From contig JACZXB010000012.1 in the NCBI GenBank assembly GCA_022571845.1, forward strand, positions 127 through 64,126: DNA of 64,000 bases, read 5' to 3'. This document shows, piece after piece, positions 1 through 64,000 of the stretch (the stretch's first letter is position 1; every line of letters begins with the position of its first letter). This DNA comes from Candidatus Zixiibacteriota bacterium. GTDB taxonomy: Bacteria; Zixibacteria; MSB-5A5; GN15; FEB-12. The notes beneath the pieces are model-generated. The model did not search any database. It was given only the letters and a program-made list of their open reading frames with translations, and had not been told where the DNA came from. The position numbers were made by a program, and so were the translations under genes.

Positions 1-361
1 GCGCTGTCGGCTCCAGGCCATAGTCGAACGACCCGCCCCTCTGAAAGTTGTAGAAGTTGTCCAGATCGGCGAAAGGCTCGGCGATCGCCAGGCGCTCGTC
101 GGCGCCAGTCGGCGAGGTTGCGCCCGGCACGTACAGGAAGAACGAACAAGCGAATGCAAGCGTGTTCTCGGGTCCGTCCACGGGGTCATACCGATCGCCG
201 TTTCCTGGCCACGTCCAGTCCGTAACGGCGCCGAAGGCATCCGGGTTCACGGCGAGGTGCCCATCGCCCGAGATGCCGTTGTCGAGCGCGTAAAACGTCT
301 GCGCATATCCGGTGCTCGCTGTCAGAGCAAGCGCGCTCAGACCGATTCTCTTCGTTCTCAT
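1..361 (-). CDS. partial secreted protein in the high-GC segment (3' end lies beyond the left edge)
   Basis: Absent from the ORF track because it is open at the window edge. Reverse-strand ATG at 361-359 follows AAAGGA. It reads MRTKRIGLSALALTASTGYAQTFYALDNG... (signal-peptide-like) and stays open to base 1. Codons are GC3-rich. Confidence 0.55.
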   Translation of the reverse strand, partial: MRTKRIGLSALALTASTGYAQTFYALDNGISGDGHLAVNPDAFGAVTDWTWPGNGDRYDPVDGPENTLAFACSFFLYVPGATSPTGADERLAIAEPFADLDNFYNFQRGGSFDYGLEPTA

Positions 362-507
362 GGTCGTTGTCCTTTCATGACATGCAGTGTCGGATCGCCG
401 CTCGGCGCCTCGGATTGCGGGCGGTGCATGTGCGCGCGCAGTGAGACGCGCCGGCGACCGAGCCGGCATTCCCCAACGAGCATCTCCTGTAGCGGCATGA
501 CATTCTC

Positions 508-1377
508 CTACGGACACCCGCCCACAAAAGCGTTCTGGAAGGCGAGAAAGTCGAAGAGGTCGAAGACCATGGGGCCGGTGGATCGGTCGAAGTCCGCGCG
601 TGGGTCCTGGGCGACGAAGAAGTCCTGGAACTGCAGGAAGTCGAAGATGTCCAGTGCCCCATCGCGGGTCAGATCGGGGGGACAGAAGCGCCGGATGCCC
701 GGCTCGTTGACCTTCGCGGCCCCGCCGATGTCGGCAACGAAGAAGCGCATCCGCATCGTGGCCGGGAACTTCCCGTCGTCGGCGACAAAGGTCACCGACA
801 TCCACTCCACGTGAGCCCCGTGCCGGTTTACCTGCAGCGAATCGGGGGTGAAGGTGAACCGACCCGTCTCCGGATCGAAGGACGAGTTGGCCAGCGGCGT
901 GGCGCGGAGCCTGACCGGGTCGCCGTCGGCGTCGGTTGCAGTGATCGTCGCGACGAACGTCTGTCCCTCGTCTAGGTACACGTCCCCGGGGGCGCCATTG
1001 AAGGAGATCACCGGCAGCCTGTTGCTCTTGCGCGACTCGTAGGTGGTGAGCGTGATCGTGTAGTTGTCGATCACGCCGCCCCCCATCGCCACGTTCAGTT
1101 CGTCCACCTCGACGAAGTGGTACTCGACGATGCCGGCAAACTCCAGCTCGATGACAAGCGGCACGTTTCGGCCGACCGGGTCCGGGGCCTTGTGATAGAT
1201 CGAGTTCTCGACGTAGGACCAGGGGTTGTTGACGCTGAGGCCGCCCTGCCAGCCGGGCTCGGTCCTGTTCGGGAAGATCCACTCGCCTTCGGCGTCGGTC
1301 TGCCCGGTGAACTTGGGATTGTCGGGGACCGTGGTGTCCAGCGCGCGCTGGAAGACGCGGATCTGGCAGCCTTGGCG
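508..1377 (-). CDS. secreted protein fragment with tandem GC-type-dockerin-like C-terminal motifs (5' end lost at the composition junction)
   Basis: This is the high-GC part of track ORF 508..1554. The tail reads [28 protein letters not shown]...[20 protein letters not shown]. The first ~60 aa of the track ORF are antisense to prfA and are not real. Confidence 0.6.
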
Positions 1378-1380
1378 CGT

Positions 1381-2235
1381 GAAGAACTGGCTGAGTATGA
1401 GCCGGCGTTTGAGAAACTTGAAACTGAACTTAAAGTAAAGCTTCTGCCCCGTGACCCTGACGACGACAAGGCAGCCATTGTTGAAATTCGTGCCGGTACC
1501 GGCGGAGACGAAGCCGGTCTGTTTGCAGCTGACCTGTTTAAGATGTATCAGCATTTTGCGGATTCCAAAGGCTGGACTATAGAAGCACTGAGTACCAGCC
1601 CTACGGCAGTCGGCGGCTTTAAGGAAATTATCTTTTCAGTTTCCGGAGACGACAGCTACGGCCATATGAAATATGAATCCGGAGTTCATCGCGTACAGAG
1701 AGTACCACAGACTGAGACTCAAGGCAGAATACATACCTCGGCGGTGACAGTGGCTGTATTTCCCGAAGCGGAAGAAGTTGATATTGATATCAAAGAGAAT
1801 GAACTAAAAATCGATGTTTACAGGTCTTCGGGGCCGGGCGGTCAGTCTGTTAATACCACAGATTCGGCAGTGCGCGTTACACATATTCCGACCGGACTGG
1901 TAGTAACCTGTCAGGATGAGAAATCTCAGCTAAAAAACAAAACCAAAGCTCTCAAAGTTTTGCGTGCCCGGCTGATGGACAACATTAAGAAAGAACAGCA
2001 GGCCAAGATGACCGAAGAGCGCCGCTCAATGGTATCAACCGGTGACCGTTCGGCGAAAATCAGAACTTATAATTTTCCTCAAGGACGGGTGACCGACCAC
2101 CGCATATCTTTAACGCTGTATAAGCTTGATGGAATTTTAGCAGGCGATGTAGATCCCCTGATAGAGCCTCTCAGAGAATTTGACCGCCAGAAAAATCTTG
2201 AGAGGCAGGCCAAGCCAAAAGCAGAGGCCAAATGA
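1381..2235 (+). CDS. prfA: peptide chain release factor 1, 5'-truncated (about 100 N-terminal aa missing)
   Basis: Motifs seen: [38 protein letters not shown] (PxT region), [16 protein letters not shown] (GGQ) and [14 protein letters not shown]. The track ORF segment 1117-1380 is high-GC read-through, not RF1. Confidence 0.9.
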
Positions 2236-3194
2236 AACAGATCATAAGAATTCTGATCAGCCTGATGATAGCATCTACCTTCATCTTTGCATATTATGAC
2301 AACAAGCTTGAAGCTCCGGAGAAAATCACTAATACTATAAATGATTTCGAACTTGAGACAACTACTATTCCAACGGCTCAAGAAGATTCGTTAATTACTA
2401 TCGAAGTATTAATCAATGGTCCGATTGACTCGACTTTGAATTTTCAATTCAGGAATTTAAAAAGTCTGCAAAACGAAAGCACTCTCTTGAGACGGTATGC
2501 GCGCACGCCGCTTACCAGACCCGATTCTTCGGAACAAGTATTTTCAACGCGTTTGCGGTCGCCCCAAAAAGGCACTGCTACTTACTACTACTTTGAAATA
2601 CTGGATCCGGTTGGAAGATATAAAGCCGGGTTGAAAATGCCCGATGGCAAACCTTTTAAAATAATTGGCATTGGCAAGGTCCCGGGCTGGATAAAATATT
2701 CTCAATTGACATTGCTGTTTATCGGAATGTTTTCCATAGCCTTGGCGATAATGCTGGCCTCTGAATGCCAAGACAACTATGCGCGTACCGGTGAATCGAT
2801 AAAATGGTTTATGGCATCTTTGGTCTTCTTGATTCCGGGCGTATATCTGTTTGAGACTTTCTCCCGCATGCATCTACTGGGAGAAAGCTGGCAGGGAGTC
2901 CCTTTTGGCGCCAGCCTTTCTGATAATCTTTTACAAATACTGATAATATTTATTTTCTTACTGATTTCAGGCAGCAAAGAATTGATGGCCAAGTCAGCAC
3001 AAAAGGCGGGAGTTATCAGTAAGTCATCTTATAGGAAATTTGCCATCGCAGCGCTGGTTATATCTTTTTGCGCCTTTGTACTGTTTGGTAGTATGAAAGT
3101 CAGTGCATCGGTCACTGAAGTTCTTTCGTATTCGATATTGGCCTCGCTTTTTATTTCATATGCTGTGCTCTTTTTCAAAGCCAAAAACAGCTGA
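2232..3194 (+). CDS. multi-pass membrane protein, unknown function
   Basis: 320-aa ORF with an N-terminal TM segment and about 5 C-terminal hydrophobic helices. ATGA overlap with the prfA stop. Lies between prfA and prmC. Confidence 0.65.
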
Positions 3195-3195
3195 G

Positions 3196-4092
3196 GTGGG
3201 CGCAATCTCTAGAAGCGACAACAATCCGGTTAAGGCGCACATCGGGGTATTGATATCAAAGTATGCCCATGAATTAACGGAAGCGGGCATTGATTGTGCC
3301 GAAGCTGAGTGTGAGTTAATCCTTTGTTACGTGCTCAAAGTTAACCGGCTAAATTTGTATCTTCACGGCGAAAGCCTGATAGATGATGAAGCTATTGCCA
3401 AAATAGAAAACATCATTTCAAAACGAATCAGGCGCTACCCACTTCAATATATTCTGGGCGAGTCATGGTTTTACGGGCGCTGTTTTTATGTCAATGAAAG
3501 TGTGATGATTCCTACACCAGAGACTGAGTTGCTTTGCAAGGCCGCCATTGGCTTTTGTGAAACGCGCAGGATTCAACGACCGCGCCTTCTCGATATCGGC
3601 ACCGGTTCCGGTATCATTTCGATTACACTAACGTGCGAATTAGCGGATGCCAATATAACGGCGGTAGATATTAGTGAACAAGCGCTGGAAGTTGCCAAAA
3701 AAAACGCCGCCAAACTAAGCTCCGAAAAAAAGATATGTTTTTTGAAATCAGATATGTTTGAGAATCTGAATAAAACTATTAAGTTTGATCTGATTCTATC
3801 AAACCCGCCCTATATTACTGAAGAAGAATACAAGACCGTACCACCCGAAGTTAAGGCTGACCCGAAAATCGCCATTACATCGGGCACCGACGGCCTTGAC
3901 GCTATCAGAGTTATACTTGAACAATCGCCGGATTACTTAGCAGCAAACGGCCGGATTATGTTCGAGATTGGACACAAACAGTCAGAAAAGATTGCTCAAC
4001 TGGTAGAAAGCGACAGCCGCTATAGCTCTATTTCAATCTTAAAAGACTTAAATGATATTGACCGTATCGTCATTCTCAGCTGCCACAAATAA
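3196..4092 (+). CDS. prmC: release factor glutamine N5-methyltransferase (HemK/PrmC)
   Basis: NPPY motif (ILSNPPYITEEEY) and SAM loop LLDIGTGSGII. Canonical prfA neighbourhood. Start is uncertain: the track ORF opens at 3103 inside the upstream gene, and GTG 3196 or TTG 3250 are more plausible. Confidence 0.88.
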   Translation: MGAISRSDNNPVKAHIGVLISKYAHELTEAGIDCAEAECELILCYVLKVNRLNLYLHGESLIDDEAIAKIENIISKRIRRYPLQYILGESWFYGRCFYVNESVMIPTPETELLCKAAIGFCETRRIQRPRLLDIGTGSGIISITLTCELADANITAVDISEQALEVAKKNAAKLSSEKKICFLKSDMFENLNKTIKFDLILSNPPYITEEEYKTVPPEVKADPKIAITSGTDGLDAIRVILEQSPDYLAANGRIMFEIGHKQSEKIAQLVESDSRYSSISILKDLNDIDRIVILSCHK

Positions 4093-4094
4093 GT

Positions 4095-4745
4095 ATGCCG
4101 CGCGAAAGCATAATAGATAAAATAGCCAGAGCTAAAAAGATTATCAAAGCTCTTAAAGCTGCCTACCCGGATGCTGAATGCTCGCTGAATTTCAGGAACA
4201 TCCATCAGCTGATGGTCGCCACTATTCTTTCGGCGCAATGCACGGACGAACGGGTTAATATTGTCACCAAAGAATTGTTTAAGAAATATCATTCGGTCAA
4301 AGATTTTGCCGAGGTTGATATTAAGCAACTTGAAAAAGATATCCACTCAACCGGTTTTTACAAAAACAAAGCAAAGTCTATCAAAAAATCTGCACAGCAG
4401 CTGTTGGAACATTATGACGGAAACATTCCCAGAACGTTGGACGAATTAGTCAAACTTGCCGGGGTGGGTCGCAAAACCGGCTCGGTGGTTCTTGGTGCGG
4501 GCTACGATCTGGCCGAGGGCATTGTAGTCGATACGCATGTTATCCGAATCAGCAATTTGTTGAAACTTACCGATCATAAAAACGCAGTGAAGATAGAGAT
4601 GGAGCTGATGAAAATTCTTACTAAAAAAGATTGGATCATTTTCACACACTTGCTAATTGACCACGGCCGGGCAGTATGTATCGCGCGCCGCCCCGACTGC
4701 CCACATTGCACTCTCAAAAACCTCTGCCCCTCCGCAAAGATATAG
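4095..4745 (+). CDS. nth: endonuclease III (DNA glycosylase/AP lyase)
   Basis: HhH-GPD motif LVKLAGVGRKTGSVVL and a C-terminal 4Fe-4S Cys cluster, CIARRPDCPHCTLKNLC. Confidence 0.92.
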   Translation: MPRESIIDKIARAKKIIKALKAAYPDAECSLNFRNIHQLMVATILSAQCTDERVNIVTKELFKKYHSVKDFAEVDIKQLEKDIHSTGFYKNKAKSIKKSAQQLLEHYDGNIPRTLDELVKLAGVGRKTGSVVLGAGYDLAEGIVVDTHVIRISNLLKLTDHKNAVKIEMELMKILTKKDWIIFTHLLIDHGRAVCIARRPDCPHCTLKNLCPSAKI

Positions 4746-4777
4746 TCGCAAGATTATCACGTCATCGGGCTTAAAAT

Positions 4778-4803
4778 GTCATGCTGAGCGGAGTCGAAGC
4801 ATA
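4778..4803 (+). repeat. interspersed repeat, family A (GTCAYSCTGAGC..GTCGAAGS)
   Basis: gtcatgctgagcggagtcgaagcata. The same core recurs at 6817, 20311, 22650, 27013, 27822, 32689, 32729, 48627, 51722 and 51770. Confidence 0.8.
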
Positions 4804-4888
4804 AAGGATTTGATATTTGCATTTTAGGAGTCCGCCTCTGCGGGTGTTTCTGATTGCTAAAATTGGACCGAACCGAACAAATTTCCCC

Positions 4889-4917
4889 TTGACAAACAAG
4901 GACAAAACTGCTAATCT
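4889..4917 (+). promoter_or_regulatory. candidate sigma70-type promoter upstream of the FG-GAP gene
   Basis: TTGACA (4889-4894), 17-nt spacer, TAATCT (4912-4917). About 135 nt upstream of ATG 5052. Confidence 0.3.
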
Positions 4918-5051
4918 AAAGCTACAACGGCGATATTCACATGTTTTATTTGCTACTAACTGACTAAAAAGGACGATAAAGGCTAATCGTATGCATTACC
5001 GATTGCCACAGGAAATACATTAAACATCAGGTAAACAAAGGGAGGTAGGAT

Positions 5052-6701
5052 ATGTTAAGCAATAGACTTATTGTAGCACTGACACTCTTAGTCATTTTGA
5101 TTTCAAACTCTAAGGTAAGCTCTCAGCAGTACCCACCGCTTTATACGTTTACCGGTGAAGCTGCTGGTGAATCGTTCGGCTGGTCGGTTTCAGGTGCCGG
5201 GGATTTTGACGGCGACGGATATGATGACCTCATAATCGGAGCATGGACAAGCGATGCTGGAGGTCCTCAGTCCGGACAGGTTTACGTCTTTTCTGGAAGG
5301 ACTGGTGACACATTATACGTAATAACAGGAGAACAATCTTTCAATCAACTTGGAGGCGCCACAGATGGTGTAAGCAGCATTGGAGATTTTAATGGTGACG
5401 GCTATGATGATATTATCATTGGAGCCCGGTTTCACAGAGGAGTAGGAAGCAATTCCGGCCGAGCCTATGTTTTCCTTGGTGGTCCCGGCCCATATCCTGT
5501 TCGAACTGGAGCTTCAAGCGCAGACATGATCATTTCGGGAGTATCCCCCGGGGATCGGCTGGGCTATTCAACCTCGGGCGCGGGTGACGTTAATGGTGAT
5601 GGCTATGACGACCTGATCATTGGTGCGACGCAGGATTACGGCACTGTCGGTTCGATAGGACGCGCGTATGTGTTCCTTGGAGATTCCGTACTGCCGTCGG
5701 CCGTCTCGGCTTCCGCTGCTGACATCATTCTCATAGGAGAGGCAATGGGTCACTTGTTTGGGCTCTCCGTCACCGGGGCTGGCGATCTTAATTCAGATGG
5801 TTTTGATGATATTCTTGTAGGAGCACCGCAACGTGAAACCGGCGGCACAGGAGGTAATGCATATGTTTTCCTTGGGGGGCCTGGACCATATCCTAACAGC
5901 ATATTAGCACCTGACGCAGACATGATTTTCATGGGTGAGTCCACCGGCGACATTTTCGGTGTATCAACGTCCTTTGCAGGAGATATTAATGCCGACGGTT
6001 ACGCTGATGTGATCATCGGAGCAAGTTTGAACGACGCAGGAGGCACCGATGCTGGTAGGGCATACATCTTTTTCGGTAGCTCCGGTCCATTCCCGTCCAT
6101 AACGGATGCCACTGCTGCCGATGTAACAATCACTGGACAAGCAGCAAACGGAACGTTTGGGACTATTGTCTCAGGCGTAGGTGATGTCAATAGTGACGGC
6201 ACCCACGGTCTGCTTATAAGTGCGACACCATGGGATTACGCGTCACCTAATGATTCAGGTCACGCCTTCTTGTTCCTTGTAGGTTTCGGCCCTTATCCCG
6301 CTTTCGTTTCTGCTTCTTTGGCCGACATAGTTTTCACTGGTGATTCAACGGGCGATCTCTTTGGTGCTTCATCCTCCTACGCTGGTGATGTCAACGGAGA
6401 CGGTTGTAACGACATTATCATCGGAGCCCCAAAAAATGATGTGGGAGGTACAGATGCCGGACGGGCATACGTTTATACGGCTTGTGGTTACAGGGGAGAC
6501 GTAAACAACGATGGTGCTGATGCTAACATTCTTGATTTGACTTGCTTGGTTGACGAAATCTTTCGCGGTGGCTGCCCCGATTTAAGTAACTGTTTGCAAG
6601 AACTCGATGTAAACAGCGATGGTAATCCAGCTGATATTGTTGATCTGACTTTCCTGGTTGACTTTATTTTCCGCGGTGGCCCGGCGCCGGGGCGGTGTTA
6701 A
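5052..6701 (+). CDS. secreted FG-GAP (integrin-alpha-like) repeat protein with a duplicated dockerin-like C-terminal module
   Basis: Strong RBS GGGAGG and a signal peptide. At least 7 repeats of GDxNGDGYDDLIIGA...GRAYVF. C-terminus reads DVNNDGADANILDLTCLVDEIFRGG / DVNSDGNPADIVDLTFLVDFIFRGG. Confidence 0.88.
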   Translation: MLSNRLIVALTLLVILISNSKVSSQQYPPLYTFTGEAAGESFGWSVSGAGDFDGDGYDDLIIGAWTSDAGGPQSGQVYVFSGRTGDTLYVITGEQSFNQLGGATDGVSSIGDFNGDGYDDIIIGARFHRGVGSNSGRAYVFLGGPGPYPVRTGASSADMIISGVSPGDRLGYSTSGAGDVNGDGYDDLIIGATQDYGTVGSIGRAYVFLGDSVLPSAVSASAADIILIGEAMGHLFGLSVTGAGDLNSDGFDDILVGAPQRETGGTGGNAYVFLGGPGPYPNSILAPDADMIFMGESTGDIFGVSTSFAGDINADGYADVIIGASLNDAGGTDAGRAYIFFGSSGPFPSITDATAADVTITGQAANGTFGTIVSGVGDVNSDGTHGLLISATPWDYASPNDSGHAFLFLVGFGPYPAFVSASLADIVFTGDSTGDLFGASSSYAGDVNGDGCNDIIIGAPKNDVGGTDAGRAYVYTACGYRGDVNNDGADANILDLTCLVDEIFRGGCPDLSNCLQELDVNSDGNPADIVDLTFLVDFIFRGGPAPGRC

Positions 6702-6711
6702 AATTATAATT

Positions 6712-6751
6712 GTAGGTGAGGAGCCCGCCTCGGTGGGTGCGCCTGACCTAC
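6712..6751. repeat. palindromic repeat, family C (GTAGGTSAGG...CCTGACCTAC)
   Basis: gtaggtgaggagcccgcctcggtgggtgcgcctgacctac lies directly after the FG-GAP stop. Related copies are at 52654-52722. Confidence 0.7.
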
Positions 6752-6816
6752 TTAGAATAGGAAGAACCATTCCGTGGGCGGCAGATGTCCTCATTGCCCC
6801 TTTGGCAAAACTATTC

Positions 6817-6875
6817 AACCCTTTCGACCCTTTCCGCCGAGGCGGACTCAGGACGAGCGCAGGCTCATGGTGACG
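6817..6875 (-). repeat. composite family A repeat (reverse orientation)
   Basis: ccctttcgaccctttccgccgaggcggactcaggacgagcgcaggctcatggtgacg is nearly identical to 20311-20367. Confidence 0.85.
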
Positions 6876-6927
6876 TAAATGCCTTCGGCACTTCGTTAGG
6901 CGGGCTACACTGCCACAAAAAGCAGTA

Positions 6928-6955
6928 GTAGGGGCTGAATATATTCAGGCCCTAC
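6928..6955. repeat. imperfect palindromic repeat, family D
   Basis: gtaggggctgaatatattcaggccctac, an inverted-repeat hairpin in the spacer before purL. Confidence 0.5.
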
Positions 6956-7018
6956 AAATACTAATTCCAACATCAATCCGATTGATTCTCAGAAACTGAA
7001 GCACTATATTCACGCCCT

Positions 7019-9259
7019 ATGGCAGATTCCTTGAATCAACCCAAAGTCACGCCCGAAATAGTCAAACAGCATGGGCTGAGCGAAGAAGAATACGATAAAA
7101 TTAAAGAGATTTTGGGACGTGAGCCGAACTTCACCGAGCTGGGCATATTTTCTGTAATGTGGTCGGAGCATTGCAGTTACAAGAACTCCATAGCCCTGAT
7201 AAAGACTCTCCCCCGCGATGGCGAGGCTATTTTGGCTAAAGCCGGTGAAGAAAACGCCGGTGCTGTTGATATCGGCAATGGCCAGGCAGTCGTTTTCAAA
7301 ATCGAGTCACATAATCACCCCTCGGCAGTAGAGCCGTATCAAGGAGCAGCCACCGGTGTCGGCGGCATACTTCGTGACATTTTTACAATGGGCGCCCGTC
7401 CGATCGCAGCTTTGAACTCACTTCGGTTTGGCCAGCTCGATAACCCCAGAGTGCGCTATCTGGTCGACGGCGTAGTTCGTGGCATAGGCGATTATGGTAA
7501 TTCTTTCGGGGTACCGACTGTTGCCGGCGAAGTTTATTTTGATGAATCCTATACCGGCAACCCGCTGGTCAATGCCATGGCGGTTGGAATTGTCAAAACA
7601 GATAAAATTGTTTCGGCCGTGGCCAAGGAAACCGGCAGCCCGATTATGATTGTCGGTTCCAAGACCGGCCGCGACGGTATTCACGGTGCTACCTTTGCAT
7701 CGGTGGAAATCAGCCAAGAGTCTGAAGAAAGACGGTCATCGGTCCAGATAGGCGACCCCTTTACAGAAAAATTACTGCTGGAAGCAACTCTGGAAATAAT
7801 CGACCAGGACTTGATAGTTGGCATTCAGGATATGGGAGCGGCCGGGATTACCTGTTCATCTTCGGAGATGTCTGCCAAAGGCGAGTGTGGTATTGAAATA
7901 GACATAGAAAAAGTTCCCGTTCGCGAAGACGGCATGACGCCTTATGAGATACTGCTTTCTGAATCACAGGAGCGGATGCTGGTCTGTGTCAAAAAGGGCT
8001 GCGAAGAGAAAGTCAGTGAGATTTTCAAGAAGTGGGACCTTGAGGCTGTTATAATCGGCCAGGTGACGGACGATAAATTGATGACGATAAAACTTGATGG
8101 CCAAATAGTCTCGCAAATTCCCTCGAATGATTTAGTGCTCGGTGGCGGAGCGCCGGTCTACACTCGCGAAATCAAGAAACCAGACTATATCGACTCTGCC
8201 GAAAAATTAAATTACGATGATTACAAACTTAATATTGATTGGAACAGCGCCCTTCTAAAATTGCTGTCCTCCCCTAACATCTGCCACAAAGGCTGGGTCT
8301 TTGACCAGTACGATTCAACCGTGCGTACAAATACGGCGGTTGGACCCGGCTCCGACGCTGCTGTCATGCGCATCCGAAAAACTCGCAAAGCTCTGGCTAT
8401 GACTACCGACTGCAACGCCCGCTATTGCTATTTAAATCCCAGAATGGGTGCAATTTCGGCTGTTTGTGAGTCGGCCAGAAATATCGTTTGTTCCGGCGGC
8501 AAACCTCTGGCTGTTACCAATTGCTTAAATTTTGGCAATCCCTATAAGCCGGATATTTATTACGGCTTTTCCGAAGTGATAGCCGGCATGGCTGAAGCCT
8601 GTCTGGCACTTGATACACCTGTCACCGGCGGTAATGTTTCATTCTATAACGAAGATCCCCAGCGGGCGGTCTTTCCGACACCTGTAATTGGTATGGTTGG
8701 TCTGGTTGAAGATATTTCTCATATTACTACCCAGACTTTTAAGGATGACGGTGACGCGATTTTACTTGTCGGTGAAAACAAAAATGAACTGGGAGCATCG
8801 GAGTATCTCCACACTCTCTTTAATCAAACTAAAGGCAAAGTACCAGCGCTTGACCTTGACTGCGAAAAGAAATTGCAGAGCGCTCTGTTGGCTGCGATTC
8901 AAAAGGGCCTGGTCAAGTCTGCCCATGACTGCTCAGAGGGAGGTCTGGCTGTGGCTATTGCTGAGTGCTGTATCTCTGAGAGAGAAAATATGGTTGGTGC
9001 CTCGATTAAAATCAGTGATGAGATACGCTCCGATTGCCTTCTGTTTGGAGAAACACAGTCGCGCCTTATTTTAAGCTGTGACAGCAAAAACGAGAATGAA
9101 TTAATTGCTTATTTTACAAAGCAAGGCATCAGCTGCAAGAACATTGGCACAACTGGTGGTAATAAGCTAACAATCAACGGCCTAGTCTCGGTCGACCTTG
9201 AGAAAATGGCAGAGGCATTCTATAATGCGCTGCCGGAGCTGATGGAAAAGGTCGCCTGA
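7019..9259 (+). CDS. purL: phosphoribosylformylglycinamidine synthase subunit PurL (FGAM synthase II)
   Basis: 746 aa. Motifs: [41 protein letters not shown], and the duplicated AIR-synthase-like architecture. Confidence 0.95.
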
Positions 9260-9273
9260 CTCAGGTAAAGCCT

Positions 9274-9993
9274 GTGGCACTTTATATTTTTTCCGATGCA
9301 CATTTAGGGGCACATTCAGAAGCAAAAGAATCAGAAAAACTGAGTAAGATTGGTCAGTTGTGCCAGCTGGTTAAAGAGGACGGTGACAGGCTGGTTATAT
9401 TGGGAGACCTTTTTGATTTCTGGTTTGAGTACAAACATACCGCCCCCAAAGAACATTATCAGGTTCTGTTTCTGTTAAGCGAATTAGTCCAGCAGGGAAT
9501 TCAGGTAGACTATGTCAGCGGCAATCATGATTTTTGGCTGGGTGATTTTTTTGAAACTCAGATGAAGATTACGATTCATCGTGACGATTTTGAAACAAAT
9601 TACGGCGGCAAAAGATTTCACTTTATTCATGGTGACGGTCTGTCACCCGCTGACCGGGGTCACAAAATCTTAAAAAGAATTTTCCGCAGCAAGTTTAATA
9701 TCTGGCTCTATAGAAAACTGCCGCCCGACTTTGCATATGTTCTGGCTAAAAAAGTATCGGGAAGTTCAAGAGAACATTCTTCAAAAAGAGAAAACAAATT
9801 TCTGTCTGATTATCGAAACTACGCTGTCAATAAACTAAAAGATCGGTTTGATGTAGTCGTTATCGGTCATCTGCATATTCCTTCGTATGAAGAAACCGAA
9901 CATGGGCTTTATATAAACAGCGGAGATTTTATTGAGCACTTCAGTTATGTCAAAGTGACCGACGACAAAATCTCACTGGAGTATCTCAGCTAA
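9274..9993 (+). CDS. lpxH: UDP-2,3-diacylglucosamine diphosphatase (LpxH-like metallophosphoesterase)
   Basis: GTG start. Motifs: FSDAHLG, ILGDLFDFWFEY, GNHDFWLG, HGD, GHLH. Collinear with E. coli LpxH. Confidence 0.8.
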   Translation: MALYIFSDAHLGAHSEAKESEKLSKIGQLCQLVKEDGDRLVILGDLFDFWFEYKHTAPKEHYQVLFLLSELVQQGIQVDYVSGNHDFWLGDFFETQMKITIHRDDFETNYGGKRFHFIHGDGLSPADRGHKILKRIFRSKFNIWLYRKLPPDFAYVLAKKVSGSSREHSSKRENKFLSDYRNYAVNKLKDRFDVVVIGHLHIPSYEETEHGLYINSGDFIEHFSYVKVTDDKISLEYLS

Positions 9994-10975
9994 TAGAACT
10001 TGTTCTATTTACAGAAGCTAATAGAATATTTTCCGCAATTTGATTGGTGTTTCTTAACTCTTTTTCAAAGGGATGCCCCAGCTGCCAGCCAGTCTTACCC
10101 GTTTCGCGAAATCTTGCCAAACGTCTTATGCAAATCTCTGCAAAGATCGGGTCCAGATCAAAAGTGACGCATCTGCGGTCAAGTTTTTCGCAAGCCAATA
10201 AAGTCGTTCCAGAGTGAGCAAAAAAATCTGTGACAGTCTCGCCTGCATTCGATGAGCTTTCCACTATCCGTTCAATCGCCTTAAGCGGTTTTTGAGCGTA
10301 GCAGCCATTGACGTTTTCTTCCATACGGTAAAAGACCTGCTGAATATCTATCCAGACATTACCCGCACGGATATTGGGAGACTTGCTGCGCTCTGTGTTT
10401 TCGGTTCTTTGGCCAGCTATCTCTTTGTAGTAGCCTTTTAAAACTTTGGGGATTTCCGTATAACTAACTTTGAATTTTGGTTTTCCTATAGTGTAATAGA
10501 GTAATTCCTGCCGGGTGGCCATCCAGTTTTGCTGGGTGCCGTAACCGCGCTGATTGCGCATGGTGATAAACGATCGTGACGCGAAATCTGTTTCAGACAT
10601 CATGGTCATAAACTGCGGCAGCGGCTGGAAGTGATCGTTTTGATTCGCTCCCAGCCAGATATACAGGGCGCTGTTTTTATTTAAGACCGAGTGGCAATTT
10701 GAAATCCATTTTCGGCACCAGTCAATAAATTCAGCAACCGGCAGCTGCTTACCAAAAACAAGATTATAGGGCGGGTCCTGTATGGCCAGAATTGGTGGCG
10801 GCACTTGTGAGTGAATCTTATTTACAAAATCCAAGTCCGCTGCATCACCGCAACCGATCAGATGTTTACCTGTCGGGTCATTCCAGATATCGCCGGGCTT
10901 AAGACGGCAGTGCGGTAGTAACATTCGCCGTAACTTTTCATCTTTTTCCAGACGGTTTAAAAGATCAACTGACAC
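9986..10975 (-). CDS. stand-alone beta-class DNA methyltransferase (N6-adenine/N4-cytosine, DPPY type)
   Basis: Motif IV IQDPPYNL is N-terminal and motif I DFFAHSGTTLLACEKLDRRCVTFDLD is C-terminal. No nuclease gene adjacent. Confidence 0.85.
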   Translation of the reverse strand: MSVDLLNRLEKDEKLRRMLLPHCRLKPGDIWNDPTGKHLIGCGDAADLDFVNKIHSQVPPPILAIQDPPYNLVFGKQLPVAEFIDWCRKWISNCHSVLNKNSALYIWLGANQNDHFQPLPQFMTMMSETDFASRSFITMRNQRGYGTQQNWMATRQELLYYTIGKPKFKVSYTEIPKVLKGYYKEIAGQRTENTERSKSPNIRAGNVWIDIQQVFYRMEENVNGCYAQKPLKAIERIVESSSNAGETVTDFFAHSGTTLLACEKLDRRCVTFDLDPIFAEICIRRLARFRETGKTGWQLGHPFEKELRNTNQIAENILLASVNRTSSIS

Positions 10976-11353
10976 AAAAAAAGTTTGCTAATATTCCGGC
11001 CCGCTTCAACAAAAAGAGACAGCCGCTGCTTTTGTACCTGGTGATTATCCAGCCATTCTGATATAGCCCTGGAGTTTTTTTCCAGGCATATTATCGACTC
11101 TGCGGCTATTTACAATTTCTTCCTGAAGAGCAAAACATTAACAAATAAAATTGTTAATTTGAGTTTCTTGTTACCAGATTCTCCTCTTTCAATCTGTTGA
11201 CTTATAATAACTTACTAAAATTTGAGGTCAATTGCCGGATATCTCTTTTTAATAAGAAACCGACCACGGATAACCACCTGCAGGACAGCCCGTTACATGA
11301 AAGACACTAGCCAGTATTGAATGCCGCCGTAAATTTTTGTATAGTAGTCTATT

Positions 11354-11839
11354 ATGTCTGATGAGAAACTTTGGGCTCCCTGGAGAGCTGGCTTTATTTT
11401 GAGCAAAAAAGAGAAAGGCTGCATTTTTTGCAGACGCCTCAAAGAGAAAGATTCTGTCAAAAATTTGATAATTTATCGAGGCCAAAAGGCGCTGGTCATA
11501 TTGAACAAGTTTCCTTACAACGCCGGTCACACCATGATTGTACCGATTCGACATGTCGGGCAGATCGAAAAATTGAAGGCCGATGAAGGGGAGGAATTCT
11601 TTAAGCTGCTTAAGAAAACCGTGGCAATAATCAAAAAAGTACTCAAGCCTACTTCGATGAATCTCGGTATGAATCTGGGCAAGACTTCTGGTGCCGGCGT
11701 GCCCGGACATCTGCATATGCACATAGTCCCGCGCTGGACCGGCGATACCAACTTCATGCCGATAATAGGCAAAACCAAAGTTGTTTCGCTGCCGCTTGAG
11801 CCAATATATAAAAAGTTAAGAAAAGAATTTATGAGCTGA
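11354..11839 (+). CDS. HIT-family nucleotide hydrolase/transferase
   Basis: Histidine triad GAGVPGHLHMHIVPRW. 161 aa. Confidence 0.9.
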   Translation: MSDEKLWAPWRAGFILSKKEKGCIFCRRLKEKDSVKNLIIYRGQKALVILNKFPYNAGHTMIVPIRHVGQIEKLKADEGEEFFKLLKKTVAIIKKVLKPTSMNLGMNLGKTSGAGVPGHLHMHIVPRWTGDTNFMPIIGKTKVVSLPLEPIYKKLRKEFMS

Positions 11840-13437
11840 TGGCACCCAGGACCAAAATACCAACCAAATCTGAACTGGTTCAACTTCAGAAGTTATACAG
11901 GACTGATGAAAAGATTGGGGAGCGCCTGGGTGGTGTGCCGGCCTATCTGGTCGCTTACTGGCGGCGCAAGAAAAATGTCCCCAAGTATTCGCTGCCCAAA
12001 TTTTCCGACCGGGAGATCCTGACTTTATGGGAGCGCTACGGCGATGACGAAAAGTGCGGCATGGAACTGGGCATTTCCAAAGCTGCTTTTTACAACTGGC
12101 GCCGGCGCTATGACATAAGAGAAAAACCTGCTTTTCTTAAACTTGAACAGCTCGAACTCATTTTTCCGGGATCGAGAATATCATCTCTGTCGCATTCGTT
12201 ATACGGCGAGCAGACTATTGTACAAAAAATATTAACACGGGCTTCAGGCGAAGACAGGGTTAAAGTCGGCAGTAAGGTCAAAGTCGAGCCTGACCTAGTA
12301 GCTGTCAATATCGGAGCAGGTGAAGTAATCAGCGAATTCAGTAAAATTAGCCCGGGGTATGTCTGGAACTCCGGCAAGATTATTCTAAGTGAGGGCTATA
12401 GTCTCAAAGACAGCAGAGACAACGGACAATCGTCCGGAGAGTTTATCAGACGGCAGGGGCTAAAGACTGTTTATGACCTTCGCGAGGGCAATTATTCACA
12501 GGTGCTGCTTGAGAAGGGGCATTTGATTCCCGGACAGTTTATCCTGGGCAGCGAAAAAGGTGTCATAGCTTATGGTTGTGTTGGGGCATTTGCTATACTT
12601 GTTTCTCCCCAAGAGGCTGCCAGAACGTGGGTTGATGGTGAGATTGAGATCGAAGTTCCGGCCACAATTCAAGTCGAACTAAACGGCCGGCGCTCACGTG
12701 GAGTTTCGGCACGCGATATCGCCTCGGCGGTAGTAGCTGTTCTTGATAAGAACGTCTGCGCCGGGAAAGTCATAGAATTTAACGGACTGGCTGTCTCGCA
12801 GCTTAGCGTTAGTGAACGGTTTACTCTATGCTATATGACCCAGCTCTTTGGTGCCAGGGCTGCCATATGTCCTTATAATTCTACAGTCCGGCGATATCTG
12901 ACCGGCAGGACTGTAGCCGGATTTGCGCCAATTCAGCCCGACAAAAACGCCATTTATGAAAAAACAGTTAAACTCGATATAAGCGAAATTCGGCCGGTTA
13001 TTTATTCTCTAAAAGAAAAGATTGAACTTAAAACTGCGCAGGAACTTGAAGGACAGACTGTCAGACAGGTCGTTTTGGGCACTTGTGCTAACGGCCGTTT
13101 TGATGATTTGCGTATTGCTGCTGACGTTTTAAAAGGAAATACGGTCCACCCCGCTTGCCGGCTTTTTATCTGCCCGGCCTCCAGATCAGTATATTTGGAA
13201 GCGCTCAAGAAAGGCTTGATTCGGGTGTTTGTCGAATCGGGCGCTATGGTTATGAACCCGGGCAGCGAAATTGCCATGGTACACGACAGCTCCTTGTTCT
13301 CTGATTCTGAGACTACTCTGACAAATTCAATAGAACGGGTGCCCGGGCACAGCGTCTACTACTGTTCCCCTGCCACCGCGGCAGCATCAGCGCTGAACGC
13401 GACTATCACCGACCCGGCCAGGTTTGTGAAAAGGTAA
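11839..13437 (+). CDS. aconitase/IPM-dehydratase-fold protein with an N-terminal double HTH-like region, apparently non-catalytic
   Basis: TGATG overlap with the HIT gene. LeuC-like blocks are present (QTIVQKILTRASG, GTCANGRFDDLRIAADVL, SPATAAASALNATITDP). The DSHT, GCxxC and NRNFxGR positions are replaced. Confidence 0.75.
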   Translation: MAPRTKIPTKSELVQLQKLYRTDEKIGERLGGVPAYLVAYWRRKKNVPKYSLPKFSDREILTLWERYGDDEKCGMELGISKAAFYNWRRRYDIREKPAFLKLEQLELIFPGSRISSLSHSLYGEQTIVQKILTRASGEDRVKVGSKVKVEPDLVAVNIGAGEVISEFSKISPGYVWNSGKIILSEGYSLKDSRDNGQSSGEFIRRQGLKTVYDLREGNYSQVLLEKGHLIPGQFILGSEKGVIAYGCVGAFAILVSPQEAARTWVDGEIEIEVPATIQVELNGRRSRGVSARDIASAVVAVLDKNVCAGKVIEFNGLAVSQLSVSERFTLCYMTQLFGARAAICPYNSTVRRYLTGRTVAGFAPIQPDKNAIYEKTVKLDISEIRPVIYSLKEKIELKTAQELEGQTVRQVVLGTCANGRFDDLRIAADVLKGNTVHPACRLFICPASRSVYLEALKKGLIRVFVESGAMVMNPGSEIAMVHDSSLFSDSETTLTNSIERVPGHSVYYCSPATAAASALNATITDPARFVKR

Positions 13438-13453
13438 ACTCTTTATTCTCTTT

Positions 13454-13831
13454 TTATTCATCTGAATCATCGGGGTCATATTCCGGATAGTATTTTTCCG
13501 GCTCAAATTCAGAAACATCGTATTTTGGCTCTCTGTCCATAAAGCTGGAGAGCGGACTCAACAGAAAAAGAAGAATCAATAACAGCGGCAATAGAAACGG
13601 CGCTATTTTCAGGAAAACCGGCATATTCCGGCTCGGCTCTGCGGGCCTGGGGCTGTCGGGGAATCCTTGCATCTGCCAGCCACCCTGGCCGTCGGCAGTC
13701 CAGCAGTCGTCCGGGGCCATAAAGCCATAGGAGTCGCCGTAAACCGCTTGCAACAAAAGCGACGGCACCAAATACAGTATTATCACTCCCAAAATAAGTA
13801 ACAGCCATCTTTGCATATAAACGTTGCTCAC
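13454..13831 (-). CDS. small membrane protein, unknown function
   Basis: 125 aa with two hydrophobic helices and an acidic C-terminal tail (YDPDDSDE). Confidence 0.55.
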   Translation of the reverse strand: MSNVYMQRWLLLILGVIILYLVPSLLLQAVYGDSYGFMAPDDCWTADGQGGWQMQGFPDSPRPAEPSRNMPVFLKIAPFLLPLLLILLFLLSPLSSFMDREPKYDVSEFEPEKYYPEYDPDDSDE

Positions 13832-13980
13832 AAAATGCTACATTTAGCATTTACCATTTAAAATTATAGGTTTGCCATTTAGCATAATAAAGTCATATAT
13901 TTTATCAACTATTTATATAACAATGAAAAAGATGACATTTTGGGAATGTCGGCAGCTTAAGAGTTTATTGGACAAAATAT

Positions 13981-14541
13981 ATGAGCGAAAATAAAGATAC
14001 GGCCCCTCTTAATCCGAACTTAATCGGAAATAAAGTAAGCCTGCGTCCTGCCACACCAGACGACCTGCTGATAACCCACCGCTGGCTGACAGAAAGCGAC
14101 CCGGACACTTTCTACAACTCTGTGACGCGCATTCTCTCTCCGGCGGAGACGGCTGATATGTTCAGGCATAAGCGCAGGTCAGAAATGGATACTGTTTTGA
14201 TGGTGCTCGAAAATAAAGAACACAAACCGGTGGGAACAATGACGCTTTTAAATTACAATTCGCTGAATCGCTCAATTGAGCTGGCTCTGTTGATTGATCC
14301 TGAAAAACGGGAAAAAGGTTTCGGAAGTGACGCTGTAAAAATAATTTCCAAATACCTGTTTATGCAGCGCGGTCTCAATAAAGTTTATACTCAGCTTTCC
14401 GGTTTTAACTTATCAGGCATGAAACTATTTGAATCAATAGGATTCAAAAAAGATGCTTCGCTGCGCGACCATCACTTCTACCAGGGCGAATACCACCCCA
14501 CATTGATTTATTCGCTTCTTCGCTACGAACTGGACTGGTAA
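13981..14541 (+). CDS. GNAT-family N-acetyltransferase (RimJ/RimL-like)
   Basis: 186 aa with a GNAT-core layout (LLIDPEKREKGFGSDAVKIISKYLF). AT-rich promoter region upstream. Confidence 0.8.
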   Translation: MSENKDTAPLNPNLIGNKVSLRPATPDDLLITHRWLTESDPDTFYNSVTRILSPAETADMFRHKRRSEMDTVLMVLENKEHKPVGTMTLLNYNSLNRSIELALLIDPEKREKGFGSDAVKIISKYLFMQRGLNKVYTQLSGFNLSGMKLFESIGFKKDASLRDHHFYQGEYHPTLIYSLLRYELDW

Positions 14542-14564
14542 GAATTTCGGCCTTTATTCTAATT

Positions 14565-15470
14565 CTATTCTGATTGATTTGATTGCCCGGTTTCTTGAAC
14601 TGCCTCGGAGTTTTGCTCTGTCACATTCTCAGAATCTACAATAGTGTCTTCTTCTGACTCGCCGGTACGAAAAGATTTGACCTGATTGTTAAGTTTTTCC
14701 AGTTCCTCTCTGGCTCTTTTGGCATAGTCTGTGCCGTTTGAAGCATACAAGACTGAACGGGAAACATTTATGACTGCCAGTTTGCTGAAGTTCGCTGTGC
14801 CAAATTTTACAGCATCTTCCAGACTCCCGCCTTGAGCCCCAACTCCCGGAATCAAAAGCGGCATATCACCGGCCACTTCCCGAATTTCTTTTAGCTGTTC
14901 CATATTAGTAGCGCCGACAACCAGCCCGCATTTGCCGTCTTTGTCCCAGTATTTAACCTTTTCAGCAACCTGGCGGTAAAGCGGTTTGCCCTCTACATTC
15001 AAGTGCTGAAAATCTTTGGCGCCTCTGTTTGATGTCAGACAGAGCACGAAGACACCTTTGTCTTTGTACTCCATAAACGGCCGCAGCGAATCATAGCCCA
15101 TGTAAGGACTTAAAGTTACCCAGTCGGCGCCAAACCATTCGAACATGGCGGCTGCGTAATGCGAAGCGGTATTGCCGATATCTCCCCGTTTGCAGTCAAG
15201 GATAACAGGTATTTCGTCGGGGATTCTTTTTATAATTTGTTTTAAGAGTGATAGTCCTTCGCCGCCGTATCTTTCATAGAAGGCTATGTTTGGTTTGTAA
15301 GCACAGACTTTATCTGCGGTGGCATCGATTATCCAGTGAGCAAAATCAAACATCTTCTTGGTTGAACCGGCGTATTCAACAGGCATTTTTTTAGCGTCAA
15401 GGTCCAGTCCCAGACAGATTAAAGAATCGTTTTTGCTCTGCATTTCTTTGAGTTTATCTATGGCATTCAT
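14565..15470 (-). CDS. pyrF: orotidine 5'-phosphate decarboxylase (type 2) with an acidic C-terminal extension
   Basis: Motifs LGLDLD, ILDCKRGDIGNT, PGVGAQGG. Last gene of the pyrK-pyrD-pyrF string. About 40 extra Ser/Glu-rich residues at the C-terminus. Confidence 0.9.
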   Translation of the reverse strand: MNAIDKLKEMQSKNDSLICLGLDLDAKKMPVEYAGSTKKMFDFAHWIIDATADKVCAYKPNIAFYERYGGEGLSLLKQIIKRIPDEIPVILDCKRGDIGNTASHYAAAMFEWFGADWVTLSPYMGYDSLRPFMEYKDKGVFVLCLTSNRGAKDFQHLNVEGKPLYRQVAEKVKYWDKDGKCGLVVGATNMEQLKEIREVAGDMPLLIPGVGAQGGSLEDAVKFGTANFSKLAVINVSRSVLYASNGTDYAKRAREELEKLNNQVKSFRTGESEEDTIVDSENVTEQNSEAVQETGQSNQSE

Positions 15471-15472
15471 AA

Positions 15473-16387
15473 TTATCTTCGAACCTTCCCAATCAGTTCG
15501 GTAACTGATTTAAGTTTCTTTTCTTTCAAATATTTCTTTAGATCTTTGACGATCTTTAGAGGTGCGCTTGGGTCTACAAAAAGCGCTGTACCGACTTGAA
15601 CAGCCGTGGCGCCGTATAGCAGATACTCAATTACATCTTTGTAATCAGTTATTCCGCCGATGCCTATAATCGGAAGATTACATTTTCGGTAGACGCTTGA
15701 GACCATCGCCAGCGCAATCGGCTTAATGGCGGGGCCCGTAAGTCCGCCGTTTATGTTTGTCAAAAGCGGTTGCCAGCTATCAATATCAACGGCAGTACCG
15801 ATCACGGAGTTTATTATCGAAAGCGCGTCGGCGCCACCCTGTTCGGCTGCATTGGCTATCTCAGCGATGCTCGTTACATTTGGTGCCAGTTTGGCGATGA
15901 TGGGACGCTTGAAAACCTTTCTGGCTGCAGCTACTGTTTTTTCAGTAAGCTTGGGCGATGTTCCGAACTCAATACCGCCTTCATTTACGTTTGGGCAGCT
16001 GATATTAAGTTCAATCATGTCGGCACAGCTGCAGTCGTTAAGACGACTGCAGACTTCGACGTACTCGTCAATAGTCGAACCGGCTACGTTTACTATTACT
16101 TTGGTTTTTTGCTTCTCAAGAAACGGTACTTTTTCTTTTAAGAAGCGGTCTATGCCTACATTGGCCAGTCCGATGGCGTTGAGCAGCCCCCCGGGAGTTT
16201 CTACTGTACGTGGCGGCGGGTGTCCCGGTCTTACTTTTAAGGAGATAGACTTGGTAACCAAAGCGCCCAGATTGGAAAGCGGGTAGATTTGCGCCAGTTC
16301 TTCACCATACCCGGCACAGCCCGAGGCGGTCATGATGGGGTTGGCAAATTCTACTCCGGCTATTTTACATTTAAGATCAGCAGGCAA
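15473..16387 (-). CDS. pyrD: dihydroorotate dehydrogenase (class 1B) catalytic subunit
   Basis: Motifs NPIMTASGCAGYG, NISCPN, IGIGGI. Adjacent to pyrK. Confidence 0.93.
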   Translation of the reverse strand: MPADLKCKIAGVEFANPIMTASGCAGYGEELAQIYPLSNLGALVTKSISLKVRPGHPPPRTVETPGGLLNAIGLANVGIDRFLKEKVPFLEKQKTKVIVNVAGSTIDEYVEVCSRLNDCSCADMIELNISCPNVNEGGIEFGTSPKLTEKTVAAARKVFKRPIIAKLAPNVTSIAEIANAAEQGGADALSIINSVIGTAVDIDSWQPLLTNINGGLTGPAIKPIALAMVSSVYRKCNLPIIGIGGITDYKDVIEYLLYGATAVQVGTALFVDPSAPLKIVKDLKKYLKEKKLKSVTELIGKVRR

Positions 16388-17177
16388 TGTTTACTACTCC
16401 TATCTCAAAAACCGGCCCATCGCAGCATACTCTGGCGAAGCCGCCTGCCTTTAACGGAACTACGCAGCCGAGACAGATTCCCACACCGCATGGCATAAGT
16501 GCTTCAATCGCCAGCTGCCCCTTGATATCATATTTTAGCCCCAGCTCATCTACCGCTTTTAGCATCTTCTCAGGTCCGCAGCCGAACAATTTTATCTTTT
16601 CTTTTAAATGTTTCTTAAGATATTGTTCAACAGGTCCGATGACAAGCCCTTTGGTTCCGGCGGAACCATCGTCTGTGCTAAGATGAAGTTTTATTCCCAT
16701 TTTCTTAAGACGACTTAGTTCAACCAACTCAGCTTTAGAGCGCCCGCCGTAGAAAAACTCAATCTGTTTAGGGTTGTGTCCCTTTTCTATCATTTTTTCG
16801 GCCAAAAACATCAGCGGCGGAAACCCTACTCCACCGGCTACAATTACAGCTCTTTCCTTTTTATTAGGAAAAGAAAAAGGTACGCCCAGAGGTCCCAATA
16901 AATCAAGAGAGTTTCCTTTGCAAAGTTTCCCCAGGATTTTTGTTCCTCTGCCAAAAACTTTGAAAATAATTTCTACTTCTTCTTTAACAGGGCTGACCGA
17001 AGCTACAGAAAACGCGCGCCGGAAATAGATATCTGTAGAGGGCAACCTGATATGCACAAACTGTCCCGGTTGAATGGATTTGGCTTGAGAAAACGGAGCC
17101 AGAACGAGTGAGTAATAGTCGTTTTTGAGATCTCGTTTCTTTACAACTAACGTGTCTTCACACGTCGGTTTGGTCAT
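16377..17177 (-). CDS. pyrK: dihydroorotate dehydrogenase electron-transfer subunit
   Basis: RRAFS FAD motif and a C-terminal 2Fe-2S motif MPCGVGICLGCV...CCDGPVF. Confidence 0.9.
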   Translation of the reverse strand: MTKPTCEDTLVVKKRDLKNDYYSLVLAPFSQAKSIQPGQFVHIRLPSTDIYFRRAFSVASVSPVKEEVEIIFKVFGRGTKILGKLCKGNSLDLLGPLGVPFSFPNKKERAVIVAGGVGFPPLMFLAEKMIEKGHNPKQIEFFYGGRSKAELVELSRLKKMGIKLHLSTDDGSAGTKGLVIGPVEQYLKKHLKEKIKLFGCGPEKMLKAVDELGLKYDIKGQLAIEALMPCGVGICLGCVVPLKAGGFARVCCDGPVFEIGVVNIAC

Positions 17178-19351
17178 CGCAGATGGTCCGGCAGAATTAC
17201 TCTATATTTATAAACAAACCAATAGCCTCCGCCTTCGGCGGCTTCAATCAACTCCAAGTCTGACACAATTTTAGAAACATCAAGCTGGTCAAATTCCGAA
17301 GAAGCGACAGCTTCTTTTGCTCTTCTGTCCAGCTCAAAACTTTCTGATTTTGTCATCATTTTATAGTCTATAACTTCGCCCGAAAAATCAAGCTTGATTT
17401 GAAAATAAAGGTACCCTTCCCATACCAGATAGTATGCTTCGGTAGGATAAATAAATGGTTCGTTGACCAGTCTCGGTTCGTTTAAAAATAGCGGTAACGT
17501 ATCCCCGCTGGGGCCTTTGTAAATTGCCGCGAAGGGATCGGTATAGTCTTCCTCTTTTTCCAAGTTCTCTTGTCCGTCAATGACATCATCTATTTCTCTA
17601 CTCTTTTTTGTGTCATCTGTTGCTTCATCCTGAGCTATTATAGTCCCCCGTTGGCTGCGTATTTTCTTGCTGGCCAGCAGGGCCCAGTCTGTTCCCGGAA
17701 ACGAGTCTGCAAATTCCTGATAGGCATAATAGACAGAAGAGTCACCGGGACTTTGATATGTTTCGGCCAGCCATATTAATGAAAATGTCGCCTGCAGAAA
17801 ATATTTTGAGTCCGGGTAATTGTCAACGATGTATTGATAGTTAAAAATTGCGGAGTCTATTTCTTCACTATCAATCAGAAAATCTTCGGCTCTTCTTAAG
17901 TAGTAGCCGGCGTAACCTGTGTCAGCAGACGTACCTTTTAATCCCAGAGCTTCAATTGCTTCGGGCAGGTAATCCGAGCCGGGATATTCTATAATTACTG
18001 CCTTTAATAGTGAGTCAGACTTAACAGAGTCATCATTTAATTCCATTTCCATCCCTGCCAGCGCTATCATTGCCTTGGGGGCATTATAGGCCGAAGGGAA
18101 AGTGCTGATCAGGTATTCGATTTCTATTAGCGCTGAATCCGGTTTATCGAGTTTAAACCAGTACAGCTCTGCCAGTTCAAATTGCCGGGCTGCAGCATCA
18201 TCTATCTGAGTGTTAGTCGCGCTTGAATCGAGTTTAACCTTTTGAGTAAACTCTTCCAACTTTCCGATATCTGTGGAGCGCTGGAAAGCATCCCTTCCGG
18301 CAAAAGTTGAACGATTTGCTTTGGCGGCAGCGTCATAATACTCTTTTGCGGTAGTTAGTTCATCGTATTCAAATTGATATATTAGACCAAGGTTGTAATT
18401 TGCTTCTGCTACCTGTAGATTATTTTTTGATTCATCAGCTACTTCCTGATAAATAACTTCGGCAAGCAATAACTCACCGTCAAGTTCGTATCCCTCTGCC
18501 AATTTTAAGCGCAGTACTGACAGTGAATCATAATAAATATCATCATTGATAAGTTTGTTGAGGTAATCCATTCCATCCTGAATTCGCTGTAACCTGTAAG
18601 AACAAACTGCTGATTGATATAGAGCACGATATTTCCCTTTGTCGTCAAGATCCATGCCCAATAGCTGAAGGTAACTTCCCAAAGCGGCGCCAAAAGCAAA
18701 TTGGTTAAACTGTCCATCGGCAATAAAATTCTGTGCTCGGCGCTGTTCTAAATCGTTGCCCAGCGAATCGCGAATCGCCAGTAAATATGGCTCTGCCTTA
18801 TCATACTCTTTTGAATCAAAATAATACTGTCCCAGGGCCAGGGCCGCTTCTGATTTGAACGATTTCTTGTAGTCGCCCCGGAAGATGTCTTCAAAAATTT
18901 CTGTGGCATCACTCTCATCTTCCTGCAGCAATTTTGTTTTGGCCAGGTATAAAGTGGCATCATCATAGTATTTCGAGTCCTGGTAATTTACCATTAGCTC
19001 GCGTAATCTTCGCTCGGACTTTCCGTATTGTTTGAGGTAGTAATATGAAACTCCCAAAATAAACAGAGCGTCATCATAGTAGCCGGAGTTAGGGTGATTT
19101 TCGATGACCTTAAGCGATTTATCCACTGCTATCTGATATCTGTTGCTTTGAATGACTTCCCGTCCTTTTGACAGAGATGCCTTTCTGGCCGATTCAGCCT
19201 GGTTGAACGCCTTTCTGCCATTGTAGAAAGTATTGAAATAGACGCAGCCCAGAGACAAAATTAACAGGCAGCAGACGCTAAACAGATATGCAGCTGTTTT
19301 CCCGGGTATATTTTTATGTTCAGTCATATTGCTTGGCATTAGTTTATACAA
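17174..19351 (-). CDS. TPR-repeat lipoprotein with a TonB-C-like terminal domain
   Basis: Signal/lipobox LLILSLGC, many TPR-like repeats (A..Y..G..YY....Y..A). ATGA overlap with the pyrK start. Confidence 0.75.
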   Translation of the reverse strand: MYKLMPSNMTEHKNIPGKTAAYLFSVCCLLILSLGCVYFNTFYNGRKAFNQAESARKASLSKGREVIQSNRYQIAVDKSLKVIENHPNSGYYDDALFILGVSYYYLKQYGKSERRLRELMVNYQDSKYYDDATLYLAKTKLLQEDESDATEIFEDIFRGDYKKSFKSEAALALGQYYFDSKEYDKAEPYLLAIRDSLGNDLEQRRAQNFIADGQFNQFAFGAALGSYLQLLGMDLDDKGKYRALYQSAVCSYRLQRIQDGMDYLNKLINDDIYYDSLSVLRLKLAEGYELDGELLLAEVIYQEVADESKNNLQVAEANYNLGLIYQFEYDELTTAKEYYDAAAKANRSTFAGRDAFQRSTDIGKLEEFTQKVKLDSSATNTQIDDAAARQFELAELYWFKLDKPDSALIEIEYLISTFPSAYNAPKAMIALAGMEMELNDDSVKSDSLLKAVIIEYPGSDYLPEAIEALGLKGTSADTGYAGYYLRRAEDFLIDSEEIDSAIFNYQYIVDNYPDSKYFLQATFSLIWLAETYQSPGDSSVYYAYQEFADSFPGTDWALLASKKIRSQRGTIIAQDEATDDTKKSREIDDVIDGQENLEKEEDYTDPFAAIYKGPSGDTLPLFLNEPRLVNEPFIYPTEAYYLVWEGYLYFQIKLDFSGEVIDYKMMTKSESFELDRRAKEAVASSEFDQLDVSKIVSDLELIEAAEGGGYWFVYKYRVILPDHLR

Positions 19352-19382
19352 TATTGGTATTGACTTGCTTCATCAATAAATA

Positions 19383-20129
19383 TTAGGTCGAAATCTGCTC
19401 TTTCAGCAGCTCTACCAGCTTCGGCAAAAACTGACCTGATTTCCCTGCAAAGTGAAAATCAACTATATCTGAAAGAGCTGTTCTCTCAACATTTATTTCC
19501 ACCAAAACAGCGCCGTGTTGCTGGGCTACAATCGGAAGAGTTGCGGCCGGGTGGACCAAGGCCGAAGTTCCGACCACAAAAAACAGTTCAGCTTCTTCCG
19601 CCTTTAAAAAAGCTTTGTTTATGATATCCGGATCCAGCATTTCACCAAACCATACTATATCGGGTCGAATTTTCCCGTTGCATAAAGAACATGTCGGTAT
19701 CTTCGCGGGATTGATATCTCCTGCATCATCGTATAAAGCGCTGCAATCCATACACTTATTTCTGTATATGTTGCCATGTAACTCAAGAATTGATTTGGAA
19801 CCGGCCAGGAAATGCAAATTGTCAACATTCTGGGTCACCAGGGTAAATTCGTCAATCATATTTTCAAGATTCACCAGAGCGACGTGTCCTGCATTGGGCT
19901 TGACCTTGGCAATCAATTCCCGCCGCCAGTTATACCATTCCCAGACTATCTTGGGGTTGGACATAAAGGCATCCATCGAGGCCAGCTGCTCCGCTTTGAA
20001 TTTCCCCCAGAGGCCTTCTTTTCCGCGAAAGGTAGGAACGCCTGATTCGGCCGAGATGCCGGCTCCGGTCAATACAACTACTTTAGAGCAGTTTTTTAGT
20101 TTTCCGACAAGTTCTTCAAGCATAGCCAA
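19383..20129 (-). CDS. cobB: NAD-dependent protein deacylase (Sir2/CobB)
   Basis: Motifs GAGISAESGVPTFRG, QNVDNLH, and Zn ribbon CxxC...CSLCNG. Confidence 0.92.
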   Translation of the reverse strand: MAMLEELVGKLKNCSKVVVLTGAGISAESGVPTFRGKEGLWGKFKAEQLASMDAFMSNPKIVWEWYNWRRELIAKVKPNAGHVALVNLENMIDEFTLVTQNVDNLHFLAGSKSILELHGNIYRNKCMDCSALYDDAGDINPAKIPTCSLCNGKIRPDIVWFGEMLDPDIINKAFLKAEEAELFFVVGTSALVHPAATLPIVAQQHGAVLVEINVERTALSDIVDFHFAGKSGQFLPKLVELLKEQIST

Positions 20130-20260
20130 GAAGATACAAATCCGATGCGTAAATTAAAAGTAAGGAATGTTAACTCAGAATTGGATTTTGAAATCACCTG
20201 CATAAAGCTAAAATTCGAGGCTGACCGGCTGGTTTCTTTATTTTGCTAAGTTTAGAGCAG

Positions 20261-20293
20261 GTCGAAACCTCTCGTACTCGAAATGGTTTCGAC
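20261..20293. repeat. hairpin repeat, family H (GTCGAAACC-N15-GGTTTCGAC)
   Basis: Perfect 9-bp stem. A second copy at 26974-27006 is in the opposite orientation with 4 mismatches. Confidence 0.8.
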
Positions 20294-20310
20294 ATAGATA
20301 CTTGTTTCGC

Positions 20311-20367
20311 ACCTTTCGACCCTTTCCGCCGAGGCGGACTCAGGACAAGGCAGGCTCAGGGTGACGA
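20311..20367 (-). repeat. composite family A repeat
   Basis: acctttcgaccctttccgccgaggcggactcaggacaaggcaggctcagggtgacg. Near-duplicate of 6817-6875. Confidence 0.85.
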
Positions 20368-20388
20368 CCCAATTAGCCATATTGCCTG

Positions 20389-21294
20389 CTAAAGAGATTC
20401 TAGTATGGCAAGATAGTTCTCGTAGCGGAAGTTTTCTATCTCACCCTTTGCCAGAGCTTGTTTTACGGCACAGTCCGGTTCATGGATATGTACACAGTCT
20501 TTGAAACGGCAAGTGCCGTTGTATTTTTCGAACTCCCGATAATAATACTGCAGTTCAGCTTTATTCACATCCCAGATTCCCATAACTTTTAACCCCGGCG
20601 AATCTGCCAAAAATCCTCCCGAAGGCAATTCAAACAATTCAATATGGGCAGTAGTTTGTTTGCCGCGGTTGGTTGATTTTGAGATTGTAGCCGTCTTGAG
20701 ATCAAGCCCCGGTACTAGCTGATTAATAATTGAAGATTTCCCTACTCCCGAATGACCGACCAGGATTGTCTTGTGCCCCCGCATTGCTATCTTCAGGTCT
20801 TCGATTCCCTCCCCCGTCTCGCACGATGTCGGGAAAATTTCAATACCAAGCGACTTATAGGCAGAGAAGACTGTTTCAAACTCTTTTGGTTTGGGCAAGT
20901 CAATTTTGTTGATAATTATGACCGGTTTGAGGTTCCCTTTTTGGGCAGAAATCAAGAAGCGGTCTATCAAGCCGGTTTTAAGTTTGGGAGATGTTATTGA
21001 ACTGACAATGGCCAGTTTATCCAGATTTGCGGCGATGACCTGTTTGATTTTTTCCTGCCCCACAGCAGGTCTGGAAAAAGCTGTCCTGCGCTCTAACACT
21101 TTTTCGATTATGGCGGAGCCTTCGTGGCTGGGAGATAACAGGACATCGTCACCGACTGCTACCGGAGTCGTTGCCTCGGCCTCGGATTTGACTTTTCGCC
21201 TGACCTCGCACTTAAGTTTATTTCCTGATTCTGTGATGACCTCAAATAATCTTCCTCTGGTGGCGAGTACCACTCCTTTTTCAAATTCCGTCAT
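20389..21294 (-). CDS. rsgA: ribosome small-subunit-dependent GTPase A
   Basis: Circularly permuted GTPase: NKIDL lies before GHSGVGKSS. C-terminal Zn motif CRFKDCVHIHEPDCAV. Confidence 0.93.
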   Translation of the reverse strand: MTEFEKGVVLATRGRLFEVITESGNKLKCEVRRKVKSEAEATTPVAVGDDVLLSPSHEGSAIIEKVLERRTAFSRPAVGQEKIKQVIAANLDKLAIVSSITSPKLKTGLIDRFLISAQKGNLKPVIIINKIDLPKPKEFETVFSAYKSLGIEIFPTSCETGEGIEDLKIAMRGHKTILVGHSGVGKSSIINQLVPGLDLKTATISKSTNRGKQTTAHIELFELPSGGFLADSPGLKVMGIWDVNKAELQYYYREFEKYNGTCRFKDCVHIHEPDCAVKQALAKGEIENFRYENYLAILESL

Positions 21295-21445
21295 GCAAGA
21301 CAGAATCTACGACAATCAAGACCGGTATTCAAGTAGGCCAGCCAATAGTCAGAAACCCACCATAAATGGCAAAGTCCCGTGGGGTGGGGCACCCGGCAAC
21401 AAGAAGCATAGTTTGACTTTCATCTCATAACCTCCAACGTTAACG

Positions 21446-22549
21446 TTATTGAACTGTTTGCGAGGAAATGCTTGTAAACTGATTAATTTCTGTCGTTGTT
21501 ATAAGCCGAAACTCTGCTTTCCTCTCTTTTATATCGTAAACATAGAAATTCAGCAAAAACATCCCTCCCCCGAGAATTCCTAACCAGTTGCCATCTGCCG
21601 TCACGGCAAGCAGTTTAGGAGGCATGCAGCCAACAGGCGAACAAAAGAATCCGGAATCAATTACAACTGTATCGATTTCGTTTTTCTCTACATCAAAAAT
21701 CGTAAAGCTTTGGTTCGCCGGAGGGTCTGTACTGGTTCGGCCAGGGCTTGTGTAATAGACAAATCTCCCATCTGATGATTGTACAAGGCTGCCACTTCCT
21801 GGAACTAGTTCGTCTCGGAATATAATTGAATCCAGTGTCACATCATAAACTTGAAAAGACCAAGTCCAGAGACCAAGAACTACATATAGGAATAGTTTTG
21901 TATTATCAATTGAAGGTATTACATACACAACACTACCTCCATCAAATCCCTTTCTATTAAGCTCAAATGTATTGTTCGATAGGTCTATACTAAGCACTAC
22001 GCTACTACTATCCGGGCTTAACAGTGAAGCACAAAAGAACATTTTACTGTCGTTCGAAAATGCTCCATTGACGTAAAGGATTTGTGATGAATCTTTGTAG
22101 ACGACCTTGTAATCAGATGTTCTTAAAATAAACAATTGGTTCCCAGTGAGGGCTATGTACTGGTTATTCGGGGAAACTGATACGGGGTAAAGGCTTGGGT
22201 ACGGAATTTCAGCTACAAAGGTAAGAGAATCAGTCCCTGCGACAATTATTGAGTTGCCTTGTGCAAAATAAAGCAATTTGCCATCTGCTGAAGCTGTTAT
22301 CCCGGGGAAAGTTCCCCAAGGAACTTGAACTGAATCTATTCGGTTTGTATTTGGTGTATAAGTATACAGCCTATTATTCTGTGCGTCCGCAAAGTAAAAC
22401 TTGTAAAATGTCGGCTCGACCGGTTCAACCGGTTTGTCACAGCTGAAACCCAATAGAAAGCACGAAAGTATAGCCGTAAATAATAGCTGATATCTGAGAT
22501 TTTTCGTCACCTGTATTTCCCTACATTTATTGACGAAGCTGTCGCCCAT
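21446..22549 (-). CDS. beta-propeller repeat lipoprotein, unknown function
   Basis: Lipobox LLGFSC. Repeated blades (SADGKLLYFA, SPNNQYIAL, SSDGRFVYY, TADGNWLGI). The track ORF extends to 22702, but that extension is encoded by a family A repeat, so Met at 22549 is preferred. Confidence 0.7.
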   Translation of the reverse strand: MGDSFVNKCREIQVTKNLRYQLLFTAILSCFLLGFSCDKPVEPVEPTFYKFYFADAQNNRLYTYTPNTNRIDSVQVPWGTFPGITASADGKLLYFAQGNSIIVAGTDSLTFVAEIPYPSLYPVSVSPNNQYIALTGNQLFILRTSDYKVVYKDSSQILYVNGAFSNDSKMFFCASLLSPDSSSVVLSIDLSNNTFELNRKGFDGGSVVYVIPSIDNTKLFLYVVLGLWTWSFQVYDVTLDSIIFRDELVPGSGSLVQSSDGRFVYYTSPGRTSTDPPANQSFTIFDVEKNEIDTVVIDSGFFCSPVGCMPPKLLAVTADGNWLGILGGGMFLLNFYVYDIKERKAEFRLITTTEINQFTSISSQTVQ

Positions 22550-22649
22550 GCGTGCAAAAATAGGTACCATAAGGTACATACTACTTCCGCCCCGCCTGTC
22601 AAGCGAAATTTGGCGGAAATATTGGATAATATATAAGGCCAGCGCAGAA

Positions 22650-22700
22650 GGGTAGACCCTTTCCGCTGAGGGGGACACAGGAAAGGCTCCGCTCAGCACC
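22650..22700 (-). repeat. family A-like interspersed repeat
   Basis: The reverse complement reads gtgctgagcggagcctttcctgtgtccccctcagcggaaagggtc, which produces the artefactual MVLSGAFPVSPSAERV N-terminus. Confidence 0.7.
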
Positions 22701-22819
22701 ACACTATATATAGGGGGGGCTATTGAGGCGGATTTTGAACCCTGAGATTCAAATTTGCGTTGAATAAGCGTATGTATTATGCTGTTTGGAAATTGAACCG
22801 ATTATGAGATATAAAACTA

Positions 22820-25816
22820 ATGTTTGAATTTATAACAAAAATATTCGGCACCAAGCACGAGCGCGAAGTTAAGAAACTTCAGCCGAAAGTTGACGAAATA
22901 AACCTCGAGTTTGATAAGCTTCAGAATCTCTCAGATGATGAGCTAAAAGCCAAAACCGATGCATTTCGAAAGCGGCTTGAAGATGGCGAGACTCTTGATG
23001 ACCTTTTAGCCGAGACCTTTGCGGTGGTCAAAGAGGCCTGCCGCCGGCATCTCGGCAAAAGCTGGAAGGTGGTCGGGCTCGAGACCGAATGGAATATGGT
23101 GCATTTTGATGTTCAGCTAATCGGCGGGATAGTACTGCATCAGGGGAAAATAGCCGAGATGGCCACCGGCGAAGGTAAAACTGTGGTGGCCACGCTGCCT
23201 ACTTATCTTAACGCTCTTAGCGGCAAAGGCGTGCATATGGTCACAGTCAATGACTTTCTGGCCCGCCGCGACCGCGACTGGATGGGACAGATTTATGAAT
23301 TTCTCGGATTATCTGTCGGCGTTATTCAAAATCAGATGTCAAATGCCGAACGGCGTGAGATGTTCAAGTGCGATGTTACTTTTGGTACCGCCACGGAATT
23401 TGGCTTTGACTATCTTCGTGACAATATGGCCCAAACCGCCGAAGACCGCGTTCACCGTAATTATCACTATGCCATAATCGACGAAGTTGATTCTATATTG
23501 ATAGACGAAGCCCGCACGCCGCTGATAATGTCGGGACAGGTTGAGCTTAGTGTTCATGACCGCTACCGCGAAATGAACCCCACCATAAAGAATCTGGTAC
23601 GAAAGCAGACAGTCTTAGTCAATGACATGCTGGCCAGGGCTGAAAAAATGGTTGCTGAGAACAAGGACGGTGATGCTTTCGAAACCGGCACGTTGCTGTT
23701 GGCAGTTCGCCGCGGCGCTCCCAAAAACAAGAGATTCTTGAAACTCTTAAAAGAATCGGGCGTCAGCAAACTCATAACTGATGTTGAATCTTCCTATATG
23801 CGCGATAAGAAACTTCATGAAGTGGACGAGCGTCTTTACTACTTCTTGGATGAACGCGAGCATACCATCGTGCTGACAGATTTGGGCACAAATCAGCTTA
23901 CGACAGAAGAACAGAAACTTTTCGAAATACCGGATATTTCCTCTATGCTTTCGGAAATTGATGGTGACGAATCACTTGACGATGAAACCAGACAAAAAAA
24001 AATAGACGCTGTTTATGAACTACACGCCGAGCGTTCTGAAAAAGTTCACGCCATAAATCAGCTCTTGCGCGGCTATACGTTATACGAAAAAGATGTAGAG
24101 TATGTTGTTCAGAACGGCAAGGTAATGATTGTCGATGAAAACACCGGCCGTATTCTGCCGGGCAGGCGCTACTCTGACGGACTTCATCAGTCTATTGAGG
24201 CCAAAGAGGGTGTCACAATCGAGGCTGAGTCTCAGACTCTGGCCTCAATAACTTTGCAGAACTTCTTCCGGATGTACGACAAGCTGGCCGGCATGACCGG
24301 CACGGCCGAAACAGAAGCCGGCGAGTTCCATGATATTTACAAACTCGATGTAGCCGTCATTCCGACCAACGAGACAGTTATTCGCGATGATATGGAAGAT
24401 GAGATCTACCGCACCCGCCGTGAAAAGTACAATGCAATTATCAGGGAAATTCAGGAAATGCAGAAGCTGGGTCGGCCTTGTTTGGTAGGAACTATCAGCG
24501 TCGAAGTTTCTGAAACTCTTTCGAGGATGCTCAAGCGCACCGGAGTTGTTCATAATGTACTTAATGCCAAGCAGCATCAGCGCGAAGCCGAGATTGTAAC
24601 TTCGGCCGGGCAAAAAAGCGCTGTGACAATTGCTACAAATATGGCCGGTCGCGGCACGGATATCCGACTGGGAGAGGGTGTCAAAGAAGCCGGCGGGCTG
24701 CACATTATTGGCACCGAGCGGCATGAGTCGCGGCGTATTGACCGGCAGTTAAGAGGACGTTCCGGACGTCAGGGGGACGCGGGTTCTTCGCGGTTTTTCC
24801 TGTCACTCGAAGACGACCTCATGCGTCTGTTCGGGGGAGATAAGTTGGGCAGCCTGATGGACAAGATGGGCGTGCAGGAAGATGAAGTTATTACACATCC
24901 GATGGTGACCAAAGCCATCGAACGCGCCCAGATAAAAATCGAAGCCCAGAATTTTGCCATTCGTAAACATACTCTTGAGTATGACGACGTTATGAATGTC
25001 CAGCGCAAATGGATTTATGAGCGCCGTCTGGCTGCTCTGGAAAGACCGTCTATCAAAGACGAAGTAGAAGAGCTGATAGAATCCGTTCTGGCCGGTATGC
25101 TCGATGATTTCTGCCCCGAAGGACAGCACCCCGAAGAATGGAACATGACCGGCTTCATGGATGACCTTCGCAAAATTTATCTGGTAAATCTCTCCATGAA
25201 AAGTGAGGAAATCCCGGAACTGGAGCGCCCGACATTTTCTGAGAAAATGCTCCAGGCAGTGACCGATATTTATCAGCAAAAAGAAGATGCCTATGGCGAA
25301 GAAGTTATGCGCTCGCTGGAACGCTTTGCAGTGCTCTCTACAATCGACCGCTATTGGCGCGACCACTTAGCTGAGATGGAGGAGCTGCGCACGGGCATCA
25401 GCCTGCGCTCTTACCACGGCGGCATGGGCAAACCGATTGATATCTATAAGAAAGAAGCCTTCGGCATATTTGAAACCATGATTACGACTGTCGACCGGGA
25501 GATTGTAAATCTTGTTTATAAACTTCGCGTAAACGTTCCCGAAAAATCACGCTCTGATAGACGTCGTGAAGGTCTGGCCATGGAAGCCCGCCACGCTGAT
25601 TCTACCGGCATGGGTTATGCGGTGGCTCAGCAGGCCGCGGCGGTTTCGGCGCCTGCGGCCGGTGTGGCAACTCAGCCGAACCCAATGGCCGAAGCTTCAC
25701 AGGCCGGCCGGGAGGCTCGTACCTTCAGGCGCGAACAACCGAAAATAGGCCGCAACGATCCCTGCCCCTGCGGCAGCGGCAAAAAATTCAAAAAATGCCA
25801 CGGGATGAACGTGTAA
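22820..25816 (+). CDS. secA: preprotein translocase ATPase SecA
   Basis: 998 aa. Motifs MATGEGKT and [17 protein letters not shown]-terminal Zn finger [14 protein letters not shown]. Confidence 0.97.
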
Positions 25817-25834
25817 ACCCATACATTTCCGCTG

Positions 25835-25862
25835 TTGACAATTTTGCCCGGCACCATAAATT
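25835..25862 (+). promoter_or_regulatory. candidate sigma70-type promoter for the 25901 gene
   Basis: TTGACA (25835-25840), 16-nt spacer, TAAATT (25857-25862). About 40 nt before the TTG start with RBS GGAGGG. Confidence 0.35.
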
Positions 25863-25900
25863 AAGTATCGCTTGTCGTTTCTATTGGAGGGTTTAAATTC

Positions 25901-26518
25901 TTGAAATATTTGGTCAGTTTACTCTATTTATTTTTATTTGCAGGTATTGCTCAATCGCAATCTTTATTGCTTGAAAAAGATCAGAACTCATTCACTTTTG
26001 AAGTCGGCTTTGCCGGAGGCCATAATTTTAGTAGTTTAGGTCTTGGAATCGGCGCAACTTACCAAAGTACTCTGGATGTGGGGGCAGCGGTTAGCAGAGC
26101 ATTTCATAAGTTTGATAACTATTGGGTATTAGGACAGGCTGCATCCGTCAAAATTTTGAGTGAAACTAGCGCCGATAATATTACAAGCAGTCTCTCTCTT
26201 AATCAAGGATTCAGTTTCGCGCATGGAATAAAAATACTTTCTCTGGGTGGAGCATTCTCTCTTAGGTCAAAGCTCAGTAGAAAGAGCTCAGTACTCTTCT
26301 CTCTCGGTTACAATCGTATTATGAGTCTTAGTCCTGATAATGAGGGATTCAACTCTATGACGATAAGTTTAACCTTAGCGCTCGGAGATGGTAAATCTTT
26401 GTTTCAACTTACTCCGTTTGCAACACTAGCTGCAGATAACAGAAGCGTTTACGGGTTGTCTCTCGGTAATTCTTCTATAGTCACAAGTAGAGAACAAGAT
26501 ACGTTCACAATTAAATAA
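25901..26518 (+). CDS. small outer-membrane beta-barrel-like protein
   Basis: TTG start after GGAGGG. Signal peptide, then alternating hydrophobic strands. Similar size and layout to 28007..28615. Confidence 0.65.
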   Translation: MKYLVSLLYLFLFAGIAQSQSLLLEKDQNSFTFEVGFAGGHNFSSLGLGIGATYQSTLDVGAAVSRAFHKFDNYWVLGQAASVKILSETSADNITSSLSLNQGFSFAHGIKILSLGGAFSLRSKLSRKSSVLFSLGYNRIMSLSPDNEGFNSMTISLTLALGDGKSLFQLTPFATLAADNRSVYGLSLGNSSIVTSREQDTFTIK

Positions 26519-26530
26519 CAGACTTCTGAC

Positions 26531-26947
26531 CTACTCCCCCCCATCATAACAAACCATCTCAACAGTATTCCCCTCGGGGTCGGTGACATAAAGCGAGCGC
26601 CATTTGGTCCAGTCATGATAAACGGTGCGGACTTCGCAGCCCAATGCCTCTATTCGTTTCATCTCAGATTCATAGTCTGATTTCGAAATGCCAAAAGCAA
26701 TATGGTCAATGGTCGATTTTTTAGAGTCGATCCCTGTGTAGCCTTTTGTACCAGAACGATCGAAAAGCGCCAGAACTTGAACGTGTCCCTCGACACCCTC
26801 GGCTATGCGAAAAAAAACAGTTTTTTCAAAACTCTCCAGAAACTCGAGGCCGATGACTTCTTCGTAGAATCTGGTCATTTTGTCTAAATCGTTGACTCGT
26901 AAGGCGATTTCAGCGAGTCCTTTGATTGCGCTTTGTTTCGATGGCAT
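26531..26947 (-). CDS. VOC/glyoxalase-family protein
   Basis: 138 aa with a paired beta-alpha-beta-beta-beta layout (LAEIALRVNDLDKMTRFYEEVIGL ... DHIAFGI ... YVTDPEGNTVEM). Confidence 0.82.
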   Translation of the reverse strand: MPSKQSAIKGLAEIALRVNDLDKMTRFYEEVIGLEFLESFEKTVFFRIAEGVEGHVQVLALFDRSGTKGYTGIDSKKSTIDHIAFGISKSDYESEMKRIEALGCEVRTVYHDWTKWRSLYVTDPEGNTVEMVCYDGGE

Positions 26948-26973
26948 AATGCTTAACCTCTTATTTTCTATTT

Positions 26974-27040
26974 GTCGAAACCATCCCGAGTACGTGAGGT
27001 TTCGACCTACTCACTGTCCTGAGCCTGTCGAAGGGTGACG
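26974..27040. repeat. family H hairpin followed by a family A repeat
   Basis: gtcgaaaccatcccgagtacgtgaggtttcgac + ctgtcctgagcctgtcgaagggtgacg. Confidence 0.8.
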
Positions 27041-27104
27041 ATTTTAATTGATACAGCTATCGATTTCAGCCATATTCATACTTAATAAAACAAAAACATA
27101 GGGA

Positions 27105-27785
27105 GTGAAGAAGATGAAAAAAATATTTGTTCTTATGACCTTAGCAGTCCTGATGGTAAGTCTAAACGGCTGCAGCAATTTGAGCCGCAAAGAAAAAGGC
27201 GCCATAATCGGCGCTACGGCGGGGGCAGTTGTAGGCGGAATTATCGGTAACGAGGCCGGCAATACTGCCATGGGCGCTATAATTGGCGCCGCAGTCGGCG
27301 GAGCGGCCGGTGCTTATATCGGCAATTATATGGACAAACAGGCGGCCGAGATTGAAAGAGACCTCGAGGGCGCCACAATCGAACGGGTCGGCGAAGGTAT
27401 CAAAATTACTTTCAAATCTGGCATACTTTTCGATGTCGACAAATCCAGCCTCAAACCCGAAGCCGAAGCAGAACTGCACAAACTTGCTGTCATTTTGGCC
27501 AAATACGAAGATACCGAGATTTTGGTCGAGGGTCACACCGATGCTACCGGCGGCGAAGAGCATAATCGCGAGTTGTCTATCCGTCGGGCTAATTCGGTCT
27601 CGACTCACTTAACGACACATAATGTTGCCGGCAACAGGTTTACAGTAATGGGTTATGGGGAAAGTCAGCCGATAGCTGACAATGCCACAGCTGAAGGACG
27701 TCAGACCAACCGCCGCGTGGAGCTGGCTATTTTCGCCAACGATAAACTCAAGAGCGTTGCAGAAAAGCAAATCGACCAGGGATAA
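27105..27785 (+). CDS. OmpA-family lipoprotein with a glycine-zipper N-terminal region
   Basis: Lipobox SLNGC, Gly-zipper GATAGAVVGGIIG...GAAVGGAAGAYIG, and OmpA-C motifs GHTDATGGEEHNRELSIRRA...NRRVEL. Confidence 0.9.
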   Translation: MKKMKKIFVLMTLAVLMVSLNGCSNLSRKEKGAIIGATAGAVVGGIIGNEAGNTAMGAIIGAAVGGAAGAYIGNYMDKQAAEIERDLEGATIERVGEGIKITFKSGILFDVDKSSLKPEAEAELHKLAVILAKYEDTEILVEGHTDATGGEEHNRELSIRRANSVSTHLTTHNVAGNRFTVMGYGESQPIADNATAEGRQTNRRVELAIFANDKLKSVAEKQIDQG

Positions 27786-27821
27786 AACTCTAAACTTTGA
27801 CACTGCCTTGAAGCCCCAAAT

Positions 27822-27902
27822 CGTCACCCTGAGTCCGCCTCGGCGGAAAGGATGACACAGGGTGCGAGTTATTCTGTGGTGTCGGACGCCCTCGTCCGAC
27901 AC
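27822..27902 (+). repeat. family A repeat plus a 10-bp-stem hairpin
   Basis: cgtcaccctgagtccgcctcggcggaaaggatgac, then gtgtcggacg-ccct-cgtccgacac. Confidence 0.75.
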
Positions 27903-28006
27903 CTGCCTTATTATATAATTGCCATAGATTGTCAGGAACAATAGCCTCTTTACTTACTAAGACCAGTTATTTATACTACAGCAAGCTCAATGTAGGGAGG
28001 TCGCAA

Positions 28007-28615
28007 ATGAAGTTATCTAAAACTGTTGTCCTTTTCTGTGCAGTATTGTTTTTGTTACCGGCTTCAGCTATGGCACAAGCAGATTTCTTTCAAAAAGGGG
28101 AAAGTGGCATCGGGTTACTGGCAGGTTATGCAGAAGGAAACAGCTCAAACACAATTCAAGGTGCTGCATTTGTAATTTATTCAGGAATTTTGGATTTTGG
28201 TATTTATAACAGCTCTATTAGTCAAGGCAGAAATTGGCGACGGACTAGTACCACTAGCTATCATCTTGGCATATATCCTTTACGTGAAAATGCATCCAGG
28301 AGTATAAGAATTAATCTTGGCATTTTTGCTGAGTATAGTAATATCCAAGGTATAAATCATGAAATCGTTGGAATATCTATGTTTAAAAGAATGGGCGGCA
28401 GCTCTTCTTTTTCTCAGCCAAAGGTTTCAGTAATCAAAGTATGGCCTCGCGGTTTTAACCAGCCGGGGGAAATGGCTTATCAGCTTGATTTTACACTAGG
28501 CTGGCGGAAGCGGAATTCGATAATTACTGCTACTGCTTCGGTATTAAAAGGCGAAGACGCAACGATTCTGGGATTCACAGCAGGCTTTGCTATTGCGCTC
28601 GAATCAGATAACTGA
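28007..28615 (+). CDS. small outer-membrane beta-barrel-like protein (similar in layout to 25901..26518)
   Basis: ATG 28007 lies behind GGGAGG. Signal peptide MKLSKTVVLFCAVLFLLPASAMA. The track ORF start at 27929 is upstream of the RBS. Confidence 0.65.
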   Translation: MKLSKTVVLFCAVLFLLPASAMAQADFFQKGESGIGLLAGYAEGNSSNTIQGAAFVIYSGILDFGIYNSSISQGRNWRRTSTTSYHLGIYPLRENASRSIRINLGIFAEYSNIQGINHEIVGISMFKRMGGSSSFSQPKVSVIKVWPRGFNQPGEMAYQLDFTLGWRKRNSIITATASVLKGEDATILGFTAGFAIALESDN

Positions 28616-28647
28616 AAGTAACAGCAGAACTGTTATAAGCAATACCG

Positions 28648-30195
28648 TTAATCATCCAAGGCATCAAAAGCTTCCGGCAGAAAGTCAATCATATCACCGG
28701 CTATCATAGCACGTGCAGTCAAGGCGTCGGCGGCCATGTCGCCGGCTGTGCCCTGAATAAAGGCGCCGCAAACGGCAGCGTCTTCGGCTGTCATCCCCTG
28801 TGCTAATAGTGAGCCGATTATGCCGGTTAAGACATCACCCGAGCCGGCTGTAGCCATGCCGTGATTTCCGGTCGGGTTCAAATAGCAATTGCCGTTTGGA
28901 CAGGCGATTATAGTCGGGCTGCCCTTGAGCAGCAAAGTGATATTGTAGTTTTTCGCAAAATCCAGCACAGAGTCAAAGCGCTCTTGAATTTCATCCGGGA
29001 CTGTCACCCCTGTTAGTCTCTCGAATTCTCCCGCATGTGGTGTCAGCACCATAGCTGCCTTAGATTCTTTTAGTGTGTTCATGTCTGCAGACAAAGCTGT
29101 AAGAGCATCGGCATCTACGACAATCGGCTTTTCATTATTTGCAACAAAGCGCCGGACCAACTCTTGAGTTTCATGGTGCAAGCCCAGGCCGGGACCTAAT
29201 GCGATCGCGTCATGCTCTTTGGAGAGTTTCCGAATCTCCCCTAACGAACGCAAAGCCAGCACGCCTCTTTTTGCAATATCCGGCAGCGAATGGGTCATCG
29301 CTTCAGTTAATTTAATAGCTAATACAGTCTGCACTCCCTGCGGACAGCCCACCCGAACGATTCCGCAGCCGGCTCGAAGAGCGCTGTTGGCACAGAGACA
29401 GGCAGCGCCTGTCATACCTGTAGAGCCTGAGATGGCCAGAAGCTTGCCGAAATCTCCCTTGTGTCCTTGGGGGTCTCTCTCCGGCAGTTTCTTTGCGACA
29501 AGTTCGGCTGAAATCAGCTGATGTTGCAACTTTTGCTTTTTCATAACTTCATCCGGTATTCCTATTGGTACGATATCCACAACTCCGGCCAGCTCAGAAC
29601 CGGGGAATAAAAATAAGCCATATTTGGGCAAAGCCAAAGCGAAAGTATAGTCAGCCCGGATAACCGCTCCCTGATGAGTTCCCTTATCAGCATTCAGCCC
29701 CGAGGGCATATCTATGGCGATTACAGCGGTTTCCTGTTCATTGATGAATTCTATGACTTCTGCAGACAGATCGCGAGGACTACCTTTGAAACCTGTGCCA
29801 AAAACTGCATCTATAATATGGCTGTAGTTTTTTATATCATCAAAGTCGGCGACTTTTTTTATTTCTGTCAGCGGCATTCCGCATTTAACAGCTCGATTGT
29901 AGTTCACACTCGCGTCTTTAGATAATTCTTTGACCGGACCAATAAAAAACAGACAGACATTAACACCCGCCTCATGCAGATACCTAGCCACTACAAAGCC
30001 ATCGCCGCCGTTGTTGCCTTTGCCACAAATAACAGCGACTTTGTTGTCAGTCGCAGGATCAATAATATTGTGGATAAGTAAACGCTCGGCTATCCCCTGC
30101 CCGGCCTTTTCCATTAAATCTAATGACGGGATTTTGTGCCTGTCGATGGCCTCGCGGTCAATAGCACGCATCGACTCGGAGGTGACCAGATACAT
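28648..30195 (-). CDS. nnr: bifunctional NAD(P)H-hydrate repair enzyme (epimerase / ADP-dependent dehydratase)
   Basis: YjeF-N motif GKGNNGGDGFV plus a C-terminal carbohydrate-kinase domain (TPHAGEFERL, GSGDVLTG). Confidence 0.92.
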   Translation of the reverse strand: MYLVTSESMRAIDREAIDRHKIPSLDLMEKAGQGIAERLLIHNIIDPATDNKVAVICGKGNNGGDGFVVARYLHEAGVNVCLFFIGPVKELSKDASVNYNRAVKCGMPLTEIKKVADFDDIKNYSHIIDAVFGTGFKGSPRDLSAEVIEFINEQETAVIAIDMPSGLNADKGTHQGAVIRADYTFALALPKYGLFLFPGSELAGVVDIVPIGIPDEVMKKQKLQHQLISAELVAKKLPERDPQGHKGDFGKLLAISGSTGMTGAACLCANSALRAGCGIVRVGCPQGVQTVLAIKLTEAMTHSLPDIAKRGVLALRSLGEIRKLSKEHDAIALGPGLGLHHETQELVRRFVANNEKPIVVDADALTALSADMNTLKESKAAMVLTPHAGEFERLTGVTVPDEIQERFDSVLDFAKNYNITLLLKGSPTIIACPNGNCYLNPTGNHGMATAGSGDVLTGIIGSLLAQGMTAEDAAVCGAFIQGTAGDMAADALTARAMIAGDMIDFLPEAFDALDD

Positions 30196-30209
30196 AACCA
30201 GTTCCTTTG

Positions 30210-32612
30210 TTATTTCTTTTTGGTTTTTTTTCTGGTCGCTGTCGATTTTTTGCCCGGCTTTTTATTTGATACTTTGTCCAGCGCATATTTGATAACCGGC
30301 AGGACTTCATCGAAAAACTTGAACGATATATTGTTTTTTATCTCCACGGGCAGATCGATAGTATCTTTGCGGTTACCCTCAGGCAGCACCACCGTCGTTA
30401 CGCCCGCGCGGTAGCACGCCAGAAGTTTTTCTTTTAAGCCGCCGATGGCCAGAAGCTGGCCGCGGAGAGTTATCTCGCCGGTCAAAGCCATCATTGGTTT
30501 GATTGGGCGATTCATTAGCAGAGAGGCCAGCGCTACGGCCATCGTAATACCTGCCGAAGGACCGTCCTTGGGGGTAGCTCCGGCCGGCACGTGAATATGA
30601 AAAACGCGTTTAACAAACGCTGCTTCACTTATGCCCAGCTCCTCTTTGTTCGAGCGGATAAACGACAGCGCCGCCATTGCCGATTCTTTCATAACCGACC
30701 CAAGCTGTCCGGTCAGAATCAGTTTTTCTTCACCGGACATTGAAGTTGCCTCAACAAATAAGATTTCGCCGCCGACCGAAGTATAGGCTAAACCCGGCAC
30801 CACCCCGACTTTATTTTTGCGGGAAAGAACCTCGCGGGTAAACCTACGCGGCCCTAAAAGTTTACGGATAGATTTTTCGGTCAGGCTGCTCCTGCCTTTG
30901 AAACCAGTAGCAATGCGTCGTGCGATTTTACGAATAACCGAAGCAATTTCTCTTTCAAGATTGCGAAGCCCCGCCTCGCGGGTGTAGCCATCTATTATCT
31001 CTTTGATGGACGAATCCTTAAACTCAATTTTATCTCTGGGAATACCGTGATTCTCAAGTTGTTTGGGAATCAAATGCCGCTTTGCAATTTGCATCTTTTC
31101 AAGATCGGTATAGCCCGGAATATTTATCAATTCCATACGGTCACGAAGTACCGCCGGAATAGGCTCAGACCAGTTGGCGGTGGTGATAAACATCACTTTG
31201 GACAGATCAAAATCAATTTCCAGATAATGGTCGGAGAATGAATCATTCTGCTCCGGGTCTAATACTTCCAGCAGCGACGAGGACGGGTCGCCTCTGAAAT
31301 CAGTGCCAAGTTTATCTATTTCATCAAGCATAATAATCGGATTATTCGAGCCGCAGCGTTTCATGCTCTGAATAACGCGCCCCGGCATGGCGCCGATATA
31401 GGTTCGCCGGTGGCCGCGAATCTCGGCCTCATCACGCATGCCGCCTAAAGAAACACGGGCAAATTTGCGACCCATGGCACGGGCTATTGATTTGCCCAGC
31501 GAAGTTTTGCCGACCCCGGGAGGACCGACAAAACAGAGAATAGGTCCTTTGACATCTGATTTTAGTTTTCTGACTGCCAGATATTCCAGAATACGGTCTT
31601 TGACTTTTTCCAGATTGAAATGATCTTCATCCAGAATCTTTTTGGCTTTTTTCAAATCCAGCTTGTCCTTAGTAGAGACCGACCAGGGTAGAGTTACCAG
31701 CCAGTCGAGATAGGTGCGGGTTACCGTGTACTCGGCCGATGACTGCGCCATGTGCGAAAGCCGGTCAAGCTCTTTTCGGGCGGTCTGCTCGGCATGCTGC
31801 GGCATATTGGCCGCTTTGATTTTTTCTTCGAATTCTTCAACCTCGCTTGAATCATCCGGGGAACCAAGTTCCTTTTTGATAGCTTTCATCTGCTCGCGCA
31901 GGATATAATCACGCTGGGATTTGCCCAGCTCGCTGGCGGCTCTGGCCTGAATCTTCTGCGACAGCTCCAGAACTTCGGTTTCTTTGTTGACCGCATTGTA
32001 GAGCTGGTTCATTCTCCTAAAGACATCTGTCTCTGAAAGCAATTGCTGTTTTTGTTCATTGGAGAGATTAAGATTCGAAGCGATAAAATCTGTCAGCTTC
32101 GAGGCTGTATCTTGATTGGTGGCGGTGACATAAAAATCTTCGGACAAATATGGAGCCAAATCTACCAGTTTGCGAATGCGCTCGGACAAGTTCCGTGATA
32201 GAGCTTCGAGTTTTACTTCCGATGATGTTGTCTCTTCCATCTCGACCACTTCGGCCATCAAATAGGGAGATTCCGAGGTAAACTTTTTTATTTTAATGCG
32301 AGAGAGCCCCTGAACCAGAAAACGTACTGTACTGTCCGGAAATCTGAGCATTTTGAGAATAGTGGCTGAGGTGCCTAGATGATAAAGATCGTCCGGTCCC
32401 GGGTTTGATTGCTTGGCATCTTTCTGCAGGAAAAGACCGATTTTGGAACCTCGCATCAGCGCTTCATCGACCATTTTGGCATGCTGCGGCTCCTGGATCA
32501 TCAGCGGCACCACTATGTATGGAAAGACGACCGTCCCTTTTAGCGGTAGAATCGGAATCGACTGGATATCTATGTCTTGTTCGGGCTTAATTTTGTCGGC
32601 AATATCGCTCAC
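30210..32612 (-). CDS. lon: ATP-dependent Lon protease
   Basis: 800 aa. Walker A GPPGVGKTS, protease Ser motif PKDGPSAGITM, and a LON N-terminal domain. Confidence 0.97.
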   Translation of the reverse strand: MSDIADKIKPEQDIDIQSIPILPLKGTVVFPYIVVPLMIQEPQHAKMVDEALMRGSKIGLFLQKDAKQSNPGPDDLYHLGTSATILKMLRFPDSTVRFLVQGLSRIKIKKFTSESPYLMAEVVEMEETTSSEVKLEALSRNLSERIRKLVDLAPYLSEDFYVTATNQDTASKLTDFIASNLNLSNEQKQQLLSETDVFRRMNQLYNAVNKETEVLELSQKIQARAASELGKSQRDYILREQMKAIKKELGSPDDSSEVEEFEEKIKAANMPQHAEQTARKELDRLSHMAQSSAEYTVTRTYLDWLVTLPWSVSTKDKLDLKKAKKILDEDHFNLEKVKDRILEYLAVRKLKSDVKGPILCFVGPPGVGKTSLGKSIARAMGRKFARVSLGGMRDEAEIRGHRRTYIGAMPGRVIQSMKRCGSNNPIIMLDEIDKLGTDFRGDPSSSLLEVLDPEQNDSFSDHYLEIDFDLSKVMFITTANWSEPIPAVLRDRMELINIPGYTDLEKMQIAKRHLIPKQLENHGIPRDKIEFKDSSIKEIIDGYTREAGLRNLEREIASVIRKIARRIATGFKGRSSLTEKSIRKLLGPRRFTREVLSRKNKVGVVPGLAYTSVGGEILFVEATSMSGEEKLILTGQLGSVMKESAMAALSFIRSNKEELGISEAAFVKRVFHIHVPAGATPKDGPSAGITMAVALASLLMNRPIKPMMALTGEITLRGQLLAIGGLKEKLLACYRAGVTTVVLPEGNRKDTIDLPVEIKNNISFKFFDEVLPVIKYALDKVSNKKPGKKSTATRKKTKKK

Positions 32613-32688
32613 ATTCTCTCCTTATTCGCCTTTAACACTCTGCCACCACATTTCGCTTATTTCATTCTCTTCCTACAGCGCTCATAAT

Positions 32689-32788
32689 AGTCATCCTGAG
32701 CGGAGTCGAAAGATGTTCCATACTCCCTTCATCCTGAGCCTTACAGCAAAGTCCCGCTTACTCGAGGGAGTCGAAAGATGTTCCACAC
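32689..32788 (+). repeat. two family A repeats, the second with an inserted inner element
   Basis: gtcatcctgagcggagtcgaaagatgttcca, then tcatcctgagc[cttacagcaaagtcccgcttactcgag]ggagtcgaaagatgttcca. Confidence 0.85.
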
Positions 32789-32879
32789 TCTCGTTATCGG
32801 CAGAGATGTTCATTTTTTGAACAGGTCCGCACTATAAAGGTCGCGCAAGGACAAAAATCTACGAAAACCGATTTCAGAA

Positions 32880-33932
32880 TTAAACATTAAAACGAAACAA
32901 AATTACATCACCGTCTTTGACCCGGTATTCTTTGCCCTCTAAGCGCTGTTTACCGGCAGCTTTGAGTGCGGCCGGGGTTTTGTGCTCGATGTAATCATCG
33001 TATGAAGTAACTTCGGCCCGGATAAAACCCCGCTCAATATCGGAGTGTATCACACCGGCTGCTCTTTGGGCGTTTGTGCCTATCTTGATTGTCCAGGCGC
33101 GGACCTCGGGCTCTGCGGCGGTCAGAAATGACATCAGCCCCAGAAGTTTATATGCTTTTTGAATGACTATTTCAACTGCCGGAGTGCTGATGCCCAGGTC
33201 CTCCAAAAACTCCAGATGTTCATCTTCCTCGAGCCCGACCAGTTCCATTTCAATCTTGCCGCACATGACCGCCAGTTCACGTTTGGAATCTGACACAAAT
33301 TTTTCTAAACTTGTAAAAATTTCATCACTTTTGGAGATATCATCCTCTGCGATATTCAGCACAATCAGCATCGGCTTAAGCGACATAAACAGATAACCGC
33401 GAATAAGTTTCAATTCGTCATCGTTCAGATCCATTTCAATCAGCGGCCGTTCTTCTTCAAGCTGTGCCAGGCATCGCTTGAGAATATCGATTTCCTGAGC
33501 CATCGTCTTTTCGCCGGTCTGTTTCATCTTCTTTTCTTTTTTAGTGATATTGGACTCTACCACCGTCTGGTCGTGGATTATCATTTCATCGATTAAATCT
33601 TGAATATCTTTTTCAGGATTAGCATCCTGCGAAAAAGAGTCAATGACCGCTATCAAGGCGTCTATTTTTTTTAGGTCTTCAGAAATTTCAATTCCGGCCG
33701 CCTCTTTACCTTTACCGGAAAAACCGGGGGTATCGAGCATTTCTATTTCGGCGTAGGTCAGTTTTTTTGGGTTGACCAGCTCGGCTAAGGCATCTACCCG
33801 CTTGTCGGGCACTTTTATGATTGAGCGATGTACGGCTTGCGAATAGTCGCCGACAGCTACCTGCATCTGACAGGCGGCGTTGAATACAGTCGTTTTACCG
33901 CTTTGCGGTTTGCCAATTATACCAAGTTTCAT
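32880..33932 (-). CDS. YchF/Obg-like P-loop NTPase
   Basis: MKLGIIGKPQSGKTTVFNA P-loop and a YchF-type C-terminal domain (FIRAEV...GKEYRVKDGDVILFRFNV). The track start 33989 lies inside a repeat, so Met 33932 is preferred. Confidence 0.8.
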   Translation of the reverse strand: MKLGIIGKPQSGKTTVFNAACQMQVAVGDYSQAVHRSIIKVPDKRVDALAELVNPKKLTYAEIEMLDTPGFSGKGKEAAGIEISEDLKKIDALIAVIDSFSQDANPEKDIQDLIDEMIIHDQTVVESNITKKEKKMKQTGEKTMAQEIDILKRCLAQLEEERPLIEMDLNDDELKLIRGYLFMSLKPMLIVLNIAEDDISKSDEIFTSLEKFVSDSKRELAVMCGKIEMELVGLEEDEHLEFLEDLGISTPAVEIVIQKAYKLLGLMSFLTAAEPEVRAWTIKIGTNAQRAAGVIHSDIERGFIRAEVTSYDDYIEHKTPAALKAAGKQRLEGKEYRVKDGDVILFRFNV

Positions 33933-33985
33933 AGGGGGAATATGAGAAAATAATTCGGCCTTGGCTACCAAAAAGTCTGCTGCCG

Positions 33986-34088
33986 TCATCGCGAGAGGCC
34001 ACGATTTTAATCGGGGCGTCGTGGCGATCTCATATTAATCTGACTTTCGAGATTGCCGCGTCCCGAAAGAATCGGGACTCGCAATGAC
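33986..34088. repeat. two palindromic repeats, family E (..ATCGCGAG.. / ..CTCGCAATGAC)
   Basis: gtcatcgcgagaggccacga...tcgtggcgatctc and gagattgccgcgtcccgaaagaatcgggactcgcaatgac. Confidence 0.7.
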
Positions 34089-34142
34089 TTGTCTCTTGGT
34101 ACAGTAGAACGTGCCTATCTTTATAGGTAACGAAGCAATGTT

Positions 34143-34991
34143 CTACTTCTCCACCAAACTCCGAAGAACTTTAAGATTTTCTATATCTTCTTTTAGCTCT
34201 TCTTCTTTAGGGGTTTCAAGTATCATCGGGATATTTTTCAAGCGTTTGTCATTAACGATATTGCGAAAGGCTTCAATTCCAATATGCCCTTTACCAATAT
34301 GCTCATGGCGGTCGCGTCTGGAGCCGAACTCTTTTTTAGAATCGTTCATATGTATAATACGAAGTTTATCTAAGCCAATTATGTCGTCGAACTTTTTCAT
34401 TGTCTGCTTGTATTCTTTGGGGTCGCTTATGGGATAGCCGGCTGCAAAAATATGGCAGGTATCAAGACAAACTCCGATATGGTCCTGAATTTTGACACCG
34501 TCAATCATCACAGCTATCTGCTCAAACGTATAGCCCAAATTACTTCCCTGCCCGGCGGTTGTCTCAAGCAGCAGGCAGACATTATTATTTTTGAGTTCTT
34601 TGAATAACTTGTTTAGATTTTTGATAATTCGTTTGATACCGGCCTCTTCGCCGGTGCCGACATGCGAACCCGGGTGCAAAACCAGATTGGGGATTTTGAG
34701 CATCTGGCAGCGCTCCATCTCTTCTTTGAGCGCTTTGTATGATTTTTCGTTTAGCTCTTTGACTGGCGACGCAATATTTATCAGATAGCTGCTGTGCGAG
34801 GTCGCAACGGTCACGCCGGTCTCTTTAATTTTTGCGAAATATTTGTCAAGTTCTTTTTGCTCAATCTTTTTGGCCCGCCACTGACTGTTAGACTTGTTAA
34901 ACATCTGAATTATGTCGCAGGTGGCCGTCTTGCCGCGCTCGATGGCGTTAAAAACCCCTCCGGAAATCGATTCGTGTGCTCCAAATAACAT
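34143..34991 (-). CDS. nfo: deoxyribonuclease IV (endonuclease IV)
   Basis: MLFGAHESISGG start and TIM-barrel Zn ligand blocks (HSSYLINIAS, LVLHPGSH, VCLDTCHIFAAGY, IHMNDSK). Confidence 0.93.
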   Translation of the reverse strand: MLFGAHESISGGVFNAIERGKTATCDIIQMFNKSNSQWRAKKIEQKELDKYFAKIKETGVTVATSHSSYLINIASPVKELNEKSYKALKEEMERCQMLKIPNLVLHPGSHVGTGEEAGIKRIIKNLNKLFKELKNNNVCLLLETTAGQGSNLGYTFEQIAVMIDGVKIQDHIGVCLDTCHIFAAGYPISDPKEYKQTMKKFDDIIGLDKLRIIHMNDSKKEFGSRRDRHEHIGKGHIGIEAFRNIVNDKRLKNIPMILETPKEEELKEDIENLKVLRSLVEK

Positions 34992-35384
34992 TTATGCATT
35001 TCCTTTCGTTACGTAGCAGTCTGCTTCTATTTCAACCAGCCAGTCATCGCGTACTAATGCTTTGACTACCACCATTGTTGAAGCAGGTTTTATTTTTCCA
35101 AAATATTCGCCGTGCGCCCGGCCGATTTTATCCTGATCCGAAGCATCCGTAATATACATTCTGGTTCTGAAAACATTGTCTAGACTTCCGCCGGCCTCTT
35201 TTATTGCTTCAGCGATAATCTCAAGACAGCGTTTGGCCTGAGCGTAGGCATCCCCCGGTGAAGCTGTAGAACCATCGGGCGCAATCGGCCCGGTGCCAGA
35301 GACAGCAATCAAGTTACTGATTCGGACAGCGCGTGAGAAGCCGATAGTTTTTTCGAATGAGGAGCCGGAAGATACTCTTTTCAT
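34992..35384 (-). CDS. RidA/YjgF-family protein
   Basis: YjgF-like blocks (AVSGTGPI, RTRMYITD, VEIEADC). Met 35384 gives an ATGA overlap with the upstream gene. The track start is 35411. Confidence 0.82.
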   Translation of the reverse strand: MKRVSSGSSFEKTIGFSRAVRISNLIAVSGTGPIAPDGSTASPGDAYAQAKRCLEIIAEAIKEAGGSLDNVFRTRMYITDASDQDKIGRAHGEYFGKIKPASTMVVVKALVRDDWLVEIEADCYVTKGNA

Positions 35385-35911
35385 TCTTCGCAGCAATCCG
35401 TGCCCTGACAATCTTTACAGCAAGTCGGCAGCCAGCGATTGGCCTGCTTGCCGTAGGCCAGATAGTCATAACCGAACATTTTTCTTAAAACAGGTTCTTC
35501 GTACAATACTACAAAAGAATGAAACATGATAAATATCAAAAGTGCATAGATAAATACCGCTGGTGAACCAAAGATAAAGCCCTGTCCAATTGTCGCCAGC
35601 AATATGCCGACATACATTGGGTTTCTGACAAATCTGTAAAGTCCGCGGATTACCAGAGTCTTGGGCGGCTCAAAAGGCGCCAGCGTGCCGCGACCAATAA
35701 AAACAAAATCATAAGCACACCAGAGATAAATCAAAGCGCCAATGACCGTAAAAAATATGCCGACCAAGTCGGTGACCATCGAACCCATCGCTTTACCCAG
35801 CATTAACCCATCCAGACCAGAGTGGGCTATCCAGTACGGCGCCCAGCCCCCGACAGTACCGGGAACGACAATGGAAAATATCAATGAACGAATTAGAATT
35901 TTCACGGGCAT
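35381..35911 (-). CDS. ICMT/PEMT-family membrane methyltransferase
   Basis: Signature GLYRFVRNPMYVG with a 4-5 TM layout. Unusual Cys-rich tail TCCKDCQGTDCCEE. Confidence 0.8.
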   Translation of the reverse strand: MPVKILIRSLIFSIVVPGTVGGWAPYWIAHSGLDGLMLGKAMGSMVTDLVGIFFTVIGALIYLWCAYDFVFIGRGTLAPFEPPKTLVIRGLYRFVRNPMYVGILLATIGQGFIFGSPAVFIYALLIFIMFHSFVVLYEEPVLRKMFGYDYLAYGKQANRWLPTCCKDCQGTDCCEE

Positions 35912-35963
35912 ATTGCTATGGCTCCTCTGGCCAAGTTCTAACTTTAAGACGTGACAACGTCAC

Positions 35964-37388
35964 TTATCTGAGATTCAACGACAGCACTTTTATTTCAGTA
36001 TAGTCTTCAATAGTATAACGAATTCCCTCGCGGCCGATACCGGAATCTTTCAGACCGCCATAGGGCTGCTGGTCAGCCCGGAATGTGGGCACATCGTTGA
36101 TGACAATCCCGCCGGCTTCAACATTGTTAAAGGCATAAAAAACGTCGTTTAGTCTGTTGGTAAAGATGCCTGCCTGAAGACCAAACCGTGAATCGTTTAT
36201 CTTACTTACTGCCTCTGTGAACTTTTTGTATTTTTCGACAGTTACCAGCGGTGCGAACGCCTCTTTGGAACAGACGCCCATTGATGATTTCACATTGGTG
36301 ATAATAGTCGGTTCAAAGAAGACCCCTTTACCTTTACCGCCGGTCAGAACTTTGGCCCCTTGTTTTTTAGCCTCATCTACTAAGGCTTGAGTGTTTTTTA
36401 CAGCCTGAGCGTTAACCAATGTGCCGATATCAGTTGTCTTACTTAGTGGATTGCCGAGTTTCAGTTTTTTTGTTCTGGCCACGAAGTTTTTTAAGAACCT
36501 GTCATAGATTTTTTCCTGAACAAAGATTCTTTGAACAGAGATGCACGACTGCCCGGCCTGCCCAAACGATCCTTTGACAGCCCGTTCTACTGCGTAGTCC
36601 AAATCGGCATCATCTGCTATGGCCAGCCCGGCATTGCCGCCTAATTCCAGCACGACCCGCTTTTTGCCAGAGTTATCTTTTATCCACCAGCCGACTCGGT
36701 CCGAACCGGTAAATGTTATCAGCTTAATACGCTCGTCTTTAATTAGCGGCTCGGCGTTTTCGTTACTGCCTAACATGAACGAAATTGCGCCTTTGGGATA
36801 GTTAGTTTTATCTATCAGCTCTGCCAGCATCATGGCTATGACTGGAGTTGTCGGGGCTGGTTTTAATATCATACAGTTACCCGAGGCCATCGCCGGCGCA
36901 ACTTTGTGAGCTACTAAGTTAAGCGGAAAATTAAAGGGCGCGATTCCTGATATAACTCCTATGGGAAAACGGCGTATCAGTCCCAGCCGTTTTTCGTTTC
37001 CGGGGATCCAATCAAAATCCATAATCTCTCCGCCGACCCGCTTGGCTTCTTCGGCGGCAATCTTAAAAACCTGCACCGCCCGGGATACTTCGACTTCGGA
37101 ATCTTTTAGAGCTTTGCCAATCTCAAGAGACATCATCCTGGCAAACTTGTCGCTGTTTTTTCTTAAGCCCTCGGCCACCGCCAGACAGGCCTCTTCGCGC
37201 ACATACGATGGCAGCTGTCTCGTTTTTTTAAATGCTTTTTCGGCGATATCAATTGCCTTGGTAAAATCAGCTTTGGAAGCCATCGCTACGGTACCGGCGA
37301 CTTTGCCGTCGTAGGGTGATTTTACTTCTATTTTTTCTTTACGGTCAACCCACTTGCCGCCTAAATATATTTTGTAATGCCTGGCCAT
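35964..37388 (-). CDS. NAD(P)-dependent aldehyde dehydrogenase
   Basis: ALDH motifs FTGSDRVG, ELGGNA, and catalytic Cys in GQSCIS. Confidence 0.92.
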   Translation of the reverse strand: MARHYKIYLGGKWVDRKEKIEVKSPYDGKVAGTVAMASKADFTKAIDIAEKAFKKTRQLPSYVREEACLAVAEGLRKNSDKFARMMSLEIGKALKDSEVEVSRAVQVFKIAAEEAKRVGGEIMDFDWIPGNEKRLGLIRRFPIGVISGIAPFNFPLNLVAHKVAPAMASGNCMILKPAPTTPVIAMMLAELIDKTNYPKGAISFMLGSNENAEPLIKDERIKLITFTGSDRVGWWIKDNSGKKRVVLELGGNAGLAIADDADLDYAVERAVKGSFGQAGQSCISVQRIFVQEKIYDRFLKNFVARTKKLKLGNPLSKTTDIGTLVNAQAVKNTQALVDEAKKQGAKVLTGGKGKGVFFEPTIITNVKSSMGVCSKEAFAPLVTVEKYKKFTEAVSKINDSRFGLQAGIFTNRLNDVFYAFNNVEAGGIVINDVPTFRADQQPYGGLKDSGIGREGIRYTIEDYTEIKVLSLNLR

Positions 37389-37425
37389 CTATGCTGCTCC
37401 TGTTATTTCTCTATTCTCTTGCCTG

Positions 37426-39087
37426 CTACAGCGGACAAACCAGCTGCCCCAGCCGTTCGGTCAATTTCATATTTTCAGAATAATCCACCGGGCAGTCAAT
37501 CACCACCGGTTTGTCATATGAAAATGCTTTGTTCAGAATTTTTTGTAGACTGTCACCTTTATTGACTTTCATACCGACCGCGCCGAAACTTTCGGCAAAC
37601 TGTACCCAGTCGGGATTATTGAATTTTGTTCCAAAGGCGTGACCATATTTGTTTCTCTGCTTCCATTCGATAAGACCAAACGTACTATCAGTCCAGATCA
37701 TATTGACTGTCGGGGTTTTCAGACGTACCGCTGTTTCAAGTTCCTGAGCGTTCATCATAAAACCGCCGTCGCCTGAGACTGTCATAACTTTTCGGTCCGG
37801 ATAAACTAGTTTAGCAGCGATCCCTCCCGGTAGTGCGATGCCCATGGTAGCAAAGCCGTTGGAGATGAGGCAGGTGTTTGGTTCGTGAGCCAGGTACATC
37901 CGGGCAATCCACATCTTATGCGCGCCTACATCAGAAAGCAGAATATCATGGTTGTCCAGTACAGCCCGGATATCGTGGATTATTTTCTGAGGCTTGAGCG
38001 GAAAATCTCTGCTGTCGGCATGCTCGCTTAAATCTTCTAAGATATTCTGGCGGTGTTTTTTGATAAACTCCCCTTTACCTTTGGGAAAACTTTTATCAAT
38101 TTTTTCATTCAGCTCCCAGAGTGTCGAAGCTATATCACCGACCACTTCCACTTCAGGATGGTACCAGTAGTCGACTTCGGCCTGTTCAAAATCAATATGG
38201 ATAATCCTCTTTTTACCATCCGGATTCCAGAAGTGCGGCGAGTATTCGACAATATCATAACCGATGGCAATAATCAAATCTGCTTCTTCGAAGGCGAAGG
38301 TAACATGGTCCCGTGATTGCAGCCCGATGGTAAAGAGATTGTTGTCATATTTATATCCGGCTGCTCCTTTGCCCATAAATGTATTGCAGATGCCAATACC
38401 TGTGCTTTCGAGAAACTTTCGAAGCTGCTTGGTGGCGCGCTTGCGCAGGGTTCCGTTGCCGGCCAGTATCAAAGGCTTTTCAGCTTTTTGGATCAGCTCC
38501 ATAGCCGCTTTGACAGCCTTGTAATCAGGCGCCGGCCGTCGGACTTTGCGAATTTCAAAATACTCCGGCTTCTGGCACTCTTGCTCGGCGACATCTTCAG
38601 GGAGTTCCAGATGTGTCGCCCCCGGTTTTTCGGCTTCGGCTGTCTTAAAGGCTTTGCGAACCGCCTCAGCCACTATATCAGCCTGGCCGATACGGGTGTT
38701 CCATTTGGTGATCGGCTTAAACATAGAGACGATATCAATATACTGGTGCGATTCTTTGTGCATCTGGCTTGTGGATGACTGACCGGTTATGGCTACCAGT
38801 GGAGCCCGGTCGAGATTGGCATCGGCCACCGGCGTAAAAAGATTGGTCGCTCCCGGTCCCAGTGTGGCCAGACAAACGCCTGCTTTTCCGGTCAGGCGGC
38901 CGTAGACATCAGCCATAAAGCCGGCCCCCTGCTCGTGGCGAGTTAAGATAAATTGAATGTTAGAATTCCGGACAGCTTCCATAAATTCAATATTTTCTTC
39001 ACCGGGTAGACCAAAAATATATTTTACATTTTCATTTTCTAAAGCTTTGACCATCACTTGGGCAGCATTAGGCATCATTTCCTCCAC
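37426..39087 (-). CDS. thiamine-diphosphate enzyme, acetolactate-synthase-like (AlsS-type size)
   Basis: 553 aa. N-terminal Pyr domain (GLPGEENIEF, RHEQGAGFMADVYGR) and ThDP motif SGDGGFMMNAQELETA. Confidence 0.88.
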   Translation of the reverse strand: MEEMMPNAAQVMVKALENENVKYIFGLPGEENIEFMEAVRNSNIQFILTRHEQGAGFMADVYGRLTGKAGVCLATLGPGATNLFTPVADANLDRAPLVAITGQSSTSQMHKESHQYIDIVSMFKPITKWNTRIGQADIVAEAVRKAFKTAEAEKPGATHLELPEDVAEQECQKPEYFEIRKVRRPAPDYKAVKAAMELIQKAEKPLILAGNGTLRKRATKQLRKFLESTGIGICNTFMGKGAAGYKYDNNLFTIGLQSRDHVTFAFEEADLIIAIGYDIVEYSPHFWNPDGKKRIIHIDFEQAEVDYWYHPEVEVVGDIASTLWELNEKIDKSFPKGKGEFIKKHRQNILEDLSEHADSRDFPLKPQKIIHDIRAVLDNHDILLSDVGAHKMWIARMYLAHEPNTCLISNGFATMGIALPGGIAAKLVYPDRKVMTVSGDGGFMMNAQELETAVRLKTPTVNMIWTDSTFGLIEWKQRNKYGHAFGTKFNNPDWVQFAESFGAVGMKVNKGDSLQKILNKAFSYDKPVVIDCPVDYSENMKLTERLGQLVCPL

Positions 39088-39209
39088 AAACAGTTACAAA
39101 TTATATTTAACAAGAATAGTTACTACAGACCGTGTTCTCAAGCGATCTGATGGGGAACCACACCCCCGTATTATTTGTTTATGATAGCTTTTGAAATTGC
39201 CGGAAGCAA

Positions 39210-41630
39210 CTACTTGATTATGATATCAAACGGCATTCTGGCCATAATTCCGTTTTCTTCAATCTGAAATTCACTGTCGCTGTTGTCGCTCTGAGATTGT
39301 CCCAACCCCAAAAATGCACTAACAGAACTCAAGAAGCGGCTGCCGGGCAGAAGAAATAACGGACGTTTTTCGGGATAAAATTCAACCCGGTAGTCTTTTA
39401 GATTTAATTTTTCTGCTGTATAGACGATCGCATTTCTTAGCCCGCCTATCTCATCGACCAGGCCGATAGAACGAGCCTCTTGTCCGGTCCAGACTCTGCC
39501 TCTGGCCAGATTATCAATCGAATCCGGAGACATCTTTCTACTAGAAGCGACCAGTTCAACGAAATAGTCATAGAACTCCTGAATGTGAGACATCTGCTTT
39601 TCCCTTTCATCTTCTGTGAACGGTCGCATTGAACTCATCATTCCGGCAAACTTGCCCCTGGAGTATAACTCTTTTTTCAGTTCGATTTTCTCATAGAGCT
39701 TTTTAAGATTTAGCTTGCCGCCATAAATGCCTATTGATCCGGTTATAGTGCCGGCATTGGCAAATATTCTGTCACCCGACATGGCAATGTAGTACCCGCC
39801 CGATGCCGCCAGGTTGGCCATAGATATAATCAGCGGTTTCTTGCGTGAGGCCTTATCTGCTGCATGAAAAATCTCTTCGCCGGGCAGTACGAATCCGCCG
39901 GGAGAGTTGACTCTGAAAACTATTCCTTTAACATTTTTGTCGCCGGCGGCTCTGGAAAACGCTCTGCCAAGACTCTTGGGGGTAGCATTTTCCTTTTTGG
40001 AAAACGGCAGCACACCCCGGCTGGAAAATCTAATTTCACCTTCGGCCACAACTACCGCAATTTTTGGTCTGGCCGGCCAGCCGTCATTTAAGAGAGTATC
40101 ACGCAAATATTTTCTAAATGAAATCTCTGGCATGCTGCGCAGGTAGTCTTTGTGCATTTCGTCAGCGTAACTCAAGCCCTGGACTAATCCATAATTTAGT
40201 GCTTCTGCTGAAGTAAACGGCCCATGGTCTATTATCTTGCGGACCGAATCTGCCGAAAGCGACCTTGACTGGCCGATATCGGTTACAAATTGATCGTAAA
40301 GATTATCTAAGATACGATTTACTTGTTCTCTTTCCTGCTCAGTTGATCCTGTGCGGGTTAACCTGTCCGGAGCTGTTTTGTAATCGCCTATTTTTACAAT
40401 ATCCAGCTCTGCTCCTAATTTTGAAAGTGTTCCGGCATAATAGGTCAGCTCTGCTCTCAGCCCGACCAGATTTAGCTGACTGACCGGCGGAATAAGAATA
40501 CTGTCAGCCACCGAGGCTATGTAGTAGCCGATATTATTGCCCAGAGAAAGATGACATACGATAGTTTTGTTCTTGCTCTTAAAATATTTCAGCGCCTCGC
40601 GAATTTCCTGTGCCTGGGCAAAACCGAAAGTACTGTTTCTGAGTTTCAATATTATTTCGTCAATAGAATCATCATCAGCTGCGCGATAAATATTACTGAC
40701 CAGTTGATAAAATGACTGCGGTTTGAAACCGAATATCGGGCGCGGCGGATTTTCCGAGCGACCACCGGAAACCGCCACAGCAAGCCTTCTCTTTTTCCAG
40801 GAAATCAGCGACGGCTGTTTTAGGTCAACTTTACCTGCATATAATGTAGTTCCTCTGCCTCCGCCATCACGGTCAAAGCTGCTCTGGGCACCGACAAAGT
40901 ACCTTAATAGATTAGTTCTCAGCCCGATGCTGAAATTTTGTCTGGAATCTATCAGTCCTTCAACCAGCAGTGCCGGATGCGGCTTATATATGGCACTATA
41001 GGTGTAGTCCGCATCGCTGTAATCAATTGAGGAAGTCTTGACAACGTCAACTGAGAGGGTCAGTTGCTGCTCAAAAGGACGATATGAAACAGAATACGTC
41101 TTTTCTACTTCAGTGCGCTCTCCATCAATTCTACCGCGGTTTAAATTTGTAAACAGAGCCCCGAAAGTGAATTTCCCCTCCCCCTTAATTAGTATTCCAA
41201 GATTCCAGAAATGACGGTTGTTGTATTTACCGGGACCGTCTTTGAACATTCGATAAGAACCGCCCAGATTAAGATTGCCCAAAGCAAATCCGCTGGCCAA
41301 AAGGTATTCTTTGTAATCTTCACCAGCCGGATTATAAATTCTTCGATAACCCATGGCAGACTCTTCACCATTTAAAAGAATGCCCCAGCTCCTGGCGACA
41401 TTACCATCCAGGTAATCGGCCATCAGCAGCACGCCGCTGCCGGTGTAGCGGCTGAGACCAGCCGGATTTATCCAGCCCGATTCAAAGCCGAAAACATTGG
41501 AAGCGCTTTTGAAATAAAATACGCCTTCTGGTATGGGTACTCTCTCCCCTGCCTTTAAGCTTACTGTCTGAAAGAAAATGATTGCACAAACTGCCAGACC
41601 TAAACTGATGTTTCTTAAAATTTTAATCAT
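39210..41630 (-). CDS. sppA: signal peptide peptidase SppA (two S49 domains) with an extra ~280-aa N-terminal barrel-like domain
   Basis: The two S49 halves contain NIGYYIASVADSI and ASGGYYIAMSGDRIFA...GSIG. The N-terminal region has a signal peptide and a WINPAG motif, as in the 46160 outer-membrane protein. Confidence 0.85.
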   Translation of the reverse strand: MIKILRNISLGLAVCAIIFFQTVSLKAGERVPIPEGVFYFKSASNVFGFESGWINPAGLSRYTGSGVLLMADYLDGNVARSWGILLNGEESAMGYRRIYNPAGEDYKEYLLASGFALGNLNLGGSYRMFKDGPGKYNNRHFWNLGILIKGEGKFTFGALFTNLNRGRIDGERTEVEKTYSVSYRPFEQQLTLSVDVVKTSSIDYSDADYTYSAIYKPHPALLVEGLIDSRQNFSIGLRTNLLRYFVGAQSSFDRDGGGRGTTLYAGKVDLKQPSLISWKKRRLAVAVSGGRSENPPRPIFGFKPQSFYQLVSNIYRAADDDSIDEIILKLRNSTFGFAQAQEIREALKYFKSKNKTIVCHLSLGNNIGYYIASVADSILIPPVSQLNLVGLRAELTYYAGTLSKLGAELDIVKIGDYKTAPDRLTRTGSTEQEREQVNRILDNLYDQFVTDIGQSRSLSADSVRKIIDHGPFTSAEALNYGLVQGLSYADEMHKDYLRSMPEISFRKYLRDTLLNDGWPARPKIAVVVAEGEIRFSSRGVLPFSKKENATPKSLGRAFSRAAGDKNVKGIVFRVNSPGGFVLPGEEIFHAADKASRKKPLIISMANLAASGGYYIAMSGDRIFANAGTITGSIGIYGGKLNLKKLYEKIELKKELYSRGKFAGMMSSMRPFTEDEREKQMSHIQEFYDYFVELVASSRKMSPDSIDNLARGRVWTGQEARSIGLVDEIGGLRNAIVYTAEKLNLKDYRVEFYPEKRPLFLLPGSRFLSSVSAFLGLGQSQSDNSDSEFQIEENGIMARMPFDIIIK

Positions 41631-42678
41631 CGTAGCCTCGTATATAAATATTACCGCTGCCTCGTACTGAACCGCTGATAATAGATTTGCCCTTGCCGGA
41701 AACCAGGTTCATTCGATTATGCTCAATAAGTTTGGTCACAAAATCAATGTTTGATACTTCAATCTTGCCGCCCTCGGCGACTACCAGCGTAAAAGCTGCC
41801 GAAGTAGTGTCGGGCAGATTAATTTCAATATCTTCAAAGCGGTTGGTAATCCGCAGCTGGGCTTTGTCAATCCCGGATATCTCCAGTTCTATCGGACCTG
41901 ACATGCCTTTTATAATGTTGCGCCTGCCTGTGATATACAGATCCGACAGTTGAATCCTGCCGTAACTTCCTTCGACATAAAGCTCGCCTGTAAATCCTCT
42001 GATTCGAATATCTCCGTTCTCATTTTCTATATCGGCTCTTTTGTCAAGGCTGACCAGGTTCTTGGCCGTGAGCACGGAATTCGAAGTAGCCAGAGAGATT
42101 TCCCCTGTTATATCAGAAACATCAAGCCGGCGATTAGTCGTGGAAACTTCGAGTCTTCTGGTCACGTTTCTTATATTAATCCGTCCCAATGAAGAAGGAA
42201 TTACCATTGATTCAAAAGGGCCGACAGCCGTCACATCAAAAAGGGGAGCTTCTACTAATACCGAGTAATTCTCAGGAATCGTGATTTTTGCTTCGACCCG
42301 TCCCCACTGATTATCATCTGTCCAGGGTGCCGGGTTTGGCGAGCGCAGTTCAAGTTTGATATCTTTGGGACCGCTTCTTAGAACTACCGCGATAAGATCA
42401 ATGTAATCAATCGCTTCATCCATACTGTTCGCCTTGGCTTTCTTGAAATAAGTAATTTTTACTTTATCTGTCTTTGCAACTTCGATAGTCAGTTTACCCG
42501 GAAGATTAGAGGCCGCCCTAATCTGCAAAGTTGTACGCTCGCCAACTTTTATTTTATCTCGTATTTCGCGGGTGGTATAGATACCGTCGGCAGTCTTAAA
42601 AACAGTTTGTGCAAAAATCTCCAGCGGCCAGAGCAGGAATATTAAAGCTGTAAATAAATTTATTATTAGATTTTTCAT
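41623..42678 (-). CDS. secreted repeat protein (DUF4097-like putative adhesin fold)
   Basis: Signal peptide and repetitive beta-strand segments (G.I.I.....L.V....G.I.L). 8-nt overlap with sppA. Family assignment is by resemblance only. Confidence 0.6.
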   Translation of the reverse strand: MKNLIINLFTALIFLLWPLEIFAQTVFKTADGIYTTREIRDKIKVGERTTLQIRAASNLPGKLTIEVAKTDKVKITYFKKAKANSMDEAIDYIDLIAVVLRSGPKDIKLELRSPNPAPWTDDNQWGRVEAKITIPENYSVLVEAPLFDVTAVGPFESMVIPSSLGRINIRNVTRRLEVSTTNRRLDVSDITGEISLATSNSVLTAKNLVSLDKRADIENENGDIRIRGFTGELYVEGSYGRIQLSDLYITGRRNIIKGMSGPIELEISGIDKAQLRITNRFEDIEINLPDTTSAAFTLVVAEGGKIEVSNIDFVTKLIEHNRMNLVSGKGKSIISGSVRGSGNIYIRGYDD

Positions 42679-43472
42679 TTTTTTTGATTTTTATCTCTGT
42701 CATACATTTGCTTCATAATTATAGAACCAGCAACTGCCGCGTTAAGTGACTCCGCTTTGGGGCTGTGGGCTATACTGATAACAGCATCAGATAGCTTTAA
42801 CACTCTTTCAGATAGTCCGGCCGATTCAGAGCCGATTGCCAGTATTATCGGATTGTTTGAACTTTTTGGTAGCTCTGTCATACTTTTATTACCTGATGCT
42901 TTAGAAGCTATCAGCCTGGCTTTCTTTCTGTTTTTAAAATCTTCAAGTTCTTCATAGCTTACATTTGCCAGCGGCAGTCTGAACAAGGCGCCGGCCGAAG
43001 ACCGTACCACCTTGGGATTATAAAGTTCTATCGATTTTCTGCTTACCAGCAGCATATCAAATTCAAAAGCAAGGGCAGACCTGGCCAGAGTTCCTAAATT
43101 TCCAGGATCTGTTATCTCATCACACAATAATAGTTTACGATAGATAGGTTTGTAAAGTTTTGTCAGTTCCTGTTCAGGGGTATCGAATACCGCCAGAATC
43201 CCCTGTGAACTCTTGGTATCGGAGACAGCTTCAATTTCTGTTGAGGAGAGCTCATTTACAGTCACTTTGAGTTTCTTAAAGGTCGTTACAAGCTTTTGCC
43301 CCCGTCCGCTCAGTGTTGCTGAAGCATAAAGCAGCATATTTGGCAGGAATTTGTGCTTGAGCGCCTCTTCCAAGAGTCTGACACCGCCCACCGCAAATTT
43401 CCGCTGCTCTTTGCGCCCTTTTTTGGAGTTTAGGGACTTTATTCTTTTTAGTTCTTCTTTGGTCAATTTCAA
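42675..43472 (-). CDS. TrmH/SpoU-family RNA 2'-O-methyltransferase
   Basis: SpoU motifs DPGNLGTLARSA, LAIGSESAGLS, SLNAAVAGSI. Confidence 0.88.
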   Translation of the reverse strand: MKLTKEELKRIKSLNSKKGRKEQRKFAVGGVRLLEEALKHKFLPNMLLYASATLSGRGQKLVTTFKKLKVTVNELSSTEIEAVSDTKSSQGILAVFDTPEQELTKLYKPIYRKLLLCDEITDPGNLGTLARSALAFEFDMLLVSRKSIELYNPKVVRSSAGALFRLPLANVSYEELEDFKNRKKARLIASKASGNKSMTELPKSSNNPIILAIGSESAGLSERVLKLSDAVISIAHSPKAESLNAAVAGSIIMKQMYDRDKNQKK

Positions 43473-43538
43473 AATAATTTACTATCAGGAAACTTTCAAT
43501 TATTGTTTAAGAAACCTAATGCAGGATTGCTCAGGCAA

Positions 43539-46142
43539 GTGAAAACTTTTTACCGCAATTTACTTATTAGCTTTCTGTTCTTACTGACGACCGCAAGTTC
43601 CTCGGAAAAAATCGTGATCGGAGGACTGGACGGTGCCAACCCTTACGACTACGAGGCTACATACTCAGTTGCTCTGGCAATATCCGGCGGAGGGGCCAGA
43701 GGCCTGTCCACTATCGGTATTCTGAAAGCTTTTGAGGAAAAAAATATAAAGATAATAGCGATAGCGGGCACTTCCATGGGAGCAATAATCGGCGGACTCT
43801 ATGCTTGCGGTTACTCACCGGACGAGCTTTCAAATATCATTGGTGATATTGATTTTGACGAATTTTTCAGCAACGCTCCCAAAAGACAAACGATGTTTCT
43901 GACCCGCAGACAGGAAAACGAAAGACACCTCTTTTCAATGAGGTTTGATAATTTCAGACCGGTCATACCAAGAGCTCTCACCGGCGGACAAACTATTACC
44001 ACCGTGCTGACTAAACTGACTACCAAAGCTAATTATCAGTCTGGCGGCGATTTCTTGAAACTGCCGATTCCTTTTAGGACTGTTGCTACAGACATAATAA
44101 CCGGCCGGGAAATTGTACTCGAAAGAGGCTCACTGGCTGATGCTATGCGGGCTTCCATGGCTTTTCCCCTGGCCCTGACTGCTGTTGAAAGAAACGGGCA
44201 GCTCCTTATGGACGGCGGCATGGTCACCCCCATTCCGGTTAATCTTGTTAAAAAGATGTGTGACAAAGATAACTATGTAGTGGCCATCAACACCACCAGC
44301 GCACTCCAGGCCAAAGATAAACTCCGCACGCCGGTAGATATCGCCAATCAGGTTACTACAATTATGACTGCTGACAAATTGAGTTCACAGCTTAAGCAGG
44401 CCGATCTGGTGCTTGAACCGGAACTTTCAGATTTTGATGCCGGAGATTTTGAGTTTATAGACAGCCTGATTAATATCGGCTACCGCGCCGGTCTAAAAGC
44501 AGCAGACAGCATTATTGCCGTGCTGTCTGAAAAGCAGGACAGTACTAAAATTTTCATCTACAGTTGTCAAGCAGCAGGCGGCGATGCTGAATTCAGCTCC
44601 TCTCTTAAAAAGCAGTTTAGTAACCAGAAATTCACTCGCCTTCAGCTTGAAAACCGGCTCAAACAATTCGTACGCGACAACTCTTTATTCCGTCTGGAAG
44701 CAGAGCTATCACCAAAAAACAATTTTGAAGACACAGTCGCACTACTTGTAAGCAGGCAGGAATACCTGATAACTAAGCAATACAGTATAGTAATAAAAGG
44801 CGGTTCTATTTTTGACCCGGCCATTCTGATAGCTCTCTTTGTAGACGGACGAACAGAACTAAACCCTGCTAATATCAGAAACGGCCTGAAGCAGATAGTC
44901 GATTTCTACATCAAGAACGGCTATGATGCTGCCTATGTCTCTGACTTGACAATTGACGAACCCCGAAAAATTATAACTATTGAGATTGACGAGGCGGTCA
45001 TTCATAGCATCGACATTGAAGATAACAGACGCAGCAAAGACTGGCTGGTACGTTCATATTTTCCGCTCATAGCCGGGCAGCCATACTCCACCAAGCTGGC
45101 GGCCGATGGCATCAATAATATTTACGGTACGAATTTATATGAACAGGTAACAGTTGACTTAGTCCCTTACCGCAGCGGCGCCAGAGTAAAGATTCGCGTC
45201 AAAGAAAGACATTACACTCAGCTAAGATTGGGCTGGCACTGGCATGATGAATTTCAGTCTGAAGAATTTGTGGAAGTTCTCGATGATAATATTCGTGGCA
45301 TGGGACTGGAGTATCTTCTGCATGCACAATACGCAGATGAGAGGCAGAACTATTTTGCCCGGCTAAAGATAGACCGCATCTGGTTCAGTTACATGACTGC
45401 CAGTATAACAGCCTATCATAACCGCCTTGCCCGCAAACTATTTGATGATGACGGCAACGTAGCTGGTTCGCGCCGGGAAAAACGCACTGGTTTTGAACTC
45501 AGCCTGGGACAGCAGCTTGCCCGCCTCGGCACAGTTCGCGGCGCCTTTGTCTTTGAAGAGGTCAGAAATGAATATAATAACAGCCTGCTAAATGAAAATT
45601 TTGGGCAGAGAATTATTCATCTGGAATCGCAGATAGAAACTTTTGACAGAGTCCCTTTTCCCAATAACGGCAAGCTCAATCTGATTCAAGTGCGTCTGGC
45701 CGGGAAGTTTTTGGGCGGTGAAGTCGAATACACCAGATTTTTCTCATCGCTTGAAAGTTATATTCCGCTCGGCAAATATCTGAATTTTCATCCCAAAGTT
45801 TCCATAGGCATCAGCCGCTCGGGTCTGCCGGGCTCAGAGCTGTTTTATCTGGGAGGTGCCCACTCGTTTATCGGATTTCGGACCAATCAGCTCTCCGGCG
45901 ATAAAATGATTTTATTTAATAATGAATTGAGACTTAAGCTGCCGCTGGGATTTTACGCAATTGGCCGCTATGATTTTGGCGAAGTCTACGATTATACCTC
46001 CCAGATAAAACTTCGTAATCTCCGTCACGGCGTGGGAGCCTTTGTAGCTATTAACAGCCCGATCGGACCTTTCGAGTTCGGCTATGGCGTGGCCAACTCC
46101 GATAACGACAGATTTTATATTAATATCGGACTAAAATTTTAA
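43539..46142 (+). CDS. patatin-like phospholipase fused to a POTRA/Omp85 beta-barrel (PlpD-like, type Vd secretion architecture)
   Basis: Patatin motifs GGGARG, GTSMGA, and DGG for the catalytic Asp. C-terminal Omp85-type barrel ends in ...FYINIGLKF. Start is either GTG 43539 (signal peptide) or TTG 43503. Confidence 0.85.
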   Translation: MKTFYRNLLISFLFLLTTASSSEKIVIGGLDGANPYDYEATYSVALAISGGGARGLSTIGILKAFEEKNIKIIAIAGTSMGAIIGGLYACGYSPDELSNIIGDIDFDEFFSNAPKRQTMFLTRRQENERHLFSMRFDNFRPVIPRALTGGQTITTVLTKLTTKANYQSGGDFLKLPIPFRTVATDIITGREIVLERGSLADAMRASMAFPLALTAVERNGQLLMDGGMVTPIPVNLVKKMCDKDNYVVAINTTSALQAKDKLRTPVDIANQVTTIMTADKLSSQLKQADLVLEPELSDFDAGDFEFIDSLINIGYRAGLKAADSIIAVLSEKQDSTKIFIYSCQAAGGDAEFSSSLKKQFSNQKFTRLQLENRLKQFVRDNSLFRLEAELSPKNNFEDTVALLVSRQEYLITKQYSIVIKGGSIFDPAILIALFVDGRTELNPANIRNGLKQIVDFYIKNGYDAAYVSDLTIDEPRKIITIEIDEAVIHSIDIEDNRRSKDWLVRSYFPLIAGQPYSTKLAADGINNIYGTNLYEQVTVDLVPYRSGARVKIRVKERHYTQLRLGWHWHDEFQSEEFVEVLDDNIRGMGLEYLLHAQYADERQNYFARLKIDRIWFSYMTASITAYHNRLARKLFDDDGNVAGSRREKRTGFELSLGQQLARLGTVRGAFVFEEVRNEYNNSLLNENFGQRIIHLESQIETFDRVPFPNNGKLNLIQVRLAGKFLGGEVEYTRFFSSLESYIPLGKYLNFHPKVSIGISRSGLPGSELFYLGGAHSFIGFRTNQLSGDKMILFNNELRLKLPLGFYAIGRYDFGEVYDYTSQIKLRNLRHGVGAFVAINSPIGPFEFGYGVANSDNDRFYINIGLKF

Positions 46143-46159
46143 GCTAACTTGAAACAGAA

Positions 46160-47155
46160 TTAAAATCTGTAACCGGCGCTGACTCTGAAAGTTTCACCGA
46201 GGTCATCGTGATGCAGGTAAGCAAAATCTACGGTGATGTTCTTAACATCCACCCCGCCCCCGGCGGTAAACTTGCCTATATCAAACCCGGCCCGGCCAAA
46301 AACTAATTCCCGGTATCCCAGCTCCAGTCCAAAATGCGTATCAAGCGACAACGAGCCGCTCCAGTATTGGGCGGCCGTTTTGAGACTCTCAAATTTCAGA
46401 TCGCCGCTGGCTGCAAAACGCGCCGAGACCTGATTGAAATACTTTTCAATCATGAGCCCCGGTTTAACCGTCGGGAAAATTGATTCGGTGCTTGATTTAG
46501 TCTCGGTCCTCTGTCCGCTTGAGTCTGCCGGTTCAATGACAGTGCCGCCGCCGTAGCGGATAAAACCCGAAGTAACGTCGCTGACCATCAAGCCCAAGCG
46601 AAAGGCCGCACTTAGCTGATAGAGCAGCCCGGCGTCCATAGTAAGTCCCTGCCCGGACTCAGGTCCGATGTCACGATAGATTATTTTGGCGCTCATGCCA
46701 AAATCTATTTTTTGGCTAATTTTTCCTGAGAGCGATGCTGCCAGCAAAATATCAGCGTGTGATTCTTCGCGCACTACATAAGGGCGATTGAACTGGTCGA
46801 GCTGAGTAATTTTGATGCCGCCGCCACCCAGATAATAAAAATAAAACCCGAAAGCGCTAATCTTGCCTTGATCTCTTGGCCTGGAGTCGATATAAGCGAC
46901 ATAGTCATGGTTAAGTAGCGATCCGAAAGTCTCAGCATGCATCGCTACAATATGCCGATGGTTCAAATAATTCATGCCGGCCGGATTCCAGTAAGAGGCG
47001 GTACCGTCAAAAGGACCGGCTATAACAGCTCCGCCCATGGCAAGTCCGCGCGCGCCGACACCGAGTGAAAATGACTCACCCGAAAACTTGGCGGCTTCGG
47101 TGCCTGAGCACAAGAGCAGAACAGCTACCAGTATTAATTTGAGCTTACAAGTCAT
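46160..47155 (-). CDS. outer-membrane beta-barrel protein (PorV/FadL-like by motif only)
   Basis: Signal peptide MTCKLKLILVAVLLLCSG, then GVGARGLAMGGA...YWNPAG. C-terminal residues are aromatic (..GYRF). Confidence 0.65.
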   Translation of the reverse strand: MTCKLKLILVAVLLLCSGTEAAKFSGESFSLGVGARGLAMGGAVIAGPFDGTASYWNPAGMNYLNHRHIVAMHAETFGSLLNHDYVAYIDSRPRDQGKISAFGFYFYYLGGGGIKITQLDQFNRPYVVREESHADILLAASLSGKISQKIDFGMSAKIIYRDIGPESGQGLTMDAGLLYQLSAAFRLGLMVSDVTSGFIRYGGGTVIEPADSSGQRTETKSSTESIFPTVKPGLMIEKYFNQVSARFAASGDLKFESLKTAAQYWSGSLSLDTHFGLELGYRELVFGRAGFDIGKFTAGGGVDVKNITVDFAYLHHDDLGETFRVSAGYRF

Positions 47156-47220
47156 TCGATTATTGAATATCCCACTTTTTTCCTGAAACATCAAACAAAC
47201 GGAAATAGTTCTGAAAAATA

Positions 47221-47255
47221 AAAAAGCGGCTCGTTATTAGCGAACCGCTTTTTAT
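47221..47255 (-). terminator. rho-independent terminator after the HMA gene
   Basis: Stem gcggctcg/cgaaccgc (1 mismatch) flanked by A/T runs. On the minus strand the hairpin is followed by TTTTTATTTTT. Confidence 0.55.
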
Positions 47256-47282
47256 AAATCTATTTAATTCTGCAGTCGGCTA

Positions 47283-47957
47283 TCAGTTGGTGCCTTGCGC
47301 AGAAGAAGTCTTGATAGTTGTTGCTTTCTTAGCTGCACCACAAGTTTTGCCGGTCCAACCAATCGTGCTGGTTTTGGCATCAGTACTGACTGTTGCTACC
47401 GCCGGGATAATTTCTGCTTCAAAACCTCTGGCACTTACAGCTTTCAACAAAACTTCGCTGGATGCATTATCCGGATTGGCACAAACAACTGCATAGCCGG
47501 ACTTATAACAAACTCCGAGAACTTTGTTAACACCGTCAATGTTCATTAAGGCTGCCTTGATTGTGTTTTCACAACCAGCACAAGTCATCCCTTTGATTGA
47601 CATTTTTGTATAATTACAATCTTTAGCCGCAGCACATAACTCTGCGTGATTCGCTTTAACAGCAGCTAAACAGGCTTCAATCTGCTCAGGAGAGCAAGTA
47701 GCTGATGCCAGCTTGGCAGAAGTTGTTGAATTCTTGTAAGCACAGACTGACTTGCCGGCCAGGCTTCCGGAACTTTTCGATGAGGTCACGCTGGTAGTAA
47801 ATTTGACAGTTGTCTGAGAAAGCGAGCAGCCCGATTTGACCGAGGCTGTCTTGGCGCTGAATGAGCAGGCAGGATTGCTTTCACAAGCAAACGCAGCCAA
47901 AGCACCCATGGCCACAAAAGCCATCACTGTAAAACCGACAAATAGTACTTTTCTCAC
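47283..47957 (-). CDS. secreted heavy-metal-associated (HMA) domain protein with a Cys/Ser/Thr-rich N-terminal half
   Basis: Signal peptide. HMA motif MSIKGMTCAGCENTIKAALMNIDGV. Several additional Cys pairs lie upstream. Confidence 0.8.
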   Translation of the reverse strand: MRKVLFVGFTVMAFVAMGALAAFACESNPACSFSAKTASVKSGCSLSQTTVKFTTSVTSSKSSGSLAGKSVCAYKNSTTSAKLASATCSPEQIEACLAAVKANHAELCAAAKDCNYTKMSIKGMTCAGCENTIKAALMNIDGVNKVLGVCYKSGYAVVCANPDNASSEVLLKAVSARGFEAEIIPAVATVSTDAKTSTIGWTGKTCGAAKKATTIKTSSAQGTN

Positions 47958-48162
47958 AATGTTACTCCTTAGATAATTATGTAGTTTTCTGAAAGTTATA
48001 TTCTTTTTTCTAAGTTACCAGTTAAACAACGATCTGTCCAGCCCGTTCCCTGATTTTGGGAATAAATCGGCTATTTTATTATATCGCAGATTTAGCTATA
48101 CTCTAAAGTAATGAAGCAATTTACATGCGAACACCAACCCTGTTATTCCTACTCCTGTCTTT

Positions 48163-48219
48163 TCTATTGTTGTCTTTCCAGTCTATTGTTGTCTTTCCAG
48201 TCTATTGTTGTCTTTCCAG
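48163..48219 (+). repeat. 3 x 19-bp perfect tandem repeat
   Basis: (tctattgttgtctttccag)x3 runs into the hairpin element ttccagcgaaggctggaa. Located in the divergent HMA/arsC spacer. Confidence 0.9.
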
Positions 48220-48347
48220 CGAAGGCTGGAACCCATCTTCTCTTCGCGCAGACAGGAATCCATCCCCGAACAGGTTTTGCAGGGTCTTGTTCTCCGCCTG
48301 CGGAGGATGTGACCCTGTAGTTACGGACCAAAAACGGAGCTAACCAC

Positions 48348-48890
48348 TTGCGTATCTTAGTCTTATGTACCGGCAATTCCTGCCGCTCTCAGATGGCCGA
48401 AGGCTTTTTCAGAGCCTACGGCAACGATTCTATCGAGGTTCTCAGCGCCGGTCTGGAGCCCGGCGGAGTTAACCCCTTGGCTATCAAAGTGATGGCTGAA
48501 ATCGACATCGATATATCCGGCCATTCCTCGAACAATTTGAATGAATACCTGGAAATGGAATTCGATTATGTCATAACTGTCTGCGACAACGCCGCCCAAA
48601 AATGCCCGATTTTCCTAGGCCCAAAGGGTCACCCTGAGCGGACAAAGTCCCGCCAAGGGAGTCGAAGGGCGGACCAAGAAAGTCATCCTGCGCCACCCCT
48701 TGGAAGTCACCCTGAGCCTGTCGAAAGGCAACTTCCAGAACGTGTCCACTGGCCGATTCCTGACCCGGCCACCGCCCTAAAATCCACCTCCGAAAAGGCC
48801 GCAACCGAAGACGAAGTTCTGCAAGTATTCCGCAAAATCAGGGATGAGATTGAGCAGAAGATAAAGGCCTGGCTGAAAACTGCAAAATGA
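48348..48890 (+). CDS. arsC: arsenate reductase (thioredoxin-coupled, LMW-PTP fold) carrying an in-frame ~37-aa repeat-derived insertion
   Basis: TTG start after GGAG. Motifs LCTGNSCRSQMAEG, TVCDNAAQKCP, HWPIPDPA. An extra KGHPERTKSRQGSRRADQESHPAPPLGSHPEPVERQLPE lies between the last two motifs. Confidence 0.85.
   Translation: MRILVLCTGNSCRSQMAEGFFRAYGNDSIEVLSAGLEPGGVNPLAIKVMAEIDIDISGHSSNNLNEYLEMEFDYVITVCDNAAQKCPIFLGPKGHPERTKSRQGSRRADQESHPAPPLGSHPEPVERQLPERVHWPIPDPATALKSTSEKAATEDEVLQVFRKIRDEIEQKIKAWLKTAK
48627..48729 (+). repeat. cluster of three family A-type interspersed repeats inside the arsC reading frame
   Basis: ggtcaccctgagc[ggacaaagtcccgccaag]ggagtcgaaggg ... gtcatcctgcgccaccccttggaa gtcaccctgagcctgtcgaaaggc. 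Matches intergenic copies at 32729, 51722 and 27013. Confidence 0.85.
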
Positions 48891-48975
48891 ACTCAACTAT
48901 TTATGAACAAATTCGTAGTCTAAGGTGTAAAGTTGTTAGACCGCCAACAACAGCATTTCACTTCAATTTGAAAGG

Positions 48976-49872
48976 GTGTCAAACATGAATTATGACATTA
49001 TCAAAGTTTCTTTAGTGCGAAATTCACTACTTGCGATTTTCAGCATTACCATATTATCAGTTGCATCTGCTGCTAAGACTCACAAAGTAACATCTTCCTG
49101 GGTTGACCATGAATTCAGCATTGACGGCAACATGAAAGAGTGGTTCAAGGTTGAGTCAAAATATCTGTCTGACCAGGAGGCTTCCGTTTCGATTTGTAAC
49201 GACGAAAAATTTCTATACATTCTCTTCAAAACCAGAGAAGCAAAGTGGGCTCGAACTATCAAAATGACAGGGCTCAATCTGTATATTAATAAAGATGGCA
49301 AAAACAAAAAAGACTTCTTTATACGCTTCAAAGGCGGTCCAAACAACGCCCAGCTCAAAGCCATGGCCGGAGGCATGAATGAACGAGGATCCGGCGAGTC
49401 CCGAATGTCCCGCATGCCGGCTGATATTAGAAAAAAATACGAGCAGGCCATGAATGACAACACCCAAACGCTTATTTGTTCCATTAATGACAATGTCAAC
49501 AAAGTCGTACCGCTTGATGGCAGCGAAGGTCCGGCGGCAGCCTTTGATACCTCGAACGGGTTTTTTGTATACGAGTTTAAGATTCCTCTCGACAAAGGCA
49601 AAGATCGTTACTACGGCATCGGTATCGAACCGGGACATAAAATAGCCATCGGCGCCGAATGGGGCGACATGGGTGACTTCCGTCGCAGACAGGCGGGAGA
49701 ATTTGGCGGCAGACAAATGCCGGGTGGCGGAGGCAGACCACCTGGGGGCGGCGGATTTGATGGCGGACACCGCAGGATGGGCGGCGGCGGCCGACCAAAA
49801 ATGCCCACTAAGCAGGAAGTCTGGTTTAAAACCAAAATTGCTGTCAAAGCAGCAGCAGAAACTTCCAAATAG
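48976..49872 (+). CDS. secreted protein with a Gly/Arg/Pro-rich C-terminal region, unknown function
   Basis: Signal-anchor LLAIFSITILSVASA. Tail GGRQMPGGGGRPPGGGGFDGGHRRMGGGGRP. Start is GTG 48976 or ATG 48985. Confidence 0.65.
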   Translation: MSNMNYDIIKVSLVRNSLLAIFSITILSVASAAKTHKVTSSWVDHEFSIDGNMKEWFKVESKYLSDQEASVSICNDEKFLYILFKTREAKWARTIKMTGLNLYINKDGKNKKDFFIRFKGGPNNAQLKAMAGGMNERGSGESRMSRMPADIRKKYEQAMNDNTQTLICSINDNVNKVVPLDGSEGPAAAFDTSNGFFVYEFKIPLDKGKDRYYGIGIEPGHKIAIGAEWGDMGDFRRRQAGEFGGRQMPGGGGRPPGGGGFDGGHRRMGGGGRPKMPTKQEVWFKTKIAVKAAAETSK

Positions 49873-50108
49873 GAAGATTTAGTAGACTTTCAAGCTAAGT
49901 TAAAGTCCGGGACGAGATTGGGGAGAAGATAAGGGGGTGGGTGTACAAGCCCTTGCCGCTTAGTTAATATAGTGCTAGCCGCCATACAGAGCTTGTCCTT
50001 GGATTTGAAAAGAAGGCCAAAAGAAAAATATATTGATTTAAGTTTGTAATTTAGTAGTTTAGTAAGGGATAGTATATTCAATATTGAATTAAGAGACAAA
50101 TTCTTATT

Positions 50109-51548
50109 ATGAGTAACGAATTCAACAAAGCAGAATCTTTCGGTGCAGATTATTTGTTTGAGTTAAAGAAACATTTTGCGAGTAGAGGAATACAATTTAC
50201 TCAAAAAGTAGGCGAAGTAATTGAATCTGCAGCATCAAAAGCGTACGACACAGGAACAGGAGTCTACGATTCAACCTTGATGGCATCTTTAATCAGGAAT
50301 AAAACAGTCATTCTTAATGTGCTTGATATCCACGAAATTGACATTTCTACGTACTTGAATGAGATGGATGAAGATTCCTCTCTTTCTTGGTCTGAATATT
50401 TCGATGAGAGTACGCTCAATGAAATCGTCGATGAACTGTGCTTACTGCTTGTTCCGGACAGAGTTGGACTTCAATCTTTTCGCGTTTTAGACTTGGCTGC
50501 TGAGATCGCTAGTTCAAGTCACGGCAAGGTAATTGATACCAAGTCTTTTATTTTGGCTCTTTTTAGGCAGGCAACGTCATTTGAACGGAAGCTGACGCGC
50601 GAGACTATTAGACAGTTAGGGAAAACTAATTTGAGTGATCAGGTATACGACAGAGTCCAATCAACTGTTGGAGAAGATGAACTTAAGGAGTGGTATGGTA
50701 AAGAATTTAGTATTATAGATGCTCCTCTTGAGTGGGTCTTGGAGGAATTGCGAGATGGCTGCGTTTCTGGTGTAAGTCCAATCCTAGAGAAATTGGCAAA
50801 TAAGTGTAAAAACTTAAGATCACTTGCGAAAATAGAATACGACTTAAAAATGGCGAATGTCATAGAACCTTATCTTGATGATACGAAATTTGCTCTCATT
50901 AGTACAACCAAGGGCATAATCTTTAGAGAATTCTCGTATTTAAACTCATATAAAGTACTTGGTTTTCCGGAGCCTTCTGCTGTAAAAATAAACGTTCTAA
51001 GTAGCGGAAAATTCATTAGATATGAGGAAATTGACGAGTTTGAAGAGCTTATTAATTTACCTAATGTTTCAGAATATGATTTACAGAAATTCTTTGAACA
51101 CCGCCCTTGGTTTTTGCTAGGGAGCAACTACGAAAGACTTCACAGTCAACTTGCGCTCGTAAATGATACTGATACAGAATTGGTTCCAGACTTTTTTGCT
51201 GAGAAAATCGGTACAAGTTATTCTGATATTATTGACCTTAAGAAGCCCACGGAAAAAGTAATAGTTGGGCCAAAACATCGAAGAGGATTTACGGCTGCTC
51301 TAACAAATGCACTTAATCAGCTAAGAGAATATCGAAATTACTTTGACGACTCCAAAAATAGAAAAGCATTTTATGCGAGGCATGGGCTATACGCATTTCG
51401 ACCAAATGTCTGTGTTGTAATTGGAAGATCGAGTGACTATTTGGACCATATTGAGAGGATTAAGATTGATGACGAATACAAGAACATGAAAGTTGTTACT
51501 TACGATGATATCCTTGTCAGATCAAAGAGAATGGCTCTTGTAATCTAG
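50109..51548 (+). CDS. Shedu-like (SduA/DUF4263-type PD-(D/E)xK nuclease) defence protein with an unassigned N-terminal region
   Basis: C-terminal ~160 aa: EYDLQKFFEHRPWFLLGSNY...ELVPDFFAEK...SDIIDLKKP...ALNQLREY (QxxxY)...VCVVIGRS...MKVVTYDDIL. The gene is AT-rich and isolated. Confidence 0.7.
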   Translation: MSNEFNKAESFGADYLFELKKHFASRGIQFTQKVGEVIESAASKAYDTGTGVYDSTLMASLIRNKTVILNVLDIHEIDISTYLNEMDEDSSLSWSEYFDESTLNEIVDELCLLLVPDRVGLQSFRVLDLAAEIASSSHGKVIDTKSFILALFRQATSFERKLTRETIRQLGKTNLSDQVYDRVQSTVGEDELKEWYGKEFSIIDAPLEWVLEELRDGCVSGVSPILEKLANKCKNLRSLAKIEYDLKMANVIEPYLDDTKFALISTTKGIIFREFSYLNSYKVLGFPEPSAVKINVLSSGKFIRYEEIDEFEELINLPNVSEYDLQKFFEHRPWFLLGSNYERLHSQLALVNDTDTELVPDFFAEKIGTSYSDIIDLKKPTEKVIVGPKHRRGFTAALTNALNQLREYRNYFDDSKNRKAFYARHGLYAFRPNVCVVIGRSSDYLDHIERIKIDDEYKNMKVVTYDDILVRSKRMALVI

Positions 51549-51721
51549 ATGCTTGCCAATCCACAAACATTTACAACTGCATTATGCCGGGTCGCCCACG
51601 GGTTACCGTGGGTTCATATCGGATTTAAGCAATCGCTCAGATTTTCTGCTTGTATGATCAGCTGGATTTCACGTCAGGCGTGGAATGACAATACTCAATT
51701 AGGATTACAAAATCATAATGG

Positions 51722-51885
51722 GTCGTCACCCTGAGCCTGTCGAAGGGGGCGACCCAAGTATTTAGCAACCATACTTCGACAAGCTCAGTATGACTTAGAT
51801 TGTGAGTTCAGTATGACAATTTCAAAAGATGGATTCCCGACTGCCCCGAGACTGCGCTCGGGATTAAAACTCGGGAATGACAAAT
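51722..51885. repeat. repeat cluster: inverted pair of family A copies plus a nested hairpin element
   Basis: gtcgtcaccctgagcctgtcgaaggg (+), ttcgacaagctcagtatgac (-), and gatggattcccga[ctgccccgagactgcgctcgggattaaaa]ctcgggaatgac. Confidence 0.8.
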
Positions 51886-51893
51886 CCTATACC

Positions 51894-52262
51894 TTACCTC
51901 TTCCGCTTCTTCGGGTGTTCTTCGTAGGCGAATTTGCCCGACTCGGCCAGATAATAGCGTATTGACAATACCGATGACGGTCTGTCGTGGCTATACACCA
52001 TAACTTTGATATGCTCAGAGTCATTCAACGAACGACGTACCAGCCAGCAACCCGGGCGAACATGGCGCTCGACTTCGATACAGTTGCCAGGATGAGGCTG
52101 ACGGCCGGGAGGTCTGCCCGGATACCAGATTCGGCACTGTCCCGGAGCCGGAAGATGACCCGGAGGAATGCCTAAGTGAGCCGGACGGCCTTTGTTCTCT
52201 TTTACCACCACTACCTCATGATCGTGGGGCCTTTTCGATTTGACTATGACAGTACAGCTCAT
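51894..52262 (-). CDS. small Pro/Gly/Arg-rich probable lipoprotein, unknown function
   Basis: 122-aa ORF. The in-frame upstream sequence encodes KSKFQLLGLLLVTFAISAVLMSC (signal/lipobox-like), but there is no ATG/GTG/TTG there. GC is higher than in the neighbours. Confidence 0.55.
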   Translation of the reverse strand: MSCTVIVKSKRPHDHEVVVVKENKGRPAHLGIPPGHLPAPGQCRIWYPGRPPGRQPHPGNCIEVERHVRPGCWLVRRSLNDSEHIKVMVYSHDRPSSVLSIRYYLAESGKFAYEEHPKKRKR

Positions 52263-52540
52263 CAGGACTGCTGAGATTGCGAATGTTACCAGAAGCAGTC
52301 CGAGCAGTTGAAATTTTGACTTTTGGTGATTATTAATTAAGGCCTCTTATAGTTTTGTTGAATATGGCTATAGGCTATAATGTCGGCTGTTTGGAGGGAT
52401 GTTTTAGGCTACAAAATGACTACTATATTTCTTCAAAATACTCTGCCGGCCAATAATAATGAGAGAATAGGACTCGCAAAAATTGTATGAAAACTATTAG
52501 ACCAAAAGTAAAGTATAACAAAACGAACCCATTCTAATTG

Positions 52541-52755
52541 CCTTTCCAGCGTTTTAATCCCGAGCGTAGCCGAGGGGAAGGCTGGAATCCATCCCTCCCG
52601 CCTTAACATCTCGTTAGTCCCGAGCGGAGCAGAGGGGTGGGTTTAAGTTCCCTGTAGGTCAGGACCCTTGTGGTCCTGACGATTTAGAAACAAAAAGTCA
52701 GGAGTACAAGACTCCTGACCTACAAAAGATGGATTCCCGCCTCCGCGGGAAAGAC
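52541..52755. repeat. dense cluster of at least 5 palindromic repeats from several families
   Basis: tttccagcg[ttttaatcccgagcgtagccgagggg]aaggctggaa; ttagtcccgagcggagcagagggg; gtaggtcaggacccttgtggtcctgac; gtcaggagtacaagactcctgacctac; gatggattcccgcctccgcgggaa. Confidence 0.8.
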
Positions 52756-52854
52756 AGAAGGAGCGATGAATATTGAAAAGTTAGTAATTGACTATACATT
52801 TTAAGCGATTATTTTTTTAACAGTAAATCTATTTTATTAGGATAATTTTGTAAT

Positions 52855-53226
52855 ATGCACTGGTCAGTCTGGGTCATCTCTATTCTTGCTTTCATTGTAG
52901 CCATCTGGTTTGTGATAGATGGCGCTGCGGCTTTCATAACTGGCAATTACATAACGCCAAAATCCGGGGAGTATGCCGGCCAGCTTGGCACCTGGTCTAA
53001 AGTTGTAAGTGCCACAGGCATCGCCCCACGCTCAGGATTGATGAGAACCATATTTCTGCTCTATGGCATATTCTGGATTGCCATAATAGTCAGCTACCTG
53101 TTCAGATTACCCTGGGCACCGGCAGCAATGCTAATAGCCGCTATCGGGTCATTATGGTATTTGCCCTTCGGGACGTTACTCGGACTAATTCAGATCGTTC
53201 TGTTGATAGTTTATCGGATCAAGTAA
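52855..53226 (+). CDS. small 4-TM membrane protein, unknown function
   Basis: 123 aa with four hydrophobic helices. Confidence 0.6.
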   Translation: MHWSVWVISILAFIVAIWFVIDGAAAFITGNYITPKSGEYAGQLGTWSKVVSATGIAPRSGLMRTIFLLYGIFWIAIIVSYLFRLPWAPAAMLIAAIGSLWYLPFGTLLGLIQIVLLIVYRIK

Positions 53227-53290
53227 CTGAGTGTTTCAAAACACAAGTATTCGGAGTACTGCTCAATCAATTGAAAAGAAAGTAACTACG

Positions 53291-54379
53291 TCACCTCTTT
53301 TTGCGGTGGCTGACGAAATCCCAGATGACGAATTCGCCCAGATTATCGACCGATGAAAAATACGCCCGGCCCTTGTTAAGTTCGGTCAGTCGTTCTACAA
53401 AGCGCCGCAAATAGGGGTCGTCGGTGACCATAAAAGTTGTAATAGGGATTTTTTTCTTGCGGCAGTAAACAGCTTCATCAAGAGTGCGGTTGACAATAAT
53501 CGGGTCAAGGCCGACTGGGTTGCGGTAGAGCTGGCCATTGGGACGGGTAATCATCGAGGGCTTGCCGTCGGTTATCATAAATATCTGTTTGTTGACATGC
53601 TTTTTGGTCATGAGAATCTGACGCGCTTTGCGCAGACCCTCTTGAGTATTTGTATGAAACGGCCCCACCCCGACATAGGCCAGGTCTTTTATGGCAATCT
53701 GCCTGGCGTTGTCGCCGAACAAGACGATAGACAAATCATCTTTCGGGTATTTGGTCAAAATCAATTGTGTAAAGGCCATGGCGACTTGTTTGGCCGGTGT
53801 GATACGGTCTTCGCCGTATAGTATCATCGAGTGCGAAACATCTATCATTAAAACAGTAGCGCACGAGGTGGTCCGCTCGGCTTCGTAAACTTCGAGGTCT
53901 TGCTCCGACAAATTCAGGCTCAGATCACCTGAGCGGGTGATGGAGTTGAAAATTGAAGCAGTGTAATCGATATATTTGTAAGAATCACCAAACGTGTAGG
54001 GCCGACGCTCCGGTAGCAGTTCTTCGGATGAGCCGCCTTCGTATGGCAGCGGATGCTGCCCTCTGCCCGATGATTTCAACTTTTGAAAAACTTGCTCAAA
54101 GGCGTCAATGCGCAAATTCCGCTCACCTTTGGGCGTCAGGCCGAAACCCTTTTTTGTTTTTTTGATAAGCTTGTTTTCTTCAAGCTGCTTTTTGAATTCT
54201 TCGAGGTCGTGCTCGGCGCTGATATAGCCCTCTTTCTGAAGGTCGTCCATCATTTTGAGAACATCCCCAACATTCCCGTTTAAGCGCATCAGCAGAAAAT
54301 TATAAATAGACATCAGGTCGGAGAGACCTTTTAGGGCTTTAAATAGTGCATCATCCCATTTGGAATAGATAAACTTCAC
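53291..54379 (-). CDS. vWA-domain protein (CoxE-like)
   Basis: MIDAS motif MIDVSHSM, then ...TDG. The vWA fold is in the C-terminal 200 aa. 4-nt overlap with the upstream AAA+ gene. Confidence 0.82.
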   Translation of the reverse strand: MKFIYSKWDDALFKALKGLSDLMSIYNFLLMRLNGNVGDVLKMMDDLQKEGYISAEHDLEEFKKQLEENKLIKKTKKGFGLTPKGERNLRIDAFEQVFQKLKSSGRGQHPLPYEGGSSEELLPERRPYTFGDSYKYIDYTASIFNSITRSGDLSLNLSEQDLEVYEAERTTSCATVLMIDVSHSMILYGEDRITPAKQVAMAFTQLILTKYPKDDLSIVLFGDNARQIAIKDLAYVGVGPFHTNTQEGLRKARQILMTKKHVNKQIFMITDGKPSMITRPNGQLYRNPVGLDPIIVNRTLDEAVYCRKKKIPITTFMVTDDPYLRRFVERLTELNKGRAYFSSVDNLGEFVIWDFVSHRKKR

Positions 54380-55866
54380 GCAGTCCCTCCCATTCCGCGC
54401 AGCATGTCGGAGAGAACATCGGCGTAGCGCACGACTGTATCTTCGGTTTCACGGGCGATTACATTATTGTGATGCAGGCCCTCAAGAACAAACTCCATGC
54501 GCAGCAGCATTTCGCGCTTGTCTTTGACGTCGAAATATTTTCTGACTAATGCTTTTAAGCCCGCAACATCTTCGAGGCATTTTTTGTATTCTGAAAACGG
54601 CATATCGTCTGATAGTTCCAGCCTTTTGCCGGCAGCAAAATAATCAACAATAGCTTCGTAGGGGTTTTCCGGAGCAGGTCTGTCCGGGTCGGGTCTTTCT
54701 TTTCTGGGACGCGGGAAATATTGCAAGAAGACCGTATTCAAAGCCTGACCGATCAAGTTTTGGGCGACAATGACAGAACCTTCCTGTTCCCCCTCGTAAA
54801 CAAGTTCGATCTTTCCTGAAACCGATGGAATAACGGCATAAATATCGCAAACGCGCGGGAACAGGTCGTTGTCTTGGTTGCGGAGCGCTCTCCGTTCAAT
54901 ATTTGACTGCAGATTTTCGTAAGCAGAGATTGATACGCGGGCGGATACACCTGATGTCTGGTCAACATACTCACTGGCGCGCGCCTGAAATGAGATTTCT
55001 TCTATAATATCATTTATAAAATCAGGAATTCTGATTTTTTCATTATGCCGGGAGAACTCGCTTAATGTTATCTCTTTGGCTTCTTCGACAGTCTTGGGAT
55101 AGTGAGTCAATATCTGTGAATCAATTCTGTCTTTGAGCGGTGTGATAATGTTGCCGCGGTTGGTGTAATCTTCGGGGTTGGCTGTAAACACGAGCAGCAT
55201 ATCCAGCGGCAGACGCAGCGGAAAGCCGCGTACTTGAATGTCATTTTCTTCGAGAATGTTTAAGAGTCCTACTTGAATGCGAGGCTGCAAATCCGGAAGT
55301 TCGTTGATTGCGAAAATCCCCCTGTTGGTGCGCGGTATTATCCCCCAGTGAATGACCTCTTCGTTGGAGATGTCTAACTTTTCTCTGGCTGCTTTTATCG
55401 GGTCGATATCACCAATCAAATCTGCTATGGATACGTCGGGTGTAGCCAGTTTTTCGTTAAAACGTTGTTTAGCTGACAACCAGACGATAGGAGTCTTTCC
55501 ATCATGTTCGGCAATCAGTTTTTTTCCCATTGGTGATATCGGGTTAAACGGATCTTCGTTTAAGAGAGTGCCTTCAATCACGGGCAAACTTTCGTCAAGA
55601 AGATTGTCAAGCTGTCTTATTATTCTGCTTTTGGCCTGCCCCCTCAAGCCCAGTAGTATAAAGTTATGCTTTGATAAAATTGCATTTTCTATTTGCGGCA
55701 CGACTGTCCTGTCAAATCCAACTATGCCTGTAAACGGCTTCTCCCCTTTTTGAATTTTTCGAAGCAGGTTTTCCCGGAGTTCATCTTTGACCGTCCGGCT
55801 TTTCCAGCCGGAGTTTTTAAGTTCACTAAGTGTTTTAGGAAGCGCTTTGGCCACGTCTCTCCTCAA
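54376..55866 (-). CDS. ChlI/BchI-like AAA+ ATPase (Mg-chelatase subunit I family)
   Basis: Variant Walker A LLGLRGQAKS, Walker B region GIFAINELPDL, and FTANPEDY..ITPLKDRI matching the BchI NPEEG..LLDRF block. Confidence 0.8.
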   Translation of the reverse strand: MRRDVAKALPKTLSELKNSGWKSRTVKDELRENLLRKIQKGEKPFTGIVGFDRTVVPQIENAILSKHNFILLGLRGQAKSRIIRQLDNLLDESLPVIEGTLLNEDPFNPISPMGKKLIAEHDGKTPIVWLSAKQRFNEKLATPDVSIADLIGDIDPIKAAREKLDISNEEVIHWGIIPRTNRGIFAINELPDLQPRIQVGLLNILEENDIQVRGFPLRLPLDMLLVFTANPEDYTNRGNIITPLKDRIDSQILTHYPKTVEEAKEITLSEFSRHNEKIRIPDFINDIIEEISFQARASEYVDQTSGVSARVSISAYENLQSNIERRALRNQDNDLFPRVCDIYAVIPSVSGKIELVYEGEQEGSVIVAQNLIGQALNTVFLQYFPRPRKERPDPDRPAPENPYEAIVDYFAAGKRLELSDDMPFSEYKKCLEDVAGLKALVRKYFDVKDKREMLLRMEFVLEGLHHNNVIARETEDTVVRYADVLSDMLRGMGGTA

Positions 55867-56010
55867 TTCTATTTAGTCTATTTAATCTACTTAAGATTAG
55901 TCAAATCTAATCTCAGAGTGTTTAGCTCTTGCTTTATAACATAACAAAAGTACAGCCAGTTGGTTCTGTTGACAATAGAAATGACTGCCGCTAGCCCCTT
56001 ATAGCAAATT

Positions 56011-56253
56011 CTACGAAATAATCTTAAAAAAATCTTCGCGGCGTTCTTTTGAGACAGAGCCTGTGGGAATAGCGATAACTTCTAAAGCTCTACTATCATT
56101 TCCTTTAAGTAAAATAACGTCCTTTTCTTTTACTTGATAGGCCGGTTTGGCCTTGCGGCCGTTTACCTGGACCTGGCCTTTCTGGCTAATTTCTTTGGCC
56201 AACGTGCGCCGTTTTATGACACCAACCGTAGAGAGAAAGTCATCCAGCCTCAT
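56011..56253 (-). CDS. S4-domain RNA-binding protein
   Basis: 80 aa. MRLDDFLSTVGVIKRRTLAKE...VNGRKAKPAYQVKEKDVI is a typical S4 fold signature. Confidence 0.8.
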   Translation of the reverse strand: MRLDDFLSTVGVIKRRTLAKEISQKGQVQVNGRKAKPAYQVKEKDVILLKGNDSRALEVIAIPTGSVSKERREDFFKIIS

Positions 56254-57551
56254 AATTTGTCTACCCGGTACTCTATAAAAGTCTTTTCTTTTATTTTTTG
56301 AATGGATTTGTCCACCATCCGGCCGGTCTTATCCTGACGGGCGAGTTCTTTGATCTTGTCGAAATCTTTTTCCAAAGTATACTGTTTTTCGTCTTGATAT
56401 TCCAGGAGCTTAATAATATGTAATCCGAACTGCGAACTAACAGGCCCCATGATTTCTCCGGCCGTGGTTAGACCAGCCAGTTCACGAGCAAATTCCTGTG
56501 GAAGTTTATCAGAGGCAAACCAGCCAAGCTCTCCGCCGCGGACACGGGTGTCATTGTCAATTGAAAATATCTTGGCCAGTTCTTCGAATTTTCCGCCGCT
56601 TGAAAGTTCTCTTAGAAGCGAATCTGCCAGTTGAAAGGAGCGCACCGAATCGTCGGCTGATGGTGTCACTCCTAAAAGAATATGGCGGAGTTTCATCTTA
56701 TCGGCATTTCTGTCTTCAGCTTTTATTACGTGATATCCAAATTGAGTTCTTATGACACCGGAAATATCACCGGGCAGGAGATTAAAGGCGGCACGTGCAA
56801 ACTCTTCGACGACATCGGACTTTGATACATAGCCGAGGTCTCCGCCATTGGCACCCGCTCCGAAGCTGGAGTACTGAGCGGAAAGAGCAGAAAAATCTGC
56901 GCCATCAAGAACTCTTCGACGAAGCTCTTCGGCCATTGCTTTTACAGAGTCTTCGACTTCCTGTGATGCCTGTACCGGAATAAGGATATGTGCTAATTTT
57001 AATGCTTCGGGCTGTATAGGTATTGAATCCTTAAACTGTTTGTAAAACTCTTCAACTTCGTGGCGCGAAACAGAAACACCATAGAGCTGTTTTTGAATAA
57101 AGCGTTGTTTTAGAAGCTGGTTTTCTACCTCACTACGAAACTTTTTTCTTAACTCACGGATAGTGAGACCTTCTGCATCAAGCGCCTGCTCAAAGGCCTG
57201 TTGCGACTCAAAATTTCCTTGCATGCGGGCGAGCTGGTCATCAAGCGCCCGTTCGACATCGGCAGCCCTGATACTGATGGTTGAATCATCTTTGGCCGCT
57301 ATTAAAAAGAGCCGGTCAGATATCATCCCCTCCAGAGCCTGGTCTCTGAGTTTTTCCATCTCGGCGCTTGTTTTTGGCTGATAACCGGGCTGAAGCGCGG
57401 CAAGCTGAATCTGGCTGGCAAGTTCTGAAGCAAGAATAATTTCATTGCCCACTACCGCTACTACCCGATCTATAACATCTCTTTGGGCCTTGACGCCAGA
57501 TTGTGCGAAAATGGCAATAACTATGAAAGAAATAATAATTTTCAATTGCAT
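56250..57551 (-). CDS. SurA-like periplasmic chaperone / parvulin peptidyl-prolyl isomerase
   Basis: Signal peptide and two parvulin domains (FGYHVIKAEDR, FGLHIIKLLE). Confidence 0.85.
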   Translation of the reverse strand: MQLKIIISFIVIAIFAQSGVKAQRDVIDRVVAVVGNEIILASELASQIQLAALQPGYQPKTSAEMEKLRDQALEGMISDRLFLIAAKDDSTISIRAADVERALDDQLARMQGNFESQQAFEQALDAEGLTIRELRKKFRSEVENQLLKQRFIQKQLYGVSVSRHEVEEFYKQFKDSIPIQPEALKLAHILIPVQASQEVEDSVKAMAEELRRRVLDGADFSALSAQYSSFGAGANGGDLGYVSKSDVVEEFARAAFNLLPGDISGVIRTQFGYHVIKAEDRNADKMKLRHILLGVTPSADDSVRSFQLADSLLRELSSGGKFEELAKIFSIDNDTRVRGGELGWFASDKLPQEFARELAGLTTAGEIMGPVSSQFGLHIIKLLEYQDEKQYTLEKDFDKIKELARQDKTGRMVDKSIQKIKEKTFIEYRVDKL

Positions 57552-57561
57552 AGAAAAGAAA

Positions 57562-59289
57562 CTACCCTTCGCTTTCTACTCCGTTTAGCGCCGAGTATTT
57601 CGATTTGTCAATAGTAGTCCAGAGTTCATCCGGCATTAGTTCAATCTTGGTTTTACTTTTTTCCAGCGCTACCCAATTGGCAAAAGCATTTTCCAAGCCG
57701 TTCCTGGTCAGCTTATTCAATATTTCCCTTTTGACTGTTAGAAAGTCTTTGATCTGCTCCGGCAATTTGTCAGCCACCCAGATCACAGAATATTTTCCCC
57801 TGGTCGGGACAGGTCCGGCGATATTTCCTGCCGGGGTTTTCTTGGCCAGAGCAAATATCTCAGGATACCATTTCTCCTCTATGTACTGCAAGTCCCCGCC
57901 AACCGATCTCTTACCGGGTCGCTCTGTTAACTCTCCTGCCTGCTCTTTGAAATCTCTAAGTGACCTGATTGAGTTTCTTAGCTGCCGCGCTTTTAATTCA
58001 TCATTCAAATAGATTTCATAAACGTGAATTTTCATTGGCTGCGTGAACTCTTCGGGGCTCTCCATATAGTAATTACGGGCGTCTTCCTCGGTTGGAGGGC
58101 TGGGCCTGGAAATAGAGTCAGTACGCATAATATCAGCCATATTCAGTTCCTTGAATTTGGCCATTTTATTCTTAAAGTATTCCTCTTCATCCAAACCGAG
58201 CTTAGTAGCTTCCAGCGAAAGAATTTCGTTCGTCTTCAATCTAAAAACGAAAGCCTTAAGAGAATCATAGGCATCAAAATTTGGCCTGCTTATCCGCGGA
58301 TAACGTTGGATCAAAGACAGGTACTCAAGCAATGTGATTTGCCCGCCTTCCCAGCTTGCCAGGACTAATTCTTTTTCGTTTCGGTCAAGTTGTTCTAAGG
58401 CGAAATCATTTTTGGGCAATGTCGAGAGAATGTTTGGCGGGTACAATTCTCTTCTCTTATAAAGAAGATAGTCACAGGTTGCAGTATCAATAGTAACCTT
58501 GTAAGCAACCTGAATTGAATCAAGAAATTTGAAAAGGATTTCCCGCCTGTTCAAGCCTGTAAGCTGAATTTCAAGTCTGTTTTTAACTTCGTCAAACTCG
58601 CGTCGCAAATCATTAGGAACTTTGTCAACTAGTTTAATAATGTGATAGCCAAACCGAGATTTTACCGGTTGTGAGACCTCTCCGGGCTCCATTGCAAAAG
58701 CGGTGGTTTGGAATTCCTCTACCATTGCCCCCCACAGAAAATACCCGAGGTCTCCACGATTTTTCTTTGCCGAGGGGTCGATGGAGTAGTCATAGGCAAG
58801 TTTTTCAAAATTTTCCCCCGTTTTCACCCTTTCAAATATCGCCTGGGCGGTGTCAGCATCTTTTAACAATATGTGAGAAGCCCGAATTTGAAATTCTAAT
58901 TTGTTATAGAAATCTTTAATCTCTGCATCAGATGGCTCAGACTTTTTGACAACGAGATTCTCATAAAGAGCATCCAGCAAGAACTGATTGCGGTTGGCCA
59001 AAACTATTCTGGCCAGTTCTTCAAGTTTATCTATGTTTTTCTCATAGGCAGAATTTATTAGTAGTCTGGTTATAACCATGGAGTCCAGAAGCCCTTTTTT
59101 CCCTTCAAACTCTTCCTCTGCTGTCGCATATTGGGTACGAAGGTTGCCATAGACTAAGTTGAAATCTTCTAAGGTTATATTCTGGTCTCCAACAACTGCC
59201 AGAGTAGGACTATCTGCGCTGCCACAGCCGACCAACAGGGGCAAAATAAACATTATGGCGCCGAGCATTATGTTTAATCGTCTATTCAT
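57562..59289 (-). CDS. PpiD/PrsA-like parvulin peptidyl-prolyl isomerase lipoprotein
   Basis: Lipobox PLLVGC and parvulin motif RASHILL...FGYHIIKLVD. Confidence 0.85.
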   Translation of the reverse strand: MNRRLNIMLGAIMFILPLLVGCGSADSPTLAVVGDQNITLEDFNLVYGNLRTQYATAEEEFEGKKGLLDSMVITRLLINSAYEKNIDKLEELARIVLANRNQFLLDALYENLVVKKSEPSDAEIKDFYNKLEFQIRASHILLKDADTAQAIFERVKTGENFEKLAYDYSIDPSAKKNRGDLGYFLWGAMVEEFQTTAFAMEPGEVSQPVKSRFGYHIIKLVDKVPNDLRREFDEVKNRLEIQLTGLNRREILFKFLDSIQVAYKVTIDTATCDYLLYKRRELYPPNILSTLPKNDFALEQLDRNEKELVLASWEGGQITLLEYLSLIQRYPRISRPNFDAYDSLKAFVFRLKTNEILSLEATKLGLDEEEYFKNKMAKFKELNMADIMRTDSISRPSPPTEEDARNYYMESPEEFTQPMKIHVYEIYLNDELKARQLRNSIRSLRDFKEQAGELTERPGKRSVGGDLQYIEEKWYPEIFALAKKTPAGNIAGPVPTRGKYSVIWVADKLPEQIKDFLTVKREILNKLTRNGLENAFANWVALEKSKTKIELMPDELWTTIDKSKYSALNGVESEG

Positions 59290-59437
59290 CTTAGTCTTAT
59301 GTCCTCCAATTCAAACTCCTTTTACCCTCAAATAGTGAAACAAGTTCCCGCCGAAGCGGATTATTGAAGATAGTCAGTAATTGCGATTCCTGCAAGTAGA
59401 GCGCTTAGAGATCGGCTGGGAATGGTCCAGTTTGCTC

Positions 59438-60409
59438 TTACTCGAAATCTGACTCCAAATAGTCTTTGGTTACAGACTGTCGAGACAATGTCTGAGAGAG
59501 TTTTTTGGTAAATTCCAAAGCAGCATTTTCGCCGTAGACTTTCTGCATATGGTTCATTGCTATAACCTCAGAGATTACGGTTATATTTTTCCCCGGTGAA
59601 ATCGGCACTCTTACAATGGGTATTTCGACTCCCAGTACTTTGGTTTTTTTATCTTCCAGTCCCAGTCTTTCATATTCCTCGGTTTCTGACCAGAGTGTAA
59701 GGTTTACCTCTACCTCAATTCTCTTTTGCAGTCGAATAGCTCTTATCCCGAATAGTTCTTCTATATCTATGATTCCAATTCCACGGATTTCCATATGATG
59801 TCCCAGCAGCTCAGAGCTGTTTCCCAAGAGGACATCGGGTGCAGCCCGGGTAATTTTGACGACATCGTCAGCTACCAGACGGTGCCCTCGCTCTACCAGA
59901 TCAAGGGCAATTTCTGATTTACCAATTCCCGATTTGCCGGTATACAGTAGTCCCACCCCGTAGACGTCCATCAAAGAACCATGTACCATTATTGATGGCG
60001 CAAATAGATGATCCAGGTAGGCCGAGAGTTTGGTTGTCAATTCTGCTGTAGTAAGTTTGCTTGAAAATACACAGGTCCCTGATAAATCAGCCGCTTCGAT
60101 AAAACCTGCCGGCGGGGCTATACCCTTAGTGATGATTACCAGCGGCAGTCCATAATCGAACATCTTCCTGGATATTTTTTTTAGGCGATCTTCGGATAGC
60201 TGGCTCAAATATGTCGCCTCTGTTTCCCCCAATATCTGGACTCTTTTGCTGGCGAATCTTTCATAAAAACCGGTCAGAGCAAGTCCTGGCCGGTGAAGCT
60301 CAGGATTATTAATTATCTTTTTCAGACCATCGCTGTTGGTGGTCAGCAAAGTCAGGTCCAAATCCTGTTTTCTGGATTCGGTAAGTTTTTCAACAGTAAT
60401 ATCTGCCAT
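59438..60409 (-). CDS. hprK: HPr kinase/phosphorylase
   Basis: P-loop GKSGIGKSE. HprK signature LVADDVV...HHMEIRGIGIIDI. Confidence 0.93.
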   Translation of the reverse strand: MADITVEKLTESRKQDLDLTLLTTNSDGLKKIINNPELHRPGLALTGFYERFASKRVQILGETEATYLSQLSEDRLKKISRKMFDYGLPLVIITKGIAPPAGFIEAADLSGTCVFSSKLTTAELTTKLSAYLDHLFAPSIMVHGSLMDVYGVGLLYTGKSGIGKSEIALDLVERGHRLVADDVVKITRAAPDVLLGNSSELLGHHMEIRGIGIIDIEELFGIRAIRLQKRIEVEVNLTLWSETEEYERLGLEDKKTKVLGVEIPIVRVPISPGKNITVISEVIAMNHMQKVYGENAALEFTKKLSQTLSRQSVTKDYLESDFE

Positions 60410-60462
60410 GACTCTTTAGAATAAGCCCTTAAAAGCCTGTTTGCAATATTGAAATCTCTATG

Positions 60463-60490
60463 AAAAAAGCCCTGATATGACAGGGCTTTT
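60463..60490 (-). terminator. rho-independent terminator after the PDZ gene
   Basis: 10-bp stem aaaagccctg/cagggctttt with a 6-nt loop. On the minus strand it is followed by a T-run. Confidence 0.7.
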
Positions 60491-60517
60491 GACTGACCAA
60501 AAAGAAATCTCCGATTG

Positions 60518-61615
60518 CTAATCTAATTTCTTTCCAATTTCCTTTAGCTCTTTTCTGAGCTTATCAAGTTCGGCCTTAAGCTCTCTTCTATCCTCTTTTT
60601 CCAGACGCTCAAATTTCCAGTTAAGGTCTTTCATCTCTTTTTTGAATTCTGCCATATCTTCTTTGAATTCGCTCATATCTTCTAAGAACTCATCGTAATC
60701 AAAATAACTATTGTCGTCTCTATTGAAGCGGTTAAATCTGCCTCCCGCTCTCGGCACATAAATGTCAATATCAGGAATAGGTGGTATGTCCGGAATGATT
60801 GCTATATCTGGACCGGTAAAGAAACGGTATCCAAAGGAGCTATCGTCCGATTCAGCGACTTCGACTTCGATTTTCTGCTGTCTTTTATTTCTGAGAATTG
60901 TGAAAGTAAGCTTGTCACCCTTGTCGCTCTCTGCTACAATCTCTTTGACATCCGAATAGTCAGAAATTTCTTCGTCTTCAATGGCAACGATGACATCGCC
61001 TGCTTTGAGTCCTGCTTCTTTGGCCGGGGAGTCTTCTGTGACTTCAGTAATCAGCACACCTTTGTTGCCCTTGACTCCAAAATAGTCTGCTAATTGCTCA
61101 GATAGAGTGGTAAGGCTCACTCCAACATAGCCGCTGCTAAATCCAAATTGATAGACTTTGCCGCGATCGGGAGCGAACCGGAAGCTATTTCCATGACGGC
61201 GCTTGGTTCCCGAAGAGAAGAAACCCCTTGAACGTGGGCGTTTACCCAGCTCTACATTAACTGTTACACTTTTGCCATCTCTGATAAGCTCAAGCGCGAC
61301 TGATTCTCCCGCTTTTTTATCTTCTATAAAATCCAGCAGATCATCCTGGTCCCATACTTTCTGACCATCAAAACTGATAATGACATCACCATCGTTTATT
61401 CCTGCCTCATCTGCCGGGGAATCTCCAAGAACCTCGTTTACGATAGCGCCATAATCAATATCCAGCTCAAAAGCGTCGGAAATATCCCTGTCTACTGTCT
61501 GCGTATATACTCCAAGCCAGGCGTTTGACCTTTTAGCGGGTTTGGCACTCAAGGGAGCCGCTGCTAAGCCCATGAGTAAGGCAGCTGTAATTGCTGTCGT
61601 AAATAGCCTTTTCAT
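60518..61615 (-). CDS. secreted double-PDZ protein with a C-terminal coiled coil
   Basis: Signal peptide MKRLFTTAITAALLMGLAAAPLSA. Two PDZ motifs (SPADEAGINDGDVII, SPAKEAGLKAGDVIV). Charged heptad tail. The track start is 61651. Confidence 0.8.
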   Translation of the reverse strand: MKRLFTTAITAALLMGLAAAPLSAKPAKRSNAWLGVYTQTVDRDISDAFELDIDYGAIVNEVLGDSPADEAGINDGDVIISFDGQKVWDQDDLLDFIEDKKAGESVALELIRDGKSVTVNVELGKRPRSRGFFSSGTKRRHGNSFRFAPDRGKVYQFGFSSGYVGVSLTTLSEQLADYFGVKGNKGVLITEVTEDSPAKEAGLKAGDVIVAIEDEEISDYSDVKEIVAESDKGDKLTFTILRNKRQQKIEVEVAESDDSSFGYRFFTGPDIAIIPDIPPIPDIDIYVPRAGGRFNRFNRDDNSYFDYDEFLEDMSEFKEDMAEFKKEMKDLNWKFERLEKEDRRELKAELDKLRKELKEIGKKLD

Positions 61616-61797
61616 TACAATCCTCCTGCATCTTATCTTTATAGATTTCATTTTCTGATATCAGTTTATACGGGAGGATATAATGGATGTTCCATTTAAT
61701 AAAGTTGGACAAGCCGGACCCGCTTCAGAGACAGATAATTGACTCAGGTCATGCTAATTCTAGAGTCTTAAGAATATCCAAGGATTGCGGTTTTGTT

Positions 61798-62616
61798 TCA
61801 TTTGCATAGAGGACAACTACTACGTTTGCACTCATCCCAACAGGCCCCATAGCAGTTACTAAAATTCTCACATCCTCCACACATTTCACATTCCTCATAA
61901 ATGTGGCAACTCTTTGGCCTGGTTCCCACTTTCTTTTTTGCCTTTTTTTCCTTCTCTTTCTGTCGTTCCTTATTAATATCAAATACACGTATAATCTGAA
62001 CCCTATACATATTATCCCATCGCCTAAAAGTGATACCAATGAATTGATCATCAACTTTCCAATGATGGGTTATAATTAAGCCTCCTTTTCCATCTCTTTT
62101 GACATCAGGACCAGATATTCCATCTGATTTTGAAATTACTCTAAAAACTGAATCAGCGTGAAGACCTTTATATATTGTCAGACCTTGAATTTTAAGGCTC
62201 TCAACTTTTTCCCAAAATGATCTCCTGAAAGCAAATGATTCCCATTTAGCATCATCATAGGTGTAATCGATCACTGGATCGATTGGTCCAACTGTAATTT
62301 GAGCGATTCTATTAGAAAGCGAAGGTTTTCCAAAAACTGAAATTTCGTATTTATTAATATCTGAAGTCTCTGCCAGTAACTTGATGGAATTTACAAATTT
62401 TCTCGTGTCTTTTGGGTTACTCCAAACTTTGTTACTTAGCCAAACGAATGCTTGGCTTGAACCATATGTATCAATAACAATGTTCTCGGATAAATAATGG
62501 GCATTACAAAGCTCCACTAAAGCAGCCTCAAAACTGCTGTTATCTGCTTTAATTAATTGACTAGTAGTGCCAATTACAAGAAACACAATTAATACAATGA
62601 AATTGTATCTGTTCAT
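61798..62616 (-). CDS. secreted protein with a Lys-rich linker and a 9-Cys C-terminal tail, unknown function
   Basis: Signal anchor FIVLIVFLVIG, linker KERQKEKEKKAKKK, tail SCHIYEECEMCGGCENFSNCYGACWDECKRSSCPLCK. The gene is AT-rich. Confidence 0.65.
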   Translation of the reverse strand: MNRYNFIVLIVFLVIGTTSQLIKADNSSFEAALVELCNAHYLSENIVIDTYGSSQAFVWLSNKVWSNPKDTRKFVNSIKLLAETSDINKYEISVFGKPSLSNRIAQITVGPIDPVIDYTYDDAKWESFAFRRSFWEKVESLKIQGLTIYKGLHADSVFRVISKSDGISGPDVKRDGKGGLIITHHWKVDDQFIGITFRRWDNMYRVQIIRVFDINKERQKEKEKKAKKKVGTRPKSCHIYEECEMCGGCENFSNCYGACWDECKRSSCPLCK

Positions 62617-62869
62617 AAGATTCTCCCCTGTAAGCGCTAAGAATTATGGATTAAGATGATTATGACCAGTACGAAAATCAAGCTAAATAGTCAAGAATTT
62701 GGCTTTCGAGGCATACCGAATTGCCTGCAATACGTTGCCTTGTAGAATTTGGCGCAACTGCACAATCAGCTATTGAATTTACTTTGGATTCGAATCGCTT
62801 AGATTTCGCTGACACTTAGCCGAAAGAGGCAAATATATTTGCCCGGCATGGGGTTAAGAAATTTAACAC

Positions 62870-62926
62870 TCCCCTGTAGCTCTGTTGGTAGAGTCCCGCT
62901 ATGGTGGCATTAATCAGCGGGTCGTA
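62870..62926 (+). pseudogene. tRNA-Asn 5'-half remnant (no T-arm or 3' acceptor strand)
   Basis: tcccctgtagctctgttggtagag matches the acceptor and D arm of the intact gene. It is then followed by a disrupted anticodon region and unrelated sequence. Confidence 0.7.
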
Positions 62927-62965
62927 ATGATCCACTATTTATACTTTCCAATCTCTTAAATTTCG

Positions 62966-62993
62966 TTGACATTTAACCGAAAGAAGCTAATAT
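62966..62993 (+). promoter_or_regulatory. sigma70-type promoter of tRNA-Asn
   Basis: TTGACA (62966-62971), 16-nt spacer, TAATAT (62988-62993). About 33 nt upstream of the tRNA 5' end. Confidence 0.5.
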
Positions 62994-63026
62994 ATTTGCC
63001 CTGCATTGGGTTAAGAAATTTGACAC

Positions 63027-63099
63027 TCCCCTGTAGCTCAGTTGGTAGAGCAATTGACTGTTAATCAATGGGTCGTAGGTTCGAGTCCTACCGGGGGAG
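63027..63099 (+). tRNA. tRNA-Asn (anticodon GTT)
   Basis: Manual fold: acceptor TCCCCTG/CGGGGGA, D arm GCTC..GAGC, anticodon stem ATTGA/TCAAT with loop CTGTTAA, T arm GTAGG-TTCGAGT-CCTAC. No encoded CCA. Confidence 0.9.
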
Positions 63100-64000
63100 C
63101 ATAACTTGCATTTGTATCCCTTCAACGATGTGGTTGAAGGGTTTTCTATATGTGGGACATAGGGTTCTGTCGTTTAGAGTACAGTTCGATAGTAAAGACT
63201 TTATGAGATCGCGCTTTTCACTTGAGTTTTGTTTAACATAAAGAGAGTGAGCGTTTTGCGCCAGTTCTACAATTTCCATGCCCTCTTCGACATAATCTCT
63301 GCTATTTGTATCAAGACTTTCAATTCGGTCGCTAATTGTATCCTGTTCTGCTCGCCATCGCTTAGACAATTCAATCCAATACTTTTCGTCAATTATGCCA
63401 TCCAGCCTATCTTCATATGCCTTATCTAAGCGTATTTGATGTGAATTATACAGGCGTTTCAGACGCATTAGCTCCGTTTGACGGTACAACCCTTCATTTC
63501 GGCTACTCTCTTTGAGAGCCGTGACTATCCAATCGGCTGCTTCGTCGTCAAGCTGCATCCCTTTGAGCTTCTCTGCAAACAAAGTGTCTATTATATCTTC
63601 CCTCACATACGGCTGTTCACACTTGCCACGTCCGCTAGTGCAGTGGTAGCAAATGTACTTCTCTTTCTTAATTTCAGCTGTTATTTGACACCCACAACGT
63701 CCGCAAATCAATAACCCAGAAAAGATAAAAGTATCCTTTCGAGTTTTTGGCTTTCCGTCTCTGCGAAGCAGTGATTGTACTTTGTCAAACAATGATCGAC
63801 TAATCAATGGTTGATGGTTGCCGGAGTACCTTTCATTCTTCCAAATGAACTCTCCAAAATAGAAGGGGTTCTTGAGAATCCACTCAACCATGCTTTTGGA
63901 TAATTGCATCCCATTTGTGCTGTTTAGTCCATCCAAATAGATCTTCTTCCTTAACTTACTAAGGGAATAATCGCCGGAAGAATACAGTTCAAATAAGTTT
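63088..64000 (-). CDS. large serine recombinase, C-terminal part (5' end and catalytic domain beyond the right edge)
   Basis: The frame stays open upstream of the track start to base 64000 (..NLFELYSSGDYSLSKLRKKIYLDG..). Recombinase domain ILKNPFYFGEF, Zn ribbon CGRCGCQ...CYHCTSGRGKC, and a coiled coil. The last 12 nt overlap the tRNA 3' end. Confidence 0.85.
   Translation of the reverse strand, partial: NLFELYSSGDYSLSKLRKKIYLDGLNSTNGMQLSKSMVEWILKNPFYFGEFIWKNERYSGNHQPLISRSLFDKVQSLLRRDGKPKTRKDTFIFSGLLICGRCGCQITAEIKKEKYICYHCTSGRGKCEQPYVREDIIDTLFAEKLKGMQLDDEAADWIVTALKESSRNEGLYRQTELMRLKRLYNSHQIRLDKAYEDRLDGIIDEKYWIELSKRWRAEQDTISDRIESLDTNSRDYVEEGMEIVELAQNAHSLYVKQNSSEKRDLIKSLLSNCTLNDRTLCPTYRKPFNHIVEGIQMQVMLPR

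Follow-up and report, generated by a model that had tools for sequence, protein, structure and literature searches.

The arsC gene in the 64-kb stretch of Zixibacteria DNA analysed here (the window) very probably carries a tolerated, hypervariable insertion of REP/REPIN-like repeats, a fast-changing passenger in a gene that appears to remain functional. We propose that a REP/REPIN-type repeat, which is short, interspersed, non-autonomous, and able to form a hairpin, and which normally occupies intergenic spacers, entered arsC of this lineage at the loop that joins the redox helix (Cys79-Cys86) to strand beta-4. The resulting 111-nt cluster would have been built stepwise from two full units, a 5' half-unit between them, and an 18-nt piece that is nested, and because the gene is under purifying selection, only variants with a length that is a multiple of three and in a stop-free frame would have survived. 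The cluster would be translated as a disordered surface loop of about 37 residues, rich in Pro, Glu, Arg, and Ser, that disturbs neither the LMW-PTP/ArsC fold nor the three catalytic cysteines. Modules of the repeat that are gained or lost, together with homologous recombination between strains, would then generate a hypervariable cassette of 9–65 aa in the population, and since the peptide would be near-neutral, this linker would turn over much faster than the rest of the gene.

The arsC ORF encodes 180 residues from a TTG start, reads MRILVLCTGNSCRSQMAEG...TVCDNAAQKCP...HWPIPDPA in translation, and contains CTGNSCRSQMAEG. The C-X5-R-(S/T) P-loop with its nucleophilic Cys is present, and every residue that is invariant or nearly so among 118 homologues is kept, Cys7, Arg13, Cys79, Cys86, Pro87, and Asp139 among them; C79, C86, and P87 are invariant in both protein alignments of homologues. 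Matches to Pfam LMWPc (E 1e-20) and NCBIfam TIGR02691 (arsC_pI258_fam) form a single stretch confined to residues 3–89, because the insert breaks the alignment. TIGR02691 scores 131.3 bits with the insert and 138.8 bits without it, both below the NCBIfam equivalog cut-off of 174.3, yet it is the best-scoring family and the orthologues are named ArsC by NCBI. Two solved structures, 8p5n (D. indicus ArsC2) and 1jl3 (B. subtilis ArsC), match residues 2–90 and 131–177, with about 37 residues between them that have no counterpart. Fold, CX5R(S/T) P-loop, Cys82/Cys89-equivalent pair, and catalytic Asp are common to the window protein, the B. subtilis and S. aureus pI258 enzymes (1jl3, 1ljl), and D. 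indicus ArsC2 (8p5n), whereas the window protein differs from them in a linker of 46 instead of 9 residues after the second redox Cys, in an extra 7–8 residues after DPA, and in a gene location outside a canonical ars operon. Translation, profiles, and the 8p5n/1jl3 alignment thus bear out the first-pass annotation, which had recognized the ORF as an ArsC from its catalytic motifs, TVCDNAAQKCP, and HWPIPDPA. The 64-kb window contains no second arsC.

Between Cys86-Pro87 and His134-Trp135 the window protein has 46 residues, compared with 9 in 66 of the 101 parsable homologues, so the excess over the roughly nine residues initially expected is genuine. Measured against a near-identical empty-site allele (L093), the net insert is 37 codons (111 nt) rather than the approximately 105 nt first estimated. 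Nor does it consist of three tandem copies, as had been read; it is a composite of a full unit with a nested 18-nt piece, a 24-nt half-unit, and another full unit (Table 1), and TRF made no tandem-repeat call on it. GC content is 59% in the insert, 50% in the rest of the gene, and 46% in the window, and the encoded peptide, rich in Pro, Glu, Arg, and Ser, has a mean hydropathy of −1.85 compared with −0.12 for the core. The insert does translate without a stop or frameshift, as first described, although four of its six frames lack a stop, so that an open frame by itself is unremarkable. It folds no better than shuffled sequence (z = 0.07 as DNA and −0.31 as RNA), and no inverted repeats were detected within 48600–48760, indicating that the genic copies are degraded, weak hairpins. 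Comparison with the empty allele revealed no target-site duplication at the junctions and no definable clean insertion boundary; at the right junction, the 3' arm of the element (GACTTCC) overlaps a pre-existing ACTTC.

Table 1. Positions of arsC, its motifs and insert components, and the intergenic repeat copies in the window.
Feature	Position	Strand	Basis
Intergenic nested copy; inner 38 nt 97% identical to 20312–20349	6820..6874	-	Sequence comparison
Intergenic nested copy, variant unit inside loop of family unit	20312..20365	-	Sequence comparison
Intergenic copy	27013..27039	+	Sequence comparison
Intergenic copy of variant unit GTCACCCTGAGTCCGCCTCGGCGGAAAGGATGAC	27823..27856	+	Motif scan
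Two intergenic copies between lon and ychF: short, 32690–32715; long with nested piece, 32728–32780	32690..32780	+	Sequence comparison
arsC CDS, thioredoxin-coupled LMW-PTP-type arsenate reductase	48348..48890	+	Translation, profiles, PDB alignment, AlphaFold2 and Foldseek
P-loop CTGNSCRS (Cys7...Arg13-Ser14), aa 7–14	48366..48389	+	Translation; columns nearly invariant in homologue alignment
Redox segment Cys79-DNAAQK-Cys86-Pro87, equivalent to B. subtilis Cys82/Cys89	48582..48608	+	Invariant columns; 1jl3 alignment
Repeat-derived in-frame insert, Pro92–Glu131; net +37 codons relative to empty VFPGKALRV	48621..48740	+	L093 alignment, linker lengths, pLDDT, GC
Unit 1, long hairpin-repeat form: GGTCACCCTGAGCGG[...]AGTCGAAGGGCGGACC	48627..48675	+	Short form without nested piece in L087, L091
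Nested 18-nt piece ACAAAGTCCCGCCAAGGG in loop of unit 1	48642..48659	+	Precisely absent from L087, L091; related longer piece in 32728–32780 copy
5' half-unit GTCATCCTGCGCCACCCCTT, 24-nt period with following GGAA, without 3' arm	48682..48701	+	Duplicated again in L086, absent from P0023
Unit 3, full short hairpin unit GGAAGTCACCCTGAGCCTGTCGAAAGGCAACTTCC	48702..48736	+	96% identity to 51725–51747; hairpin predicted
HWPIPDPA, strand beta-4 and catalytic Asp139 region, directly 3' of insert	48747..48770	+	Translation, alignment, model
Intergenic inverted doublet (REPIN-like): unit 51719–51756, arms 51725–51745 (+) and 51774–51794 (-)	51719..51794		21-nt arms, 86% complementary, 28 nt apart

The first-pass annotation had claimed that the insert consists of the same repeats as those in intergenic spacers, and three comparisons confirm this. 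The repeat unit has the form GTCAYCCTGAGC...TCGAAGGR with the core GTCAYCCTGAGC-N3-4-TCGAAGGR, and the 12-mer GTCACCCTGAGC, allowing one mismatch, occurs seven times in the window against 0.13 expected occurrences. Positions 48706–48728 and 51725–51747 are 96% identical, and 48627–48672 aligns to 32729–32775 with 34 identical bases and two 5-nt indels. The window holds approximately nine repeat units in its 64 kb, with the repeat in at least six intergenic spacers; copies lie between purL and an FG-GAP protein gene, rsgA and SIR2, glyoxalase and ompA-like genes, and lon and ychF, and downstream of a Shedu-like gene. When all long ORFs of the window were scanned for peptide signatures of the repeat, arsC was the only one to carry them. 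The 20 window ORFs scanned with Pfam, which include those that flank copies, yielded no transposase, whether RAYT, IS200-like, or of another kind.

An exact-pattern scan of metagenome contigs recovered at least 120 stretches bearing the repeat, from soils, peat, sediments, and marine samples. In 88 copies among the matches listed, the variable Y of the 5' arm covaries with the base that follows GG in the 3' arm (T-A in 54, C-G in 27, T-G in 6, and a mismatch in 1), indicating that the stem is maintained by compensatory change; the loop and the 5'-side GTCA of the repeat are conserved as sequence. Among these matches, 76 of the 88 copies fall outside long open frames and 12 fall inside, a depletion relative to the 56% of random positions that lie in such frames, and most of the frames concerned look spurious. 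Genuine in-frame cases number two of the 88 copies among the matches listed: a 953-aa class-I aminoacyl-tRNA synthetase containing ...KDGK-ILRRAQDDSS-LKTE... and an RNase D-like protein with an insert of about 45 aa that divides its exonuclease domain. Searches of plasmids with blastn returned 22–25-nt matches at 92–100% identity, most of them outside annotated features, in Sphingobium, Novosphingobium, Comamonas, Moraxella, Nitratireductor, Microbacterium, Hymenobacter, Planktothrix, and Gloeothece; on the Comamonas plasmid, half-units of the arsC-insert repeat family are stacked before a complete hairpin (27 nt × 6.9). Inverted REPIN-like doublets with long hairpins occur at loci L107 and L116 and at 51725–51794 of the window, while the arsC cluster itself is not a doublet. 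The repeat is probably mobile, and its hairpin core is conserved across phyla. Rfam searches at gathering and permissive thresholds matched the repeat to no family, and a literature search found nothing relevant on the DNA motif or its typical peptide translations. Three further leads were set aside. Resemblance to the hammerhead core is a passing one, as the repeat lacks CUGAUGA; a reputed association with small GIY-YIG nuclease genes had no instance in the window and 80 repeat-bearing metagenome loci under a crude regular-expression search; and the idea that stutter periods are multiples of three only inside genes did not hold cleanly, with periods of 19 (window) and 27 (Comamonas) in intergenic DNA and of 24 and 36 within genes.

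The nearest genome loci to the arsC region are in Candidatus Zixiibacteriota MAGs. A protein search identified about 30 close relatives (65–89% identity, 128–208 aa) whose length differences concentrate exactly at the Cys-Pro/His-Trp linker of the alignment, and orthologous arsC DNA was obtained from 13 loci in independent assemblies (ENA, NCBI, and Logan). Where the flanks were long enough for synteny to be assessed (L002, L004, and L088–L092), the neighbours are conserved, with an HMA-domain gene on the minus strand on one side of arsC and a gene of about 295 aa downstream. Hence, we treated the loci as true orthologues. The insertion is polymorphic among them: syntenic linkers from more than 10 independent assemblies range from 9 to 65 aa and are all in frame, in a sample where frameshifted alleles would be under-represented because orthologues were found via predicted proteins. 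Among the closest orthologues, linkers of 15–65 aa occur, in frame without exception.

At the DNA level, the alleles differ by whole modules of 18, 24, 27, 33, and 36 nt. The shortest linker is the 9-aa VFPGKALRV (L093, P0026, and P0032), followed by one of 17 aa with ...PSRNSPEK... (L001 and L002); the 24-nt insertion that encodes PSRNSPEK in some alleles is not a repeat within the window. Unit 3 alone gives 20 aa (P0023), the half-unit and unit 3 together give 28 aa (L088 and L092), and the addition of the short form of unit 1 gives 40 aa (L087). The 46-aa linker of the window and L085 has this 40-aa architecture plus the nested 18 nt. A linker of 54 aa has an extra half-unit (L086), that of 55 aa has the 46-aa architecture with a further 27 nt nested within the unit 3 loop (L005), and in the longest, at 65 aa, a related hairpin, CCCCGAGCGAAGCCTCGGGG, is repeated in tandem as four units of 36 nt (L004). 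In a more distant subclade of Zixibacteria, the same linker site holds another repeat, RPNPPAPFPEEEGG, and two homologues (P0052 and P0031) have repeat-like insertions in a second loop, after DPA. The locus is an unusually complete natural series. Its empty site, its intermediate alleles, and its nested pieces and half-units come from natural populations, and they document in unusual detail how selfish hairpins may lengthen an enzyme loop without destroying the enzyme.

The empty site in L093 is the canonical linker TTCCCCGGCAAAG/CACTTCGTGTCCACTGG, and because a 9-aa linker is the norm in all other phyla, the insertion is the derived state. The flanks of L093 and of the 46-aa allele L085 differ at 5 of 309 positions (5/213 on the 5' side and 0/96 on the 3' side; 6/258, 0/150, and 1/72 over longer aligned flanks), and those of the 28-aa allele L092 and the 17-aa allele L001 at 12/213 and 3/96. 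Relative to both L085 and L093, the window shows about 10% divergence on the 5' side of the linker but 1/96 on the 3' side. These mismatches between flank and linker indicate that linker state is decoupled from the flanks and that the gene is mosaic. Linker turnover appears to be much faster than point substitution, with homologous recombination between strains apparently involved, and recombination, as opposed to transposition or excision, may account for the cases in which near-identical alleles have wholly different linkers.

Assemblers are classically misled by short interspersed repeats, and in L093 part of the 5' end of arsC is oddly duplicated, both of which would be in keeping with an artefact of metagenome assembly that wrongly joined repeat DNA to arsC. 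Such an artefact is hardly credible, however, given that the three-part 46-aa architecture was assembled independently in L085 (ERZ23495196) with 19 linker substitutions, that related architectures are found in more than 10 other assemblies from different assemblers, and that frame and flanks are seamless.

The core of the gene is under purifying selection, with dN/dS of 0.07–0.23 between the window and each orthologue and a pooled value of 0.155 over all pairs (Nei-Gojobori, 103 core codons). For the linker, comparison of the two 46-aa alleles (window and L085) gave dN = 0.137, dS = 0.198, and a ratio of about 0.69; judged from these rates, the insert peptide appears close to neutral. The frame has been kept repeatedly across alleles, which points to selection rather than a mere lack of stops, and the intact motifs together with purifying selection suggest that the enzyme is functional. 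These data bear on the proposal, raised in the first-pass annotation, that arsC is a very young pseudogene, inactivated by the insertion and open by chance. An open frame would not be improbable for a single event, with four of six insert frames stop-free, and the position of arsC outside a canonical ars operon could fit decay as well. We nevertheless regard this proposal as very improbable and contradicted by the alleles, since each of at least 12 distinct alleles that carry the insert, from independent assemblies, has an open frame and retains the P-loop, Cys79, Cys86, and Asp139, several successive module differences all keep the frame, core dN/dS is 0.07–0.23, and no second arsC is found in the 64-kb window.

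An AlphaFold2 model built with 118 aligned homologues has a mean pLDDT of 84.6 and a pTM of 0.77, with most 10-residue blocks of the core at 88–97. Residues 91–130 have pLDDT values of 60, 51, 58, and 75 per block of ten and no secondary structure. The top Foldseek matches of the model are 1jl3 and 8p5n (E ~3e-13, TM-score 0.87 normalised to the target), in agreement with the LMW-PTP alpha/beta fold. The insert, modelled between helix 80–85 (Cys79...Cys86) and strand 131–134, is thus predicted to form a disordered, low-confidence coil at the surface of an intact ArsC fold. During the disulfide cascade of ArsC (1jl3, 1z2d/e, and 2ipa), the residues from Cys82 to about 97 rearrange, implying that the insert lengthens a mobile surface loop. 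Intergenic matches, the modelled disordered loop, and in-frame polymorphism under purifying selection together support the original suggestion that a mobile repeat has been tolerated as a surface loop near the redox Cys.

The companion suggestion of exaptation finds no such support. An acquired function, in which the loop, lying four residues beyond the resolving Cys86, would modulate either the disulfide cascade or the thioredoxin interaction and its length variation would be selected, agrees with the location of the insert in the segment that changes conformation during the redox cycle (1jl3, 1z2d/e, and 2ipa), and with the recurrence of insertions at this site in at least two Zixibacteria subclades, from different repeat families and all in frame. 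We consider it quite unlikely, because the dN/dS of the insert is about 0.69 compared with 0.16 for the core, the insert is present or absent between alleles with 5/309 flank differences, it is predicted to be disordered, and the conservation of its HPE motif is explained directly by that of the DNA core CACCCTGAG. Furthermore, the second permissive loop after DPA also takes repeats (P0052 and P0031), which fits structural tolerance better than a single-site function. We infer that insertions recur at the linker because the loop is structurally permissive.

Permissiveness would be secondary if the recurrence reflected a target hotspot in the DNA, with machinery that recognises a feature of arsC such as the GCAC-TTC-GTGC palindrome encoding Ala-Leu-Arg-Ala. 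At least five insert types share the same inter-codon position, the right junctions of L001, L002, and L004 retain a 5-bp palindrome via different sequences, and units nest in and stutter beside existing units, all of which would be expected of such a target. However, distant insert-free homologues also form small hairpins there, because the Pro-Gly and His-Trp codons pair, and the right-junction palindrome consequently carries little weight as a target; a second protein loop accepts repeats as well, and neither an enzyme nor a target motif was identified. A DNA-level hotspot is therefore unlikely in our estimation. We give little credence to the bolder form of the idea, in which the arsC linker is a genuine mutational hotspot where a pan-bacterial hairpin, with a loop of conserved sequence in different phyla and no described mobilising enzyme, repeatedly writes in-frame peptide modules beside active-site cysteines. 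If true, the elements would be a general, perhaps selected, generator of loop-length diversity in enzymes, and a trans-acting factor would have yet to be discovered.

With the insert taken as a tolerated passenger, its closest analogue appears to be the in-frame Rickettsia palindromic elements (RPEs). Palindromic elements lying in frame within genes are established in that genus (Ogata et al. 2000 as summarised in PMC10969869), and on the description given in that summary, both RPEs and the arsC repeat are selfish palindromes that occur in frame in unrelated housekeeping or metabolic genes and are translated at positions compatible with fold and function. The same summary describes RPEs of about 150 bp in Rickettsia, whereas the arsC-insert modules are 18–36 nt with a different sequence and a Zixibacteria host, and their hairpin core is found across many phyla. 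Unlike RPEs, the arsC cassette is composite and hypervariable, built by nesting and half-unit duplication, and intragenic copies make up nearly half of RPEs compared with 1 of about 8 window sites and 2 of 88 metagenomic copies among the matches listed here. The insert would accordingly represent a known phenomenon, in-frame palindromic elements, in a new element family, unit size, and host phylum; the "selfish DNA in coding genes" known from Rickettsia would thus reach an uncultivated phylum and include REP-like modules of much smaller size.

REP and REPIN elements, which are mobilised by RAYT transposases (PMC3116915), share with the arsC repeat their short imperfect palindromes, repetitive and mainly extragenic distribution, compensatory stem changes, inverted doublets that form long hairpins, and clusters that arise by insertion into or next to existing copies (PMC3116915). 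In contrast, REPs are extragenic by definition (PMC3116915), while the arsC cluster is translated and the other window copies are all intergenic. REP families are also usually lineage-specific, whereas the core of the arsC repeat is found in Proteobacteria, Bacteroidota, Actinobacteria, Cyanobacteria, and Zixibacteria, and the RAYT that accompanies REP/REPIN elements was not identified among the 20 window ORFs scanned. The repeat may be called REP/REPIN-like by behaviour; full membership would require a RAYT. MITEs differ in having TIRs with target-site duplications, neither of which is seen in the arsC insert (L093 junctions; 48600–48760). The cyanobacterial small dispersed repeats (SDRs), for which PMC3116915 cites Elhai et al. 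2008, are said to be hairpins of about 20–30 nt that nest in each other and can sit inside genes; they would share with the arsC repeat a very small hairpin, but sequence family and phylum differ.

The insertion has two practical consequences for annotation, in that profile searches split or under-score insert-bearing genes and protein clustering at 90% identity scatters true orthologues. It also offers a convenient natural experiment on how much disordered sequence the redox loop of ArsC can tolerate. Separately, a different hairpin family is present just upstream of arsC, with 19 nt × 3 at 48163–48219 and half-units ahead of a complete hairpin.

The arsC gene (48348-48890) is a mosaic. Compared with two other alleles of the locus, L085, which carries the full 46-aa linker, and L093, the empty-site allele with a 9-aa linker, it differs at ~10% of the positions on the 5' side of the linker, whereas 1/96 positions differ on the 3' side. 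This imbalance suggests that a recombination breakpoint lies at the repeat cluster or close to it. Upstream of arsC, the spacer holds an array whose hairpin, GTCTTTCCAGCGAAGGCTGGAACCC, belongs to a repeat family other than that of the arsC insert, and the two share an architecture in which a stutter of 5' half-units is joined to one full hairpin. The corresponding spacer of L085 contains repeat units that differ from those of the window. In L093, the start of arsC is duplicated (Table), and the two ~29-nt copies enclose an 83-nt segment with a GTCATTCCCGCGAAGGCGGGAATCC hairpin and, in addition, an alternative start (MSKHKLKILVLC...). Of the two copies, the first agrees with the allele of the window type, whereas the second agrees with that of the L085 type. 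The duplication reflects either real repeat-mediated remodelling of the 5' end of the gene or a chimera assembled from two strains.

Table. Repeats and genes at the arsC locus and at other repeat-bearing loci
Feature	Location	Strand	Remarks
Secreted Ser/Thr/Ala-rich HMA-domain protein	window 47283-47957	-	conserved arsC neighbour
Perfect tandem repeat, 19 nt x 3 (TCTATTGTTGTCTTTCCAG), running into hairpin GTCTTTCCAGCGAAGGCTGGAACCC	window 48163-48245		spacer upstream of arsC
~295-aa protein with Gly-rich tail	window 48976-49872	+	conserved arsC neighbour
479-aa ORF, Shedu SduA C-terminal nuclease domain	window 50109-51548		PF14082, E 2e-16
REPIN-like inverted doublet, arsC-insert repeat family	window 51719-51794		arms 21 nt, 86% complementary; spacer after Shedu-like gene
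Perfect 8-nt inverted repeat ATTCCCGA / TCGGGAAT, another hairpin family	window 51833-51878		adjoins the doublet; same spacer
Direct duplication of first ~29 nt of arsC	L093 ~130-245		alignment A3 (window arsC region and L093), columns 201-316
RNase D-like gene with in-frame hairpin repeat	L102 837-2114	-	putative ~45-aa insert, which splits the exonuclease domain
Class-I aminoacyl-tRNA synthetase with in-frame hairpin repeat	L117 1-2859	-	repeat in opposite orientation, read as ILRRAQDDSS
Array, 6.9 copies of 27-nt 5' half-unit, ending in one complete GTCACCCTGAGCCTGTCGAAGGGTG hairpin	L214 2334-2517		intergenic

Since arsR, arsB and acr3 are all absent from the vicinity of the window arsC, the physiological substrate of the encoded protein is not certain. 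The ~295-aa neighbour has no Pfam match, and the Shedu-domain ORF, which lies two genes further downstream than arsC, is a candidate for a role in anti-phage defence.

The hairpin repeat of the arsC insert also lies within other genes, at the metagenome loci L102 and L117, whose source metagenomes are unrelated. On the Comamonas antarctica plasmid NZ_CP054841.1 (L214), copies in the opposite orientation (CCTTCGACAAGCTCAGGA) lie near the half-unit array. In a more distant Zixibacteria ArsC subclade (homologues P0031, P0034, P0038, P0040, P0075 and P0052), the same linker is occupied by a different repeat-derived peptide (RPNPPAPFPEEEGG...); in P0052, HCEP-type repeat peptides sit in a second loop, after DPA.

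Elsewhere in the window, two 38-nt segments (6820-6857 and 20312-20349) are 97% identical to each other. Each is a variant unit (GTCCTGAGTCCGCCTCGGCGGAAAGG) embedded in the loop of a unit of the arsC-insert family. A third, weaker copy lies at 22649-22686, where it overlaps ORF 21446-22702 at its annotated 5' end. Separately, a direct repeat of 105 nt, whose copies at 62789-62893 and 62946-63050 are 89% identical, lies next to a tRNA gene (63027-63099) in the 62789-63099 region.

Follow-up and report, generated by a model that had tools for sequence, protein, structure and literature searches.

Within the window, the whole 64,000-nt stretch of a Candidatus Zixiibacteriota contig that we analysed, positions 50109..51548 on the plus strand hold a complete sduA-like gene that joins a Clp_N-like N-terminal region to a Shedu nuclease, with an ATG start and 479 codons plus a stop. 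A first-pass annotation, made from the letters alone, had described a stand-alone gene here, and the open reading frame proved intact and exactly as claimed. All of the peptides quoted in that annotation, both N-terminal segments included, are present in the 479-aa translation, and each of its Shedu-like elements (EYDLQKFFEHRPWFLLGSNY, ELVPDFFAEK, SDIIDLKKP, NQLREY, VCVVIGRS and MKVVTYDDIL) was found there. Its G+C counts were likewise confirmed to the base, 50101-50160 having 19 and 48421-48480 having 37. The gene has a GC of 0.378 and a GC3 of 0.34; the other 35 ORFs of this size class (250 aa or longer) average 0.461 and 0.475. Because its GC ranks second lowest among the 36 long ORFs (at least 250 aa) of the window, with z about -1.9, the gene is AT-richer than its surroundings yet no extreme outlier. 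The AT-rich upstream region ascribed to it is also there: the 109 nt before the ATG (50000-50108) have a GC of 0.229, or 23%, and contain a candidate promoter of the gene's own, TTGAAA-18-TATATT (50005..50034, plus strand), which matched the consensus at 10 of 12 positions and lies ~75 nt upstream of the ATG.

The C-terminal domain (aa 306-479; 51024..51545, plus strand) almost certainly belongs to the Shedu nuclease family. The SduA/DUF4263 PD-(D/E)xK layout read from the sequence was borne out by significant matches to Pfam SduA_C (PF14082; E=1.8e-16, 61.2 bits where the cut-off is 27, aa 320-469, profile positions 2-159 of 159) and to 12 PADLOC SduA models (best E=7.3e-26), and SduA_C was matched by 25/25 relatives. 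A family profile reached both solved Shedu proteins, from B. cereus (8ti8, E=7.7e-9) and E. coli (8ps4, E=5e-4), the latter homology beginning in the motif I region and reaching the C-terminus. In a Foldseek search with the AF2 model (pLDDT 81.6), the three best matches were all 8ti9 chains, the best two at E=1.2e-5, probability 1.00 and a target-normalised TM of 0.69, so that the modelled C-terminal fold fits the solved Shedu nuclease domain. The domain had been placed in the last ~160 aa; it is real, with a start nearer aa 305-320. A single-sequence phmmer search of PDB sequences returned nothing at E<=10 and profiles were needed, so the similarity to B. cereus Shedu is one of profile level only. 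Our protein gave no family in NCBIfam, and no AAA domain was detected in it, everything after the N-terminal domain being linker and SduA_C. Pfam returned nothing for the N-terminus; its match to MLD (E=0.076) falls within the nuclease domain and was dismissed as noise.

We mapped the catalytic residues by HMMER alignment to 8ti8, whose chain numbering is the native numbering +2. In B. cereus Shedu these residues are E204, D249, E264/K266 and Q295, and D249 and E264 are required for defence (10.1101/2023.08.10.552793). The aspartate of the PDFF motif, the aspartate and lysine of the DLK motif and the QxxxY element, all picked out by eye beforehand, align residue for residue with this set: D361 (motif II; 51189..51191) with D249, D376 and K378 of D376-L-K378 (motif III; 51234..51242) with E264 and K266, and Q404 of Q404-LRE-Y408 (motif IV; 51318..51332) with Q295, all on the plus strand. 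Across the 25 relatives the aligned catalytic positions are invariant or conservatively D/E: K378, Q404 and Y408 never vary, and every relative shown has D or E at position 376. The probable motif I glutamate, E322 (51072..51074, plus strand), is invariant in the family; because it aligns to a glutamate of E. coli SduA (8ps4) only, we infer its motif I role.

Upstream of the nuclease lies a composite stretch. The linker proper (aa 236-305; 50814..51023, plus strand) consists of a helix and a small beta module kept across the whole family, modelled by AF2 as a helix at 236-252 and strands at 260-293 (pLDDT 55-77). It carries an E-P motif, in which P254 is invariant in 25/25 sequences and E253 in the 10 closest. 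This region may match the 'linker' (dimerisation) region of Shedu in role. In B. cereus Shedu the linker is a four-helix spiral. Before it, three further helices (aa 188-235; 50670..50813, plus strand) occur in the closest relatives only and have no assignable family: a profile search of solved structures gave Clp and Shedu matches only. It is conceivable that aa 188-305 could hold the real sensing function.

Residues ~28-187 are, on profile evidence, a diverged two-repeat Clp_N domain. It is preceded by a long, family-specific N-terminal helix (aa 2-24; 50112..50180), modelled by AF2 with a pLDDT of 62-91. Repeat 1 (aa 28-91; 50190..50381) forms four helices and reads QFTQKV...GVYDSTLMASLI...VLDIHEIDISTYL; repeat 2 (aa 122-187; 50472..50669), also of four helices, reads FRVLDLAAEIASSSHGKVIDTKSFILALF... 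Between them sits an insertion (aa 92-121; 50382..50471) that is modelled at low confidence (pLDDT 51-64) and varies greatly in length among relatives. All of these elements are on the plus strand. A profile built from 22 family N-termini matched the solved N-domains of ClpC1 (5gui, E=5.6e-14) and ClpC (about 1e-12), with further matches ranging to 1e-9. Repeat 1 aligned with both ClpC repeats, a glocal alignment placed both repeats in register with ClpC, and against the ClpB N-domain (1khy) both repeats were again aligned (profile 23-167, chain 5-143, E=5e-5). In a library search the same profile retrieved 5089 proteins, and the ten top-scoring non-family matches that we sampled were genuine multi-Clp_N proteins, which Pfam Clp_N matched at E values as low as 1e-137. 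What had been noticed as two segments weakly recalling the Clp repeat is thus a statistically supported homology, at E=5.6e-14 with the family profile. Of the ~330 aa at the N-terminus that had been called unrecognised, ~160 aa are Clp_N-like, and the description still holds for the ~120 aa at 188-305, which have no assignable family.

Structural comparison points the same way, with a looser fit. The AF2 model of the N-terminal part has 4+4 helices (pLDDT 86, pTM 0.85). With the whole-protein model, Foldseek matched this part to Clp/Hsp100 N-domains, and in a search with the N-terminus alone the top 31 matches were all of this kind, with probabilities mostly 0.9-1.0. Their E values were weak (0.009-0.3), with an rmsd mostly of 7-13 A and a target-normalised TM of 0.45-0.6; the fold has therefore diverged, or the model is imperfect. 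Pfam Clp_N (PF02861) gave no match to the protein even at E<=10 and was reached weakly by 3/25 relatives (best E=0.0028). The conserved positions lie mostly in the structural core of the repeat, with the signature LT.KA...A...A...; ...GL...; L..A...A....R..I.S.DLL.AL. Most of the 25 family sequences keep the two-repeat architecture even though the 22 aligned N-termini are only 13-28% identical, and we therefore conclude that the Clp_N-like domain is under selection.

The ClpC relationship raises the question of whether the domain reads arginine-phosphorylated proteins, thereby linking proteotoxic stress to the cutting of DNA. The best sequence matches are indeed ClpC-type N-domains, the pArg-bound 5hbn among them. 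The pArg pockets of ClpC are formed by T7/E32 and T105(T81)/E106, with E32 and E106 defining both pockets (PMC12583610). Their equivalents here are T31 and S55 in repeat 1 and T144 and K145 in repeat 2. The hydroxyl positions are well kept, the T7 equivalent being T or S in 22/22 sequences and the T105 equivalent S or T in 21/22, but the glutamates are not: the E106 equivalent is acidic in 0/22, and the E32 equivalent, serine in our protein, is acidic in 14/22. A canonical phospho-arginine reader accordingly fails at the residue level, and we consider a stress sensor of this kind exceedingly improbable.

At the level of the chromosome, synteny and tblastn define a strain-variable segment (48891..53290) between a conserved LMWPc (ArsC-like) gene and a conserved VWA gene. 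Its cargo comprises a hypothetical gene (hyp298), the Shedu gene, a second hypothetical gene (hyp122) and memb123, none of which (0/4) was found on related contigs. In five related Zixibacteria contigs the flanks are syntenic, Shedu is absent and other cargo occupies the same site; in one of these relatives that cargo includes an OLD-family nuclease (PADLOC Old, E=8e-23). The defence-islet context suggested in the first-pass annotation is favoured by the variable site, the low GC, the OLD-family nuclease of that relative and the Abi_2 or toxin-antitoxin neighbours in two homologue contexts. Against it, within the window no other recognisable defence gene stands beside the Shedu gene, and the remaining contexts are metabolic. 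No integrase, transposase or antitoxin-like partner adjoins it, and the sole tRNA, at 63027-63100, gave us no reason to retain tRNA-linked integration. A functional tie to the neighbouring AAA_5/VWA pair was also rejected, as the pair is kept in relatives without Shedu and has no PADLOC match.

Downstream of the gene, and outside it, a repeat-rich spacer (51549..52854) contains REP-like palindromes that recur elsewhere in the window, one copy of which is GTCACCCTGAGCCTGTCGAAGGG at 51725-51747. Together with a 56-nt inverted repeat pair (51828-51883 / 52538-52593) enclosing a small ORF on the minus strand (51894-52262), these make up the dense repeat cluster that had been reported at this position. 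The spacer also holds a hairpin at 52653-52724. The only Rfam match in 47000-54000 was a sub-threshold one, of a miRNA model to a hairpin. An ORF at 51549-51734, which starts at the stop codon, was considered as a conserved small partner and set aside as unrelated and low-complexity-like, as were the small or overlapping ORFs beside homologues (11413-11583 at locus L006 and 66-641 at locus L004), which yielded no partner.

The family itself is rare: it accounts for 29 clusters in 5.8 billion and, among the 150 best-scoring representatives listed, for some 20. One member, from a Chloroflexi MAG, is present in NCBI nr. Our literature search returned no member of the Clp_N-like Shedu clade. The gene is always solo: no neighbour is common to the 8 genomic contexts, in keeping with the earlier view that it is unlinked to neighbouring operons, and at 39 relative loci no homologue of its neighbours in the window was found close by. 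IMG/VR held three distant nuclease-only relatives and none with the Clp_N-like part, and a Foldseek search of BFVD with the N-domain returned nothing at E below 3 and hence no candidate viral ligand or mimic; there is therefore no sign of a phage-borne family.

These contexts bear on whether the gene serves defence at all. It might instead be a housekeeping or repair nuclease resembling NucS/EndoMS, or a selfish addiction gene carried by a mobile element: EndoMS has the fold nearest to that of the Shedu nuclease (10.1101/2023.08.10.552793), two of the 25 members give weak NucS_C matches (E about 0.09), and defence genes are absent from most homologue contexts, which hold mainly metabolic genes, with Abi_2 or toxin-antitoxin neighbours in 2/7. 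Yet those NucS_C matches are not significant, no conserved neighbours or repair partners accompany the gene, it is missing at the syntenic site in close relatives, and it is scattered patchily over Zixibacteria, Chloroflexi, Planctomycetota and Alphaproteobacteria. Nor, as noted, does an integrase, transposase or antitoxin-like partner adjoin it. We regard a non-defence function as very unlikely, and the predicted role of the gene is probably defence.

Comparison with known systems delimits what is shared. The Zixibacteria gene is a variant of the known Shedu system with a Clp_N-like N-domain, a rare pairing. With B. cereus B4264 Shedu (8ti8/8ti9, 'Type 1A') it has in common the nuclease, with aligned motifs II-IV and a matching fold, the single-gene status and the succession of N-domain, linker and nuclease; the regulatory logic, in which N-domain and linker autoinhibit the nuclease, is likely common to both by analogy. 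The sensors differ: the N-domain of B. cereus Shedu adopts a beta-rich sPC4/Whirly fold, for which single-stranded nucleic acid is the presumed ligand, whereas ours is an all-helical Clp_N-like double repeat. E. coli SduA (8ps4/8ps5), which lacks a Clp_N-like domain, is described as sensing DNA ends through an N-terminal clamp (10.1101/2023.08.10.552762). Our protein fits the 'Type 1 Shedu' concept of Gu et al., of diverse regulatory N-terminal domains (NTDs) on a common nuclease. Their catalogue comprises 79 Shedu NTD families in classes 1A-1G and 1X; in their main text 'Clp' occurs 0 times and no Clp-type NTD is named. Our family may already sit among their unnamed N1-N59 clusters or in class 1X.

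Seen from the other parent, the protein shares with the N-domains of ClpC, ClpC1, ClpB, ClpA and Hsp104 (PF02861) the same two tandem four-helix repeats. Unlike these Clp/Hsp100 proteins it has no AAA+ motor, and it has gained a helix at the N-terminus, 30 aa inserted between the repeats and further helices amounting to ~50 aa; as a single sequence it falls below Pfam detection, and the pArg-pocket glutamates are lost. Clp_N occurs outside unfoldases elsewhere too, in ClpC2, in multi-Clp_N proteins and in ClpN-vWA proteins, sometimes with immune-type effector or signalling domains: one protein from our searches (P0065) fuses 8x Clp_N to TIR_2, and ClpN-vWA occurs in the vWA-MoxR 'FtsH ternary' conflict systems (PMC7159879). 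In those proteins the effector is TIR or vWA and the 4-9 canonical repeats give strong Pfam matches, whereas here one diverged pair accompanies a Shedu nuclease.

Taken as a whole, the reading that we somewhat favour is that of a Shedu gained by horizontal transfer, in which the Clp_N-like domain would autoinhibit the nuclease for as long as no protein or peptide ligand is bound. The gene would encode a catalytically competent DNA nuclease and act as a stand-alone module against phages or other mobile elements, acquired into a variable chromosomal site of the Zixibacteria genome. By analogy with B. cereus and E. coli Shedu, the nuclease domains would form a tetramer autoinhibited by the N-terminal and linker regions, and once the N-terminal domain had bound its signal the active site would be freed to cleave DNA. 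Because Clp_N of ClpC, ClpB and Hsp104 binds proteins or peptides, the most likely trigger would be a protein or peptide, whether a protein of the phage or a proteotoxic signal raised by infection, and not a DNA end. Known ligands of Clp/Hsp100 N-domains include adaptors, unfolded segments and cyclic peptides, with a hydrophobic groove in ClpB/Hsp104 binding unfolded proteins, and in ClpC the N-domain stabilises an inactive resting state that is released by pArg, MecA, MdfA or cyclic peptides (PMC12583610). The rare placement of a Clp_N-like sensor on Shedu suggests a nuclease switched on by protein or peptide, not by DNA; as a proposal in its own right, protein or peptide sensing by this domain is tentative, a little short of probable.

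The domain could also be a mere scaffold, structural or for oligomerisation, with target discrimination left to the nuclease and linker part. Conservation in the Clp_N part falls mostly on core positions, this part is less well kept over the family than the linker and beta module at aa 236-305, and among known Shedu proteins there are both the DNA-end-sensing clamp of E. coli SduA and the 'Type 2' Shedu of Gu et al., which lacks any N-domain and has restriction-like recognition. A mere scaffold sits less well with the retention of the two repeats at such low identity. Clp_N domains, moreover, are not known to bind nucleic acids. Deletion of the N-domain de-regulates B. cereus Shedu (10.1101/2023.08.10.552793), which again favours a regulatory part, and we hold the scaffold explanation to be possible but rather doubtful.

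A third option keeps the domain as a sensor and changes what it senses: as a decoy or guard, it would mimic the N-domain of host Clp/Hsp100 proteins, catch a phage protein evolved to bind or inhibit the Clp N-domains of the host or their adaptors, and so unleash the nuclease. The homology to ClpC and ClpB N-domains lends this some appeal, since those N-domains are the docking site for adaptors and for antibacterial peptides that deregulate ClpC (PMC12583610). Stand-alone Clp_N paralogues such as ClpC2 are among the solved structures. ClpC2 acts as a ligand sink. Nevertheless, the domain is far from host-type Clp_N, with no Pfam match, a long insertion and lost pArg-pocket residues, and such strong divergence argues against faithful mimicry; neither IMG/VR nor BFVD yielded a viral partner by sequence or structure, and nothing in our data indicates that phages of this host lineage target Clp N-domains. 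The decoy is thus unlikely. We see an equally slim chance for the broader idea that Clp_N repeats are a general protein-sensing immune module, deployed here as a decoy and forming with Clp_N-TIR and ClpN-vWA a 'guard of proteostasis' branch.

Under the preferred reading, of a Shedu nuclease held in check by a Clp_N-like sensor, the gene bears on a key question about Shedu, namely the signals to which its many N-terminal domains respond. Both solved examples suggest nucleic acids, in the form of DNA ends and possibly single-stranded overhangs. A sensor derived from Clp_N would differ, as Clp_N is documented to bind proteins, peptides and phospho-arginine and works in ClpC as an autoinhibitory switch released by ligand. 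If the domain were a mere scaffold, the finding would shrink to another Shedu homologue; as a candidate sensor, it makes the Clp_N-like Shedu a specific case in which activation of Shedu by a protein or peptide can be put to the test, and it ties the family to the fusions of Clp_N with other effectors (TIR, vWA-MoxR). To Zixibacteria, a phylum that has been little studied, it adds a putative defence gene and a variable hotspot.

The open reading frame at 50109–51548 (+) encodes 479 aa from an ATG start in an uninterrupted frame, as the first-pass annotation had stated, and every peptide quoted there occurs in its translation. The C-terminal Shedu nuclease claimed at the same time was recovered by Pfam, with SduA_C (PF14082) matching aa 320–469 over profile positions 2–159 of 159 at a score far above chance (61.2 bits where the gathering cut-off is 27; E=1.8e-16), and by PADLOC, in which 12 SduA models matched (best E=7.3e-26, aa 301–469); NCBIfam yielded no family for the ORF. 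A profile of the family C-termini matched the solved structures of B. cereus Shedu (8ti8, E=7.7e-9; also 8ti9) and E. coli Shedu (8ps4, E=5e-4). Once the PDB chain numbering of the B. cereus protein was corrected (native +2, checkable via V248 and Y252 named in the paper), this alignment placed D361 (PDFF, motif II) on D249, D376 and K378 (DLK, motif III) on E264 and K266, and Q404 (QLREY, motif IV) on Q295. The motif II–IV positions are invariant among relatives, with D or E at 376, and defence by B. cereus Shedu needs D249 and E264 (10.1101/2023.08.10.552793). E322, also invariant, is likely the motif I residue, to judge by how the family aligns with 8ps4. For an AF2 model based on 25 relatives (mean pLDDT 81.6), the leading Foldseek matches in the PDB were to the nuclease domain of B. 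cereus Shedu (best two chains E=1.2e-5, target-normalised TM 0.69). By sequence, then, the Shedu-family nuclease is intact and its predicted catalytic motifs are complete.

The N-terminal two-thirds had been set aside as unassignable, with a faint likeness of two segments to the Clp N-terminal repeat. Homologue searches gave only 29 clusters, about nine of which at first appeared to have a common N-terminus; an alignment of 25 sequences displayed the pattern LTxKAxxxxxxAxxxA...GLxxxxS...DxxG, a variable spacer, and LxxAxxxAxxxxRxxIxSxDLLxA. An HMM built from the N-terminal parts of 22 members was compared with every PDB sequence; the best 32 distinct sequences were N-domains of ClpC, ClpC1 or chloroplast ClpC1 (E=5.6e-14 to ~1e-9), bearing out that faint likeness, followed by ClpB (E. 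coli N-domain 1khy, E=5e-5) and then ClpA N-domains (~0.015). The 1khy alignment joins profile positions 23–167 to chain residues 5–143, so both repeats are covered. The same profile returned 5089 matches at E<=1e-3 among 1.84 billion representatives: all 10 of the highest-scoring non-family matches scanned proved to be genuine multi-Clp_N proteins (Pfam Clp_N E values as low as 1e-137), and SduA_C was present in all seven scanned single-stretch, whole-profile matches of 410–480 aa that were new relative to the first homologue search. The isolated N-terminal model (pLDDT 86, pTM 0.85) comprises an N-terminal helix, then two sets of four helices separated by an insertion of 30 aa that is poorly predicted, and finally ~50 aa of further helices. 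Its Foldseek PDB matches were Clp/Hsp100 N-domains (ClpC, ClpC1, ClpC2, Hsp104, Leishmania Hsp100, ClpD and ClpT1), at probabilities mostly of 0.9–1.0 but with weak E values (0.05–0.3), target-normalised TM of 0.45–0.6 and mostly high rmsd; the N-terminus of the full-length model likewise matched Clp/Hsp100 N-domains. We therefore assign the N-terminus as a predicted Clp_N double repeat, for which the profile evidence is decisive and the fold evidence consistent but not independent proof. Because the Pfam Clp_N model did not match the ORF and matched only 3/25 relatives, weakly, the domain belongs to the Clp_N superfamily as a diverged rather than a canonical member. The description as unassignable still holds for aa 188–305, which had no match in Pfam or PDB profile searches and consist of extra helices, a linker helix carrying the conserved E-P motif, and a small beta module predicted with low confidence.

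Phospho-arginine (pArg) sensing, a possible role for a ClpC-like N-domain, was assessed by aligning the B. subtilis ClpC N-domain, in a query completed with an 8-residue linker, to the family profile. The two repeats were in register. ClpC T7 corresponds to T31 (T or S in 22/22 relatives) and T105 to T144 (S or T in 21/22), whereas E32 corresponds to S55 (acidic in 14/22) and E106 to K145 (acidic in none of the 22). Since E32 and E106 define both pArg pockets of ClpC (PMC12583610), the protein is not a canonical pArg reader, and this role is largely excluded.

The family is rare. A pattern-limited scan of one genome per species across 185,579 GTDB species found 25 Shedu relatives, with a clear Clp_N-like plus Shedu architecture in one Chloroflexi and two Planctomycetota MAGs; in a Pelagibius MAG only repeat 1 matched, and four more MAGs (three annotated Planctomycetota, one unclassified metagenome assembly) gave weak N-terminal matches. 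No member was found in viral contigs. One homologue, P0003 (10001–11548 of its contig, L002), carries an additional DUF433 domain before the Clp_N-like region, showing further domain accretion within the family. Across the window and seven further contexts (P0003, P0004, P0005, P0025, P0009, P0010 and P0019) no common neighbour was found, in keeping with the earlier description of the gene as unlinked to neighbouring operons, and in every context examined it is a solo gene. P0010 adjoins an Abi_2 gene between housekeeping genes, P0019 adjoins PIN and Gp49/HTH toxin-antitoxin pairs, and the other five lie among metabolic genes.

In the window, the neighbours are genes for a patatin-Omp85 protein, an HMA-domain protein, an LMWPc/ArsC-like phosphatase, two unannotated ORFs, a small membrane protein and a VWA plus AAA_5 pair, with no recognisable defence gene among them. 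The AAA_5/MoxR-like ATPase (496 aa) and VWA protein (362 aa) genes at 53291–55866 (-) have overlapping start and stop codons, and every Zixibacteria relative fetched keeps the pair, as do many other contigs (52–83% identity); it occurs with or without Shedu and has no PADLOC match, and we saw no link between the two. The three database proteins closest to the window Lon protease share 94–95% identity with it, and the one of them that bears a name is a 'candidate division Zixibacteria' MAG protein, identifying the host as a Zixibacterium; the contig itself belongs to an ENA metagenome assembly. Metagenomic relatives of the neighbouring VWA protein were retrieved and searched by tblastn with 12 window proteins. 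Five contigs (L035, L036, L037, L040 and L046; VWA proteins 69–81% identical) between them retain g575-g433-AAA-VWA-[gap]-LMWPc-HMA-omp344-patatin/Omp85, each to its contig limits, with LMWPc past the gap in all five. The gap spans 4.4 kb in the window, holding the Shedu gene, hyp298, hyp122 and memb123, none of which was found by tblastn in the five contigs. It measures 0.4 kb in L040, 0.86 kb in L046, 2.8 kb in L036 (a DUF1574 and MBOAT pair), 1.9 kb in L035 (a DUF6680 protein, an IS200-like Y1 transposase at 5872–6465 (-), Y1_Tnp E=1.2e-10 in Pfam, and an unknown ORF) and 2.2 kb in L037, where a 657-aa OLD-family ATPase nuclease lies at 5956–7929 (-) (AAA_15 E=1e-20 in Pfam, Old E=7.9e-23 in PADLOC, plus AriA and GajA-like matches). 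Different cargo at a syntenic site marks a strain-variable hotspot, with another defence-type nuclease there in at least one relative; no tRNA or integrase marks it. The Shedu gene is thus a strain-specific, low-GC occupant of a variable chromosomal site.

The G+C counts of 60-nt blocks in the first-pass annotation were exact, and its description of the gene as AT-richer held: at GC 0.378 and GC3 0.34, against means of 0.461 (sd 0.042) and 0.475 for the remaining 35 window ORFs of >=250 aa, it is second-lowest of 36 in GC but not an extreme outlier. The spread of that distribution is inflated by a probably spurious antisense frame at 508–1554 (-) (GC 0.625, GC3 0.871), which overlaps the long ORF 1117–2235 (+). 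The lowest GC belongs to a 272-aa ORF at 61798–62616 (-) (0.357; GC3 0.286), with no PADLOC match, which may be another acquired gene; nearby are tRNA-Asn (63027–63100) and a 105-nt tandem direct repeat (62789–62893 / 62946–63050). The AT-rich upstream region reported for the Shedu gene is 23% GC over the 109 nt before the ATG and contains, by sequence likeness, a candidate promoter (TTGAAA-18-TATATT, 50005–50034). Downstream, the reported repeat cluster occupies 1.3 kb (51549–52854) with REP-like palindromic repeats also present in other parts of the window; the Y1 transposase of L035 might be a REP-associated transposase and a possible source of such repeats. The cluster also holds a 56-nt inverted repeat pair (51828–51883 / 52538–52593, 80% complementary) flanking a 122-aa ORF (51894–52262, -) with a Pro/Gly-rich motif, PPGHLPAPGQCRIWYPGRPPGRQP, and a 20-nt direct repeat outside it (51823–51842 / 52723–52742); this unit, without a Pfam or PADLOC match, could be a MITE-like or other small mobile element. 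In the LMWPc/ArsC-like gene (48348–48890, +, 180 aa), ~36 aa are inserted in frame in the region of 48620–48740, and the insertion includes one copy of GTCACCCTGAGCCTGTCGAAAGG, a REP-like repeat (48706–48728; others at 27013, 51725 and, inverted, 20351); the Pfam match of the gene product ends at aa 89. The L036 orthologue (13763–14197, 144 aa) lacks the insertion, and those of L035 (6492–6995) and L037 (8083–8589) carry insertions at this position that differ; a repeat element seems to have entered a loop of the enzyme in frame more than once.

We propose that the nuclease would serve in defence as an autoinhibited Shedu tetramer, on which a protein or peptide trigger would act via the Clp_N-like domain. 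The ClpC N-domain follows the logic that has been proposed for Shedu N-domains: it is an allosteric autoinhibitory module, anchoring the inactive resting state until pArg, MecA, MdfA or cyclic peptides release it, and in ClpB and Hsp104 a hydrophobic groove of the N-domain binds unfolded protein (PMC12583610). That the domain is only a scaffold seems rather unlikely to us, and that it mimics Clp as a decoy we regard as quite improbable; a nuclease with a non-defence function is unlikely. The main text of Gu et al., which sorts 79 families of Shedu N-terminal domain into eight classes, does not contain 'Clp', and our literature search found nothing joining Clp_N or Clp N-terminal to Shedu or DUF4263; vWA-MoxR 'FtsH ternary' conflict systems are noted to include ClpN repeats fused to vWA (PMC7159879). 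In P0065 (773 aa), a protein from the N-terminal profile search, Pfam recognises eight Clp_N repeats and, C-terminal to them, a TIR_2 domain (E=9e-15), by its predicted domains a second case of Clp_N repeats joined to an immune-type effector. The Zixibacterial gene represents a variant of a known system and, as a Shedu that probably senses protein, makes a tractable case.

Follow-up and report, generated by a model that had tools for sequence, protein, structure and literature searches.

The DNA that directly follows the tRNA-Asn(GTT) gene near the right end of the window (the whole 64,000-nt stretch of genome G000 that was analysed) is very likely one end of an island carrying a large serine recombinase (LSR) and inserted at the 3' end of this tRNA, with positions 63100-64000 as its attL-side end; a partial copy of the tRNA unit that lies upstream, here called P', is taken in the same reading as a separate and older duplicate. 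The coordinates of the features discussed are collected in Table 1. An intact tRNA-Asn(GTT) with a TTGACA-16-TAATAT promoter had been proposed in the preliminary description of this DNA, and was recovered as the single tRNA called by ARAGORN in the 64-kb window; the range given for it there, 62966-63099, comprises the promoter, the leader and the tRNA, and the promoter agrees with the sigma-70 consensus at 10 of 12 positions. In the whole 2.75-Mb assembly of 21 contigs, a marine-sediment MAG, only one of the 49 tRNA genes is specific for Asn, and as the sole Asn tRNA of the genome this gene has to remain intact.

Table 1. Features at the tRNA-Asn locus of G000; positions are those of the window, continued beyond base 64000 as window-equivalent positions on the contig.
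Feature	Position	Strand	Remarks
Lineage-specific 1.2-kb stretch	61735-62956	.	only in G000 and congener G002; holds the 272-aa ORF and P'
272-aa secreted Cys-rich ORF	61798-62616	-	inside the 1.2-kb stretch
Decayed duplicate unit P'	62783-62941	+	weakened promoter CTGACA, leader, tRNA positions 1-51
tRNA-Asn promoter, sigma-70 type, TTGACA-16-TAATAT	62966-62993	+	10/12 consensus positions
tRNA-Asn(GTT)	63027-63099 (ARAGORN end: 63100)	+	CCA not encoded
Inferred attachment core (attL)	63084-63099	.	last 16 nt of the tRNA, corresponding to the 16-nt direct repeat of the G083 island
LSR gene	63088-64000 in the window (C-terminal 303 codons), on to 64533	-	
Terminator-like 9-bp hairpin and T-run	63118-63147	+	inside the LSR C-terminal coding sequence
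Ribbon-helix-helix (RHH) gene, 70 aa	64530-64742		joined to the LSR start by an ATGA overlap
140-aa open ORF (ORF140)	beyond the RHH gene to contig end, 65142		no Pfam match

The LSR gene is convergent with tRNA-Asn and forms the tRNA-proximal boundary of the island. The preliminary description had placed here a minus-strand LSR gene that ends inside the 3' acceptor region of the tRNA, has a recombinase domain and a Zn ribbon, and stays open to base 64000, and the full contig agrees with it on each of these points. The stop codon TAG is the reverse complement of 63088-63090 and lies 10-13 nt inside the tRNA, depending on the tRNA end used (the overlap is 12 nt if the tRNA ends at 63099 and 13 nt with the end set by ARAGORN), and the frame continues beyond the window to an ATG at window-equivalent position 64533, giving an intact protein of 481 aa. 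Pfam matches were obtained to Resolvase (PF00239, E 8e-22, residues 3-150), Recombinase (PF07508, 2e-16, residues 173-258) and Zn_ribbon_recom (PF13408, 2e-10, residues 270-324), and the N-terminal domain matches the integrase of TP901-1 (PDB 3bvp, E 6e-6). In an alignment of 11 homologues, the catalytic Ser10 and Arg8 of the YARVSS motif, the D79-R80 block and the zinc-ribbon residues C277, C280 and C305 are all invariant. These sequence features identify the enzyme as a genuine large serine recombinase. Residues 325-481 make up the stretch where a coiled coil, which in LSRs governs directionality from within the zinc-ribbon domain, is expected. LSRs are further marked by short attP/attB sites with a central crossover dinucleotide, by integration in one direction and by RDF-dependent excision; for the present family, the att evidence consists of the 7-16-nt repeats of relatives described below. 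The RHH gene adjoining the LSR start is conserved at only one or two other loci, and its product is a candidate regulator or RDF.

Comparison with three congeneric genomes supports the proposal of an integrated, LSR-driven element that starts at the 3' end of the tRNA. Genomes G001 and G002 have no LSR at the site, and their homology to G000 ends at 63100 and 63103, respectively. In G003, identity to G000 is 94% up to 63375 and the DNA beyond is unrelated; what is left of the LSR is a relic of residues 383-481 only, with a stop codon inside, and the same type of truncation junction is found in contigs from two marine-sediment runs. Directly after the tRNA, the four congeneric genomes thus have four different sequences. 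In G002 the tRNA is directly abutted by a 5.65-kb pilus-type operon that consists of two DUF4402 genes, one gene for a PapD-like chaperone and one for a 909-aa protein. The pilus operon of G003 ends with the same flank as in G002, followed by ACTCCCC, a 7-nt remnant of the tRNA end, and then by other DNA; this arrangement is what would be expected if an LSR island had been inserted between the tRNA and an older pilus segment. G002 was considered as an example of the empty site and was rejected, as it has the pilus segment after the tRNA and a degenerate repeat (GCTCCCCGG) at the far side, which together suggest that the site is probably occupied by a segment lacking an integrase. Among 19 tRNA-Asn loci of relatives, two carry intact LSRs (of other subclades), three carry relics and 12-14 are without an LSR. 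Genome G012, suggested as a further carrier by a DNA search, was rejected because it holds a relic of only 69 aa. Presence of the recombinase at this position in all relatives had been named beforehand as the mark of a domesticated gene; its distribution among the relatives is patchy. With four downstream sequences in four congeners, an LSR relic, and tandem arrays in relatives (see below), the description of tRNA-Asn as an integration hotspot is upheld, and insertion of the LSR island would explain why the most variable spot among the four sister genomes lies after their sole tRNA-Asn gene.

The partial copy P' appears to have another origin. A diverged copy of the promoter, leader, acceptor 5' strand and D arm located 157 bp upstream, with a scrambled anticodon arm and no T arm, had been described from this DNA, and alignment reproduces it in all these parts: positions 62793-62869 match 62950-63026 at 87% over 77 nt (E 1e-14), and the alignment to tRNA-Asn runs on over tRNA positions 1-25, which comprise the 5' strand of the acceptor and the D arm. 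The anticodon arm of P' is different from that of tRNA-Asn and 6 nt longer, forming a CCCGCT...AGCGGG hairpin; similarity resumes at TTAATCA..GGGTCGTA and stops at tRNA position 51, so that the T arm and the acceptor 3' strand are lacking. When ARAGORN was run on the window, the functional tRNA was called and P' was not. The two units are each ~159 nt long and stand nearly head to tail, with an offset of 157 nt and ~14 nt between the copies. P' lies in a stretch of 1.2 kb that is absent from G001 and G003, and in these two genomes, as in other genera, a PDZ gene is found directly upstream of the promoter and tRNA-Asn, which makes the 1.2 kb specific to the G000/G002 lineage. An orthologous and further decayed P' is present in G002. 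The 3' strand of the anticodon stem of P', TCAGC, is shared with almost every relative in the order, while in the functional tRNA-Asn this stem is changed to ATTGA/TCAAT in all four genomes of the genus; the promoter and leader of P' are similar only to the genus's own promoter. Because P' keeps the ancestral TCAGC together with a promoter of the genus type, the duplicate would have arisen within the lineage before the compensatory change, and is now a pseudogene.

The preliminary description had attributed the upstream copy to integration or excision at the tRNA. In that account P' would be a scar of the attL/attR type, left by an earlier element that integrated in the anticodon/T-arm region of tRNA-Asn. 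Its location within a 1.2-kb lineage-specific insertion fits such an event, as does the resemblance of its replaced arm (TCCCGCT..TTAATCAGCGGGTCG) to the junction found before a 40-nt repeat of the 3' part of tRNA-Asn in a relative, G069; this resemblance, however, amounts to 7 nt that are just the complement of AGCGGG, and small indels are enough to derive the altered arm from the ancestral allele. The copy is also on the wrong side of the tRNA. Integrations of the kind found at tRNA-Asn leave 3' fragments downstream and never promoter-bearing 5' fragments upstream, and the ~14 nt that separate P' from tRNA-Asn leave no element between the copies. The shared length of ~159 nt is as expected of a tandem duplication. 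Given in addition the ortholog in G002 and the ancestral TCAGC, the attribution to integration or excision is not supported, and a scar from an earlier element is considered unlikely. As judged by alignment and synteny, P' most likely arose long ago by tandem duplication of the promoter-tRNA unit, probably without any connection to the insertion of the LSR; it would represent a separate and older event, having become a pseudogene before the genus diversified.

The position of the attachment core is indicated by the repeats seen in relatives and by the ends of homology among congeners. The core entered in Table 1 corresponds to the longest of these repeats, and the minimal core shared by other relatives comprises the last 7-8 nt of the tRNA (63092-63099); homology to the congeners without an LSR ends at 63099-63103. 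As placed by the shortest (7-8 nt) repeats in other genomes, we infer that the crossover occurs within GGGGGAGC, at 63092-63099. In the proposed mechanism, an intact tRNA would be regenerated by strand exchange within its last 7-16 nt, and the attachment site of the LSR would overlap its own last codons, with MLPR-stop being read from the antisense of the acceptor and T stem. The junction of the circular form would consist of the far end, the core and ATAACTTGC... Should the crossover at 63092-63099 be valid for G000, the stop codon TAG of the ORF would come from the host's T stem. The T stem of the host has the variant CCTAC in G000 and CCAGC or CCTGC in most relatives; CCTAC puts TAG in frame, making the ORF of G000 nine codons shorter than those of its clade relatives. 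The earlier claim that the element supplies the present 3' end of the tRNA therefore stands, on the evidence of the repeats in relatives, for the last 7-16 nt only, and the stop codon from which it was drawn, at tRNA positions 62-64, may be of host origin.

The island would also bring with it a new terminator hairpin, written inside the coding sequence of the LSR. The reverse complement of this terminator-like hairpin encodes the motif PFNHIVEG of the recombinase, and a hairpin with a T-run follows the tRNA in all 12 relatives of the order that were compared, which have six different target tRNAs, with some compensatory changes. As the hairpin is also coding (motif PF..I.EG), its conservation by itself is no proof of a role as terminator. 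The 12 relatives of the order alone gave the hairpin as a consensus fold; the fold was absent from the consensus when three proteobacterial sequences were added, because their spacing differs.

Complete islands in relatives provide a view of what lies at the far end. In genome G083, a homologous LSR (56% identity) adjoins tRNA-Asn, and a single further copy of the tRNA's final 16 nt, located 17.2 kb away, sets the other bound of the island. The cargo includes a tyrosine recombinase, an HTH_17 protein, MarR, MscS, trehalose-synthesis genes and Na+/H+ antiporters. The integrated LSR of G083 has a tail ending in ...KLPRLDSNQRPVD (KLPRLD plus 7 residues), and in the predicted circular form the tail ends in ...KLPRLDVSRTFRALLDHFRHAA (KLPRLD plus 16 residues); this predicted change from +7 to +16 residues on joining of the ends would place the attachment core inside the ORF. 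Other relatives have more than one segment at the tRNA. In G065, a relic of the left end of a second island is found at 33.8 kb, preceded by an 8-nt remnant of the tRNA end, and in G069 the order is tRNA-Asn, 3.2 kb without an integrase, the 40-nt tRNA repeat, and an LSR; these two arrangements suggest that arrays are common. G000 itself encodes a second LSR, 24% identical to the first, with an ORF that ends 52 nt inside tRNA-Leu(CAA). The island at this tRNA is 10.3 kb long and bounded by perfect 13-nt repeats of the tRNA end, and a third copy of the end (12/13 nt) is located 5.7 kb farther out. The chaperone-usher pilus operon (5.7 kb) is found both at tRNA-Asn, in G002 and G003, and in the tRNA-Leu(CAA) array of G000.

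At tRNA-Asn of G000, neither a second copy of the tRNA end nor more DNA of the island was found in the assembly; blastn-short searches with the 3' half of the tRNA and with the junction gave only matches of 12 nt or less, at chance level. The contig, C19, of which the window occupies positions 127-64126, stops 1142 nt to the right of the window, 2 kb into the island, and no other contig shares a 127-nt link with its right end; this break would account for the missing far end. A match at C5:175060-175071, which spans the attL junction and lies in the region predicted by synteny with G002, was rejected as the far end because it falls inside an ordinary coding region. Neither a circle nor an empty-site junction was present in the short Logan contigs of four marine-sediment runs, in which related LSR variants do occur. 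One Logan joint, 528->1601, was dismissed as a mobility junction, since its sides are shorter than 30 nt and it is explained by strains of the G001/G003 type. These results bear on the alternative that the locus is a dead remnant, with the LSR stranded, or in the course of domestication, after loss of the rest of the element. Such remnants do exist, as C-terminal LSR relics alone adjoin tRNA-Asn in G003, G032 and G012, and in G000 the unfound far-end repeat and the early stop of the ORF at a host-encoded TAG could be read in the same way. Against it, the LSR of G000 is complete and retains every catalytic and zinc-ribbon residue, its translation is coupled to that of the upstream RHH gene, and the contig break suffices for the absence of the far end; we regard a dead remnant as quite improbable. 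The LSR island of G000 may thus still be mobile.

That the element is a prophage with a phage-type serine integrase is very improbable: phage integrases do head the weak matches obtained from the phage collection, but the best of them has 31% identity to the LSR and comes from unannotated contigs, named phages reach 25-28% or less, the visible neighbours of the LSR in the 2 kb of assembled island are the RHH gene and an ORF without a Pfam match, and in the complete related island of G083, which carries a tyrosine recombinase, regulators and osmoadaptation genes, no phage genes were seen.

Large serine recombinases are classic phage integrases, and in textbooks tRNA genes are the targets of tyrosine integrases. 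Most known sites of serine integrases, the preferred enzymes of genome engineering, are in protein-coding genes. The G000 enzyme has the same order of domains as the LSRs of phages and ICEs (TP901-1, A118/LI, phiC31, Bxb1, SPbeta SprA), namely a resolvase domain with a Ser nucleophile, a recombinase domain and a zinc ribbon. It differs from them in that its identity to any entry of the phage and plasmid collections is only 25-35%, no close relative being present there; in that it targets a tRNA gene at the 3' end, in contrast to their protein-coding or intergenic targets; and in that its putative attachment core overlaps the enzyme's own last codons. In the literature searched, integration at tRNA genes is assigned to the tyrosine integrases, as in the account of Islander-type islands (PMC4383910). 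The islands described here are similar to those of the Islander type in having an integrase gene adjoining the regenerated tRNA, a displaced tRNA 3' fragment that in relatives marks the far end, tandem arrays and a patchy occupancy among relatives; they are unlike them in that the catalyst is a serine rather than a tyrosine recombinase and that the repeats, of 7-16 nt, are short and do not reach beyond the extreme 3' end. Integrative elements that carry an LSR or sit at tRNA genes have been reported: a minority of Prochlorococcus tycheposons carry LSRs (bioRxiv 10.1101/2020.12.28.424599), and in Mesorhizobium serine recombinases are found on five IMEs and three IMEs are located at tRNA-Asn (PMC8627217). 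The likeness to the tycheposon LSRs is by description, and the clade, the att sites, the overlap of ORF and tRNA and the embedded terminator are not described in these two papers. Mesorhizobium homologues of the G000 LSR were found at tRNA-Gln. In the large LSR survey by Durrant et al., tRNA goes unmentioned. The clade of LSRs that target tRNA ends is barely described, and in the literature searched LSRs at tRNA genes appear only in passing.

Homologues of the LSR (E <= 1e-30) were detected in 69 of the 160 genomes of the order, and at ~26 of 30 loci fetched from the order the ORF ends inside a convergent tRNA; the targets there are tRNA-Asn, Arg-TCT, Arg-CCT, Gln, Ser-TGA, Ser-GGA, Ser-CGA, Asp and Glu. 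A scan with one genome per species gave at least 457 relatives; the best 80 (44-56% identity), at loci from other phyla, were examined, and ~61 of these have the overlap of ORF and tRNA. Family-wide, at least 17 tRNA isoacceptors are targeted. The records with the overlap are labelled as Ignavibacteria, Planctomycetota, Acidobacteriota, Atribacterota, Alpha- and Gammaproteobacteria, and others, and the cultured hosts include Rhodopseudomonas, Bradyrhizobium, Mesorhizobium, Asticcacaulis and Sandaracinobacter. The proposed clade would have Zixibacteria-like MAGs at one end of its range and the cultured Rhodopseudomonas, Mesorhizobium, Bradyrhizobium and Asticcacaulis at the other. Zixibacteria labels are attached to related loci, and one family-mate, G105, is identical in sequence to a record labelled Ignavibacteriales. 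Target tRNAs placed on a tree of 100 enzymes are clustered, with 42 changes vs 64 after shuffling and none of 200 shuffles as low, and despite this clustering the target switches often. The G000 enzyme belongs to a clade of eight with 100% support that is mostly Asn-targeting: tRNA-Asn is the site of five members, a sixth lies at a partial tRNA-Asn, a seventh at tRNA-Arg(CCT) and the last at a contig edge. On the main reading the enzyme is a member of a large cross-phylum clade of serine integrases in which each subclade targets the 3' end of one tRNA. More tentatively, these LSRs may form a very large and formally undescribed tRNA-3'-end clade with at least 17 targets, carrying both core and terminator in their own C-terminal codons, and occurring in tandem arrays whose integrase-less cargo moves between tRNA loci in a cassette-like exchange; this broader proposal is possible rather than probable.

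An LSR clade with natural targets in the conserved last bases of tRNAs would provide ready-made, nearly universal landing sites, and the retargeting of its members among many tRNAs would constitute a natural experiment on the evolution of LSR specificity. The design is compact, with one stretch of DNA serving as integrase coding sequence, putative tRNA terminator and what appears to be the recombination site.

The window's genome (G000) carries an additional serine-integrase island, located at tRNA-Leu(CAA). This island is 10.3 kb in length, is bordered on both sides by perfect 13-nt repeats, ATGCCGGAGGTCG, and encodes a large serine recombinase (LSR-Leu) that is distantly related to the recombinase of the window; the island's cargo genes include those for a sigma-54 activator, a TPR-repeat Ser/Thr kinase and a fatty-acid desaturase. 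At the left end of contig C11, the 3' half of tRNA-Leu(CAA) and the terminal part of the LSR-Leu gene occur again. Over its first 94 nt this repeat is identical to the tRNA-Leu(CAA)/LSR-Leu junction, and all 227 nt match it at 90%, which suggests, from sequence, a second variant or copy of the junction within the population.

Coordinates of features at the tRNA-Leu(CAA) and tRNA-Asn sites of the window's genome and its relatives.
Feature	Locus coordinates	Genome coordinates	Remark
tRNA-Leu(CAA) island	L029:7263-17577	G000:C1:43262-53576	
LSR-Leu gene	L029:15898-17616		572 aa; stop 52 nt within tRNA-Leu(CAA)
C11 left-end repeat	L070:1-227	G000:C11:1-227	
Pilus operon, G000	L029:1548-7262	G000:C1:37547-43261	5.7 kb
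GGGGAGC motif	L029:7215-7221	G000:C1:43214-43220	
Pilus operon, G002	L154	G002:C9:451610-457280	
Pilus operon, G003	L155	G003:C400	
tRNA-Asn array, G069	L071:16600-20000 and L040:1400-1510	G069:C4	
Secreted protein gene		window 61798-62616	272 aa

The tRNA-Asn locus of a relative, G069, is a tandem array. Here the intact tRNA-Asn is separated by a 3.2-kb integrase-less insert with two ORFs (527 and 462 aa) from a 40-nt stretch that repeats the tRNA's 3' half perfectly, and a recombinase island follows this repeat, which is longer than the repeats of the recombinase islands. Ahead of the repeat stands CCCGCT, and this sequence pairs with the AGCGGG in the tRNA remnant. In another relative, G105, a member of the family to which the window's genome belongs, the recombinase is identical to one in a public record whose label reads "uncultured Ignavibacteriales bacterium" (L047, L074); among further relatives in the order, the resemblance is to records with a Zixibacteria label.

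Within the window, the 1.2-kb lineage-specific stretch that holds the decayed tRNA-Asn copy also contains the gene of a secreted protein that has a linker rich in Lys and a tail rich in Cys. This protein is present only in G000 and its congener G002 (88% identity); a Pfam search returned no match, and it has no paralogue within the genome.

A chaperone-usher-like pilus operon, comprising two DUF4402 genes, a PapD-like chaperone and a 909-aa protein, was found at two tRNA sites. In G000 it takes the outer position in the array at tRNA-Leu(CAA), with Leu-type repeats at its borders. The motif GGGGAGC stands exactly at the segment end in this genome; it is the tRNA-Asn end motif, in the orientation opposite to that in G002 and in a second congener, G003, and, being a 7-mer, could have arisen by chance or could be the trace of an inversion-type event. 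The same operon is directly adjoined by tRNA-Asn in G002, where a degenerate Asn-type repeat (GCTCCCCGG) lies on its far side, and in G003 it terminates in an ACTCCCC remnant. Between G000 and G002 the terminal 50-80 nt of the operon are not alike. The pilus operon may be a cargo segment that has no integrase of its own and travels from one tRNA site to another.
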